64,000 bases of DNA from Monocercomonoides exilis PA203. Taxonomy: Eukaryota > Protista > Preaxostyla. The notes under the pieces were generated by a model, which had not been told where the DNA came from, did no database searches, and saw nothing but the letters and a program-made list of their open reading frames with translations. Both the position numbers and the translations under genes were made by a program. Below, one piece after another: positions 1 to 64,000 of the stretch (the stretch's first letter is position 1; every line of letters starts with the position of its first letter). The DNA is taken from positions 124,001 to 188,000 of the forward strand of contig LSRY02000069.1 of NCBI GenBank assembly GCA_001643675.2. Reading direction: 5' to 3'.

Positions 1-567
1 TCGGAGGTTTCAGGGTTGTTATTCTCATCTCATCGTGTTTTATCAGTCAATAAGCTTCTTCAGCATGATTCATTTCGTCTTCACTGCCATCTCGCTCGAC
101 AAACTCTGTTGGAGTGTGCATGCCGACAACTTCCAGCACACCAGCAATATCCTTTCCATTTGTATATTTTCTTTCACCACCAGCTGCAACCTCATCTGCT
201 CCAACTCCAGTGCACTCAATATCGCCTCGTTCAAATGAGAAGGCGGAGTCATCCTTCCAGGCACCTCTTAGTGACTCCTCAACTGTTGATTCACTCGGCG
301 CTGCATCAACAATCAACTCTCTCCTCAGCATTTCGTATCGATGCTTTCAGGCTTTCGTGTTAAGGAAGAAACAGATGACAAGACACACCTTGAAATCTGT
401 CATTCTTTGCTCGGAGAGAAAGAGAGATAAGAAGTGGATATGGGGGAATTGAAGAAGGGGTAGAAGGAGAAGGAGAAGATGAAGATGAATCGAGTTATGA
501 AGATAAAATAAGAGGATAAGGAAGAGAAAGTTGAAAAAGGGAATACGAAGAAGAGGAAGAGGAAGGA

Positions 568-568
<1 letters not shown>

Positions 569-598
<30 letters not shown>

Positions 599-650
599 AA
601 GAAGAAGAAGAAGAAGAAGAAGAAGAGGAAGAGGAAGAGGAAGAGGAAGA
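569..650. repeat. (GAA)n/(GAGGAA)n microsatellite, probably poly-Ser coding on the minus strand
   Basis: Tandem GAA then GAGGAA units; they generate the shadow ORFs 400..708, 495..686 and 531..731. Confidence 0.9.
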
Positions 651-3253
651 GAAAAAGAAGAAGCAGAAGCATATGAGACAGAACAAATAAAATCAGAAGG
701 CTTAGCAAAACTTCAGCTTCACTTCTATTAGCAGAAGAGATTAAAGAAGAAGCCGAAGCAGAAGAAGAATTATCATTTTTGCTTGTTTGTTGTTCTTGAA
801 AATTTTCTTTGTATTTCTAAAAATACATCAAACAGCATGATTTTCTGCAAAGAAGTGGAAGAAGAAGCAAAATGAGCTCACAAATTAATTATCGAAATAC
901 GCCTTCGCATTTTCGCTTCGCTTTTGCTCCGAATGTTTTTGTTCTTTTGGAGCATAATTTTCTTCTTGTTCTTCTTGTTCTTCTTCTTTCGTTGTTCTTT
1001 TGAAAAGGATAAGTTTTCCGAATTGTCATTTTCTCCTTTTTCTGCAGCTGAAAATGTGCTTTTATTGTGAAACACATCTCCAAAGCTTCCAAATTGAACA
1101 GCCTGCCTGTCAAAATACAGATCATCTCGAATTTGAAAAACCTTCATCCACCAAACAACAAGAAAGCGATTCAACATTCTGCTTGATACACACTTTCCTC
1201 TGCTTCGCACAACCTTTGAAAAATGAATCACTTCTTTCAATCTTCTTCTTCTTCAGATATGAAACAAACGCATCTTTCTTCTTCTCAACCTGCTCCAGAG
1301 CCTTCTTCTGCTAGTCTTCGAGCTTTTTACGTTTTTTCTCAAAGTTCTTATTCTCTTCCTCCAGCTGCTCTTTTGTCTCCTTCTGTGTCTTTCATATGCA
1401 TCTTCTCCATCTACTGTTGCATCGCTTTCTCCAACTCAACTCGTTCGATGCGGCTTAAATTAGCCATCAATTTTGGCTCGGGAAAGCACAATAACGAAGA
1501 AGAAACTGGATGCTAAATTTGATTGGTGAAAGTTGGGGTGTTGGTGGAAGAAGGAGAAAAGATCACATTGAAAAAGGAGGTGAAAGTGAATGAGGTTTAG
1601 AAGGAAAAGCATTGACAATATGATTGTTATCAGATGGAATTTGCGAGGATAGAGAAGAAGGAAATGATGATGAAATCACTGAATACGTGTCATGAGCATG
1701 CCTGCCTTTCAACGAAGCTGACTTCCATGCTTCAGAATTGCTGCAATTCAGCTCGCTCAGCTCGCTTTTCTATCTCTCTTCTTCCTCTTTATCTTCGACA
1801 ATAAATTGCCCATTTCCTCTTATGTTTTTCCTCATTGCATTCTCCCCTGCTGCTTCTGCTTCCTGCTTTTTAACAATTGAACATAAAAACTCTTCCTCTG
1901 AAACGACTTTTCCAGACAATTGTTATACTTCAAAATATTTAACTCTAAATGATGTTCTGCTTCCATCAAATGATTCCAAATGGATCATTCTATCAACTTT
2001 TCTAATTAAAGTTCCATCTTTCTCCGTCTTTTAGTATTTCTCTTGTTCAATTCTTTTTCCTCTTTCTCTTTCTCTTTCATTCATTTGTTCATTCTCGTTC
2101 ATATTTTTCATTTTCTTCCTATTGACCTCTCTTTCTTTTCTTCCCAGCAGCTGCCCGAAGAACTCCTCCTCAAACATAGGAGCATCCACACAGCGGCAGA
2201 ACGATGGGTGGAAAATTGGAGCGATTGAAGAAGAAGAACACAACAGAGTGAATGGGTAGGTGGGTGTGTGTGTTATAAAAAGAAGGCGCGTGTTTTGATG
2301 AGTGCGGGAGTTGAGAAAGAGGCAGCAGAGACGAGGGTGGAGCCGGGAGATGGAAAGCAGAGAGGAAGAAGAGAGAGGATAAAGAATTGTTTGTGTAATT
2401 GAACTGAGGCATGGCTCACTGCCGTCAAAGGAAGTTTTCACAGAGGCAGCTGAAGAAGAAGTCGATAAAGATGTTACTGTTGGGTTTGCAAAAACAGAAG
2501 CAGAACTTGACGATGATGAAAAGAAAGAAGATGCATTTAAAGTCATTTCAAATATTGTTGTTTGAGCATTTGCTGCTTGATAAATATGTTTGCTTTTGTG
2601 TGAATTCGGATGATTCGTGATTGTGGGGACAATCATCCCTCCTCTCTCTTCTCTCTCTTTTTTTTTTTCCTCTTTCTTTCTTCACAGTTATTCAAGTCCA
2701 AAAAATCGTATTGAGTGCCTGAAACATCATAGCTCAGTTCGTTGAGCCTTCCTTCTCCCTTTATAGACGATGCAGAAACTGGAGAATGGCGCACCAGTGA
2801 AGTACGAGGAGACGAATTTTCAGTCAATTCCTTGTATTCCTTTGCACGCTTTGCTTTTGATGTTTTGTCTTTGTTCTCTGTCAGCTTTTTCAGCCAATCT
2901 CTTTCTGAGATCAGATCCTCCAGCGACTCAAAGAAGATGTTCAATTCTCTGCCTCACTTCACTGCACAAACATGATTCAATGAAATATCGATGCTGGAGT
3001 GAATTAGATATTCTGTGTTGAAATTTGTGATTGTTCCGTTGAAGAAGAAAAAAAGGAAGGAAGAAGAGGAGAGATAAAGAAAGAAAGATAGAAAGAAAAA
3101 AAAAAAAAGAAGAAGAAGAAAACGAAGACGAAGAAGGAGGAGAAATAGAAAGAAAAAGAAGGTGAGAATGATACAGATTGCTGGTGAGGTTCAGAAGAGA
3201 ATGGATGAGATATTGGAAGAGGAAAGAAAGGCGATGGTGAAGAAGCAGAAATA

Positions 3254-3424
3254 AAAGAAGAAGAAGAAGAAGAAGAAGAAGAAGAAGAAGAAGAAGAAGA
3301 AGAAGAAGAAGAAGAAGAAGAAGAAGAAGAAGAAGAAGAAGAAGAAGAAGAAGAAGAAGAAGCAGAAATAAAAGAAGAAGAAGAAGAAGAAGAAGAAGAA
3401 GAAGAAGAAGAAGAAGAAGAAGAA
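3254..3424. repeat. Long (GAA)n microsatellite with an internally repeated 'gcagaaataaaa' interruption
   Basis: Visible tandem GAA array; reads as poly-Ser in ORF 3004..3432(-). Confidence 0.9.
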
Positions 3425-6400
3425 AAGGTCAAAAAAGGAAGAAGCGGATGATGATGAAGATGATAAGGGTTATGAAGGTGGAGAAATTGAGAATTTGCGA
3501 AATGAATCCAATCCTTTTTATAAAGATGTTGATGATTTCTTGAGTGATGTCGATTGATAAAAATAATTCATTCGCTGAGTTGATTTCGGATGATATAAAC
3601 AATCCTCATCACAAAATATGTGAAAGAGAGAGAGATACAAACAGATGAAGAAATCAGTCCACAAATCATCGACTGCCTTTGAGTGGTTGAACTGCTTTGT
3701 CTCTCAGAAAAAGAAAATTGTGTTTGTCCGTTGGTGTTCGTTGTTCAAACGAACGAAACATTTGATGAGGGAATGGGCAAAGAAGAATTCGAAATCGAAG
3801 AAAGCATTGACGATTGAAGAAATTGATTTCAATGGCAATAATTTCAAAGGCAAAGAGAAGAAAATGACAAATTTTATGATTATGTGATAGATGAATCAAT
3901 TCTGGCAATGAACATCATTTATTGAAGCGAGACTGTTGAGAATGATGGGGAAGGTGAAGAAAAATAGAAGATGGAAGTTTTTCCAAGTCACGTTGGGCGA
4001 TAGAAAAAACTGAATGTGTTCTGAATGTGAATGCCCAGTCAGCTCATCAGCCCCGACAAAAGAGTCGCAACTGCAAAACATTCCGAACAAAAATTCCAAA
4101 TAAACTGCTTCTTCTTTTTCAAGATCATGTCAAGCATTGTCAGGCTATGCAACATGCAAAATAGATGGCAGAAGTCACGAATATCATCATTGAATGCAAT
4201 CCAAACAAGGATAATCTCAAAACTTATGGTTCTTTCGTGAAATGAAAAGAAGGCTTTTCTTTCAATGGCATTCCTGTTCATGACCAATCTTCATTCATTC
4301 AAAGAACATCTAAAAAGAAAAATGAACAAAATAAAAAAAATCAAACCATCTTTTTTATCTTGAATTATTTTCCCATCTCCAATGGATTTGTAATTATCAG
4401 CCTAGCTGGCTTTTTTGCTCTCCAAAATTGAATCTCACCTTCACATCAAAAAATAGACAACTGGATAACAAATGGTTGGTAAAGATCATCATCGAAAGCA
4501 GAAAATCCTTTATGAAACCGATAATGAAGTCATGTGAAAATTGATATTCTCCAAATGCACTCCTCTTCAAAGATTTCTTCAACGTTGTGTTTTTGTTGAT
4601 AGCTTTCCAACGATCTTCGCGCAAAATGGCAATGCGATAGTTGTAAAGGCCTGCTGAGTGCTTCGTTCAACTCGTTTCCTCCATTGTCCAACACCCAATT
4701 CCCTTTCCTTTTCCACAAAGAAAATCTTCCCCCCAAAAGCCATATAAAGCAAGTCCTGAACAAAAGATAAGCCAAGTGCAAAACATTTCCCTCGAAATGA
4801 ACAAGGTGTTCAATTCAATCTTTCTGAAATTCAACTCGCTTTTTTTGAATCTTGCTTGAGTAATTTTTCATTCAAAATATCACAGCCGATGTTACCTCAT
4901 ATGTTTTGTAATATACAACCAAGTTCACATTTCATGCAATTTCTCCCACTTATCACTTTTCGCAAGAAATCGATGCAAAAAGCCACTCGCTCCTCCATCT
5001 GTAGACAAAATCCCTGCTCTTCTGCTGTGCTATAACTCGCATGGATACATCTGCGACTGCAGGTCTTAGCACTCAAACATGCTCTGGCTGCAGCAAATCA
5101 TCAATCGAAGATCTTCACTTATAAAATTATATGTTTGTCACCCTTATTAATAAACCAAACAATAAATGAATGTTTTGTTGCCCTTCGTCTTACCTGTCTT
5201 GAGGCAAAAGACAACAAACGATGCAGAGGAATAAGTTAATGATTGTGCATGTTCAGGTATTTAAATCGATATTTGTGACTCTTTTTAAGCAAATGTTCCT
5301 CCAACATTCAGAAAAGGAATCAATATGTTGCTTCTCTTTGATTTTGCCGAATGCAGCAGGACCAGCAACAAATGTTTTATGGTGTGCACAGGGCATTACT
5401 GAATCACTATTCAGGCGATTTTATCTGTTCTTTTTTTTTATTATTATGAAATAAATATATTTTTTATTGACTTTTGAAAGGGGCTTGGGCGATTGAACAA
5501 TTTGAGGAATGCTGTGCAAAAAGGGGAAAGCAAAGAAATGGATGGAATACGAGAAGATGTGAGATTTGAAGAGACTGGCGCGATTTGTGGAGTGGGTTGT
5601 TGAAAAGATAGTCGAGAAAAAGGTGGATGAAAAGAGATTGAGGTTGGGGTTGGGATTTTGGTATTGGAGCTTTTGGGGGGATATTCCAAAGAGCCAAAGG
5701 TCTTGAAGGATGATTTTTTTTTATATCGTTCTTCACTGAGGAAAAGCTACAAGAAAAAGAATTTTGATGAAAAGAAGAACGAATAAGAAAAGGATAGAGT
5801 GCTTCTGAAGGATAATGGAACGAGAACCACAATTCTGAATGGGAACCTTACAGGGAAATACTGTTGATTTGTGTGCCTTGCCTTCTCAAAGCTATGTTGG
5901 ATAAAGAAGGAAAGGGAAGAGACTCAAAAATAAGTTGAAATGCGTTTGCCGCGAGAGTCATTTTCACACAACATTCAAGTGTGTCTTATTTTTTTTTTCA
6001 ATTTTTTATTTTTATTTTATTTTTTTTTTTTTGAAATGTATTTGTATTGAATAGGAAACAGACAGCGAGTGATATTTGAAGGAAGAAGCAGGAAACATCA
6101 GGTCCGATCAAAAGCAACGCAATTAAAGGGGAATTGTTAATGGATGAGTTTTGGAGAAAATGATGAAGAGATTGTTGAAGCGCAGAGATGGAGGAAGTTA
6201 GAGTAAACGAGCTGTGTTTTGGAAGAGAAGATTCAAAAGAAGTGAAACAGGTGGGAACGCATGTGAATTGGAAGAGAAAAAATGATGAGAGGACGAGAGA
6301 ATGAAGGAAATGAACGGATTCTGATGTGTATGATCGTAAGAAGATGAAGAAGAGGAATTTGGAAAAATTTGCATTTTCAGTTTCTGAGGTGAAAGAGGAT

Positions 6401-8469
6401 GCAACCACTCAAGAGCAGTCAAAGAACGATGGATATCCAATTCAATTGGTATGGCTCAATCTGTTTGTGAATTTTTTGTGATTATGTTTTTCTTATCAAT
6501 ATGAAATTCACTTATCATATTCAATATTTTATCTCAATGACAGCATCACATGAAGCCTTTTCATCATCTTCTTCAGAAACATCATTCGATTGATTACACA
6601 TTTCCTGTCAAATCTTTTCTTCACTTTCTTCACAGTGAATGTCATCTTTTTCATCTCCTTCTTCTTCTTCTTCTTTTCTTTTTGTTAAACATATTCTTTT
6701 TCGTCCTTTCCTCCTTCTCAATTGTCAACTGCATCAACATCCTCTTATTCTTTATTACTCCTTTTTGTTTTTTCCCATTTTCACTGGAATCTTCGTCTTC
6801 CTCTTCATCATCACGTGAATTCAACACTTATTCCTGATTTCTTTTTGTGACTCCAGTTGTTGTCAGTCATCGTCAAAATACGCTTTCATCACAACAATAG
6901 CATGCAAGTGGATGCACTGCGCGTTCTGAAGCGGTTTTCTCTCAATCGCTAAGCCATCACTTGAACCGAATTATCTGAAGCTTCCACAATTGCCGCTTTC
7001 ACATTGAATCAATAAATCACATAAAGTATTTTTCATTGAAGCAGGAGCACAGCAAAAGAAATCCCGAATAAGGAGCAGGACAATTGAACCAGGATTACAT
7101 GACAATTTGTGTCAGACACAAGAGCAGTGAAGGCAAAATAACTGAGAGGATGAAGGAAAGCTCTTCGATGTTTGTGATGACCATTCCAACATCAAATAAA
7201 GAGTCACAATTTCTCTTTAAGTGTCTGTTCAAAATATTTATAAAGCGAATGGAATTGGAGTTGAAATTGCAAAAGAAGACGCATCGAGGGGTAAAAGAGA
7301 AGGAAAATAAGAGTGCGAGAAATTTGCCAAAGAGAAAAAATCGGTATGCATTCACTAATATCAAGTGGATGAGAGAAGTGCATCAGATGTGGAATCAGGA
7401 GCTGATGAAGCAGTAGCACCCAGAACCAATTGCACGATAAAAATTAGTTTTTTCCCATTCCCCCTCCTTCCATTCTCTTCAAAGATTTACTGGTTAGTGT
7501 TTAACAGAGAGCAGGAGATAGTCATAGAGCTTCATAAGGAAGATACGAAGCTTTGGGAAAAGGGCTAACGAGGCTACGTCCAGGAAGGAAAGATAGATGA
7601 GGAGAAGATGATGGATAACTCAGCGATTATTGAGTAACCAGTTGAAGTTATGAAAGATGCTTTCGAGAAAACTGTTGTCAGAGAAGGATAGAAAGCAATG
7701 AAAAATTAACAAACTTTAATAAACAGAAAAATCCTTCAAGCCCATAAGCAGGAATTCATTACAAGATACGAGAATGGAAAAATAAAGAGGCAAAAAGAAG
7801 AATATGAAAAAGTTGGGCAAAGGAAATACCAACAGGATATAATCCATGAGCTGTAATACAAGGAAGAGGAGATAAAGAGGAAAGAGGAGGAAATAAGGTT
7901 GTTTCAGGAATTGAAGAAGAACAAAAAACCAAAATTCATCAAAGAAACAATGTTATTTCAAAGAAATCCGATTCGGCGTTTGAGAAAAGAGAAAATGCAA
8001 TTGTCAACCTCACAACTCAAAAGAAATGAAATTTATTAGAACTTGGTAATTGAGTAGTCGTAGAAGAAGAAGAAAAGGAAGAAAAGGAAGAAGATGAAGA
8101 TGAAGAAGAGAAAGGAGAAGAAGTGGAAGTGTAAGAAAGAAATGAGCTGTCTGGAAACGAGATAAATATATCCATAGAAATTGATCCGATAAGTTAAGAA
8201 GCAGAATCACTCCATGAAAGAAGATGATATTTCTTATTAAGAATTTTTATTTTCTCTTTCTTTCTCTTCATATCTCTCTTCTTCTTCTCTCTTCTTCTCT
8301 CTTCTTTTGCTTCTTTCTCCTTTTGTTGTGACTTTTCACACTGATTTTGAATCAACTTTGACATTTCTTCATCCACACACATCAGTCCTCCGTTGAATTG
8401 TTCATCATCATCATTTGTGTCGGTTTCCCTTTCTAACTTTCTCTTTTTCTCTATCTTTCTCTCTCTCTC

Positions 8470-10267
8470 CAATGCTCATTCTATCATCAACAGCAATCGG
8501 GTGTGCCATGCAACCTATTCTTTTCCAACTGCCAGGAAAACAGCATCAAGCTCGACTTCTGATCCAGATCAACCGATTTGGCCAAGCAGACACAATCCCT
8601 CTTCATTCAGTTCGTGAGGCTTTTTGTGTTTGAGGAGCCTGCTGTCATCCCAGCTCAGACTGCTCCTTCTGCTCCAAAGGCTGTTGCAATGAATGTTCAA
8701 CGCCAACCAATCGCTTCTGTGCTCATTTCAAGCAGAGCTGAGCCAATTCCATTCACACAAAGAATCACAAAGGAATTGAAAACAGATGCGAAGACAACAA
8801 CAGTGACATTTGTGTTGAAGGCTGCTCATATTCCAATTCGTCCTTTGATGATGCTTCTGTCGAACTGCTTTTCATCTGCTCCCACAATCCCCTTTCCTCC
8901 GTCCCTCCCTTACACTTTCGTGAACAAACTTTCCCATTCCCCAAATCCAAATGACCACCCACTTTCAAGTGTGTATTCAACAACTCAGCCATTTTAACAT
9001 CTCTCTCTCTCTCTCTTCTCTCTCACAAATATTTGATGTGCCATATCGAATTGTTCCTCTTATCTTTCCTGCAGCTGTGGAGTCAAGGCGTGCTGATGCC
9101 ATTCTTGCAGGCTTTGCAAAAGGAAATGCAGTTCCAATCAATTCCAATCCAGGCCCTTTCCTCCTCTTCAATTGATCCTGATGTGCAAGCTGCCCAAACT
9201 CCATTCAATAAAATCCCCTTCAATTCTGCTTTCTGTGCTGCTTCCAGGCAATGAGGCCAATAGACATCCACCCAAAACAATTGAAGAACCAGAGAATAAA
9301 TAAACCCTATCAGTACCATCCAGGTTTCAGCAGACAAGAGCAATGATGCCAACTTCGATGAAGGACGTTGCAAGGGAAAGAGAGCATTCTGACAGAGTCA
9401 CCAAAGGCGAAGATGAAATAAAGCCAAAGCATGTCGACACAGAAGCCAGAACAGAATAAATCAGGTTCCTTATTTCTGTTTCTTCACATCGTCTGATCAT
9501 CAGACCATTCGACACATCCTCCTTGGCACTCACAGACCTCTCGCTGTTCTTGCAACTCTCTTCACTTTCATTCCACCTCTTTTTGCAACTGTCCTTTCAT
9601 TTCTCACAAAAAAAAAATCCATTCCATTCGCTGCAGTTGTCTTTGCCCTTGCATATTAAGTGAGCAGATGCTTCAAAGTCAAACATGGGGACTTGACTAT
9701 TCCACAATGATAACGAACAGATGCTTCGCAATTTCTCACAAAAATATTTCATCTGGACTGGGAATAGGATAGATGCACAGAGGAATGGAGATGCTGGTGT
9801 TTCTGTTGTCACTTCATCGCACTTTGTCAGCATAATCCGGTGATAAAGGAACATTTGTAATTATTCGTGATTTCGCAGTCACTTCCTGATTTGTTGAAGT
9901 GGCAAAGATGCTTCTGCTCCATTTGGCTATGTTTGCTCCAAAGGTTGAAGATATCATGAAATCTGGATTTTCATTCATCAGCTGAATAAGGATTCCTCCT
10001 CACAGTCCGTACAATGTTGAACAAAAGCACTCATCAAAAGATCCGCATTTCACACTAATTTCATTTTCATTCCCAACACATTGCATCATCTACCCTCTGT
10101 TGGCTGATGTTGTGCTTCCGCATCCAGAAAATGAGCAAGAATTCATGTCGATGTTTGCCTTCATCATTGGAAAACAAGATGTCAGCTGCTCTGCTGGTTG
10201 TTCTTTCTATTCCATCAAATGCACATTCTGAAAGTGATAAGACAACTGTGCTTGTTGAAAACAACAA
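8470..10267 (-). pseudogene. Degenerate multi-pass membrane protein, possibly MFS-like
   Basis: Minus-strand fragments are hydrophobic helices (NLIYSVLASVSTCFGFISSPLV; WMVLIGFIYSLVLQLFW; VVVFASVFNSFVILCVNGIGSALL; AIGWR*TFIATAFG) broken by stops. Boundaries approximate. Confidence 0.3.
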
Positions 10268-11161
10268 AAATTAATAAGTGGCTGAGATAGACTTTGCCCA
10301 GTTCACATTTTCCCCATCTGTAACGACTCATTCTGAACATTTATCTGCCCTGCGGAAAATGCTGCGTTTTTAGTCTGCCCACTTCCAAAAGATGTGTTTA
10401 TCATGTTCATATCTCATTCCCCTGTTCCACTCGGCTCCATTATACTCGAATCACGATTATTCAGTTGCGTCAAATCATACAAAAGAGCAAGGCCGCAGAC
10501 AAATAAAATGCTTGCCAAGATAGAAAAAAAAGAAGTATAGGCTTTTCCAAATTCTATTTGCTCCGTTCTGCTTTTTCCACTTTGATGCAAACAAAATTGA
10601 AAAGTATGCCCCAGGACGTATGAAAAGGTATCCTCCAAATAACAATCACGATTGCATGCCCGTAGGTGTAATTCCGTTTTCTCCAAAAAATATTCTATTT
10701 GCAGGAACATGAGTGCAATTCAAATTATCAAATGCAGAAACTGAAAAAAATACATCCAAAAACAAACTTTGAAAGACAATTTTCTTGAATGATTACGCAT
10801 GCTTGCATTGAACAGAGAAACAATAGTTCCCAGTATTTTTGTGGGAAATATGAGAAAGTGGCATTAAGTTCTCAAATATATCTTGTTTGCCATCATTCAA
10901 AACAATTATTTTTTCATAAATAAAGTATTTCCTCATTTCAGCCAATGGACGCCAGCAAATATATTCGATAACCAAAAAGCTGTTCACAAAAAACAGCAAA
11001 ACGAAATAAAAAGATATGAATCAAACGATTGTGGGTTGTTTTTTGATCAGAATGATCAAGAAGCCATATTAGCGAGTCTGATCTGCCGGTTTTTTCGAAT
11101 CGACCACAAACGCTGTTTCTGAATCCAGCCGACGAGTCAGAGCTGCAGGGGCATAGAGGCA

Positions 11162-13978
11162 ATGAGTTTTAAACGAGAACACGAAAAAGAAGTGATTGAC
11201 AAAGCGAAATCCGATCCAACCGCCAAGGATAAAGATGGAAGGACAGCGGCGATGAACTGGATCATGAAAAAGAAAACAGAGCCTCCAGCGCACATACGGC
11301 ACGATATAACGCTTGGGGACAAAGACGGGTGGACGATGGCGATGCACTGGATAAGATTTGTTGGAAGAGAGCCGCCGCTGTGGATGAGGCACGACATAAC
11401 ACTTGGTGATAATGATGGAAGGACAATGGCCATGCACTGGATAGAAGAGAGAAGATCAAAACCTCCAGAATGGATGAGACATGATGCATTTCTTGGCAAT
11501 AAATACGGAATAACAATGGCAATGCTTTGGATTCAATATGCAAAAACGGTTCCGCCGCTGTGGATGAGGCATGATACAAAGATTGGAGATAAGGATGGGA
11601 AAACAATGGCAATGAAGTGGATTTATAATACGAAGACAGAGCCACCAGAATGGATGAGGCATGACATTTCACTTGGCGATAAAGACGGGAGAACAATGGC
11701 AATGAATTGGATTATAGAGAAGAAAACAAACCCGCCAAAATGGATTAGGCATGAAGCCACTCTTGGGGATGAGAATGGGACCACAATGGCCATGTACTGG
11801 ATCAGCTGCGTAAAGACAGAGCCACCGGAGTGGATGAGGCATGAAATAACGCTTGGCAATAAGAAAGGATGGACGATGTCAATGTTTTGGATTGTAAGCA
11901 TTAAAAAAGAACCTCCGAAATGGATGCAGCATAATGTTAAAATTTGTGACGAAACAAAAAGGACATTGGCAATGTTTTGGATTCAATATGTACAAACAGA
12001 ACCTCCGAAAAAAATGAGACATGACATCACACTTGCTGATAAGGATGGATTGACAATGGCCATGTTCTGGATTGAGAGCGTGAAAAAAGAGCCGCCGGAG
12101 TGGATGAGACATGACATCACACTTCGCAACAGTTTTGAATCAACAATGGCGATGATATGGATTGCAAATGTCCAGACAGAACCACCAGAATGGATGAGGC
12201 ACGAAGCTGAATTTTACGACAACGAGGGATGGACGATGGCCATGCACTGGATAAGATATGTTAAAACAGAGCCGCCATTGTGGATGAGGCACGATAAAAC
12301 CGTTTGCGACAAAAATGGGTGGACGATGCTCATGCTGTGGAAAATATTTATTGAGTCAGAACCTCCAAAGTGGATGATTTATGATAATGCAGTTGTTGAT
12401 GAAAAAGGAAGAACAAATGCTATGAGGTGGATTATCGATAAGAAAGCAGAACCACCGCTGTGGATGAGACATGAAAATACGCTTTGCGATCAGAACGGAT
12501 GGACGATGGCCATACTGTGGGTCTGTCACGTTAAAACAGAACCTCCAGAGTGGATGAGGCATGACTATAAGCTTTGCAATAAGAACGGATGGACAATGGC
12601 AATGAAGTGGGTTAGTCATATAAAATCAGAACCTTCAGAGTGGATGAGACATGACATCACACTTGGCAATAAAAATGGAGACACAACTGCGATGATATGG
12701 ATTCAATTTGTTCAAACAGAACCACCAGAATGGATGAGGCATGACATCACACTTGGCAATAAATACGGAATAACAATGGCCATGTATTGGATTCAATTTG
12801 TTCAAACAGAACCTCCAGAATGGATGAGGCATGACATCACACTTGGCAATAAATACGGAATAACAATGGCCATGTATTGGATTCAATTTGTTCAAACAGA
12901 ACCACCAGAATGGATGAGGCATGACATCACACTTGGCGATAAAGACGGATGGACAATGGCGATGTGGTGGATTCAGTTTGTCAAGAAAAATCCACCAGAA
13001 TGGATGAGGCACGACATCACACTTTGCAATAAAGACGGATGGACAATGTCCATGATATGGATTGAATTTGTTCAAACAGAACCACCAGAATGGATGAGAC
13101 ATGACATCACACTTGGCGATAAAGACGGATTCACAATGGCCATGCACTGGATAAGATATGTTAAAACAGAGCCGCCAGAATGGATGAGGCATGACATCAC
13201 ACTTGGCTATAAAGACGGATGGACAATGGCGATGCATTGGATAGCTGTTGTGAAGACAGATCCACCAGAATGGATGAGACATGGCATCACTCTTGGCAAT
13301 AAAGACGGATGGACAATGGCGATGATGTGGATTCAAGAAGTCCAAACAGAGCCACCAGAATGGATGAGACATGACATTTCACTTGGAAATAAAGGCGGAG
13401 TAACAATGGCGATGACGTGGATTCAGTTTGTCAAGACAGAGCCACCAGAATGGATGAGACATAACATCACACTTGGCAATAAAGACGGATGGACAATGGC
13501 GATGATGTGGATTGGGAGCGTGAAAAAAGAGCCGCCGGAGTGGATGAGACATGACATCACACTTGGCAACAATTTTAAATCAACAATGGCGATGATATGG
13601 ATTGCAAATGTCCAGACAGAACCACCAGAATGGATGAGACACGATATCACACTTGGCAATAAATACGGAATAACAATGGCCATGTATTGGATTCAATTTG
13701 TTCAAACAGAGCCACCAGAATGGATGAGGCATGACATCACACTTGGCGATAAAGACGGATGGACAATGGCCATGCACTGGATAAGATATGTTAAAACAGA
13801 GCCGCCAGAATGGATGAGACATAACATCACACTTTGCATTAAAGACGGAATCACAATGGCGAAGATATGGATTGAGAATGTGAAGACAGAACCACCGGAA
13901 TGGATGAAGATTGATAAACCCAAACAATCACTAATGAGTGTCTTTTCGATATTAAATCCGTTTTCTTACTTCAAATGA
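11162..13978 (+). CDS. 938-aa intronless tandem-repeat protein with 30 copies of a 30-aa Trp/Met-rich ankyrin-like unit
   Basis: Open ATG..TGA frame with 90-nt periodicity. Consensus EPPEWMRHDITLG(N/D)KDGWTMAMxWIxxVKT; the DKDGxTxAM part resembles the ankyrin hairpin and helix 1. Confidence 0.9.
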   Translation: MSFKREHEKEVIDKAKSDPTAKDKDGRTAAMNWIMKKKTEPPAHIRHDITLGDKDGWTMAMHWIRFVGREPPLWMRHDITLGDNDGRTMAMHWIEERRSKPPEWMRHDAFLGNKYGITMAMLWIQYAKTVPPLWMRHDTKIGDKDGKTMAMKWIYNTKTEPPEWMRHDISLGDKDGRTMAMNWIIEKKTNPPKWIRHEATLGDENGTTMAMYWISCVKTEPPEWMRHEITLGNKKGWTMSMFWIVSIKKEPPKWMQHNVKICDETKRTLAMFWIQYVQTEPPKKMRHDITLADKDGLTMAMFWIESVKKEPPEWMRHDITLRNSFESTMAMIWIANVQTEPPEWMRHEAEFYDNEGWTMAMHWIRYVKTEPPLWMRHDKTVCDKNGWTMLMLWKIFIESEPPKWMIYDNAVVDEKGRTNAMRWIIDKKAEPPLWMRHENTLCDQNGWTMAILWVCHVKTEPPEWMRHDYKLCNKNGWTMAMKWVSHIKSEPSEWMRHDITLGNKNGDTTAMIWIQFVQTEPPEWMRHDITLGNKYGITMAMYWIQFVQTEPPEWMRHDITLGNKYGITMAMYWIQFVQTEPPEWMRHDITLGDKDGWTMAMWWIQFVKKNPPEWMRHDITLCNKDGWTMSMIWIEFVQTEPPEWMRHDITLGDKDGFTMAMHWIRYVKTEPPEWMRHDITLGYKDGWTMAMHWIAVVKTDPPEWMRHGITLGNKDGWTMAMMWIQEVQTEPPEWMRHDISLGNKGGVTMAMTWIQFVKTEPPEWMRHNITLGNKDGWTMAMMWIGSVKKEPPEWMRHDITLGNNFKSTMAMIWIANVQTEPPEWMRHDITLGNKYGITMAMYWIQFVQTEPPEWMRHDITLGDKDGWTMAMHWIRYVKTEPPEWMRHNITLCIKDGITMAKIWIENVKTEPPEWMKIDKPKQSLMSVFSILNPFSYFK

Positions 13979-14647
13979 ATCAACATTTCATTGTGTATTT
14001 TTATGAAAATCTTTGTCATGCATTTGACCAAATGCATAACGTTGGTTGATTTTATTTCTTTCTTGAGAAATTTTTTATTTTTTTATTTATTTATTTTAAT
14101 AGGAATTTGGACGTGTTTCCAAACATCCGTTTTTGAATTTCAGCTTTTGTTTTATTATTATTATTATTATTATTTTGACATCCTTTACAAGATTTCTAAG
14201 ATTCGCATTTGTTTTTGTATTTTCAATTTTGTAGCTTTATTAAATGAGTTTTATTTTCTTTCAAGTAATTGCAATTTTCATTAACATGAAATTGCGTGTT
14301 GCAGATGAAGAGCAATATATATTCATTCATTTCCATTTCATTGCCATTTCATTTCCATTTCACATCATTTACTGGAATAGAGCGATTGCTTTTATCTTGG
14401 AAAAAAAATCATTTAAGAAATTAGAAGAAAGGCAATGAAAGAGTTCGCGAATGATGATTAATAATAAAAGAGTTTTTCAAACTGTAATTTATGATTTCTT
14501 CTTGACGTTCATGAATATTTCATCATTTCAAATTTCTTTAATTTATATGTATTTATATGGGACAAAATTTTTTGCTTTTGGAATTTTGTTCCACCCAACA
14601 TTTTTGATTATTTATCCACATTCAACAATTTTTCAGAATATTTCCGG

Positions 14648-17600
14648 TAAACCAGAGTGACGCATCGTCAAATTTGTCATCACGTCCGTCAGTGAATTAT
14701 TTTCATGTCAGTGGTTTTTTTTTTTTTTTTTTTCTTTCTTTCCAAAAGTTGATTTTTTTTTTTATTATTTTTAACAAACAATAGGTGCAATATTTTATTT
14801 TATTTTATTTTATTTTATTTTATTTTATTTTATTTTTTTTATTTTTTTTAAATAAAAATAACGATTATAATTTATTCATGAAGACCCATTACGAAGTCAC
14901 ATGTTTAATGTTTCATGATTATACGTTGAAATTGCATTGTTAATGATGTATATGTTCAAAATAAGTGCACAGACAAAGACATAATCACGAAGCATTTGAG
15001 TTAAATCATTGGAATATTTCTTCTATCAACGTATTAGCTTATTCAACATGAAATACAAAATGTGATGTTGGAATATCATATTTCAAAGAAGAATTAGACA
15101 TATATAGAAATTCGACACTTTTTATTGTATGCAAATACTCTTGGTTGGAATTCTTGATTAAATCATTTATATCAGTGGAAATCTCTTCATAATTAGAACT
15201 CAACGACGAGGAAGAGCAGAAACAGAAAGTTGTGGAAATGAAAAGAACATTTGTTGAGATAGATAAAGAAGAATTCAAATCAATTTTTTCATAAGTTCTT
15301 TTCAATGAATTTGGAAGATAATGCGAAGAAAGGAAGTTTTTGATAGAAAATGCAGTTGTTTTATTGATGCACATGGATTGAAGCAAGGAATTGAAATGTT
15401 TTTTATGTAATTCTTTTGAAGAAGCATTGTTGAGCAAAAAATGAAAGATATGCTAATTGATGACAATGATATTTTGAAAAAAGAACAGAACGAAAATCAT
15501 CTGATAGAACTTTGTGAAAACTTTGTTTTAACGAGCATTAAAAATCCAGGAAACACATTCTTCGTGCGTTCCTTGCCTTCTGAAAGCTATCTCGAGTCAA
15601 GAGAAAAACGAAAAAACAAAAAAGAAGGTGGAAATAGTATTGTCTGCTTTTAACAAAATATTCGTCGAGCGTGAGTTGATTAATGTTTTTTTTGACTATT
15701 TAATTTAATTGTAGTTTTATTTGTGGAATTGAAATTGACCTATTTGAAAGGGATCACAGAAATTATCAAATTTCATCATTAGTCAATAAGCCTAACTCGT
15801 CTTTCTTATCAGTCTGCTTGGAAATTTTTAAAAAGACAGTTATATATATGGTGAAGATTTAGAAGAAGTTTTGGTGGTTGATTTCATTTGAATGAGAAAG
15901 GCAGCAGAAAATTTTAAGAGCTTGCATAATTTGAGAAGGGAAAGAAAAAGGAAGAGAAACTGAAGGAAACAGAAATTGAAGGCATTTCATTAAGATGGAA
16001 TTTGCTATTGCCACTTTATTTTGGAAAGTGTCAATTGTTTGACGAAGAACATGTTGAATTGGCACTTCGTCTTGAACGGTTGTACAGGGAGAAAATTGAA
16101 AATGAAAAGTTAATATTTGAAAGTTTTATTTGTGACATACGGTGATGTGGAGAAATGAGTTTATTAATATTGATATTTTGCTGGAAGCAGGAGCTTTCTA
16201 TCTGCCTGTGAAAGAAATTCAGCTTCCTACTATGGAAAACGAAGGCGTGTGTCATTTTCTAATATTCTTTTTAGTAATTTCAAAAAGATCAAGGAAAGAG
16301 CATGAATGATGTGAAAGAAGTGAAAAGAAAGACAACTAAAAAAATGAAATTTTGAAAAGTTGAAAGAAGAAGGTTACGGAGATGCCATCATATGCTTTTA
16401 TCAATCATTTGATCATTTTAACAAAGAATGTTATTATGAATTATAATTTGATATTTCATGCTTTCTTTGTGAATGTTTGAGCAAATGAGAAACATATCAT
16501 TTTTTAATTCATAATTGTTATTTATGTTTTTTCATCATTTCGAAATGGAATAAATCAACAAAAAAAGGGAAAAGAAGAACGGATCAAAATGATATCAAGA
16601 AAAATAAACAAGTTAAAGATCAATTACAATAGAAAAGGTGATTTCGACAAATGCTTGAAAATTTTGGATAAGAAAAAATATTGACATTTCACATTCCTTT
16701 ATCTATCAATATTTTTCTGTTTAAAAAAATACACGTTTTCTTTTGTTTGTCGTCAATTTTGTTGTATCTTCTTTATCCTCTGCATCTTCAATTTTTTTCA
16801 AATCACATAATCATTTGCATTTGTGTCTTCCTTATTATTTCTCAGAGAGGATAAACCTTGCCGCACGATTTTCGCTGAAATCCCCTTCTGCCAATTCATT
16901 CACATTGTTTTTAAGCAACACATATTCCGATTAATAATGGTCAGATGATATATTCTTTAAAAGTATCTCCTGCTCTTCCGTTGCTTTCGTGTTCTATCCA
17001 TTCTTAATAGCCTTTAATCAATAGGATAATTTCAGAAAAGGAGTTGGGAAAGTGAAAGAATGAAAATGACTGAGTGAAAAGATAAATGGAAAAACTTCAG
17101 GTGCATTTATCATGAAGTGCATAAACAGTTATAAGGCAAGCTAAGTCACCACAAAATGAAAAAAATTCGTTAATGCAGAAAAAAAAGTGAGTGGTTTTTA
17201 CACACAATTTTGCTGAGTTGCTGCTGTTCTTGTGCAACTGTCTACTTTTATAAGTTGATAAGCTTCTTATAGCATCGAGTTCCTGAGTGCGCCAAAATTA
17301 TCGTAGTGATTATTTTGCTTAAACTTGAGCACATCGATACAATTATGCTGCCATTTGTCTATGCAAAAAGAAAATTATAGAGAAACAGCTCAGGATAAAA
17401 GCAACTGTTTTTCTAGCGCCATTTGATTTATCTGATTCTCCCTTAACTTAGAACTGCTTTTCTGATGCTATAACTGCTGCGCCCAGTGTTATTGAGGAAA
17501 ATATGATGAGATGATAAAATTGTAATTTTTGAAAAGTTGTGAAAGGATATTGAAATATATAACTTAAAATATTCCGTGGTAAAAAAAATTGTGGTTTTTT

Positions 17601-18502
17601 GAATATGAAGATCTTCAACAGTTTAACATCTCATGAGAAAAGTCTATAAGTCTATTCATTAGTTATTATCAAAATTGTGATCATAATTCACTTTGGAATA
17701 AATCATACAGATATTTCACAAAATGGCTGTCCTTTCCTTGTGCGCCATAAAAGGAAAGTGGATTTTCTTATTTTCAAAGTGAAAGGAATTCTCGCAAAAA
17801 CAATTTTCATTTAATAACTTTTCTTTAAATATAGTGCTAATTGCAACAACTCTTTGATAGCATTGATAAATAAAATTGTCAAATAGTTATTCTTCTTTAG
17901 CGTCCAATTAAAGTCTTTCAATTATTATCAAAAACAATTTAGAAAATTTCATTTTAAATGAATTGTGATACAGTTAATACCAAATCAATATTTCATATCA
18001 CAATATATGCATATTCATATGATGCGATAATTTGCACAAAATTGTCGTTTTTATGGATTCACTTTTGCTATTTTCTTTGTTAAATGAGATTTTCAACAAG
18101 AATATAAGAAATGTTATGGAAAAAATCAATTCAATTTTAAAGTTTGTTCAAAATCGTTTCAAAACGAGACATTTTGTCTTCCCACATCTTTATCTTACTA
18201 TGTCACATTGCTGACTTCATGTGACGTCAGTGACGAGATGACTTCAGTGACTTATCAAAATTCCGATATTTATGATCGCGTCACCAAAAATATTATTAAT
18301 CGAAATTTTTCTTTCATAAATATATATTTTTTTTTTCATTATTGGTTTTTGAATAAAAATTAGTTAAAATTTTGAAATTATTTCACAAATAAGAAACAAA
18401 CTTTTATTTTTTATTGAATTTTTTTACTGACGTGAATTTTTTTGTCACGTCCGTCAAAAATCAAAAACATCACGTCAAAAGTCAGTACGTCACTCAGGTT
18501 TA
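14648..18502. mobile_element. Non-autonomous hAT element (3855 bp) carrying host gene fragments
   Basis: TIRs TAAACCAGAGTGACG (14648-14662) and CGTCACTCAGGTTTA (18488-18502), 1 mismatch. Perfect 8-bp TSD ATTTCCGG (14640-14647, 18503-18510). Subterminal CACGTCCGTCA/TGAC motifs shared with the 22086-29289 element. Confidence 0.92.
15150..16480 (+). pseudogene. Decayed copy of an expanded host helical-protein family, cargo of the hAT element
   Basis: Interrupted frames read EIDKEEFKSIFS..ENAVVLLMH..NENHLIELCENFV..EIIKFHH*SISLTRLSYQSAWKFL. This resembles, from memory, a large Monocercomonoides hypothetical-protein family (not verified). Confidence 0.55.
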
Positions 18503-18708
18503 ATTTCCGGTTTGAATCCTTTCTTAAATTTAAGAATTCAAATTATTTCCAAATAGTTTGTAAAGAAAAAAAATGCATGAAAAAATATGAAAATTTTGTT
18601 TATTCTCCTGGGAAACTGAATCTGGACACAAAGCTTGCAAGTTATTGCAATTATCGTTTAATAAAAGCAATAACAGGATGGATTCTGTCTTGTCCTCAAT
18701 TTGGATTT

Positions 18709-19203
18709 GGTAAGTGGGAACAAAACGTACTGTTCAAAATGCTTTTTAAATCTTAAATGTTCGTTATCATAATAAGTTATAAGTCCATGTGGGACATTTT
18801 CACTGGTAAATTTCGTCTTATTCGAATAATTGAATTGGAGACTCATTTTTGAAATTCTTAATCAACAGAACACATGTTTTTTTATCTTTTTTGATAAATG
18901 AAACCCTATTCAATAATTTAGGTTCATATTTTTATTTATATTATACCCTAATTCACTCGTTGTGAACTCATTGAAACCAATAGCCTCTCTATAACTTCAT
19001 AAGAAATTTTGTGAAATAATATTATTAGGGTTTGATCAAAGATATTTCAATGTGATAGGCGATTATTTATCACTTGAATTTTGAGTCGAAAATGAATATT
19101 TCAATTTTATAGATTGCTTTGTATTCATTTGGTGTTGTTTTTTTTGAGAAATAAAACTTTCTTTGTGTTATTTTTTGAATAGTACGTTTTGTTCCCATTC
19201 ACC
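18709..19203. mobile_element. Merlin-like MITE (495 bp)
   Basis: 31-bp TIRs GGTAAGTGGGAACAAAACGTACTGTTCAAAA with 3 mismatches; 8-bp TSD TTGGATTT (18701-18708, 19204-19211). GG termini plus an 8-bp TSD fit Merlin. Confidence 0.85.
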
Positions 19204-19387
19204 TTGGATTTAACCAAATTACATCGGACAACCAAGAATAAACTAATTTTATCACTATTCAAGATTCAATGATTGAAAAAAAAAGAAAAATAATTTAAAA
19301 ATCGAAAAATTTAATTAAAATAACAAAAGAGTTCTGAAAAAAAAGCAAACCTGTCAGTTTCTGAGTATTTCTTTAAAAATCGATAAA

Positions 19388-21838
19388 GGGTGGTTTTTTA
19401 TCCGGACATTTTTTTTAATCCGTACATTTTTTTATTGGTGTATCTCACTAAATAAAAACTAAAAACAAAAAAAGCATATTGCACCAGGTTTGAGCACGTA
19501 TTAAATGTTCATTCAATAAAAAATTTTTTGTCAATTTTTGTATTTGATGAAGATCTTGAGAATTTTTAATTTATTTTTGATCATTTGTTTTGCTCGTTTT
19601 GAATCGACTCTCTTTTTCTGTCAGTCTTTAGCTACTGGACCATAAATCATTCATTATTATCTTTAATAATTTCAAATCTTTTTTGTTTTTTCTAATTTTT
19701 TCACGAGTTTTTCGCATTTCATTGTTTTTGAAGAAAATTATAAAAAACTCATATTTTCTCAACTGTTTTTTGTTATTTCAATAAAAATATTTATATTTTG
19801 TGCAAATTGGATATAAGTGCATTGCTACTCAAAATTGTTTGTTTTACACCAAAAATTATTCAACATCGAAAAAGTTTAATTCAAAATCGAAAAACTTTAA
19901 TTCAACATCGAAAATTATTATTCGAAATCGGAAAACTTTCATTCGAAATCGAATATATTAAATTCAACATCGAAAATTCTTTATCATCAAAAAATTTGAA
20001 ATAAATTTTATAATTCATTCTCATGTCAGTTTCTTTTCTTTTAGTTTCAGATCTGAGAAATTTGTCATTTTTAATTAGAAAAATATTTTTTGATCTTTAT
20101 TTTAGTGTTTGATTGTATTCAATAGCGGGAATATAAAAAAATTGAAATTTATTTAATTCTTCACATGTCTTCAGGTGATTATAAGGAATATAAGCAAAAA
20201 ACAAAAGTGAGAGGATAGTTCATGATCTTGTTTTGTGTGCAAAAAGACAGAAATATATCTCATTTATCGAATTAAAAATGTTTTGAATTTCATTTATTGC
20301 ATTGGAAGCTGATAAAATATAACATTTTCAATATTCAAAATGAGAAAAGAATCGATTGATATCAGTCAATATCGTAGAAAACAGTTGTTGAAAACGAAAG
20401 AAAAACAATTCCAATAAATAAACATTTGTTGTTATCAACATTTGTTTCAATAAAATATCCTTAATTTTGACTTGAATTGAAATTCTTAACCAATTAACTT
20501 CTTTTTCGATTTTGAATTGAACATTTTTGATGTTGAATTAAATAATTTCTATCTTGAATTAAACTTTTTCGATTTCGAATGAAAGTTTTTCGATTTCGAA
20601 TAATACACCAAAAATTATTCAAAATCGAAAAACTTTCAACCAAAGTCGAAAAACTTTCAAACGAAATCGAAAATTATTATTCAAAGTCGGAAAACTTTCA
20701 TTCAAAGTCGAAAACTTTCATTCGAAGTCGAAAAACTTTCAAGCAAAGTCGAAAGTTCGAAATTTTTCAAAATTTCATAGAGTTGACAAAATTCAATTCA
20801 AGTCAAAAAAGCATTGTGATTGTTAAAATATCGATGATATTTGTTATTTTGACAATTTTCCATCTCTTTTCTGATATTTTTCTGTGCTTTCTTTTGTCCA
20901 ATTACAAAAAATTTAAAATATGAGAGATATAATGACATATTTTTATTATATTTCAATTGAAATGCATTGCTTTTCAAAAGATTAGAATAAAATTTTTATT
21001 CATATTTTTTCACAATTTATGAAGAATGATGAATGCAAAATTGGATTTCATATTTCGAGTTTTTCAGATCAAAATATTCATTTAATACGGAAGGAAACAT
21101 ATGTTAAAAAATTTGTCTAGAGTTTATAAAAGAGTTTATTTTGAATTTAAATTCTCAAATTTTGCATAAATCAACAACACACACATTGCTCATAATATTC
21201 ACAAAAACAAAAGAACAAAGATCCACTTCAATTGAATTTTCCATATTAATCGTTCATTTTTTTGTCAAGGTTTCGACTTCGAATGAAAGTTTTCGACTTT
21301 GATTGAAACTTTTTTGACTTCGAATGAAAGTTTTCCGACTTTGAATTAAACTTTTTCGATGTTGAATAATTTTTGGTGTAAAACAAACAATTTTGAGTAG
21401 CAATGCACTTATATCCAATTTGCACAAAATATAAATATTTTTATTGAAATAACAAAAAACAGTTGAGAAAATATGAGTTTTTTATAATTTTCTTCAAAAA
21501 CAATGAAATGCGAAAAACTCGTGAAAAAATTAGAAAAAACAAAAAAGATTTGAAATTATTAAAGATAATAATGAATGATTTATGGTCCAGTAGCTAAAGA
21601 CTGACAGAAAAAGAGAGTCGATTCAAAACGAGCAAAACAAATGATCAAAAATAAATTAAAAATTCTCAAGATCTTCATCAAATACAAAAATTGACAAAAA
21701 ATTTTTTATTGAATGAACATTTAATACGTGCTCAAACCTGGTGCAATATGCTTTTTTTGTTTTTAGTTTTTATTTAGTGAGATACACCAATAAAAAAATG
21801 TACGGATTAAAAAAAATGTCCGGATAAAAAAACTACAC
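19388..21838. mobile_element. Foldback-type non-coding element with ~490-bp near-perfect inverted repeats and internal 20-21-bp repeat arrays
   Basis: ~19393-19885 is the reverse complement of ~21340-21832. Termini are GGGTGG (left) and GTGTAG (right, reverse complement). Arrays of AAAACTTTCATTCGAA(A/G)TCG-like units occur at ~19860-19990, 20500-20760 and 21270-21360. No TSD found. Confidence 0.8.
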
Positions 21839-21879
21839 AAGAATAATTATTAATGAACTCTATTCTTTTTTCCAGAACA

Positions 21880-21906
21880 GGCATAGGTCTGAATTGTACC
21901 ATTTTG
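21880..21906 (+). mobile_element. Orphan left terminus of the GGCATAGG (Merlin-like) family
   Basis: GGCATAGGTCTGAATTGTACCATTTT resembles GGCATAGGTGAAAATTGTACCACTTT at 33896; no partner end found. Confidence 0.55.
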
Positions 21907-22582
21907 TTGGGGACATTAAAAATCTTAAATTCACAAATTATTAATTGTTATTAATAATTGAAACTCAAATCGATCAGTAATAAGCAAATAAACAATGATG
22001 AATAACTCCCAAAAAATTTAGTTATCACAATACGACAATATATGAAATGTGAAATATTTGACAAATTATGAAATAATGAAGTTATTAAACCTGTATGACG
22101 TGTTGAAAAAAATTTTTCACGTCCGTCAGTAATTTTCTAGTGTTTTTTATTATTATTTTTTTTTTTATTTTTATTGAAGAGAGAATGATTATTTTTGTAT
22201 GAGTTTTTATTTTTTGAATTTTATTTGTTCTTTTTTGTTTTTGAGTTTATTAAAAATTGATTTTTTTCATATCCCATAAATTTATTTCTGTTGGAATTTT
22301 CGAATTATTTTTTTAAATAAAATTTGTTACACATGGATTGTGCAATAACGCGGATTTTGTTCTTGCACAATATTTTTTTATCAGATATAAAAATGCTATT
22401 TATCACTTCAACAGTTTGAAACTTTTGAAATTCCTTTCATTTTTCTTTTTTCAATCAATTTTTTTTATTTCAAACGATATAATTCACACATATATTTCTA
22501 TAATGCAGACGGTTTTTTGTTAAAGCTTGGTGCTTCTTTAATATGAATATTCTTTGTATTTTCTTAAAGATAAACTTTTTCA

Positions 22583-23870
22583 TTGTATTTTTCCTTGTTA
22601 GCTTCTATTTTTCATCTTCTCCTACGTATCTATTTCTGCCTCTATACTACTGCATTCCTTCTTTCTGCTTGTTTGTGCAACCAACTTCTTTCACCTTATC
22701 GATCTTCTTCTAATACATCTGCTGTGTATGTTGGAACAGAATCTCAAAGAAAAACGCTAAGAATGGTCACTTTTGATAGGAACAGTCATTTTTTCGAAAG
22801 GTACGAGTGGAGTGATTCAAATTGCACAGGAGATCAATGTGGTTCTCTAAAAATTGCTTGCACAATTGCAAGTTTCACAATTACTTCTTGTTCATTTTTC
22901 AATTGTTCAATTGCAGGTACATACCGTGGCAGAGCGTAGTTTTGTCAAGAATTGTTGAAAATTGACATCACAAAATCCAATTTCACAAGTTGCACTGCAG
23001 CTCATGGAGGAACAGTTTTGATATTGCATCCACAATCAAATGCCGATTGGACTATCTCAGAAAACAGGGTCGAAAATTGTTCAATTACAAATTGGTGTGG
23101 AACTGGTTGGGATTTTGGAATCAATAACACTCTTTCGGATGCTCAACTCCTGTAATCTGAATGTCAGTGTATTTCAAACTCAGGAAGTGATGCTTCGGGA
23201 TCATTGACTTTCAATTGGCCTCCTCAAATAAAACTAAGTCAGCTTTCAATCAATGAGTATCAATTGGTTAATAATATTCTTACTTCTTTTTCCACTTACG
23301 GTGGAGCAGGAATATTCTTTGATGGAACTTCTTCCTGGATTAATGGAATGAAATTCATCACATTTTGTTTTTTCGATGGCAACACCGCTTCTAGTGGCAG
23401 AGGAAACGATGTATTCTTCAATGGCAGCAGCATCACCCAATCTCTTTTCCAGCAATGTGGCTCAACAACCACAACAAAAAGAGTCTGGAATAATAAAACA
23501 GCTGACAATGATGAATTCAATGGATGGCTTCCGATCATTAACCAGAACAAAATCGTTGCAAATGGCGGAAGTGATGTCGATGCCTGTGGAAAAACATAGC
23601 AAAGCCCATATGGAACAATTGAATTCGCTCTTGTTCGCATGACAGATTCCCAAGACGCCTCTTCACCCTCCTCACTTCAGCGTTTATTCCCATTCAAACA
23701 CTCACCTTCAGCGAAGTTGACACAAAAACCACAGGAAATGGAACAAGTACCATCGCTATCACATCCAGTGGCATTCCTCAACCAACTTGAAAGCACAATC
23801 ACAATCAACATCATCACTTTCCTCATCATCACTTTCTTGTTTTCAACCATTACACTCCATTCTGTTTCTT
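22583..23870 (+). pseudogene. Fragment of a right-handed beta-helix / pectin-lyase-like repeat surface protein, cargo in the hAT element
   Basis: Motifs ITSCSFFNCS, SNFTSCTAAHGG, GGAGIFFDG..FCFFDGNTASSGRGNDVFFNG and ANGGSDVDACG, split by stops. Confidence 0.7.
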
Positions 23871-25817
23871 GACAGAAAGATGGTAACAACCACAACCAAC
23901 ACACCGGAGCTCACTCGCGCAACGCTCCTCTTCACTGAAGTTGCAATTTGGTTCTGTTTGTTCTTCAAGTCAGTTGCGCTTGTAATCAATCATCACACGC
24001 ATTTTTCTGGGACTGCTCAAAAGATAACAAGTTTGGTAACGAAACAAATGGAGGACGTTTTGAGTGAGGTACAAGGCAACTTCCTCTATCAGACCACGGT
24101 TCTATTCAACCATTTGGATGAGAGTCGCGAAAGTTCAAAGAATTGTTCATTATTTGGTTATAGATATATCGATGCTGTATCGATGTTTGCAAAGTTTGCT
24201 TTATTTCCAGACTTATTTTTTCTCATTGTTCAATTTCTTTCGTAATTATGTTCATAAACTATTATTTAATAAGCAAACATTTTGGCATTTCTTTTGTTTT
24301 TTTTATTTTTAATAAGCCTGTGATTAAAAATGTTTTCAAAAGGAAAACATTTAAATAAAACGTTCTTTATTCAATTTTGTTTGTTATTTCTGAAAATAAA
24401 CATACCAATTAAACGAATCTTTTTGCTTTTTTAATAATAACATTTTTTGAAACGATATTCAGAGTGAAATGCCTTTCTCAGCTGAGGATGTTCTGGAGAT
24501 GCAAAAGCTGGAGCTGGAGAAAGCAGAACAACAAAAGGCAAGAAGCGGAGCGGGCATGCTGCAGAACATAAAGAAAGAGCTGGCTCGCCAAGTTTCTTTA
24601 AGAGATTGGTTGGGAATAAGATATTGAAGAAACAGAATGAGGGAGACGAGAAGATGGAGGAAGAATCAATTGCTATTTGATCTTAATCTCCTTCTGCTTT
24701 TCCCTCTTCTCTCTCTTCCATTTCTTCACTCTCTTTATTAAATGGTATGCAAAATCTTTCGCCTCTACTCAATGTTCATTTTTGTTCTCCAACTTATGTT
24801 TCATTTATTCCTTCTTCTTTCAAAACCTTATTTCCTTCCATTTCTTCTTCACCTTATTCTTCGCCTTTTTCTACTTCACATCGAATAGAATGTCAGCTGA
24901 AGGAGAGATGGAAGAAGGCGAAATGGATGAATACTTTTCTGATCTGCTTTATTTCTCAACAGACAAAGCTGAATCTCCATTTGATCAATTATTATTATCA
25001 TCATCACATTCATATTCCTCTTTTCCTTCATCTTCATCATCATTATCAACTTCTTCTTCTTCTTCTTCCTCTTTCTCTTTCTCTTCCTCTTCCTCTTCCT
25101 CTTCCTCTTCCTCTTCCTCTTCCTCTTCCTCCTCCTCTTTCTCTTCTTCTTTTACTCCTCTTCTTCTTTTCTTTTTCTTCTTCTCCGTCTGTTTCTGCTT
25201 TTATTTCATTTTCATCTTCATTATCTATAAAATTACTGATAAAAGATGTATTCTGTAAAAGTTTAATTTCTGTGATCTTTATTCTTTTCCGCCTTTCCGA
25301 TCAGTCTCCTTCCATCAATCTCAACACAACCACCATCACCTCCATAACTTCTTCATCCACCTCCGCCAGCTGTATCCTCTCCTCCACCACCTTCCCTGCC
25401 TTTTCCTTCTCCATCACCAACTGCTCTATGACAAATATCGACTCGCCACTGCTGAACAATCAGACTGCCACCATCTGCTGGTTCATCTTATTTGTATCAT
25501 CTGCCTTTGATAGTGCATTTTTTGTGAAAACACTTTATCCAAAGTGCATGAAATGAGAAAAACTTAAGAGGTGAATTGAAAAAAAGAAAAAGATAAAACC
25601 CTGAAATTTGTAATATGTGAATGCAATAAAAGAAACGAAACGATATGAAATTATTCATTCCACAGTTTTCAAAATATTACCTTCGTTCATTTCAGTGTTT
25701 TTTAAGATTAATAAATGAATAGCTCGTATTATTTCTCATTCGTCTTCGTTTTGATATAAAATGAAATGCATTAAAAATTATTTGAAATGTTGATGTGTGC
25801 AAATAAGAAATATAGAC

Positions 25818-28811
25818 CTACAATTTCAACAGTGCGTCCAATGTCTTTGTGCATATCGAATGTCTTTTGTCTCCCAATATGAAACGCATCCTTGAGATAA
25901 TTCTTTCACAGCTGGCCTCGCTGCGAGGAGAATCAATTAAAGTCAAGCATAATCCGGAAAACAGGATTGGAATGTCGCCATCTGAAGCGAAGGCTTTGTA
26001 ATAAACCTCGGGATCTTCTTCATAGACAAGTTCAGGGCAGGAATGCATTTGTCTTTGAAATAGTAAGTTTAAATTTTGAATCGCATTTTCATCCAGCGTT
26101 TGAAATGTTGTTTTGGAATATTTCATAAAGGAATCAAACAGGCGTGGCCCCCAGTCCTTTGTGATAGAATTTTCAACCTTTTTCAACAATTCCTTTTCTT
26201 TAAATACGTTCATATCACAACAAATCTGATTTTTTCCAGAAGAAAATAATTCTTCAACATATGTATCGCATTCGTTTTCATCGTTGAACTCAAAATTGCA
26301 GCATTCATCATCAAAACGATCACTGGTTTCATTTTTTTGTTACGTTGAACAAGAGTTTGTTCAACTTGCCTTTCTGAAGAAATTGCATGACTTCTTTCAA
26401 ATGAATTGAATGATGCTGTTACTGATGTGTGTGTGGAAAGAGATATTGAAGCTGAACAAGACGAAGACGAAGATGAAAAAGATTAAGGATTTTCAGAAGA
26501 AAAGATTTCACATGTCCTTGGAACGTACTCATCGCCTTCATCATTTTCTTCCGCAAGAAACAATCCAAATTCATCTCCTTCAATTAGCGATTCTGATCCT
26601 TCTTCATTGCCTGCTATGTCTTTTTGAATAATAAAATTTTCTTTTTCAATTTCCGTTATCAGCTCAAGAATTGAAGAAAATTCATTGTGATCTGAGGTTT
26701 TGGGGCTTTCTTCATCATCATCATCATTTTCCATTGATGATCCAAAATGTGAAAAAATGTTGACATCTCCATCAAATTGTTTTTCATTCAATCTTTTCAT
26801 TGCCCCTTCTTGGATGTCATTTGCCAACAATGAAACCTTTGTTTTGATCATTGAAGAATTGAATAGAGAAAATTGGTCATCATTTTCAGAAGAAGCATAA
26901 AAAGATTGAGCTTCTGAGTGACAAGCTGCTGTTTATGAAAAGAGAAATGAAAAAGTGTGATGTTTTGTGTATGAATTATAAGGATTTGAACTGTTATTGT
27001 ATTTTTCAGTAAATCATTTAGGCGAATTGAAATAAAGCGATGTAAATTCTCCTCTTCTGCAGAGTTGAAAACCAATAGGAGTAAATGCAAATGATAACGG
27101 TATTGTGATGCCTCTATTACCAGTGAAAAAATAGTTATGCAAATACACTATCACGTTGACAATCGCATTGTGCCATTTATTAACAAAAAAAAAAGGGATG
27201 CTCAGTCAAAAAAAAAAAAACAAATATCCAAATGCTTCAAGCAATAAAGGGAAAACAAAAGATAGTTTTGTTTTATCACTTTCAAATTTTAATTGCAAAA
27301 GGTGAAGGGGGAAAAGAAATACTTCTGCTTTCATGATATTACATAATGTTCCATCATTCAGCAGATTTTCTTTTTGGATAATTTCTCGATTTTTTCTAAT
27401 AAATGAGCACAATTCATACAGACTTTTCCATCTCGTGGAAATAAATGTTGGTATTCTTTTTTTGAAAAGATGTCTGGTTTTTTTTAAATTTGCTTGCTGA
27501 GCAAATTCCAGTATTTGTCAAAATTTTTTTAAAAAGTTCCTTGTTTAATTTTCAAATACAGAAAATTTTTCACATTTCAATCAATTTACTGTTCCTTTTC
27601 ACGAAACTTTTCTTGAATGAAAATAATAACATTGTAAAGATTTTATTTTCATGACAGCGAAATTTGGTGAGTGGGAATAGATATTTGATAGAAAAAGAAA
27701 TTTTAATTTTATTCGAAAAATAAACAAAAGGAACTTTTCAAAAAAATTTTGACATTAGTCTTTTTAAATCACGTATAAAATGAACTTTGCTGAAAGAATG
27801 ATGAATCACTAAATCCGTTAGATGATTGCAACAATATAAAAATACCGGATTTATTGTTAAAACAGAATCAACAGCAACTGATTTGAAGGAATTATTTGTT
27901 GATAATTGTTCAATTGCTTTCTTTTGAAACGCACACCCATCTGTGCAAATGCTCCTTACCACTGCGTTATGCTTATGAAATTCCAATATTAATGAATGAA
28001 CCAACTTCTCGTATTCTGATGTTGATCCGCAGGATTCGTATAATCCCCAGAAAAATGGTGTTGAATTGATGTTCAACTGTGAAACTGTAACAACAGTGTA
28101 TTGATTGCCAGCAACATTTGCTCCATCCATCATGAGACAAATTCCTGAATTGGTGATTTTATTGATATTTTCTTCCTTTCTTCTGATTTGTTCTTTCATC
28201 ATGATTTCTGACACTGATTAACGAGTTTAAGAGGGGAAAATGGATTGGGGAGATTTTGATGGATTTTCTTGACCTGCTTTTATTAGTGATGAAAAAAAAG
28301 TGTTTGCTTCCTTCGATGAACATGATAAAAAAGATATATTGCAACGACTCACAAATGATGCAAAATGCTCTTGTAATTGACTTTTTGATACGGATCCATA
28401 CAGCTTTTTCTCTGATGCAGTTTTTGGCTTTGGTTGAGAATCAAGTTGCTTTTTGAAAGATGAAATACAAGAAATATTTTGTAAACTGCAATTATGATTA
28501 ACAATTGAAGAATAAGTTTTTCGCCCTGATACTCCACAAGCATAACCTTCCTTGCTGTTTGGGTAGATATAGTACTTATGGCAATCTTTTTTTGGCGAAC
28601 CATCAATGTTCATAATGACATATGATATCCACAACTCACCTCCAACAATTTCAAATGACAACTTTGATATTATTTCGTTATATTTTTTGGTGTGTTTGAT
28701 AACTTTGAAATTGAAAATGGGAAATATTTTCAAAAAGAAAAGAAACAAGTGAACCTTTTCCTGATGGTGTTTCACAGTGAATTTCGAACTGGACAAATTG
28801 ACAATTAACAT
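25818..28811 (-). pseudogene. hAT-family DDE transposase, intron-containing and interrupted
   Basis: CLMMDG (first D), SICTDG (second D), YCCNH (CxxH), IPTFISTRWKS (~27420-27455), and C-terminal SPRSEASCERIISRMRFILGDKRHS (catalytic E / hAT dimerisation motif). In-frame TAA codons at 28227-28229 and 28218-28220. Confidence 0.88.
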
Positions 28812-30169
28812 TTTCCAATTGTTTTGTTTTTTTTTTTCATATGCATTGAACTTGGATTTCGTAATAAAAAGAAAAATATATCTGAATTTTCAAATTTTAA
28901 ATAATATCAAACTATTTCAGGGTTTATTAATGACGATTTTGACTCTTCAGCTAAACAGTATTGCTTTTCTTTTTCGATCAAACTCATGAAGACTTTGGTG
29001 TGACCTGACTGACAAGGACAGTCAATGACGATCTGATATTCCTTATTTGCCTTCACTTCAGTAACTTATAAAAATTGATAATTTTTTGTTTTTGACAAGA
29101 AAAAAAACTTCAAAAAGAAAAATTATTCAGTTAAAAATTATGACAATGAAATTATAATGGGCAATGATTCATTTCCGAAAAAAAATGCTTCTGAAAATTC
29201 GAGAAAAATTTCAATGACGTGAATGTTTATGTCAAGAATGTCAGAATTGAAAATTTTCACGTCAGCGGTCATCACGTCATACAGGTTTAGAAGTTATTTC
29301 GAAATAACCCACAAATTTCTAGTTTTTCAATGGTTTTTTGAGTTTTCCTAATATTTTTTGAAAAAAAGTCAGTCTTTTTGAGTATATGCAAATGAAGTTT
29401 TATTATTTTTTATATCTTGTTGCTATTAATATTCATTTTTTTTTTAAGTTTGTTAAACTTTGTTTTTATTAGTATTCTGAACCGAAAACTCAATGGTTGA
29501 TCTTCTGTATCACCATAACAAATTATTTTTTTATTATTTAGTCATTTCTGTCGTTTTGAAAAGCATCAAAAGAAACATTCAAGAGGTAAAATTTTTGTTT
29601 TTTGTTGTTTCATTCGAGACCATGAAATTAAAAACTGTTAACTCGTTTATTGGAGAGAATTTGCCTTCTTTTAAATATTCTTTATATCAACTCAGTCCTT
29701 TTAATGACTTCATACATTTTGATATGTGATTAATATTAAAACATCGTTGTGCTTTCTTAATTAACTTTTCATTTCATGATTGCTTATTTTATGAAAGTAT
29801 TTTTGACATTTATTCTTTCAAATATTTTCCTTATATACGCCGTATTAATAAAATAAAAAGAAAAAATTGATTTCATTATGATATATTATTCTATATGAAA
29901 AAGAATTGTTAAAGATCATAAATAAATTTCACAATAAAGTCATATTTTTTATTATTGATGTTGCACTATTTGATATCTTTCTTCTGTCAAATTTTTTAAT
30001 TGAATATAAAACAGAATATATCTGCACCATGCTAAAGCAAAAAATTATTGAGTATTACAGTTGAGATTTTTACAGTTTTTAGTTGATTAATTGAGTTTCT
30101 TCAAATCAGAAAATAAAGTTCTTTTTGTGGTCAATTTCTTTCTCTATTCAAATCAAATATCATCAAAAA

Positions 30170-31330
30170 TTAAAGACAAAAATTTCTAGCAGGATCGTCT
30201 CTCTCCAATGCACATAAATTCTGCCCCTCCTTTGCTCTTGTGCTCTGCATGGCAAATGACTTTCCTGCTTCCACTGCCTTTGCTGCAACCACCCCATCTC
30301 CGCTCGTCAACTTCACATTCTTCGCCTCAACATTCTCCAGCACGCTATCTCCCAATATTATCAACGATAAGAACAATACAGATGAAGAGAATGAAAAAGA
30401 TTGATCAAGCTCAGAGGACAATGATTATGAAATATTCTTTTTTGTGATCTCCACATCAATCATCGATAGCTGCGATAACTGCACCACAAACACTGACGAC
30501 GACATCACATATTCCCCTGTATTACTTGTAGCAATCACAACATCCTCCAATAAGAGTGACCCACCTCCATCAGACGCCATAACCTCACTCGGCGAAGAAG
30601 GACTTGCATTTGAGTTGCAATCAATCTTCATGTGCAATAAACCAAGATGAACTGTTGACACACTAAACTGCGCTCCAGTTGACGAAAGTGCCCCTGTTCC
30701 AATCGAACTTTTCTCTTTACCAGCCCCAATGATTGAAATCTTCTTTGTTCCAATATCAATCGTAGTTGTCTCGCTTGTGTGATTCACTTCCATCAGCGTG
30801 ACTGACAGACTCACCTGGATCACGCTCTTTTCAACTGCAACACCAATGGTTCTGCATGCAGTTGGCTCATCCAGTCCACACAGATCTTCTTCACCTCCAC
30901 CACCCACTGCCACAAATCGGTTAAGAATCCCTCTCTTCAGCTAATCCTTTTTTGATATTTCGTCATATGTCCATTTTTGTTCATTTGCATAATTGTATGC
31001 AAAGCAGATCCTCTTCTCATCTGTGTTTGTGGTGTAACATTCATAGAACGGATTTCCAGAATTCAAATAGACATTGTAATAATCAACGTATTCAACATCA
31101 TGCCCGTATGGAATTGAAGTTGTTCTGCATTTGCATTCATGGAAGAAAAGAAAATATCAATAAATCCCATCAGATGGTGCTGTTTGTTTGTATGGCTCCA
31201 AATGAAATCCTCCTCCAAATGCAGTTGCAGAGCAAGAAATTAACTGAATGCTTCCCATTTTGAAAGCTGGAACAGTGTGACAAAACATTCATCCACCATA
31301 ATTATTTGTAAGAAAGTTTGAAGTCAATGA
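30170..31330 (-). pseudogene. Beta-helix-family surface protein fragment
   Basis: VAVGGGGEEDLCGLDEPTACRTIGVAVEKS..NHTSETTTIDIGTKKISIIG is homologous to 36210-36500 (VGVSGDNSCYLCGMNESAPCKTVGYAV..KHVSEGVTISVGEKEISVVG); contains stops and frameshifts. Confidence 0.7.
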
Positions 31331-31910
31331 GCATGAAAATACACGTGTATCCTCCACTTTGTTATTTTTTGTTTCAACTCACGCTCTGAGTTAAAAACGG
31401 AAAAAAGCATTTCCTATTTAATTTGAAAAACAAAATTCAAAAACAAACATAAGGAAAACAAGATATATATTAATAAACAATAAACTTTGCATTTGCCTAT
31501 GAATAATTGTTGCAATGTGATTCTGTGCAGCGATCGAAAATTTACATTAAATCATTTCTGAGATGATTCAAATATGAATTGCAACGAAATTTTCTTCAAA
31601 GAAAATATATTTGTTATTTGCTTCATTAACAGCCATTGCTAAAAACAATAGCTATGAGCCTTATAAAATGAAAAATTGAACTCTTGATTTCATTGGATCA
31701 TATATTTAATTTAATGGGTGAAAAAACAAAACAAAAAATCTGTTTTTTTTTCGAGGAATTTCACAGTTTTCTGTTCGATTTTTGCTTTGGATCATAACAA
31801 ACAGTCATTTATTCATCATTACAAATATTGAAGATGCTCTAATTAAATGATTCAAATTTTTGTTGCATTAAGATTTTTCAAATTGTTTTTACAAATTCCA
31901 CTTATTGCTT

Positions 31911-32525
31911 TAACCCTGGGTGACGTAGTGACTTCTGACGTAATACTTTCGGTAAAGTGTAACTTATTGGGTCCGAAATATTTTTCAGAAATCATCATAA
32001 ATTATTTCATAAAAATTCTCTATTGTTGATAATTCGATTAACAAATGTGTTGTTGAGTTTCATAAACTAACATATTAGTTGTGAATTTCAGTAATATCAC
32101 AAAAAATAAAACAATAATTTTCAAAAATTGACATAAACATAAATTTTCTTCTTCATTCTCCTTAGTATTTCTTTCTTTATTTAACTTTAATCATAAAATC
32201 CTTGTGTTTAATTGTTGTTTTGAACATATTCTGAAGATATTTTATCATCTTTATTGTGTTATTTTAAAAACACACAAAAAATAATGAATAAAACTTTCTT
32301 TCCATTTGAGTGATAATGATTTTTAATAATGTTTTGATAGGGTTTTTCAACAAAAAAAAACATAATTTTTCTAAACTTAAAACATCATTCGAAGAATGTT
32401 TTCATTAGAGGGTTTCAAATTTGGTGATATATTCATATTATTTCACGACAAAAATCGGGACCCAATATGTTTCATCTTACCATACTTTCTATTTTTAACG
32501 GACGTGACAAATTTTTCCACGTCAC
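31911..32525. mobile_element. Orphan hAT end, an inverted relative of the 18502 terminus, interrupted by a MITE
   Basis: Removing 31951-32489 gives TAACCCTGGGTGACGTAGTGACTTCTGACGTAATACTTTCTATTTTTAACGGACGTGACAAA, which aligns with the reverse complement of 18441-18502. Confidence 0.8.
31951..32481. mobile_element. Merlin-like MITE (531 bp) nested in a hAT terminus
   Basis: Imperfect TIRs GGTAAAGTGTAACTTATTGGGTCC and GGTAAGATGAAACATATTGGGTCC (reverse complement); 8-bp TSD ATACTTTC (31943-31950, 32482-32489). Confidence 0.8.
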
Positions 32526-33209
32526 AAGATAAAACCAATATATTTATTTTCAGTTTCATAATAATTTAATTATCAAAAAATATTTTCTACAATTTTCTAA
32601 ATCAAATTTGCAATAATAGATAAAATGTGAAATGAATTGGTCATTTCAAGTTATTTGTGTTATTTCAAGTTTCAGCCACGAAATTTGAATTAACGATGTA
32701 ATTTTGAAATAACCTTGAAAAACTTAAATCTACTGGCCGTTTTTAAAAAGCATTGAATATGCATTTTTTTGATTGAATAAATGGTCACAACCATGTTCAG
32801 AATTATTTTTGCTTGTTTTGTTATATCAAAAAAATCTGAGATTTATCGTTTTGGGATTTGAAGAAAATTGCTTTTGTTATTTTTGTTTGAAAAAAATTCA
32901 AAAAAAAAAAAAAAATAAAATAAAATAAAAATTGTGTTTTCATAAGTTGAAATATTTGATGCTTCTCAAATAACACAATTTGAATTAGATTTCTTTGGAT
33001 AAAAATCTTTTTTAAAAGCTTTCACAAGTTTTGAAATATATAATTCATCGAATAAAAATTGAAAAATTGACAAAGAATTGCAATAACATCTTTTTCATTT
33101 CATTTTCGAATATTCGGTTTGTCAAAAACTGTCAAGCAAATTGATAAGCAAGCTGTGTGAAATTGTGACACTTCTGATGATGAAGATAATCTCTTTGTTT
33201 TTTTCAAAT

Positions 33210-33236
33210 GGGTGGTTTTTTTTGATATCATAAAAA
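33210..33236 (+). repeat. GGG-type orphan transposon terminus
   Basis: GGGTGGTTTTTTTTGATATCATAAAAA is 1 mismatch from 58896-58922; both are preceded by AWWT. Confidence 0.5.
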
Positions 33237-33895
33237 AAGATCAAAAATCGAAAAAATAATATATATTGTGGTATTCTATGATCAAAAAGTTAAATTAATA
33301 TTTCATAAGTATTTAGCTTTTATCTCTGTCATATATATTTGTTTTATTTGTTCACATGAAAAAAAGCATACCTTTTTAATGTTTTTGATGATAAAGAATT
33401 TTCATGATCAAGTATCAAAAAAAAATGTGAAAAATTAAAAATAAAACTGTAAAAGGAAAATGCCAAGTTTTTCAACTTGCTAAACTATCCTAATAAATAA
33501 AAAATACTTTGAAAAACTTAATTGAAACAGTTTGTGAAAAAAGATTGTATCTCATTATAGATTTAATAACTTTTAACTAATTAAAGTTATTGGTTTTCTT
33601 CACTTTATTTTTTTCTTCAACTGAAATATCATTACAATGTATCAGTCCTTTCTTTTCGATTCGGTTTCTTCATCAAACGTTGAATGAAATACAATGAAAT
33701 CGATAATCAATGAATAAAACTAATTCGAACCAGTCTTTTTTCTCTTTATTCTTCTCATCACTTGTCCTTCCCGCTTCCTTTTCCATTCTTTCCTCATCTT
33801 CCTTCCATTTCCACTCTGCTTCATAAATACTCTCCTTTTGAAATGTCTCTGAAGTTGCTTGATTCCTCTCCAGCACTTTCTGTATCATTCTTCTC

Positions 33896-36800
33896 GGCAT
33901 AGGTGAAAATTGTACCACTTTCAGTTTGCATTTTTTCAAAATTTGAATATAATAGCGTTTATCTACTCAATTTAACTAAGCGATTCAAGGAGGGAAATTT
34001 CGAAATTCGATTAAAAATTTTCTCTCTGAAATTCTAAAATTTCGACACCCATAATATTTTTATTTTGATCATATTTTATTGAAATTTCTTTTTCTTGCTT
34101 TACATAGTTCGAATGAATTAATCAATTCAATCCAACAAGATAAAATATAGTTTTTATTGTTTGTCTCGATGAATATTAACCTATATTACTTTTTTCGTTG
34201 CTTATTTATAAAAATTCAATAAATTCAGGATGCTACCGTTTTAATAAAATAATGTGTAATATTGCTATCACACCTTCGAAGCAATAACGTAAATAAACGT
34301 GTGCAAGAATGCAAATAAATTTTAATTGCTTATAGACTTTTTTCATGCTGTTTTATCTCTAATTTTATTTGAACTACATTTGAAAGGTTTGTAACAAAAT
34401 GAAGATCGTGTGTCAACTGCATTTATTTGGATTGAGGACTGGATGGAGGAAGATGAGAAGAGAAGAATGGTGAGAGTGAAGTTGAATGGGCAATAGAAGA
34501 GCGAGCGAAAACAACATTTAATTTTTTTATTTGGAATTGGATATGAAAAGCGAAGGCGTGGTGTGTGTGGTGCTTGGAGTGGATGACGTAGAGGAGAGTT
34601 ACTTGAAGAGAAACAAACAGAGGATGAGGGGAGTGAATGGAAATGAAGAATTGTGGAGGTATTTTATTCTTGTTTGTTCATTTTCTTCATGTTCTATTTT
34701 TTATTTGTATTTTTGAATTTTTGATTTGATTGATGTGTGATGCGATCAGGTGTTGCCAGAAGCGCCGGGGGAGCATGAAACATGGGACATGGAAACAGTA
34801 CTTTTTTCTGGGACAGTCCTGGGAAAAATTGGGAGAAATGGGCAACCGAAGAGTGTTTGGCAGAATGAGCCAGGCAGAAAAAAATGGAGCGAACGGGAAA
34901 AGAAATTTTTGTTAAATTTATTTTTACAAAAATCTTTTCGGAAGCAGCAGCAGAAGAAGAGGCAGAAAAAAGTGAATTCAAGCTCAATGGGATATTTTTT
35001 GACATGGCGTCAAGAGGCATGGGGAAGGAGGAGAAGGAAAAGGAAGAATTTCTGTGAATGAATTTTATTACTCATCTTTTTGCCAATATTTCGCTTCACC
35101 CTCTTTTCCTCTTGTATTCCTCTCCAAATTATCATTTTTTTATATTTCAACTGCAAATGAGGCATGTTCGCCTTCAACAACTACGTCAACCCAAACCACA
35201 TGTTTTTTGAGCAGCAGCTCATTCTCATCAGTCTGTGATGCATATGATGTCGGAATTGTTCCTTCTCTGAACAACCCCTTGGCTTCTTTGACAGCCTCAA
35301 ACACCTCATTTATTGGGCATTGTCGGACAAGAAATATTGAATTCATTGGAAGCAAAGAAAACCCATTGAAGCCAGGGAGACAAAACACAACAGAAGATGG
35401 AGTAAATTCATTTGTTTGGTGCGAGTGGAACGGGTCGAGGGCAACTGGATCTGACGATTCTGTTTCAGACGGAATATCGAGTGGAGGGGCGATCTGCATG
35501 TATAATCTCAGTTCTGGAGAACTTTTCGTTTCGAATTGTATATTCAATGGATGTTTTGCGAATCGTCGTGGAGGTGGAATTATGTGTCATACAATCAAAT
35601 CTGTGTATATCGAAAATAATGTGTTTTGTAATTGTACTGCACAAAATCAATATGGAGGAGGAATGTACGTCAGCTCTGTTTCAACATGTGCTCGGATCAG
35701 TGAATGCGTATTTCAGAATTGTAAAGCAAATTGATATGGAGGAAGGCTTTGTATTCTTTTCAGGTTTCGGAACCTGACTGTTTTGTAGAGGAAAATCGAA
35801 AAGGAGAAAGTGAATGTGCTTTTGATTGCCGTTTTGCTTCATGTTCATTGACTGCATCAGACGAGGGAGGTATGTATTGCTCGAATATTCCTCAGCATTC
35901 AAAATGATGAACGCACAGTTCATCTCCTGTTCAGCTTCGTCACATGGTGGAGGAATGGGATTTGAACCTAATCAAGCAACAGCACTAAGTAATGGATGCA
36001 ATTGTTATTTCATTTTATTTTGTGAATGTATTTGCCTTGAATACCCTCCAGGTAACCACGATGTGTATTTTTCAGATGGAAATAATCTTTTTTCATCTCA
36101 CAATTCGTTCTACGAATCGTACACAACGAATACTGATGAGAAGAGAGTGTGCTATAATGGTAAAATCCTTCAACATACAGAAAAGATGTGGTGGCTGAGC
36201 ATCTCGATGAAGGATCGGTATGTTGGGGTGAGTGGAGATAATTCTTGCTATCTATGTGGGATGAATGAGTCAGCACCTTGCAAGACAGTGGGGTATGCGG
36301 TGGGTGTAAGCACGGCGTAGCTGAGCTCGACGATCACGGTGCTGAGTGGAAAGCATGTGAGCGAAGGGGTGACAATCAGTGTTGGGGAAAAGGAGATTTC
36401 TGTGGTTGGGAGAGGGAAAGCAGTGAGTGTGAGTGGGATAGATTCTCTTCCTTCTTCGATTACGCTGTTCAGTTTGATGATTGGGCAGTTGGAGTGATAT
36501 CTGTTGGAGGAGAAATATTTAAGCTTGCTAAAATAACGGTTGATTTCAGGTCTTAAGGAGAGGATCCAATCTTGGATATGCTATTTGTACCCACTTTTCC
36601 ACAGTCACTAATAATTGCTTTTGAAGAAAAAAGTCGATTCAAGCGCTGCAGTTCAAATATCGAATCACACACCGTTAAAAGAGTGGAATATTATTCCTGA
36701 TCAAGGCAGAAGCAATTTTTAGAACCAGTTTTGCAATTTTTTTTCCAAATTATTTGAAATTCCAATTTATTCATTGCTATTTTATTTATCTTTTTTTCAT

Positions 36801-37868
36801 AAATTCTTTAAAAATAAAGAATAATTGAATTGATTGTTTTTTATTTGTGCAAGTTTTCACTAATTCGCACTTTCATCTTTTATAATTGTATCGGCTAACG
36901 TCAGCAGCTTTCCAAAGAAAAAATAAAACATGTGTGCATTGTTATAATTGAGCTTGTTGTGAATGCTTTGTTATAAACAGTGATGAAAAATTGTTTAAAC
37001 AATAACAAACCGCAAACAGCAATGAACGAAAAAGAAGATGGAATGAAAAAGAAAATAACAATGTGGATTATTAAAAAAAAATAAAATACAGCATTTGAAG
37101 GTTATCCACAAAAAATAAAGTATTTTTTGTGAATTTTCGAAGACATCCCGCGACATCCCAATCATTGCATAATATCATTCAAAAGATCTCCTTCCTTTAT
37201 CTTCCCTCTCTTGTTGCAACAAGCTCCACACCATCCCAATGTTCTCCATCTCCCTCTTCTTTTCTCACCTTTCAAAATGCCAACTGCTCTTTCACCTCAC
37301 TTAACAAATACATCTGCCCCAATCCAGCTTTTCATTTCTCCTTTTATAAACAGAAATTCACACAGTTCCAACGAATACATTACCAATAATAGAATATAAA
37401 TCAATAATTATGAAATACATATAAAAATCTTATTATTACAATTATTTTTCTAGCCAATCATGTTAATTCCTTTCATATAAGTTGATACAAATTATATCTT
37501 GAAAGTGAAAACAAATAATTGCACGAAAACTTGTGAAATACAAAATAATCAAATCGATATAAATAACATAAAAAGTAATATAGGTAAATATTCACCGAGA
37601 CAAACAATAAAAACTATATTTTATCTTGTTGGATTGAATTGATTAATTCATTCGAACTATGTAAAGCAAGAAAAAGAAATTTCAATAAAATATGATCAAA
37701 ATAAAAATATTATGGGTGTCGAAATTTTAGAATTTCAGAGAGAAAATTTTTAATCGAATTTCGAAATTTCCCTCCTTGAATCGCTTAGTTAAATTGAGTA
37801 GATTAACGCTATTATATTCAAATTTTGAAAAAATGCAAACTGAAAGTGGTACAATTTACACCTATGCC
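33896..37868. mobile_element. GG-ended non-autonomous element with ~299-bp TIRs and cargo (Merlin-like; MULE not excluded)
   Basis: 33896-34194 and 37570-37868 are inverted copies with only a few mismatches, starting GGCATAGG; 8-bp TSD TTCTTCTC (33888-33895, 37869-37876). Confidence 0.93.
35054..36500 (+). pseudogene. Beta-helix-family surface protein fragment, cargo of the GGCATAGG element
   Basis: DAYDVGIVPSLNNPLASLTASNTSFIG, SSGGAICMY..SNCIFNGCFANRRGGGIMC, NCTAQNQYGGGMYV, CSASSHGGGMGF; contains stops and frameshifts. Confidence 0.8.
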
Positions 37869-40800
37869 TTCTTCTCGTTGTATTCCTCGGTTACTCCAAC
37901 TGCTCGTTAATCTCCTCTTGAAACAAATTTGCCTTCATACAAAGTTCAGTGAATGCTGTGTGTGAAAGGAGGTGAGCAAAGGATGAGGAGGAAGAATAAC
38001 AATCCGAGGAATTTGAGGAGGAAGTGGAAGAGGACGATGAAGGAGAAGCAGTAGTTGTTGAAGAAGAAGTGGAAGAAGAACGAAAATCCTTCGAAACCAA
38101 CTTATTCAAATCCTCCATGGCCATTTTCGACTCCATTTCCAAAGGCAGTGCATATGACTTCTCATCTGAAGACATCAGCTTCCTCTTCGCATTCGCACTT
38201 GTCTTTCTGGCACTGGCTATTCTGTTCGGAGCTTCCACAATCGACATCTGGTCGAGTGGGTTAAGCGGATCGAGCGGGTCAAGTAGAGTAAGCGCCTACG
38301 ACAGGAATGATTGGCCGGAAACAGACGCAGCGATGGATGTGGCAGCAGTGTAGAGGGCTTCAAGCAGTGTGGAGCTGGTGGAGAAGGAAGGGGAAGCTGC
38401 ATGGGAACTATCTGGAATCAATTTGCTGGGGCTTAGGGCAGGCGAAAAGGAGAGAAAAGGCGAAGCTGAGGTTCTCACAAAAAATGGTTGATCTGATTTT
38501 CTGGAGGCATGCTCAATGTGTCTGAAGTGAATAGAGGAAGTTCCCCATCGAAGTCGGATTTGATGCGTGTGGAGTCAGAAAGCTGACCGGCAGTGAGGTA
38601 AGATGGCATAAACAGCGTGGGGAAGTCTAATCTTGACAAGAAGCTGAGCACATCAGAAACCGCATCGTCGTCACGCAGCCTCACAGATTGTTCGCGGATG
38701 ACTGAGACGTTAAAGGCATCATATGCAAATCTTGTGTTGTCTGCTTCACTCCTGCTTTTGGTGTGTTCGAGTGGGAAAACAGCCAGATGGCTTTCAAATT
38801 CTGCAGTGGTGATGGCCGCTGAACGGCTGCTCTCGAGATAGCTGTGGCTGATTACGTTGGCGGGAGTGGGGCTGCGTGTGAAGGGCATGCTGGTGGTGAG
38901 GTGTGTTGAAGAAGAAGAAGAAGAAGAGAAAGAAGAGGAAAAGGAAGAAGTTAGATGAGGATGAAGCAATCTGAGTTGTGTCTAATGTTGCAGAGATGTT
39001 ATCATTCAATGCAGATGCAGCATCAGACAAAAGCGACGTCTTTTCTGGTGACATTAGTACAAGTTGGGGCAGTCCAAACACTTCCACAGCTCCCAGAAGA
39101 TCCAGAACGCTCTCTCCATTTGTGTGTCTGTGATGACACAATAAAAATGTGGAGCCAGCAATTGCCGCAGTCATCAGAGAAGGCGTGAGTGCTTCGTTAA
39201 TCGGAGGGAGAGGAGCAGAAATCGACGCAATGGTTGCAGCGGGGGGCATTTCGAACTCAGATTCAGATTCAGAGGAAGAGGTAGAGGCAGAGACAGAGAC
39301 AGAGGCAGAGGCAGATCCTTGAGAAGGAGAGAGAGAGAAGGAGAAGGAGTATGAAGAGAAATAGATGGAGAAGGGGAGAGAAAAAAAAAGAAGAAGGAAA
39401 AGAAGGAGAAGGAGAAATGGAAGAGAAAGAAGAAGAAGAAGAAGAAGAAGAAGAAGAGAAAGAAAAGAAAGAGGAGGATGAGGAAGAGGAGGATGTGGAA
39501 GAAGAAGCAGAAAATGATGATGACAAAGGAAGAATAGAAAAATAAGTTCACTTGCGCGGAAAGGATTGCTTTGTTTGCATCAGATAGGATGTAGAGAGGA
39601 GGAGGGATTGACATCACTTGTGGAGGTGGATGTGGATGCTGAGGGATTTCTAGCGTGCCAGTTAATGAATCAGGTGAAGAAGAAGAGAAGATAATGAAAA
39701 AATGATGAATAAACAAGAATAAAAGCAAGATTAAAAAGATAAAGAAGAAGTTGAAGCAAAGAAAATGGTGATGAAGTGGGAAGTGAAGAAGTTGAGAATG
39801 AAGATGATGCGTTTGCAGATGAAAATGCTGAGAAAGAATATAGCGTTCTAATGATTTGCTGCTGAATCATTCTTCGATTTTTGATTTCAGGGAGGAAATC
39901 AAAACAAATTGTGGTTAGAATTGAAAAAGATTTATTCTTCGTCTCCGCTCCTTTCGTCTTCTCTTTTGAGAAACTATCTTTATGAGCCTTTCTTATTTTT
40001 CTGTCAAATACCACTTTCTCTCTTCTCCTCCTGATTATTCACACACACTGCGTTGTTCAGAAGGATGCACTGCTGCTCAAGTACATCCCTTGTCGCTGAC
40101 ACACTGCGCTTGCAAATACACCTGCATTTCCCAATCTGCTTTTCCCGAAAATAGCACATGTGATAGGCAGTGAGAAGGAAGAAATGGAAAAAGAAGGAGA
40201 GGAAGAAGGAAATGACATGTTCGATGTGCAGAAGGACTTCTGTTTTAGCGAAGAGGATTCCACGGTGGGAGATGATGGTGTGAATGGCTTTTGTGGATTT
40301 CCCACAACAAATGAAGTGGCAAACAATTCAGTGTGAGGAAAGGGAGAAAAAGGAGGAGTGGCAAATGTTGAGGAGACTGTGATGTTTTGAGTGTTCAGTT
40401 GCGCAGATGAGAGTGTGCTGTCGAACGAGTTGAATGTCTGACAATGTTCATCTTCATCGTCACCTCCTTCTTCTCTTCCCTTTTCTCTCCTCTTCCTTTC
40501 TGTTGATGCATGTGTAAACCTTGCGTCAAAATCATCAATTCACAATTTACAAAACTCGTCTTTCTCCTTCTTCATTTTCTTCTTTTGCTCTTTTTGCTGT
40601 CCACATTTACTCTGCTCTGCACTCAAATTGCTTCTGAAATTCTCCTTCTTTGCCTCTTCCATTTGAACTTGAACTCCTCTCTCTTCGCTTCTTGGCGGTG
40701 TCAGAAAGCGAGTGAATGAATGCGACGTTCCCCAGAAGTTCCTTCCTCCGCTCATTCCCATTCAAATCATCCACCCTGTTCAGCACAGCCGGAGCGCGGA

Positions 40801-43610
40801 AGCCATACGAAGTGCTGAAGCAAAAAGTGATCTGCTTCTGAAGTTAAGGAAAGTGGTTCAGAAACATATCCAGTCATCCCACAGAAGACTTTGACATAGA
40901 TGAAGATAATGTTGAGAGCAGGAAAACTGAACGAATTTTTATTGGAGGGTTTAATCAAGCTGCAGATTGAATAGTTAATATTTTCATGAAGGTCAACAGG
41001 ATGATCCCCCTTCTAATGAGAGGAGGCATCTTAGAAGATGGTTAAGAATGTTAATGTTTGTGACAACAGAGAAATCCATTTATAATCCAATGAATTTTGT
41101 GAAGAAGTTGATAAGTTTTAAATGATGGTGTTGATGAATGCAAGATCGTATAAGGCAGGATGACTCCACAAGAAGACAATAATCCCTAATTACAATTATT
41201 TTGGAAAATATTCTGTTATTAATCAATTAAGCTGCATTTCTTCAAAGTCATTTGCCTTCTTTTTTTAATTTCCTCTCCTTTTTCTTCAAAAACAAAAAAT
41301 GTTAATAACTCTCAATTTCCTTTCTTTTCCATTTCCATCTTCAAAAAATCTTCTCTCCTTTTTTTCTCTTCTCAAAAAATATCCCTCTTTCATCTTGACA
41401 TTTCAGAATATTCTTCTTCTTTCCCGCTTATTCCCTCTTTTCTTTCTTTTCAAAATCCAGATCTCCAATCAACAATAATCACCTTCTTCATCTTCCTCAG
41501 CCACATCTCTACATATTTACAACATTATCTTCTCCAAATCTCCACCCACTCTTCTCCATCCCTTTGCCTCAGAATTTCTTTCATTCAAAAACCCCTCTCG
41601 AAAAATTGACATTCCAAAAACCACTCAACTCCCACTCCCTGCCACAAATAATATTCTTCCATCTCTTCTCTGCCCCATATCCCTCCTATATCTGTTATTG
41701 ATGAGATAAACACAAAAGACTGTTTGGATGTTTGTGAACATTTTTTAAAGGGGAAGATCATAACAAAAATATAAAAACACATCTGGATATCAATCACACT
41801 GCGGGTTGGTTGAGAAGGCCCTTCCAATGAGATATATGTAATATATTGTGGAGATTTATTCCTAGCTGCAATTTGACCATTCTGGAGCTGAAATGAAGAG
41901 ATTGATTTATTTTTTGAATGATGATGGCTGTGGAAATGAAGCTGTTCGGCAAAAAACAGTCGAAGGGCAGTTTGGTCTTTATTTATTATTTTTTATATGA
42001 ATATTTACCTGTTGATTGTTTTTGTGTTTCTTTCAGGGGAGGAGGCGGAAATGAATGAAAAGAAATAAAAGAGGGATATCTCGTTGTGCAGGGTGAACAT
42101 AGAATTGGGAGAGCGAATTCATATGGAAAGTGCCCAGGGTGAAGGGATTGGGAAGAGAATGAGAGATGATATTTTCAGATGATAAACAGGGTATTTTTCA
42201 ATGACGAGAGTGGAATTTGAGCAAAATGCATAAATCTCACATTTTTCAGAAGAACAAGAAATAGATGCATTTGATGGAGAAACAACTGATGGAAATTACG
42301 GTTGGGGAATCAGATGATGAAACATTCGAAAACAAGAGGAATAATGAAATTGAATTGGAGGGAAACAGTTGCCAACTGAATAAAAAACAGAAAATTGCCT
42401 TCAAAAATGTTTGGAAGGTTTGTTGTTGTTATTTATTTGAAGTGATTATTATTTTGTTTTAAGAATGCTGAAAGAACGAAGGATTAGATCGCTTTGAAGA
42501 AAAAGAAGAAAAGCAAGGAAGAAAAATGAAATGAAGATTGATGAAATGCGAGATGTTACGAAGATGCCTGGCGTTGGGCATTGGCAAAGAATTAATTTTG
42601 AGGAAAGAAGATTTGAGTGAAAGAAGGGAAGCGAAAAATTGAAAGAAATGGAATGAAAAAGATATTGACGCGTGCTTTGTATTTTTTGTTGGCGAGGAGG
42701 GATGATTGAGCTGAATGTTTGATGGATTTGGAGGATCTTATTTGGTAGGAAAAAGATACAAAAATTGAAGAAGATGAAGAAGTTGAATCATTTTAGATAG
42801 TCTTTAAAGGAGATGCTTCAAATTTTGAAAGACTGTTCATTTGTTCTGCTGGAACCTTTTTTTTTTTTTTCGTAACTTCGAGAATTCTTGAGTTTCCGAA
42901 ACATGCACCTTCTTTTCCCTCATACATATCTTTGTCAATTTTCTGTTTTGTCAATTTTTGTATTCATTTCACATAAGATCGCTGAATATTAGTTCTCTAT
43001 TTATGCTTTTTCTTTCGATCTTAGCAGCAAGCATTCAAAAACGCATTCTGTGCCTTAAAAAGCAATTCCTCAAGAGAGGATTGAAGATTAAGTGAATTCG
43101 AAGAAGCAGATTAATTAACTATCAGAGGCGCAGAACTGTTCAAAGAAGAGTGTGAAGATAACAATGGAATAACCTGATCGTTTAATGAATGATTGAATTT
43201 AGTATTAGATAGTGGTTTTATCCACACATGAGAAAATTCACTTGTTGAAAAGAGTGAACACATGGAATTTCATGAAAGACATAGAGCAAAAGAAAGAAAA
43301 GATGTATCTGGAGAACTCATTGATGATGAAGTCAGAGTTGAAGAAGGAGAAAACATAGAATTCGATGAGAAAGAAGAAGAAAGGAAAGACGAGCCAAGCA
43401 GCGGAGATTGAATAAACGATGAATAACTTGAAGAAGTCACAGAATTCTGAAACGTTGGAGATTGAACAGAAAATGAAGAGTTGGAATTCTTTGGAATAAC
43501 ACAACGAGAAAGAATAGGAGACGAATCTGACTTTGCCAGAAAACTTGCGAAAGAAGATGAATTGCAAATTCTGTTCTTTGCACAGTTTTCTTCTTCTCCT
43601 TGCTCTTTTT

Positions 43611-46186
43611 CTATTTCCTTTTTCCAGTTAATCTATTCCGCTTGCTTTTTGTTATTAACATTTCCTTTTTCTCTCTCTCAGCTCTTTGCTTATCAATAAT
43701 AATGTTCACTCCTTTTGAAGCCGAGTCTACAACTTTTGAATGCTCTTCATCCACAACCGACAAATTATTCAGCATCAACCTCTTCTTCTTCCTCTTCCTC
43801 CTCTTCCTCTTCGCTTCTGCTTTCAGATTCAAATCCTTCCTCGTTCTCCTTTGCAGCTATCTCTCTCATCTCATTCCACGCATCCTGGTCTGCATCTTCG
43901 TACGCAAGTCACTTTTTTATCAGCTCGCCCAGCCACATTTCTCTTCTTAGGCGCTGCGGCTTCTGTGACAACATTAATGCAGCTTTCTTTTTCTTTGCGG
44001 TTGCTTGCTGTTGTGAGGGAACAGGATACACAGGAAACGAATGCCTTGAACTGGAACGCGGAAGCAACGCATCTGAAATCAATGGCCTCTTTTGAACAAC
44101 AGCAGATTTATTCACATTTTCAATAGGAAGATTTCCTGTTTGCTCTTTGGGTGGAACCTTTTTTCTTTTTAATTCTGTCTTTCGCACATGTTCTTTCACC
44201 TGGTTGACTGCATCCAAAGGATCAAAGGCGATTTGCTCAGACGAAGAAAGGTGCAATTTGTTTGGAGTTGAAGGACTTTTCCCTCCTTCCAGTGCAAGTG
44301 GCCGAATAGCAGGAGGAGTTGAAGCAGAAGATGGATGAACAGCTTGAGATATGAGGGAAGGAGATAAAGAAGTTCTGATGGAAGGAAAAGATTGTTGTTG
44401 GATGTTCAAAAACTTGAAAGAATTGACAAGCGAAGAAGTGCAGTTAGAGAGAGGATGAAGGGCAATGTTTGAATTTGAAGTGAAATCAACAGCTGAATCT
44501 CAAAGCGCAACCAAATTGTGGGTAGGGTGTTTCTGTATCAGATCCATCACCTTTGAATACTTCTTCAACGTGAAGAAAGATGCCAACTTTGAGAACTACA
44601 ACGTATCTCTTCATCCAGGCACGCTGTTCTGACTGAATGTTCTAATCCCTTTCTCATTCTGAAACATCAAAGGTGATCCTTTCCCTGTTCCTTTCCTTCC
44701 CTTCCTGTGTGTCGCTTCTGCTTTCTCTTCGCAGTTCCGCCTGGCTTAGCTTTAGCCCGCTCTTCAGCGCGCTCATCAGATCCAGTATTGCTCTCGTCTG
44801 CCTCGTATCGGCAACCGCAAACACAGGCACTTTTCGCATCTTCCACACAAATTGCACATTTTCCTCGCTTTTGATACGCACATAACGGCAAAACACATCC
44901 AATTCATCGCTCAAATCTTCCAATTCAGAATAAAAGAGGTCATTCCTCATGCAGTCCAATTTCCGCTCTCTTGTCAAAATTGGCGTTTGGCTTTCTTTCG
45001 CCTCTTGTTGCGCCTCGCTGGCCATTTTGTTCTCCTTCTGGTTGGTAGGAGTACCTGTCTCAATGTGTGGTTGCTGTATTCATCGGATGCTGCTAATTAG
45101 ATTTTTGTCTTTTTCTTCTTTCTCCATTTTCCTGCGCTCCCACTCATCTTTCTCACTCATCTTCTTCTGTATCTCCTGCAGTTTCATCAGACAAAGCAGT
45201 TTTTCTCTCTGATCATTAGATTCCAATGAATTACACGTAATCTTCGCCTCTTCATCGTCCACCTTCCCATTCTCATTCTGAAACTCATCTTGCATCGCCC
45301 TTGTCACTTCTCTGTTGAAATTCTTCATCCCCATTTCACCCAATGTCACCACTCCTACTCCAACAACAACAACAGGTAACAGCGACATTGTAGCTGCACC
45401 AACAGCTCCTCTCCCCATCTCCATCTCTTTGATGAACACAATCAACGCTCTCCTTCCAACACATCTCCATCCGCCTTCCATACGCTTCCCTCGTGTTAAA
45501 TGTATCGTTCCAAAGGGATCTCTTGCAGAATAATATTGCCTAGGCAGTGGAGAAGGAGATCGAGTTGGAGATGGAATTGTTGTTGAGTTCAGTTGCTGCT
45601 GTTTTTGCTGCTTTTCCTATGAAAAAGGCTCTGGTTTTGGCTCATTATAATTCGTTTCGCCTTTTTTGTTGTTTTGAATAGACTCTTTTGTGTTTGTATT
45701 CTTTTCTGTTTCCGCTTGATTATCTTTCTTTTGAAGTCTTTCAACACTTTCTTGAGCTTCATTGTTTTCATTTCCTTTCTTTTTCATCGAAATACTTTGT
45801 TTTGTTTCAGTATCATTTGCATCATCGTTGTGTGCTCCTTCCTTTTCACTCATATCGCTCTCCAAACTTTCAGTTGATTCGTCATCTGATAGAATTCCCC
45901 CAACATTCACCACATTCCCATAGCTCATCAGCTTCAGAATATTCTTATCATGTGCATTGCCCTCTTCATACAGCCATCCATCCCCCGAGCTTATTCCCCA
46001 CCAGTCGCAGTCGTCTAACTCTTCTTCTCTTCTTCTGAACACTTTCACAATCTCCTGTATCTTCCTCTTCTCCCTCCTCCTCTTCTTCTTTCTTGTTCTG
46101 TCTGTGGAGCTTATCCAGTACTTTATATAGTTCTTTTCTTGACTTTTCAATCTTTTACACGGTGATTTTGTTCTGTAACATTTCAT
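43611..46186 (-). pseudogene. Charged/low-complexity hypothetical host gene with multiple stops
   Basis: Successive minus-strand ORFs 45617..46186, 45080..45481, 44654..45025, 43909..44409 and 43611..43832; no recognisable domain. Confidence 0.35.
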
Positions 46187-46258
46187 ATTTCTGATACACT
46201 TCCTAATGAAGTGAAATATTGATAATTTGATAATTATTTCATATCACACATTAACAGC

Positions 46259-49200
46259 AATACAATAATTGATTTTTGAGTATTTTGCAAATTAATAATA
46301 AAAACAAACTTTGTTAAAAATGAACAACAGTTATCAAAGTCACATTGAATAGTCTTTCTGTTTGTTTCATCAAAAATTGTCTATGTGCCAAACAAAATAA
46401 CCAGTTTCTAAACAAATAGGTCAAAATTCTTGAATTAATGAAAAATAACAACGATTTGTTCCAAACCTTTTATGTAGCTTTGACATTATATGTCAAACGT
46501 TCTCACATATTAAATATATCGAATGACTGTAAAATAATAAGAAAAATCTTCGAAGACGGTGCATGGGAAACAATTCATTTCACACAACACTTCATCCCAA
46601 ATAAAAAATATGTTAAAAAACAAATTATTACCAACTTTTTCCACTAACAGATTTTCAAAAAAAGCATCAGACATGTTTATTATTGTTATTTATTCACATT
46701 GAGCAAAATAGATCATGGTATTCTTAATGGCGCCATTAATAATAATTTGTATTTTTTATGATCAAAAATTTCAAAAATGAATGACAATTTTTTATTTTTG
46801 TTTCATTTAATTTGTAATTATTATTGCTTTATTAATGCAAACATGTCATCAAAAATTAGTTTTGATTTTTTTAATGTTTGAATAAAGGTGAAAAAAAAAT
46901 TAAATAAAATGCAATCTTTTAATGGTTTTTTTTAATAAAAAATATTTATGAAAAATTAAAAATTAATTACAAAAAAATAAATTTTTATTCAGTAAGTTGA
47001 TAAAATGTAAATCCAGACTTCCATCCTTCCAGTGATAAATTTTTCCAACACTGATTCCATTTATCTAGTGCTAGCAGTGACACAACCTCATCGTCGCATT
47101 CAAAGAAAATGCTTTTCTCGTCAATCAAATGCTTTCTATCCTTCACAATTGCAATGAAATGTCCATCTTTGAATTTTGATGTTGAATGAATCACAGTTCC
47201 ACAAAGCTGATATTTTGCTGTTATCATATCATTATCAGAAAAGAATTTCAGGGAAGTTTTTGATTTCAAAGGATCAAAAAAGCAGATATCAAAAGGGCCA
47301 TTTCCTTTTTCAGCAACAAACAGTTGAGTTAGAGGGGGATTGACTGATGAAGGTGTCGGATTGTTATGAAACACACACATACCACATGGAAAAGCATCAA
47401 GCCTGATCCATTTCAATTCAATTCTTCCAGTTGAACATTTTCCACACATCTGTTTCTGTTGATCCTCCTCCTCTTTGACAACAGAAAAATAAGAATTTAA
47501 ACCTTCAACAATGTCAGCGTTTGATATTGGCACCTCCAACATTATTCCCCTTGGCTTTGAAGTCAATTGATTACAAGACTGACATTTCATAAACTTGTGA
47601 CTGTGAAGTTGAAACTTTTTAATAACACCATCATCCTCCTCCGACAATAACTCCAAGAATTTTTCATATGTTGAAAGAGAACCTTTAGGTTCCATCAATG
47701 GTCCAAAATTATTCTCATACATTTGAATCATTCTCTTCGTTCCCCAATAGAATTTCTGAAAATCACACCCACTCAAACATTGCAGAACCAATTGAAGCGA
47801 TTGTCGATCTGTTAAGTTCTTTTTGCTCGAAAAGCTCCTTCCCAAATCCAGAGATGCAAAACATTGACACAATGAACTGAATGAACAAGTCTTTCCCAGA
47901 TTCCTCAATCCTCTTTTCGAAATTTTGTATTTGTAAACACAAGATCTTGAACCTATATCACCATCAATCACATGCATTGATAAACAGTCGATAAATCTCT
48001 CAATTGGTGCAAACATCAGATAAACAATGTCAGTTCTTGAAGGATTTTTTGAATTGGATTCCATATCGTCATCTTCGTTTGAAGATATTTTCTTTTTGCT
48101 GTGAAAGAGTGTTGCTAACTCTGGCTCTAAGGGTGATGAAGTTGACAAAGTTAAAGAGGGAGAGGAAGGGGAGGAGGAGGAAGAAGAACAAGAACAAGAA
48201 GAACAAGAAGAAGAGGAGGAGGAGGAAGAGGAAGGAGAGGAGTGAGATGGAGGAGAAGGAGAAGGAGAGGATGAAAATAAAGGAGAGGAAGAGGAAGAGG
48301 AGGATGAGAGAGAGGAAGGAGAGGAGTGAGATGGAGGAGAAGGAGAAGTGGAAGGGGAAGGAAAAGGAGAAAGAGAAGAAGACAAAGAGGATGAGGAAGA
48401 GGGGGAAGCAGGAAAGGAAGCAGATGAGGATGCGGATGAAACTGTTGAAGGATGAATATTCGAAGGAGTTAATGGAAAAGAAGATGGAAATGATGGGGAG
48501 GAAGAAGATTGAAATGAAGATGGAGAAGCCATATGTAAAGGATGGAAAGAGGATAAATTTGAAGGATAAGGAAAGGATGAGGAAGAAAATGAAGTCGATG
48601 GGAATGAGGAGGAGGAAGGAGATGAGAATGATGGGAAAGGTGAAGAAGATGATGGAATTGATTTTTCTGATGGAGGAAAAGCAGAAAACATAAAAGGAGA
48701 TGGAAAGGAGAGAGGGTTGATTGAGGAAGATGAGGATGATGATAATGTTGAAGTTGATGATGATAATGAAATTGATTTTGGAGTGTCATTGTGTGAAATG
48801 TAATCTTCTGAATCTTCCATATCCATTTCAATTGATTCAATTTTTTCATTTTCTGCTCCAAAATATCCAAAATACGATTTAGAAGAATTAAGTTGAGAAG
48901 AACGTTGTTTCCTTTTCATTAGCGGTGTTCTATCTGTTGACATTGCTTTCTTTTGATCGAAAAAGGATGCTCGAAAAGTCGGTGGTTTTATTTCAAACAC
49001 AAACTCTTGGCTTAGTGTCTGCTGAGAGAATTCTTTTGTCAGAATCAATAGCATTTCACTTTGTAATTCATAGGAGAGGCTATTGAAAACATGACTCAGC
49101 TCTTTTATGGTTCGTTACAGCGGATCAACATATTGCAAAATAAAAAAATAATAATAATAAATATTTATAAATCAAAAAAAGAATATTTAAAAAAAAACAT

Positions 49201-50452
49201 TGTATAAAGAAAAATAGCTTAAATTAAACATAATTAAAAAAAGACACGCCATTTGATGATTTCAATAAACTTCCGAAAAGTTGCCTTTTTACTTGTGTTT
49301 GTTGGAAAAACATAAATGAAACCATTTCTGCATGAGCGGGTGACATCTTTTGAAAAAAATTTGTGAGTTGGACCATATCCTTCTGCAGGCTTCTAAATTC
49401 AAATCCATTATGAACCCTTTTAGCAGACAACATTGTCGATAAACCGATCCAATCAATGAAATTGCAATATATGGGAATTTTTTTTTATGAGAAATGGAAC
49501 TCATAAAACAATAAAAAAATAATAAAAATCAAATTCAACCAAAAATGTAAAATTTCTGACCAATAAAAAATTGAACACAAAAAAATAAACAGAGATTATC
49601 TAATTTTGAACAAATATTAAATTAGATTCGATAAAAAAAATAAAAAAAAAAAATAATCGAAGTTTATTAAAAATTTCAAAAAATTTTTTTCTTTGCAAAA
49701 AAATAAAAATCAACTTAAATTGTCTTCTCATTATTTGAAAATTCAAAAATAAAATTAAAATACTTCAAAAAAATAAATATTTTTTATTTTAATAAAAAAT
49801 AATTTTATTAATTTTTATATCACTTAATAAATTATTTTAATAATTAATTGACAACATATATATGGCATGTTTGCATTAATAAAGCAATAATAATTACAAA
49901 TTAAATGAAACAAAAATAAAAAATTGTCATTCATTTTTGAAATTTTTGATCATAAAAAATACAAATTATTATTAATGGCGCCATTAAGAATACCATGATC
50001 TATTTTGCTCAATGTGAATAAATAACAATAATAAACATGTCTGATGCTTTTTTTGAAAATCTGTTAGTGGAAAAAGTTGGTAATAATTTGTTTTTTAACA
50101 TATTTTTTATTTGGGATGAAGTGTTGTGTGAAATGAATTGTTTCCCATGCACCGTCTTCGAAGATTTTTCTTATTATTTTACAGTCATTCGATATATTTA
50201 ATATGTGAGAACGTTTGACATATAATGTCAAAGCTACATAAAAGGTTTGGAACAAATCGTTGTTATTTTTCATTAATTCAAGAATTTTGACCTATTTGTT
50301 TAGAAACTGGTTATTTTGTTTGGCACATAGACAATTTTTGATGAAACAAACAGAAAGACTATTCAATGTGACTTTGATAACTGTTGTTCATTTTTAACAA
50401 AGTTTGTTTTTATTATTAATTTGCAAAATACTCAAAAATCAATTATTGTATT
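46259..50452 (-). mobile_element. 4.2-kb element bounded by 587-bp apparently perfect inverted repeats and carrying a USP gene
   Basis: 46259-46845 is the reverse complement of 49866-50452 (the identical 69-aa ORFs 46438..46647+ and 50064..50273- confirm this). No flush TSD; TTAA lies 3-4 nt outside each arm. Confidence 0.85.
46985..49054 (-). CDS. Ser/Pro-rich protein with a C-terminal USP (peptidase C19) deubiquitinase-like domain
   Basis: Cys box RGLRNLGKTCSFSSLCQ; Zn-finger pairs CQSC and CGKC; His box YQLCGTVIH..GHFIAIVK..FFECDDEVV; terminal FTFYQ. Upstream sequence to ~49433 is homologous to the first exons of the 54228 gene. Confidence 0.85.
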   Translation of the reverse strand: MLLILTKEFSQQTLSQEFVFEIKPPTFRASFFDQKKAMSTDRTPLMKRKQRSSQLNSSKSYFGYFGAENEKIESIEMDMEDSEDYISHNDTPKSISLSSSTSTLSSSSSSSINPLSFPSPFMFSAFPPSEKSIPSSSSPFPSFSSPSSSSFPSTSFSSSSFPYPSNLSSFHPLHMASPSSFQSSSSPSFPSSFPLTPSNIHPSTVSSASSSASFPASPSSSSSLSSSLSPFPSPSTSPSPPSHSSPSSLSSSSSSSSPLFSSSPSPSPPSHSSPSSSSSSSSSCSSCSCSSSSSSPSSPSLTLSTSSPLEPELATLFHSKKKISSNEDDDMESNSKNPSRTDIVYLMFAPIERFIDCLSMHVIDGDIGSRSCVYKYKISKRGLRNLGKTCSFSSLCQCFASLDLGRSFSSKKNLTDRQSLQLVLQCLSGCDFQKFYWGTKRMIQMYENNFGPLMEPKGSLSTYEKFLELLSEEDDGVIKKFQLHSHKFMKCQSCNQLTSKPRGIMLEVPISNADIVEGLNSYFSVVKEEEDQQKQMCGKCSTGRIELKWIRLDAFPCGMCVFHNNPTPSSVNPPLTQLFVAEKGNGPFDICFFDPLKSKTSLKFFSDNDMITAKYQLCGTVIHSTSKFKDGHFIAIVKDRKHLIDEKSIFFECDDEVVSLLALDKWNQCWKNLSLEGWKSGFTFYQLTE

Positions 50453-50508
50453 TTTTTAAGTGACTGAAGTGATGATAAGAAGATGAATGAAGTTATTAAA
50501 CATTATAT

Positions 50509-50748
50509 GGGTTATTCTTTTTGAAAAGTCGCAAATGTTTAATTATCAAACAAATCAAAAATTTCATATATAGCTCAAATTTCTGTTTCTTCTCACGAAT
50601 TTTCTTAAGAATGTTTGAAATAGCATTATCAAGATATTGATTCCATGTTTGTGAAGTTTAGTGTATGTCAACAAATTTTTGAGCAAAATATGAAATTTTT
50701 GGTTAATTGGAAAATTAAACATTTGCGACTTTTCAAAAAGAATCACCC
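50509..50748. mobile_element. 240-bp MITE with GGG termini and a 4-bp ATAT TSD (Sola-like)
   Basis: 36-bp TIRs GGGT(T/G)ATTCTTTTTGAAAAGTCGCAAATGTTTAATT with 1 mismatch; ATAT at 50505-50508 and 50749-50752. Confidence 0.85.
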
Positions 50749-51425
50749 ATATAAATAAATATATTTCTTCAAGAAAAATTGGAAAGGCTTATTGAAATGT
50801 TTTGTGTTGTTTGCTTTTTCGTTAATTGTTTTAAATTATTTTATTTAACTTTTGAGTATATTCAAATAAAGATGCTCATCCCTGTTTATCTGCAATTAAA
50901 TAATTTTCATTCTCTGTTCCATCATTCATTCAGAACCAACCGATGAGAGATATCGTCAACAACTTGTGCATTTTTCTCTTGTCTCTTCAGCATATTCCTC
51001 CTCTTCTTCTTCCCCTTCTTCTGTTTTGACTGATCTGTCTATTTGGCTGCTTAACGGAATCATTTATGCCAGAACACACGAAATAATCAAATAGTTTTAA
51101 CTCCCAGTTCTTCGCATATTGAACATATGCAGTGTTGTGCGTGTGATTGAAATGACAAAGAGAAATGAAATTGTTGTCCAGAGAAATTCAACGCTGATAG
51201 AGGTATTTACGATCCGTTTCAATCTGCTTGAATTTCTCCTGCTTCTTCTAAGATGTTGCAGAATTGAGAAGAAGAGAAAGAAACCAGCGAAATGCGACGA
51301 ATGCAATTCAAACTCAATGTGACTTCATTATGTGTGGCGACTAGCCTGGCGATCCTCCCCTCTGCAGCTGTTGTGGATGTTCACCTCTACAACATGGAGA
51401 AAGTGATTGCGTAAAAGATCTTTCA

Positions 51426-52686
51426 TTGAACCAGTTGAACCACACGTTTGCCCACGAGCTCACTCCAGCCGACGAGACATTCAACCGCAACGATGGGCTG
51501 CTCTACACAGAGGCTGGCATGCGCTTGCTGCTGGATCTGTTGCATTTTCCTTTCAATTTAGGTACCAATCCGCTGCTATATAAAGACACAGAGGTGTTTG
51601 TGTGTGTGTGTGCAAAGCAACATGAAAATATCCTATTGATTAGCATACACACAATTTTACAAATTTTAATGTAAGAGTGGAGTATTGAGTGGAGGTTGGA
51701 AATATGAGGAAGGTGATGATGCATCAGATGGGAGGTGTGGATTTGGAGGTAATGGATGAGGAGACGCAATTGGAGGAGAAGGAGGAGGAAATGATAACAA
51801 CAATGGATGAGATGGAAGTGGTGGAAATCAAGGAGAAAACAATTGAGAATGAATATGTACCATTTCAATAGATCCACGCGAGGGACATCTTGAAACAGGA
51901 GAAGAACATATGTATAGATTTTCATGTGACCCCCACAACGAAAATATTGATCAAGCATCGTTCATCTGGCAACTGCGAGGAGGAGCGAAGCAAGTGGTGA
52001 AGGATATAGCATGCCAGATACTGAATCAAACCGAAGCGCATGTTGTGTTTGAGAGTGGACGAGGTGCAGAGACGACGGCGATGCACTTTCTGGAGCAGGT
52101 GCTTATCGGTGAGGTGGATGCACCAATGAAGTCGATTGTGCTGCGGAACGAAGGTTGGACGAGCTTCAACGATAGATTTGATCTGACTGAAGTGGAGCGT
52201 CTGAATGCGTCTGCGTCTGATTTCCCTCCGTTTGAATGACTTTTCATGGCAGGGATTGTGCAAGTGCATGAAATGTGGCCAACAAATTGTAGCTTCCGTC
52301 CGCTGATGCAAAGAGGTTATTTGGAAAGGATTCCGATCAATCTGGGAAGCAGATTCAGCTCGATGAGTGAGATTAACGCGAATGTTGGAATAGGAGGAGT
52401 AGGGGGAGGAGATGGGAATGTGAATGGAACGAATCATTCACCATCATCGAACAATGGAATAGTGATGGGAATTGGTGGAGCACAAGGAGGAGCACAAGGA
52501 GCAGCCGGAGGAGGAAGTGATGGAACAGAAGGAATAACTCACATGAAAACAGTTCTGCAAGCGCTGCTGGAAGGCGACGGTTTCATCGCGAAGGAAGGAG
52601 CAGAGCCACTTGTGGATGAGAAAAAGACAGCAACTCCATGTTCCTCTTTCTCCGCTTCCTGGCCAGCTATGCTTATTGTCACATGA
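51426..52686 (+). pseudogene. Hypothetical host gene fragment with intron(s) and stops
   Basis: GC-richer protein-like ORFs 51426..51674, 51910..52239 and 52246..52686; the last two share a frame across a TGA. Confidence 0.4.
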
Positions 52687-53584
52687 GCGAATTGGCTTTG
52701 GGAGTGTGGCAGGTGGGAGCATCGAGCGGAGGCTGGTGTGTCTGGTGTGTCTGCGTGCGAGGAGCACTCTGCACTGCAGAAGAGGGCGTGTGAGAAAGGA
52801 GAGAAGAGAGGAATAATATTTGATACAGAAGAGAGTCGTCCACTGATCAAGTCGGTTGCTGCGATAATTTAACCGATTGGGGGAAAAAGAACAAAAGGAG
52901 AGAAATGTGTGTATGTGTGTGTTGTGGAGTCGCATGTTCTTAAAGGCTGTTTAAGTTGAAGAAATTTCATTTCAATGAATTATCACTATCGTTATCTTCA
53001 CATTTTCGATCTCAAATTGTTATTATCTTTTTCAAATTAGAATGAAGTCGGTGGTGAAATTACAAAAAAAGCGAAGCAGAAATGGATGATTATTGGCATT
53101 TGGAGAAGAAAGTGATCAAAAAGAGGATATATGTGTTTTAATTGTGATCGATGAATAATTATGTGAAAAAGAAAATAAAGGAAGATTTGTGAAATGAAAC
53201 AAAGAAAAAATTAAAATTGTTTATTCATTGTTATTGTTTCATCTCGGATATTTCAAAAAGAAAATGAATGAATAATTGTTGATGTTCAAACAATAATTTA
53301 ACTTATTATTTTTATTTGTTCATCAGTTAAACAAATAATCTCTATTCAACACATCTGTGCAGTATTTAAAAATTTTTATCTCTCTCTCTCTCTTTTTATT
53401 ATTTACTCATTTCAGAATTTTTTATTTTGAAATAATTTTTTTTATTTCTATTTGTTATCAAAACTAATTTATTTTAATGGCTATTTTCATTTTTTGATTT
53501 TTTTACAGGAAAAAAAATATTTAATAATGAAAACGAACTTTAACAAAAAAATGAGTTAATCAATTCGAACTGGAAAAAAAAAGC

Positions 53585-54180
53585 AAAATGACAACTCGGG
53601 ATTTTTCTTTATTTTTTGTTTTTTAGAAAAAAATATTTTTTCGAAAATGACTAATAACTTTATGTAGTTCAAAAACATCTGCATCATTTTATTTTTCCAA
53701 ATAAAAATAATCACAAAAATGATGACAAGCTCAAATGAGAAGTGTGATCAGTCACTTACAGATATATGAAAAAATGAGTATGATTAATCATTTCGATGCA
53801 GATGATTAGTATTTGACAAAAACAAGAAGGAAAAATTTTGCAAGAGGGAAAGTTATTTGATAAAGAATGATCGAAATTTTGATCTATCATTGTGTTTCTT
53901 TTTTTCTAATAACTTTCCCTCTTGCAAAATTTTTCCTTCTTGTTTTTGTCAAATACTAATCATCTGCATCGAAATGATTAATCATACTCATTTTTTCATA
54001 TATCTGTAAGTGACTGATCACACTTCTCATTTGAGCTTGTCATCATTTTTGTGATTATTTTTATTTGGAAAAATAAAATGATGCAGATGTTTTTGAACTA
54101 CATAAAGTTATTAGTCATTTTCGAAAAAATATTTTTTTCTAAAAAACAAAAAATAAAGAAAAATCCCGAGTTGTCATTTT
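53585..54180. repeat. Long hairpin with 273-bp inverted arms and a 50-nt spacer
   Basis: 53585-53857 is the reverse complement of 53908-54180; no mismatch noticed. Confidence 0.93.
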
Positions 54181-54227
54181 TTTATTAATTAATAATAATT
54201 CCATAATAAATTGTAATAATCACTTGA

Positions 54228-55238
54228 ATGTCATTTTCAAAACAGGAGTCAACTCTAAATTCACGGTGCAACGTTCTATGGAAAGAAATACAACGCATCG
54301 GTGGAAATGACGTTGATTCATTGCTCGTCTATTTGTTTTACAACTACAGAAAATCATCTGCAGTTATAAATGATTAACTGAAATCCTTGAATGGTTTGGA
54401 CTTCAAAATTTTTTGATTGATAATAACTTGAATTTTTCTCTTGTAATAGAATTTTTTAATTAATATTTGTTATTTTGTTATTTAAAAAACTTAGAATATT
54501 ACGAAATTCTTCTGAAAGATCTCTCAGTTGTGTACAAGTACGCACAATTACATACGCAAACGATGATCCTACAAGCACTGACGCGCAACGCATCATTATC
54601 TGAGCTTCTGGACTATGGATTTGACATTACTGAAGGAAAGTTTAATTATGCAAAACAAACTCTTACAAAAAACCAAGGATTTTTAATTCCGGCACAATTG
54701 CCTCACGCACCATCGTGTAAAAGTGGTTTGTATTGTATTTTTCTATAATTTCATTTTTAACTGTCTTTTTGTTTATTCATTTATTTAACTTTTTTGAGGT
54801 CTTAATGAACAAGATTGGGAAAAGGGCAACAATTGGATGTTGGCCCATTCCACAGAAGCATCAACGTCATTGCAATCAGCCAAGAAAAGATCAAAAAAGG
54901 TTCCAGATTACGCACAGTTCATTGAGGAATCTGCATGGGATAATATTATCATTACAGAAAAAAATAATTCTCACAATATACAATCTTCTCCATCAGAAAA
55001 ATTATGCCAACAAAATAAAAAATCAAATATTATATCAGAAAAAAAATCTTCTCCATCTCATGCAGTTAACGATCCTATTAACACTCCACTTCGAGCTGAA
55101 AGATGGACTACAAAAATCAAACAAAATAATACACTTCATTACCGTCGAACTTCTCCATCACCAATACCATTTCATAAACTAGTTAAACGAAAATCTCCCA
55201 TTTCATCATCATCTTCTTCCTCTCCTTCTTCTTCCTCC

Positions 55239-55270
<32 letters not shown>

Positions 55271-58154
55271 ATTTTCATCATCATCTTCGTCATCATCATC
55301 TCCTTCTCCCTCTCCCTCTCCTTCTCCTTCTCCTTCTCCCTCTCCCTCTCCTTCTCCCTCTCCCTCTCCTTCTCCTTCTCCTTCTCCTTCTCCTTCTTCC
55401 TCTTCCTCTTCATCTTCATCTTCATCTTCATCTTCTTCCTCTTCTTCCTTTTCGATCAAAGTTAAAAGAAAAGATACAATCAATACTTCTCCAGAAGACA
55501 AAGCAACCTCATCTTTTTGCAACGAAAATATATGGGTTAGCGGCCAACTTATGGAATATGTCACCTCATCCACTCTTATTCCTCCTCATACATTCCAAAA
55601 TCTAGTCTCATCTTTCACAAAAGAGAGCAACACCTCAACACAATAACAAAAGTCACAGTTTATTACAAGAGATAATTCAACAAATATTGATTCATTTATT
55701 TCTTCTTCATCCAAATCAACGGCTAATGTTTTAAAATTCACACCAAATACTCCATTAAAAACAGTAAAAGGGTTGGCAAATCTTGGAAACACATGCAACT
55801 TGGCATCTCTTCTGCAATGCTGGTCCTCGATCTGCAGTTCAAAACCAACGATCTTTACAAAATCACACTTAAAAGATACATTATCATTTCAAATGATGAG
55901 TATTTGCAATCAAATCCTCAAAGATGGAAAAAAAGTACATTCATGGATCCCATCAATTGTTAACAAATGGGAAAAATTTTGCAGATACGGAAGCAAGCAG
56001 CAGCAGAATGTGTTAGAGGCATTCGATAATCTTCATAGACTTTTCGAAAAAGATGGAATGATAAAGAAAGATTGCTTCTGTCCTATTTTGATTTTTCATT
56101 TCAAATGATTTAAATGTCAAAAACTCACATCACATATCGACAACATCAATAATAGCATAATCATCAATTCTTCATCTATTCACAATGGTTTATCTTCTTT
56201 GTTTTCAACTGAAATATTGAACGGAAAAAATGCTGTCTATTGCAATGAATGCAAAGAAAAATACTGCACTGCTAGGTGGGAGGAAATGATTTCATTTCCA
56301 GAGGTCCTAGCCCTCTCCCATGAATGTACCGATCCTGCTAGTTCTCCACCTTCTCGAACACTTCTAATCGAGACTGATATGTCGAATAAACGTTCATTTT
56401 GCAAAGGATTTACAAATGAAAATAAAACTTCATTTCACAACCAAAATAAAGAAACAACATTCTATCACTTAATTGGACAAATCCTTCACAAACAGTTTGA
56501 TAATAGCAACGGTCATCACATTGCTGTTGTGGAAAGAAATAAAGGAATGAAAAAGATGTGGATCACCTGTAACGATGATGATATTGATGCATTTGACAGT
56601 GATAAATGGTCAAAGTCATGGAAAGATCTCTTTTCTCAGGGCTATATTCCTTCTTTATCATTCTACGTGAAAGAGAAATCACAATCAACTCAACTAAGTG
56701 TCCAATTTGGTGGTTCCTCTATTTCTTCCTCCTCTTCTCAATCTTTAAATATCAACAACACAAACACAGACACAACTCCATCATCATCGTTTATCACACC
56801 ACCACATCATTCTTCTTCCATTCCACAACTTTCTTCATCAATAATAACTAACTATGGATTGGAAGCACTTAAAGAAAAAAGAAAGAAAACGGGCATCTTT
56901 TCTCCCAACGAAAAGAGATTAATCTTCAAGCCAAAGACGAAATTATGGAAAGAGTTTTCTGAAGAAACAAACATCAAAGTTTCTCTTTCTCACTTCTACA
57001 AACTCACCACCAATTTCTCCAAAGCGAAAAGACGAACGGATCTCTGCGGCATGTGTGAGAAGTTGAACTATCTGGAAAACAAATTGAAGTCATCGCAAAA
57101 CAAAAATGGACTGTCTGAAGCAGAGTTTCATACACTTAAATTACTTCGACAACATCGTCTTGTTGCAGAAATGCAACGAAAACATTATCAATCAACTGTT
57201 GATAATCTGAAAGAGGGAGAAGCAGTCTTCGTCTTCGACTTCAAAGAGAAATGGAAACTCCCTATCAGAAAAAATCAACTTCAACAAGAATTCTTTAATT
57301 ACCAACAAGTTTCTCAATTCACAATCATCTCTCTTCAAAAAATTAATAATCAACAAATAAAAAGAACTTTCAACTTCTTCTCCGACTGCCTCTCAAATGA
57401 TCACAGATTTGTTATTGAGTGTCTGGAATCTGTGATCAAAAGACACTTCTTCTCAGACACTCACACTTTTAAGTTCTTCTGCGATTCGGGTCCACACAAC
57501 CGAAATCGCTTCCTCCTTCACTTCATTCTCTCCAAACAATCCAAACTTCTCAAAAAGAAAAACACCCAACTCAATTTCTTCGCTGAACACCATGGAAAAA
57601 ATATTTGTGATAGTGAATTTGGTGCGTTAGTGAATGCAATCGACAACAATCTTTCGACTGAACACATCACCACACTTCATGACTTAATCAACTTCTTCGA
57701 AAGCAATATGAATGTTTCGACATCTGTTTCATCATCATCACAATTTAATGTTTTTGAATCATCCTCATCAAACAACTCCCCATCGTCATCATCTATCAAG
57801 GAGTGTGTGCATGAGAGGTACTTTGAAGAATATGTACCATCTCAACAAATCTCATGGCCATCATTGTCAGTTCCCCACATGAAAGATTACTTGTATTTTG
57901 AGCGCAAGGGCTCATTTGTCTGCGCATCTGCTGTTGGATATCTTCCTCAACGCTCTCTGGTTGCACTCGAATCTTCAACAATGAAAGAAAAAGTTCAACG
58001 TTCAAGAAAGTCATTTCACTCTGATATCACATCATCTAACTCTTCTCTTCTTTCTCAATCTTCTCAAGATCTTCTTTCAAGGAGATTTGAGCTTCTTCTT
58101 GACTCTTCTTCTATTAATGAATCTCAAAATTGTTCTTTTGGTGTCCCCTATTAA
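54228..58154 (+). pseudogene. Sola(2)-like DDD transposase with an in-frame inserted USP/peptidase-C19 domain; 3 exons and 3 in-frame stops
   Basis: Exons 54228-54393, 54495-54725 and 54799-58154, joined by frame-preserving GTTTG..AG introns. ORFs 54837, 55773 and 56199 share one frame. USP motifs: GLANLGNTCNLASLLQ, QQQNVLEAF, YHLIGQILH..GHHIAVV..WITCNDD. Transposase motifs: TDLCGMCE, VFVFDFKEKW, FSDCLSNDH, FFCDSGPHNRN, FFAEHHGKNICDSEFG. Stops: TAA 54375, TAA 55644, TGA 56106. Confidence 0.82.
55204..55448 (+). repeat. Poly-Ser/(Ser-Pro)n coding microsatellite linker
   Basis: TCT/TCC runs flanking tandem TCTCCY hexamers. Confidence 0.85.
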
Positions 58155-58158
58155 GAAA

Positions 58159-58306
58159 CTAGTTGTTGTGTATGCTCAGCTGGCACTCAATCGGAAGGGT
58201 GCTGGACATGACTGTTCGTATTAGATATTGCAGCCTTCGGGCTGCTTTATCCGGACCTGGATACGACGAACAGCCTCCCAGGTGCACAACAGTTAGAATC
58301 CGATTG
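58159..58306 (+). ncRNA. Candidate structured cis-RNA element (multi-stem with pseudoknot), identity unknown
   Basis: 14-bp outer stem, 9-bp, 8-bp, 6-bp C(UUCG)G and 6-bp stems, plus a 7-bp loop-to-3' pairing; G-U pairs favour the plus strand. Confidence 0.6.
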
Positions 58307-58895
58307 TTTTCTTGTGCTTTTTGTCCCTATAATGTCCCTATTTTCACTTGGTAATTGTCCCGAAATCTATATTTGTATATCTAAATAGAGATTCATTTTT
58401 TGATGGGTGTTGTGAAGAGTTTCAATGATTTTTGAATTTGATTTTAGGAAAGGAGAATAGCTGAGAGTGTGAAGTGATGTTTCATCACTGTGTCTGCCTT
58501 TTTTCTCTGTTGAATTTGATCTTTTTGAGTTTGGACAAGAGAAATATCAGAAAGTGCAGAGTGAGAAAAAAACAAAAGATAAACATTCAAGTTTGTTTTT
58601 GGACTTAAAGAATTTGAAATCTTTTTTGCTTGGAATTGACTATGACACCATGTATTTGTTGTAATAGTTATGCTTTTTATTGAATCTTTTATTGTTCATG
58701 CAAATTGGTATAGAATTGACAATTGGGGAATGTTTTAATGATGATGTGGTAAAAATATTTTTTTTAGAAAGTGATGCAACAAGAAAAGAAACTTATTTGT
58801 TGTTTTCTATTTTCAAGATGATTAATACAATGAAGTGTTAATGTTATTTATGTGTTATTTTGTTTTATGATTGTTATCAAATTAGCAATGTATTT

Positions 58896-58922
58896 GGGTG
58901 ATTTTTTTTGATATCATAAAAA
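58896..58922 (+). repeat. GGG-type orphan transposon terminus
   Basis: GGGTGATTTTTTTTGATATCATAAAAA matches 33210; GGGTGATT also begins the right TIR of the 50509 MITE. Confidence 0.5.
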
Positions 58923-61719
58923 ATTACGAAGTTTGATCAAAATATTTTTTCATTAAGGGTGGGGTTGAAAAGAAAATATTTCAGAAAAAATTTGAAAAAA
59001 ATATGCATTAATATATTATTATAATTATTAATTTGTTGATTTTAATTTGATTTTAATTGTTTTTATTACAAAATTTGAAGAAAACATAAAAAATTAATTG
59101 AAAATATCGATAATTCAATAAACAGAACGATTCAAATGTTCACTGGTATTTTAAACGTGAAAACAATAATAACAATATGAAATTAATCAATTTTTTATTT
59201 AAAAAACTTGTTTTATGATGTTAATGCAAAGTAATTTATAAATTGACTATGAAGATCTTGAAACATTTATAGAAAACGAATAATTTTCATTAACACATAT
59301 TGAGAAATATGATGGAAGCACATAATATTTGTCGAATAAACAATTGTTCATTGTTAATAATTGTATTTAAATTAATAATTCTTTAAATTAGTTATTTAAA
59401 TTAATTGATCAAAGCTATTGAAAAAAATTACAAAAGAAACAATATGATATTTAAGAATTTCTCATTCAGACACTTTTTAATCTTCCACAGAACGAAAATC
59501 TTCACTTGAACTTTTTCTTTTTCCCCTCTCTCAATTCTTCATCATCTTCCTCATCTTTCATCCTTCATCCTGATACTACCTCCTCAGTTGCTCGGCTTTT
59601 GCAGGCTGCTCTTTTTATATGCAGACTCCACAAACACCTTTTTCATATGCAACTGTGGAAGCGGTTGAAGTGCGTGTGTCTTATAACAACTGCGCCCTCT
59701 CCTTTTCATGTATATTGTGTCAGTTTCTGCATCCACTTCCTCTGAACTTAAATTCCTCTCAGTCTCGTTTTCTTTGATCACTGTCGCTGCCCTCGATGTT
59801 GTCAGCCCACCCACACTGGCCGGAAAGACTGTCTCGAGGTTGGCGGTCCAGACATTAGAAATGTCTTCGCTTTGGGCTTTGCCAACATCACCAGCATCGT
59901 GCTGTCATGCAGCGGGACAGTTCTAGCGGGAAAGCGGAGAGGAGATGTGCAGAAGACTGTGCTGCCTAGGCGTGAGTGTTCACCAGTTGCTCGCATTGAT
60001 TTGCATCCTCATCCAGTGCATCATCACTTGCTCAACAAACAGCGACTGCCTCTTTCTCGACTGCTCCCACAAAGCTGTCGCATCTGCCAACCCCATTTCC
60101 ATCCTCGCTCTCCGCTGAGCCTTGAATAACGCCTTTGCGGGCAAGTGCATCTTTCTCCAGTGCTGCAGCATCCAAGCCAAAACAACGAGTTCCTCTTTTC
60201 CCTTCGCTTTTTCCAACTCTCTCTCGTCACGGAAGCCTCCTTTTGCGACACCAACTCCTCCCGTCCCGGCCTCAACTTCGATGCCGGTCACGATCTCATC
60301 CTCTTCTTCTTCTACTGCGCCCAACAGATATTCGTCGATAAAGCCACCAGATCATCCGCTTGCCCTTTAATCCTCTGAATCGATAACACTCGTCAATATC
60401 TTTTGGATCTCCTCCTTCTCTTTCGAAGCCCATATCCCTCTTGCCAAAATCCGATTCTGGTTTATCTCCAGAAGTCTTGATCATGTTCATTTGAACACCA
60501 TCAGTTGGCTTCCGTTGTGTTTCTCAATGACTGCATCATCCTTTAAGCCACCTCTCCTTCAAATGTTCCTTCGCATCCTCCCTTTTTTCTCCTTCCAACC
60601 AACGTGCCTGCATCAACTCCAAGCTTCTTTGTGCATGCAAAAACACCACTCACCTCTCCAACGCACCTGTTCGTCCCTTTCGCCTCTTTCCTTATGCTTC
60701 TTGTACTCTCACTGCTTTCTCCCTTAATCTCTTCCACATCAACCTCTCAGTTCTCAAAGTTGCTTCAACTTTGCTTATGCTTGACGATGAATCAATAAGC
60801 ATCTTTGAACATCTTTTAATAACAGTCCTCGCCATTGTTAGCAAAAGCATAGTTTTTCTTTATCTTTCTGGAATATAAATGTCAGAAATCTCCTTCATCA
60901 TGATGCGCTTTATCTTTACTATCATTTTTCTCGGCTAGCTCTGTCGAAGCATGCTCGAAGGCCACTTTCAACTCACCAACAACAGCCTCTCCATCCTGAA
61001 TTACCCCTCCACCTTCCACAACAGCAACTGCTTTAACTTTTGTGTACTCCTCATTGCCTAACCCTGGAAAGGCTCCTGAATGCTCTTTCATTTACTCACA
61101 TAGAAACGAAACGGTGGATATTCTTTCCTCTGCTTCGCCAATCAATTCCCTTTCATGATGATTGTTGCAATGCTCCAAAGAGCATATGAAAAAGAAGAAA
61201 CGGACGGAATGGTTCTGACATTCAACGAACTCTTCTTGCTTCATTGTCGCGTACTGTTACTGTTCGTCGACGTCTTCTCTTCAAACTTCTCTCCATTTCT
61301 TTTTAACTTTAACATTTATCAATAACTTCATTTTTTTCTTTCAAATTTCCAACCATCATTTATTGACAAATCAAATTCTTCTTCTCTTTATCTTCATTCT
61401 CTTCATTCACTTATCATCTTCTTTTCATTTTTTTTAAAGAAGTTGATTTCTTCATAAATTCCATTCTTTTTAATTTCTGCTATTATCCATTATGAAGATG
61501 CAAAAAATGAAGAAATACGATTAGGAAAAGAAGAAAAAGTGATCGTAGTAGTAGAAGTGAAATGGAAAGAGGAAGAGGAAGAAGAGGAAGAAGAGGAAGA
61601 AGAGGAAGAAGAGGAAGAATAGGAAGAAGAGGAAGAAGGAGAAGTAGAAGAAGAAGAAGAAGAAATAGCCTCATCAATCGAAAGCGGAAGCGAAGAAAAC
61701 GGAACTCTTAAAGCCAGGC

Positions 61720-64000
61720 TCACAAAACGATCATGAATGAAGAAAGAAGAAGAAGAAGAAGAAGAAGAAGAAGAAGAAGAAGAAGAAGAAAGAGAGGAAG
61801 AAGAAGAAGAAGAAGAAGAAGAAGAAGAAGAAGAAAGAGAGGAAGAAGAAGAAGAAGAAGAAGAAGAAGAAGAAGAAGAAGAAGAAGAAGAAGCGTAGAA
61901 AAAGAAATATCCAAGAAGGAGAAAGAAGGAGAAGAAGGAGAAGAAGGTGAAGAAGAAGGTGAAGAAGAAGAAAAGGAAGAAGAAGAAGAATAAATTGAAG
62001 AAGAAGAAGAAGAAGAAGAAGCAGAGAATGAGGCATTGAGTGTGCCAGTAGCAGCTGAGGCTGTTGAGAAAGCATCGACTGAACGGCTAGCTGTCTGCAC
62101 ACTCCGACGAGAATTCCGCGATGCGGCAGTGATCGCTCTTCTTACCTCTCTTCTTTCTCCTCTTCTGCTTTGTCTGCTGATATTCTCAACTTCTTCTTCT
62201 TCTAAACTTCTTTCTCTTTCTCCCTCATTTTCAATTTCAATATCGTCTCTTTCTTCTCTTTCGTTTGAACTTCCTTCGTCATTATCGTTGTCATTATCTT
62301 CTTCATTCTCTTCATTTTCAGCTTCTTCTGAATCCAGCGGTGTTATATGCTTTCTATTTAAGCTGCTTTTGATGTCTGCAGGAATTAGTTCTGGAGGGGT
62401 TGGGGAAGCGATCTGGGCGATGAAGGGATTATTTTCTGAAGTTGCATTGTTTTGAGCAAAATTCGAAGGAGATAGCGGACTTGGGCTGAATACGTGCTTT
62501 CTATCTGAATCTATGGAAGTTTCTCTTATATCACCTTCTTTATTATTATCATCCACTTCTTTGTTACTTCCTTCTTCTTTTCCTTCCTCTTTCCTCTTCT
62601 TCGCATACGCCTCCCCTCCCATTCTTGTCATCTTCAGCACGATCCCAAAGATATCCATCTCCACCAGCTGCTTTCTAAAAGCCCCGCTAATCTCGCACAC
62701 AACCACCACAAAACTCAGCACATTCGCCAAGTTAATTCCCTCCATCGTCTCCAGCAGCTGCGGAACAACAGAAGAGAGCAAGATATGTGTGGAAGGCCAG
62801 GAGGGGAAACTGATTCTGATAGAAGACAAAGAATGTGCTATGCGTCTGTCTTGCTTGGCAAAGTGGGTTAAGGCGCGGGAGGCGTAGACGAGAGGAGGAG
62901 TTGGGCAGAGGCGGAGGTAGGCGTTGGGGCTGGTGGAGGAGAGGGAAGAGAGAGAGGTGAGGGAAGGGAACTTGGTGAAAAAGAGGGATATGAGAAGGCG
63001 GATGAAGCAGGTGCCGGAGTCGAAGGGAAGTTTTTGGTCGGAAGAGGAATATGAAGAGGGAGAGTAAAAGGGAGAGGAAGAAGAAGAATACATTGCTTCC
63101 GTCGCATTTGCTGCTGATGCGATTCTTCCACTTCCACTTCCACCCCCACCAGGAGAAGAAGCCGGAGAAAAGAAAATCGACGCTTTTTCCTCCGGTTTCT
63201 GGTACAGCTGCAGCGCAATCCTGTCTTCCATCACGTCCTCTGCCCCAAAGCCCAGTTCAGCAAAGGCCGAAATGCAAGCGACAGCCAAAGAGACTGTGCG
63301 TGGTGTGTGCGTGAGCGGGTTGATCAGCTTCAGCATCGACTCGAACGTGAACGAGTACATCTTCACTGCCAGCATTTCGCAGGGGCAGCCAAACCGCACT
63401 CCATTATATTCCCTCCTTCTTGTGATTGAAGTGATAGCGCTGTCAGCGTCAGGCCGGTTGTGTCTCGTGCCCAGCATCACCACGAAGAACTGCAGGGCGC
63501 CAAAAATAAGCTCATCTGGAACTGATCTCAGCCCTGCAGACGCCCACTCGATGGCTCTGAGGGAATCCAGCGACAGACGCTCGCTTTCTCCCCTCTTCGC
63601 TGCCTCCAACAGGATCTGCAGGACGGTTGTCTGAAGAGCTGTGTTTGGGATACCAATAAAAGGAGCATGCGAGGCATTGCAACTGAAATGTGCTCAAAGC
63701 TGACAGCAGACGATGCAAACAGCGCGACATGCGAGGCGGAGAGGGAGCGGTCGACCTCGCAGTACCTCTTCATCTGCTCTGCATTCAGTAGCTCAGGAAA
63801 GATCGGGTTCCACAAGTCGAAGTACTTTGAGGGCGGGTGAGTTTCAGCCAGGCGGTTGAGGGCGAGCAAAGCAGCGTGCTGGACGGTGGGGGAACTGATG
63901 CGCAGGCATTCTTTTGCCCATTTGGCTCCTGTGATGTCAGGGTCGTCGATGCTGTCGCCGCCGCTGAAGAAAGAGGCGAGGACGTCTGTGGTAGCAGAGC
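61720..64000 (-). CDS. Large hypothetical host protein, helical (ARM/HEAT-like) with acidic and Ser-rich tracts; 5'-partial and frameshifted
   Basis: ORF 61720..63609 (629 aa) plus 63528..63869 in another frame. Amphipathic helices (VYASRALTHFA, LANVLSFVVVVCEISGAFRKQLVEMDIFGIVLKM). May continue through 59584-61723. Confidence 0.45.
61741..61893. repeat. (GAA)n microsatellite
   Basis: Tandem GAA with two AAGAGG interruptions. Confidence 0.9.

Follow-up and report, generated by a model that had tools for sequence, protein, structure and literature searches.

In the mitochondrion-less gut protist Monocercomonoides exilis, the transposase of a multi-copy transposon carries a USP deubiquitinase (DUB) within its own reading frame. 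The gene described here, at positions 54228–58154 of the window (the whole 64,000-nucleotide stretch of strain PA203 that was analysed, from contig LSRY02000069.1), is a dead copy of this family, a cut-and-paste transposon of the Sola2 clade. We have high confidence in the layout of the protein, the fold of its core, purifying selection on both domains, the presence of an open paralogue and the Sola2-like character of the termini. As to function, we lean towards the view that the tethered USP takes ubiquitin off the transposase complex, which would then last longer.

Gene structure and the transposase core

The gene lies on the forward strand and is predicted to be spliced from three exons. 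Exon 1 (54228–54393) encodes an N-terminal helical domain, and exon 2 (54495–54725) continues an N-terminal domain that is common to DUB-less Sola2-type relatives. Two phase 1 introns of the form GTTTG..AG separate the exons, intron 1 (54394–54494) being 101 nt and intron 2 (54726–54798) 73 nt long, compared with 48–52 nt for the latter in paralogues. Their removal, already proposed in the initial annotation, is predicted from the comparison of copies: the junctions fall at identical codons in 6 paralogues whose intron sequences and lengths differ, and both are also present in L009 (a contig of different sample origin, with a core ~32% identical) and in the public model MONOS_11334. Exon 3 (54799–58154) runs in a single frame to a TAA at 58152. 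It begins with a W..STEAS box (54834–54863), the final conserved transposase motif ahead of the insertion slot, which appears as TEPSS or TEESS in published Sola2 proteins. A variable linker (54864–55763) with a Ser/Pro run at 55194–55453 leads to the USP/C19 domain (55764–56660), which is followed by an invariant QFGGS (56703–56717), the transposase core (56853–57722; helical motif, TDxCxxC..H zinc motif and DDD triad, with Asp codons at 57237, 57483 and 57609), and the C-terminal region with the stop codon (57813–58154).

The first reading of a full USP domain agrees with both Pfam and PDB. Both pieces of the window USP match Pfam UCH/UCH_1, and the USP of the open paralogue matches the whole UCH model (E 3e-16) and 45 PDB USP sequences, including USP15 and USP34, the latter across residues 6–286. 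All hallmarks of the family are present, namely the Cys, Gln (QQN) and His boxes, the triad Asp and the two CxxC zinc knuckles of the fingers, one knuckle Cys being a stop in the window copy. The catalytic codons (Cys 55794, His 56514, Asp 56574) are retained in all eight aligned copies of the family. A tree of USP domains has long branches and does not distinguish one capture from several.

While the layout, coordinates and motifs of the initial annotation stand, its single frame is not open in the window copy, which contains three in-frame stops; at these it had hinted solely by the word “stop-repaired”. The TAA at 54375–54377 replaces a Leu found in 5 paralogues, the TAA at 55644–55646 lies where paralogues have an open frame, and the TGA at 56106–56108 takes the place of the first zinc-knuckle Cys, which paralogues keep. 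Short-read contigs over 55460–59400 have CAA at 55644 in every case and TGT at 56106 in most; they differ from the window at further positions and derive from sister copies. The TGA at 56106 is retained in a minor fraction of the depth (~40/829 in one run), and the TAA at 55644, absent from every one of these contigs, could reflect an uncommon allele or a mistake in the assembly. The window copy is probably a pseudogene. An alternative genetic code with TAA read as Gln was rejected, given that exon 3 contains 51 CAR codons against one TAA and that the stops vary among copies. The most similar proteins come from M. exilis itself (uncharacterised MONOS_ entries), encoded on contigs of assembly GCA_001643675.2; in MONOS_11334, a predicted intron covers part of the USP. 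In all searches the spliced model was used in separate pieces rather than as a joined protein, and stops were coded X in one tree.

In a set of 50%-identity representatives, 699 sequences are related to the core at E ≤ 0.001, and an alignment of 108 of them shows almost no variation at the three Asp, in the TDxCxxC..H motif or in HGK. By sequence alone, the core matched nothing in Pfam or PDB. A model built from the alignment reached a pLDDT of 92.5, compared with only 40 from the single sequence, and its best structural matches were Mos1, IstA, Hermes and retroviral integrases (Z ~12, rmsd 3 Å over 130–175 residues). As modelled, the C-terminal half therefore has the RNase-H/DDE fold that the first reading presupposed. 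By language-model features the nearest named family is Pfam DUF7869 (PF25273; 0.96), which we take to cover Sola1-like cores; it is matched in 11 of the 108 core relatives, with the window core falling below the threshold of the model.

By eye rather than by profile score, the published proteins Sola2_DFa-2 and Sola2_PPa-1 (PMC3627910) show the same motif order as the window protein, N-terminal motifs included: the exon-2 “LxDFGF” helix, the TEPSS/TEESS box, the IRKL/STFYK helical part, TDxCxxC, DFKEN, HxSxF, WxDxxxHF and HGKSxxD. The box lies ~20 residues ahead of the core in the published Sola2 proteins and ~690 residues ahead of it in the window. Together with the modelled fold, these ordered motifs bear out the earlier Sola2-type reading at the protein level; the results on terminal inverted repeats (TIRs) and target site duplications (TSDs) are incomplete and suggest the same.

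Paralogues, selection and the insertion slot

Seven paralogues share the layout of the window copy, so that this family (family A) comprises eight loci on several contigs with unrelated flanks. One of them, L002, is open across all three exons, and thus provides a copy in which USP and DDD core are joined in one frame, as the initial annotation had required. The other seven are broken by 1–4 stops or by a frameshift, at positions that differ between copies; all eight loci keep one frame through differing linkers. Median pairwise dN/dS is 0.15 for exon 1, 0.09 for exon 2, 0.08 for the core, 0.25 for the C-terminus, and 0.27 for the USP, the last measured at dS 0.6–1.5. Both USP and core are under purifying selection, which has kept the fusion. 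Between the window copy and its paralogues, dS falls from 1.1–1.6 in exon 2 and the USP to 0.45 for the core and 0.18 for the 3′ end, which indicates either that the copies are mosaic or that constraint at the nucleic-acid level acts on the 3′ end. Read depth on the core is 10–20 times that on the USP part, a ratio that is not a copy number.

Directly 3′ of the stop lies a conserved candidate for a structured RNA (58159–58306, forward strand), a GC-rich block of 150 nt that is ~95% conserved, has a folding z of −3.3, and combines a stem with a TCCCAGG motif. It has no Rfam match. Family B (see below) and L011 share the TCCCAGG and a stem of different sequence. Beyond it, a non-coding 3′ arm (58307–58891, forward strand) is common to all seven paralogues. 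A second gene on the minus strand past the stop was considered and rejected: it is open for 179 codons in L002 alone and lacks codon periodicity. Elsewhere in the window, a stem-plus-TCCCAGG copy on the minus strand (18613–18700), closest to that of L011, sits behind degraded coding-like DNA in which no Sola2 core was detected.

The slot between the STEAS box and the DxC motif varies widely in content. It spans 724–740 residues in family A, and a second M. exilis family (family B, loci L008 and L006), with a core 44% identical, carries a diverged USP in the same position. In six protease-free relatives (L010, L011, L013, L015, L016 and P0031) the distance is 88–282 residues, and in close relatives from other samples the slot holds a low-complexity linker only. 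The closest outside relative (P0013/L011, 41%), which groups with the two M. exilis families in a supported clade, has a slot without a DUB, as does P0047 of Streblomastix strix. Since the DUB-less relatives have both parts of the transposase with no protease between them, and the Sola2 references have ~20 residues there, the initial inference that the USP splits the transposase is well founded. In L009 the distance is 539 residues, and the slot holds an OTU-like domain with DG.C and HY motifs that a language model matches to OTU clusters (0.93); this domain has no Pfam or PDB match. Because the tree nests L009 within another supported clade, surrounded by sequences that have no DUB, one tolerant loop probably acquired a deubiquitinase on two independent occasions, and two such gains point to selection for the activity. 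No USP fusion outside M. exilis was found among 150 core relatives, 12 metagenome loci and long USP hits, within the limits set by word seeds, a length window and short contigs.

Three further observations concern related sequences. Ahead of its OTU-like domain, L009 carries one more small domain, degenerate and either OTU-like or of another kind (1021–1320; residues 136–235 of P0020), with a weak match to Pfam Gb3_synth. P0175, an ENA metagenome protein of 1107 aa, combines a reverse transcriptase (PF00078) with a USP (PF00443), possibly in a USP-bearing retroelement. Low-depth contigs of run X6 (organism B, another study) are 93–98% alike to the USP His box and to the core; a related strain or sample hence contains both parts, which does not imply their linkage.

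Element ends and neighbouring DNA

Five places share a 28-bp terminus that starts with GGG and borders on unrelated DNA: window 33210 and 58896, L002 1022, L007 1343 and L005 19103. In L002 and L007 it faces the gene from 7–8.5 kb upstream. Sola2 termini were reportedly described by Bao et al. in 2009 as 5′-GRG..CYC-3′, a form into which the GGG start fits. All five clean termini adjoin an AWWT 4-mer (chance ~6e-6, calculated post hoc), and a 4-bp AWWT target site duplication is a feature of Sola2 (PMC3627910); the pair in L005 does not match.

Within the 3′ arm of the window gene, an ATTT target is followed by such a terminus (58892–58923, forward strand), accompanied by a spike in read depth. 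Homology to the paralogues ends at 58892, and L002, L004 and L007 continue through the ATTT, i.e., they display the empty site. The terminus at 58896–58923 is identical to the left end of L002 (28/28), and 60752–64000 is 95–96% identical to the right arm of L002 and L003, in reverse. Hence a second family member, ~21 kb long by extrapolation, has inserted 740 nt past the stop of the gene. On the other side, an AAAT followed by GGG at 33210–33237 (forward strand) is a candidate left terminus whose link to the gene is tentative; cargo between 33210 and the gene recurs near other copies, including a USP-only gene as in L007, and the element to which the window gene itself belongs may have its left end at 33210. 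Taken together, the termini, AWWT 4-mers and empty site suggest large (~20 kb) elements of Sola2 type, with no element spanned end to end and no full TSD pair.

The USP-only companion gene (46988–49480, minus strand) encodes the N-domain and a diverged USP with no DDD core, in the same arrangement as in L007, and sits within a 690-bp inverted repeat (46259–46949 / 49773–50452). The element that holds the transposase gene probably carries it as cargo. Inverted repeats near the gene (1.4 kb in L001, 605 bp in L006, 1.75 kb in L007, and the window palindrome) were considered as TIRs and rejected, being copy-specific, with no common ends and no TSD. This palindrome (53585–54180), near-perfect with 280-nt arms and a 36-nt loop, lies 47 nt upstream of the ATG; it has no TSD and no match in the other loci.

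Rearranged DNA is frequent around these genes. Copy-specific inverted duplications of 0.6–1.75 kb, 96–99.8% identical, occur in L001 (4265–5662/11356–12762), L006 (7352–7956/13407–14011) and L007 (5158–6910/14394–16145), the outer layers of the last being older and more diverged. AT-rich palindromes recur at module junctions (window 53585–54180, 50503–50754, 27516–27754 and 20503–20714; L002 1–306; L006 7626–7957), and a cargo block at 51060–53018 is inverted relative to L002, L004 and L005; palindromes and inverted block suggest hairpin-linked inversions. A 560-bp inverted repeat (97%; 19394–19953 / 21272–21831) encloses short palindromes, with no TSD seen. At 33896–37868 lies an element with 310-bp TIRs (97%) that start with GGCATA, and the 8-bp direct repeat TTCTTCTC on both sides; it is Merlin-like by TSD length and has a beta-helix-like ORF but no visible transposase. 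In L008, an 18.6-kb pair of inverted repeats (1299–1733 / 19450–19887) is bordered by a similar terminus. Finally, 11227–13916 is a tandem array of ~30 copies of a 90-bp unit, ~70% alike and probably coding.

Possible roles of the deubiquitinase and known systems

The intact gene would encode one protein of ~1,270 residues: N-terminal domain, flexible linker, USP, linker and DDD core. In the explanation that we favour, the USP would have been captured from a host gene into an insertion-tolerant loop, would be catalytically active, and would strip ubiquitin in cis from the transposase or transpososome to which it is tethered; the transposase may thereby escape proteasomal or p97-type removal for long enough to pair and move ~20 kb elements. 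Given the layout, we judge the chances of capture, activity and cis action of the USP to be evenly balanced. Tethering in one chain favours action in cis, and the same idea of self-protection has been put forward for Helitron DUBs (PMC9741609). Preservation of the USP triad in family A and in the 44%-identical second family is further support. On the other hand, most relatives manage without a DUB, most family-A copies are broken, and the separate USP-only genes that travel with the elements are compatible with action in trans too; the support from a double gain is weakened by an OTU call made from motifs and a language-model match without Pfam. That the fusion is an artefact of assembly or annotation joining two adjacent genes is scarcely credible: no single short-read contig runs from USP to core and public gene models divide the locus, but eight loci on different contigs keep one frame through differing linkers, L002 is free of stops, and the 454-era protein MONOS_16737 joins the USP to the start of the core. 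It is also very unlikely that the USP is a passenger captured once and without benefit, or that the genes are a host family domesticated from the element. The abundant cargo, the many broken copies and the mosaic-like drop in dS would fit such a history, which is largely refuted by dN/dS well below 1. It is further opposed by intact catalytic residues in two distant families, by the independent OTU gain, and by a family member having inserted into another one where sister copies show an empty site.

A less likely possibility is that the USP works on the host at donor or target sites, with chromatin or repair factors as its substrates (ubiquitinated histones, PCNA or break-signalling chains); it could steer the repair of excision gaps or keep the chromatin of the element open. 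Such a role has been proposed for the Ulp1 and OTU domains of Ginger1 and Mutator (PMC2836005), the USP has changed more rapidly than the core, as would be expected if it faces the host, and USP-only companions exist; this role would, however, not need an insertion inside the transposase. We consider it rather unlikely that the USP is (also) a self-processing protease whose cut after the ubiquitin-like QFGG separates the core from the N-domain and the USP and thereby switches the transposase to maturation, release or destruction. QFGGS lies 17 residues past the USP, is the sole Gly-Gly of exon 3, and is invariant in all eight copies and in three more proteins, and human USP1 cuts itself at an internal ubiquitin-like Gly-Gly (PMC8975806). 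Yet chance alone would give about one Gly-Gly (0.69 per protein), and the linker has a further invariant block, FITP. The QFGG codons barely vary, so that constraint may act on the DNA, and QFGG is missing from family B and L009. Protection in cis, action on chromatin or repair, and self-processing are not mutually exclusive. A bolder synthesis, in which giant Sola2 elements of a protist clade would combine an exchangeable DUB slot (USP in M. exilis, OTU in a relative), self-processing of a USP polyprotein at a ubiquitin-mimic Gly-Gly and control by a structured 3′ RNA into a self-regulating transposase in the manner of viral protease polyproteins, is speculative and improbable.

The family would name part of the unclassified repeats that make up 35% of the M. 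exilis assembly (PMC8767320), and it would extend Sola2 to oxymonads. The question why so many transposons encode proteases for ubiquitin or SUMO goes back to 2006–2010 and has seen little testing; the family described here offers a clean test, since an open single-chain gene can be set against close DUB-less relatives, a relative whose slot holds another DUB, and companion genes with the DUB only.

Among known systems, the Sola2 elements of Dictyostelium fasciculatum and Polysphondylium pallidum (DFa-1 to DFa-3, PPa-1, PPa-4 and PPa-5; PMC3627910) resemble the M. exilis family in their motifs from the N-domain to the third Asp, and probably also in short TIRs, AWWT 4-mers at their ends and cargo-bearing elements >10 kb. 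They differ in having ~20 residues and no protease in the slot, and in their cargo, a Fanzor nuclease; here, five cargo ORFs, covering part of the cargo, gave no Pfam match to TnpB/Fanzor, and the 3′ arm has no second frame. Human USP1 (PMC8975806), like the candidate here, is a USP with an internal ubiquitin-like Gly-Gly, but it is a cellular enzyme with demonstrated cleavage, whereas self-cleavage of the M. exilis USP is only conjectured. A full-text literature search found no description of a USP-Sola fusion, in line with the initial annotation, which did not mention that a C19 hydrolase has already been linked to a transposase of another superfamily: XP_001314237.1 of Trichomonas vaginalis, also a metamonad, joins transposase_11 to Peptidase C19 (PMC2836005). 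This lone protein, mentioned there in passing and likened here by description rather than sequence, has an IS4/IS5-like transposase. More generally, Ulp1 and OTU domains are known in Ginger1 and Mutator (PMC2836005) and OTU or VTD domains in Helitrons, where VTD DUBs are active (PMC9741609). These systems likewise fuse a ubiquitin/SUMO cysteine protease to a transposition protein, but they involve other superfamilies and other protease families, and the Ginger1 domain is C-terminal while the USP lies between two transposase parts. Protease-transposase fusion as such is therefore already known, and what sets this family apart is an internal, apparently exchangeable DUB slot in a Sola2-type transposase.
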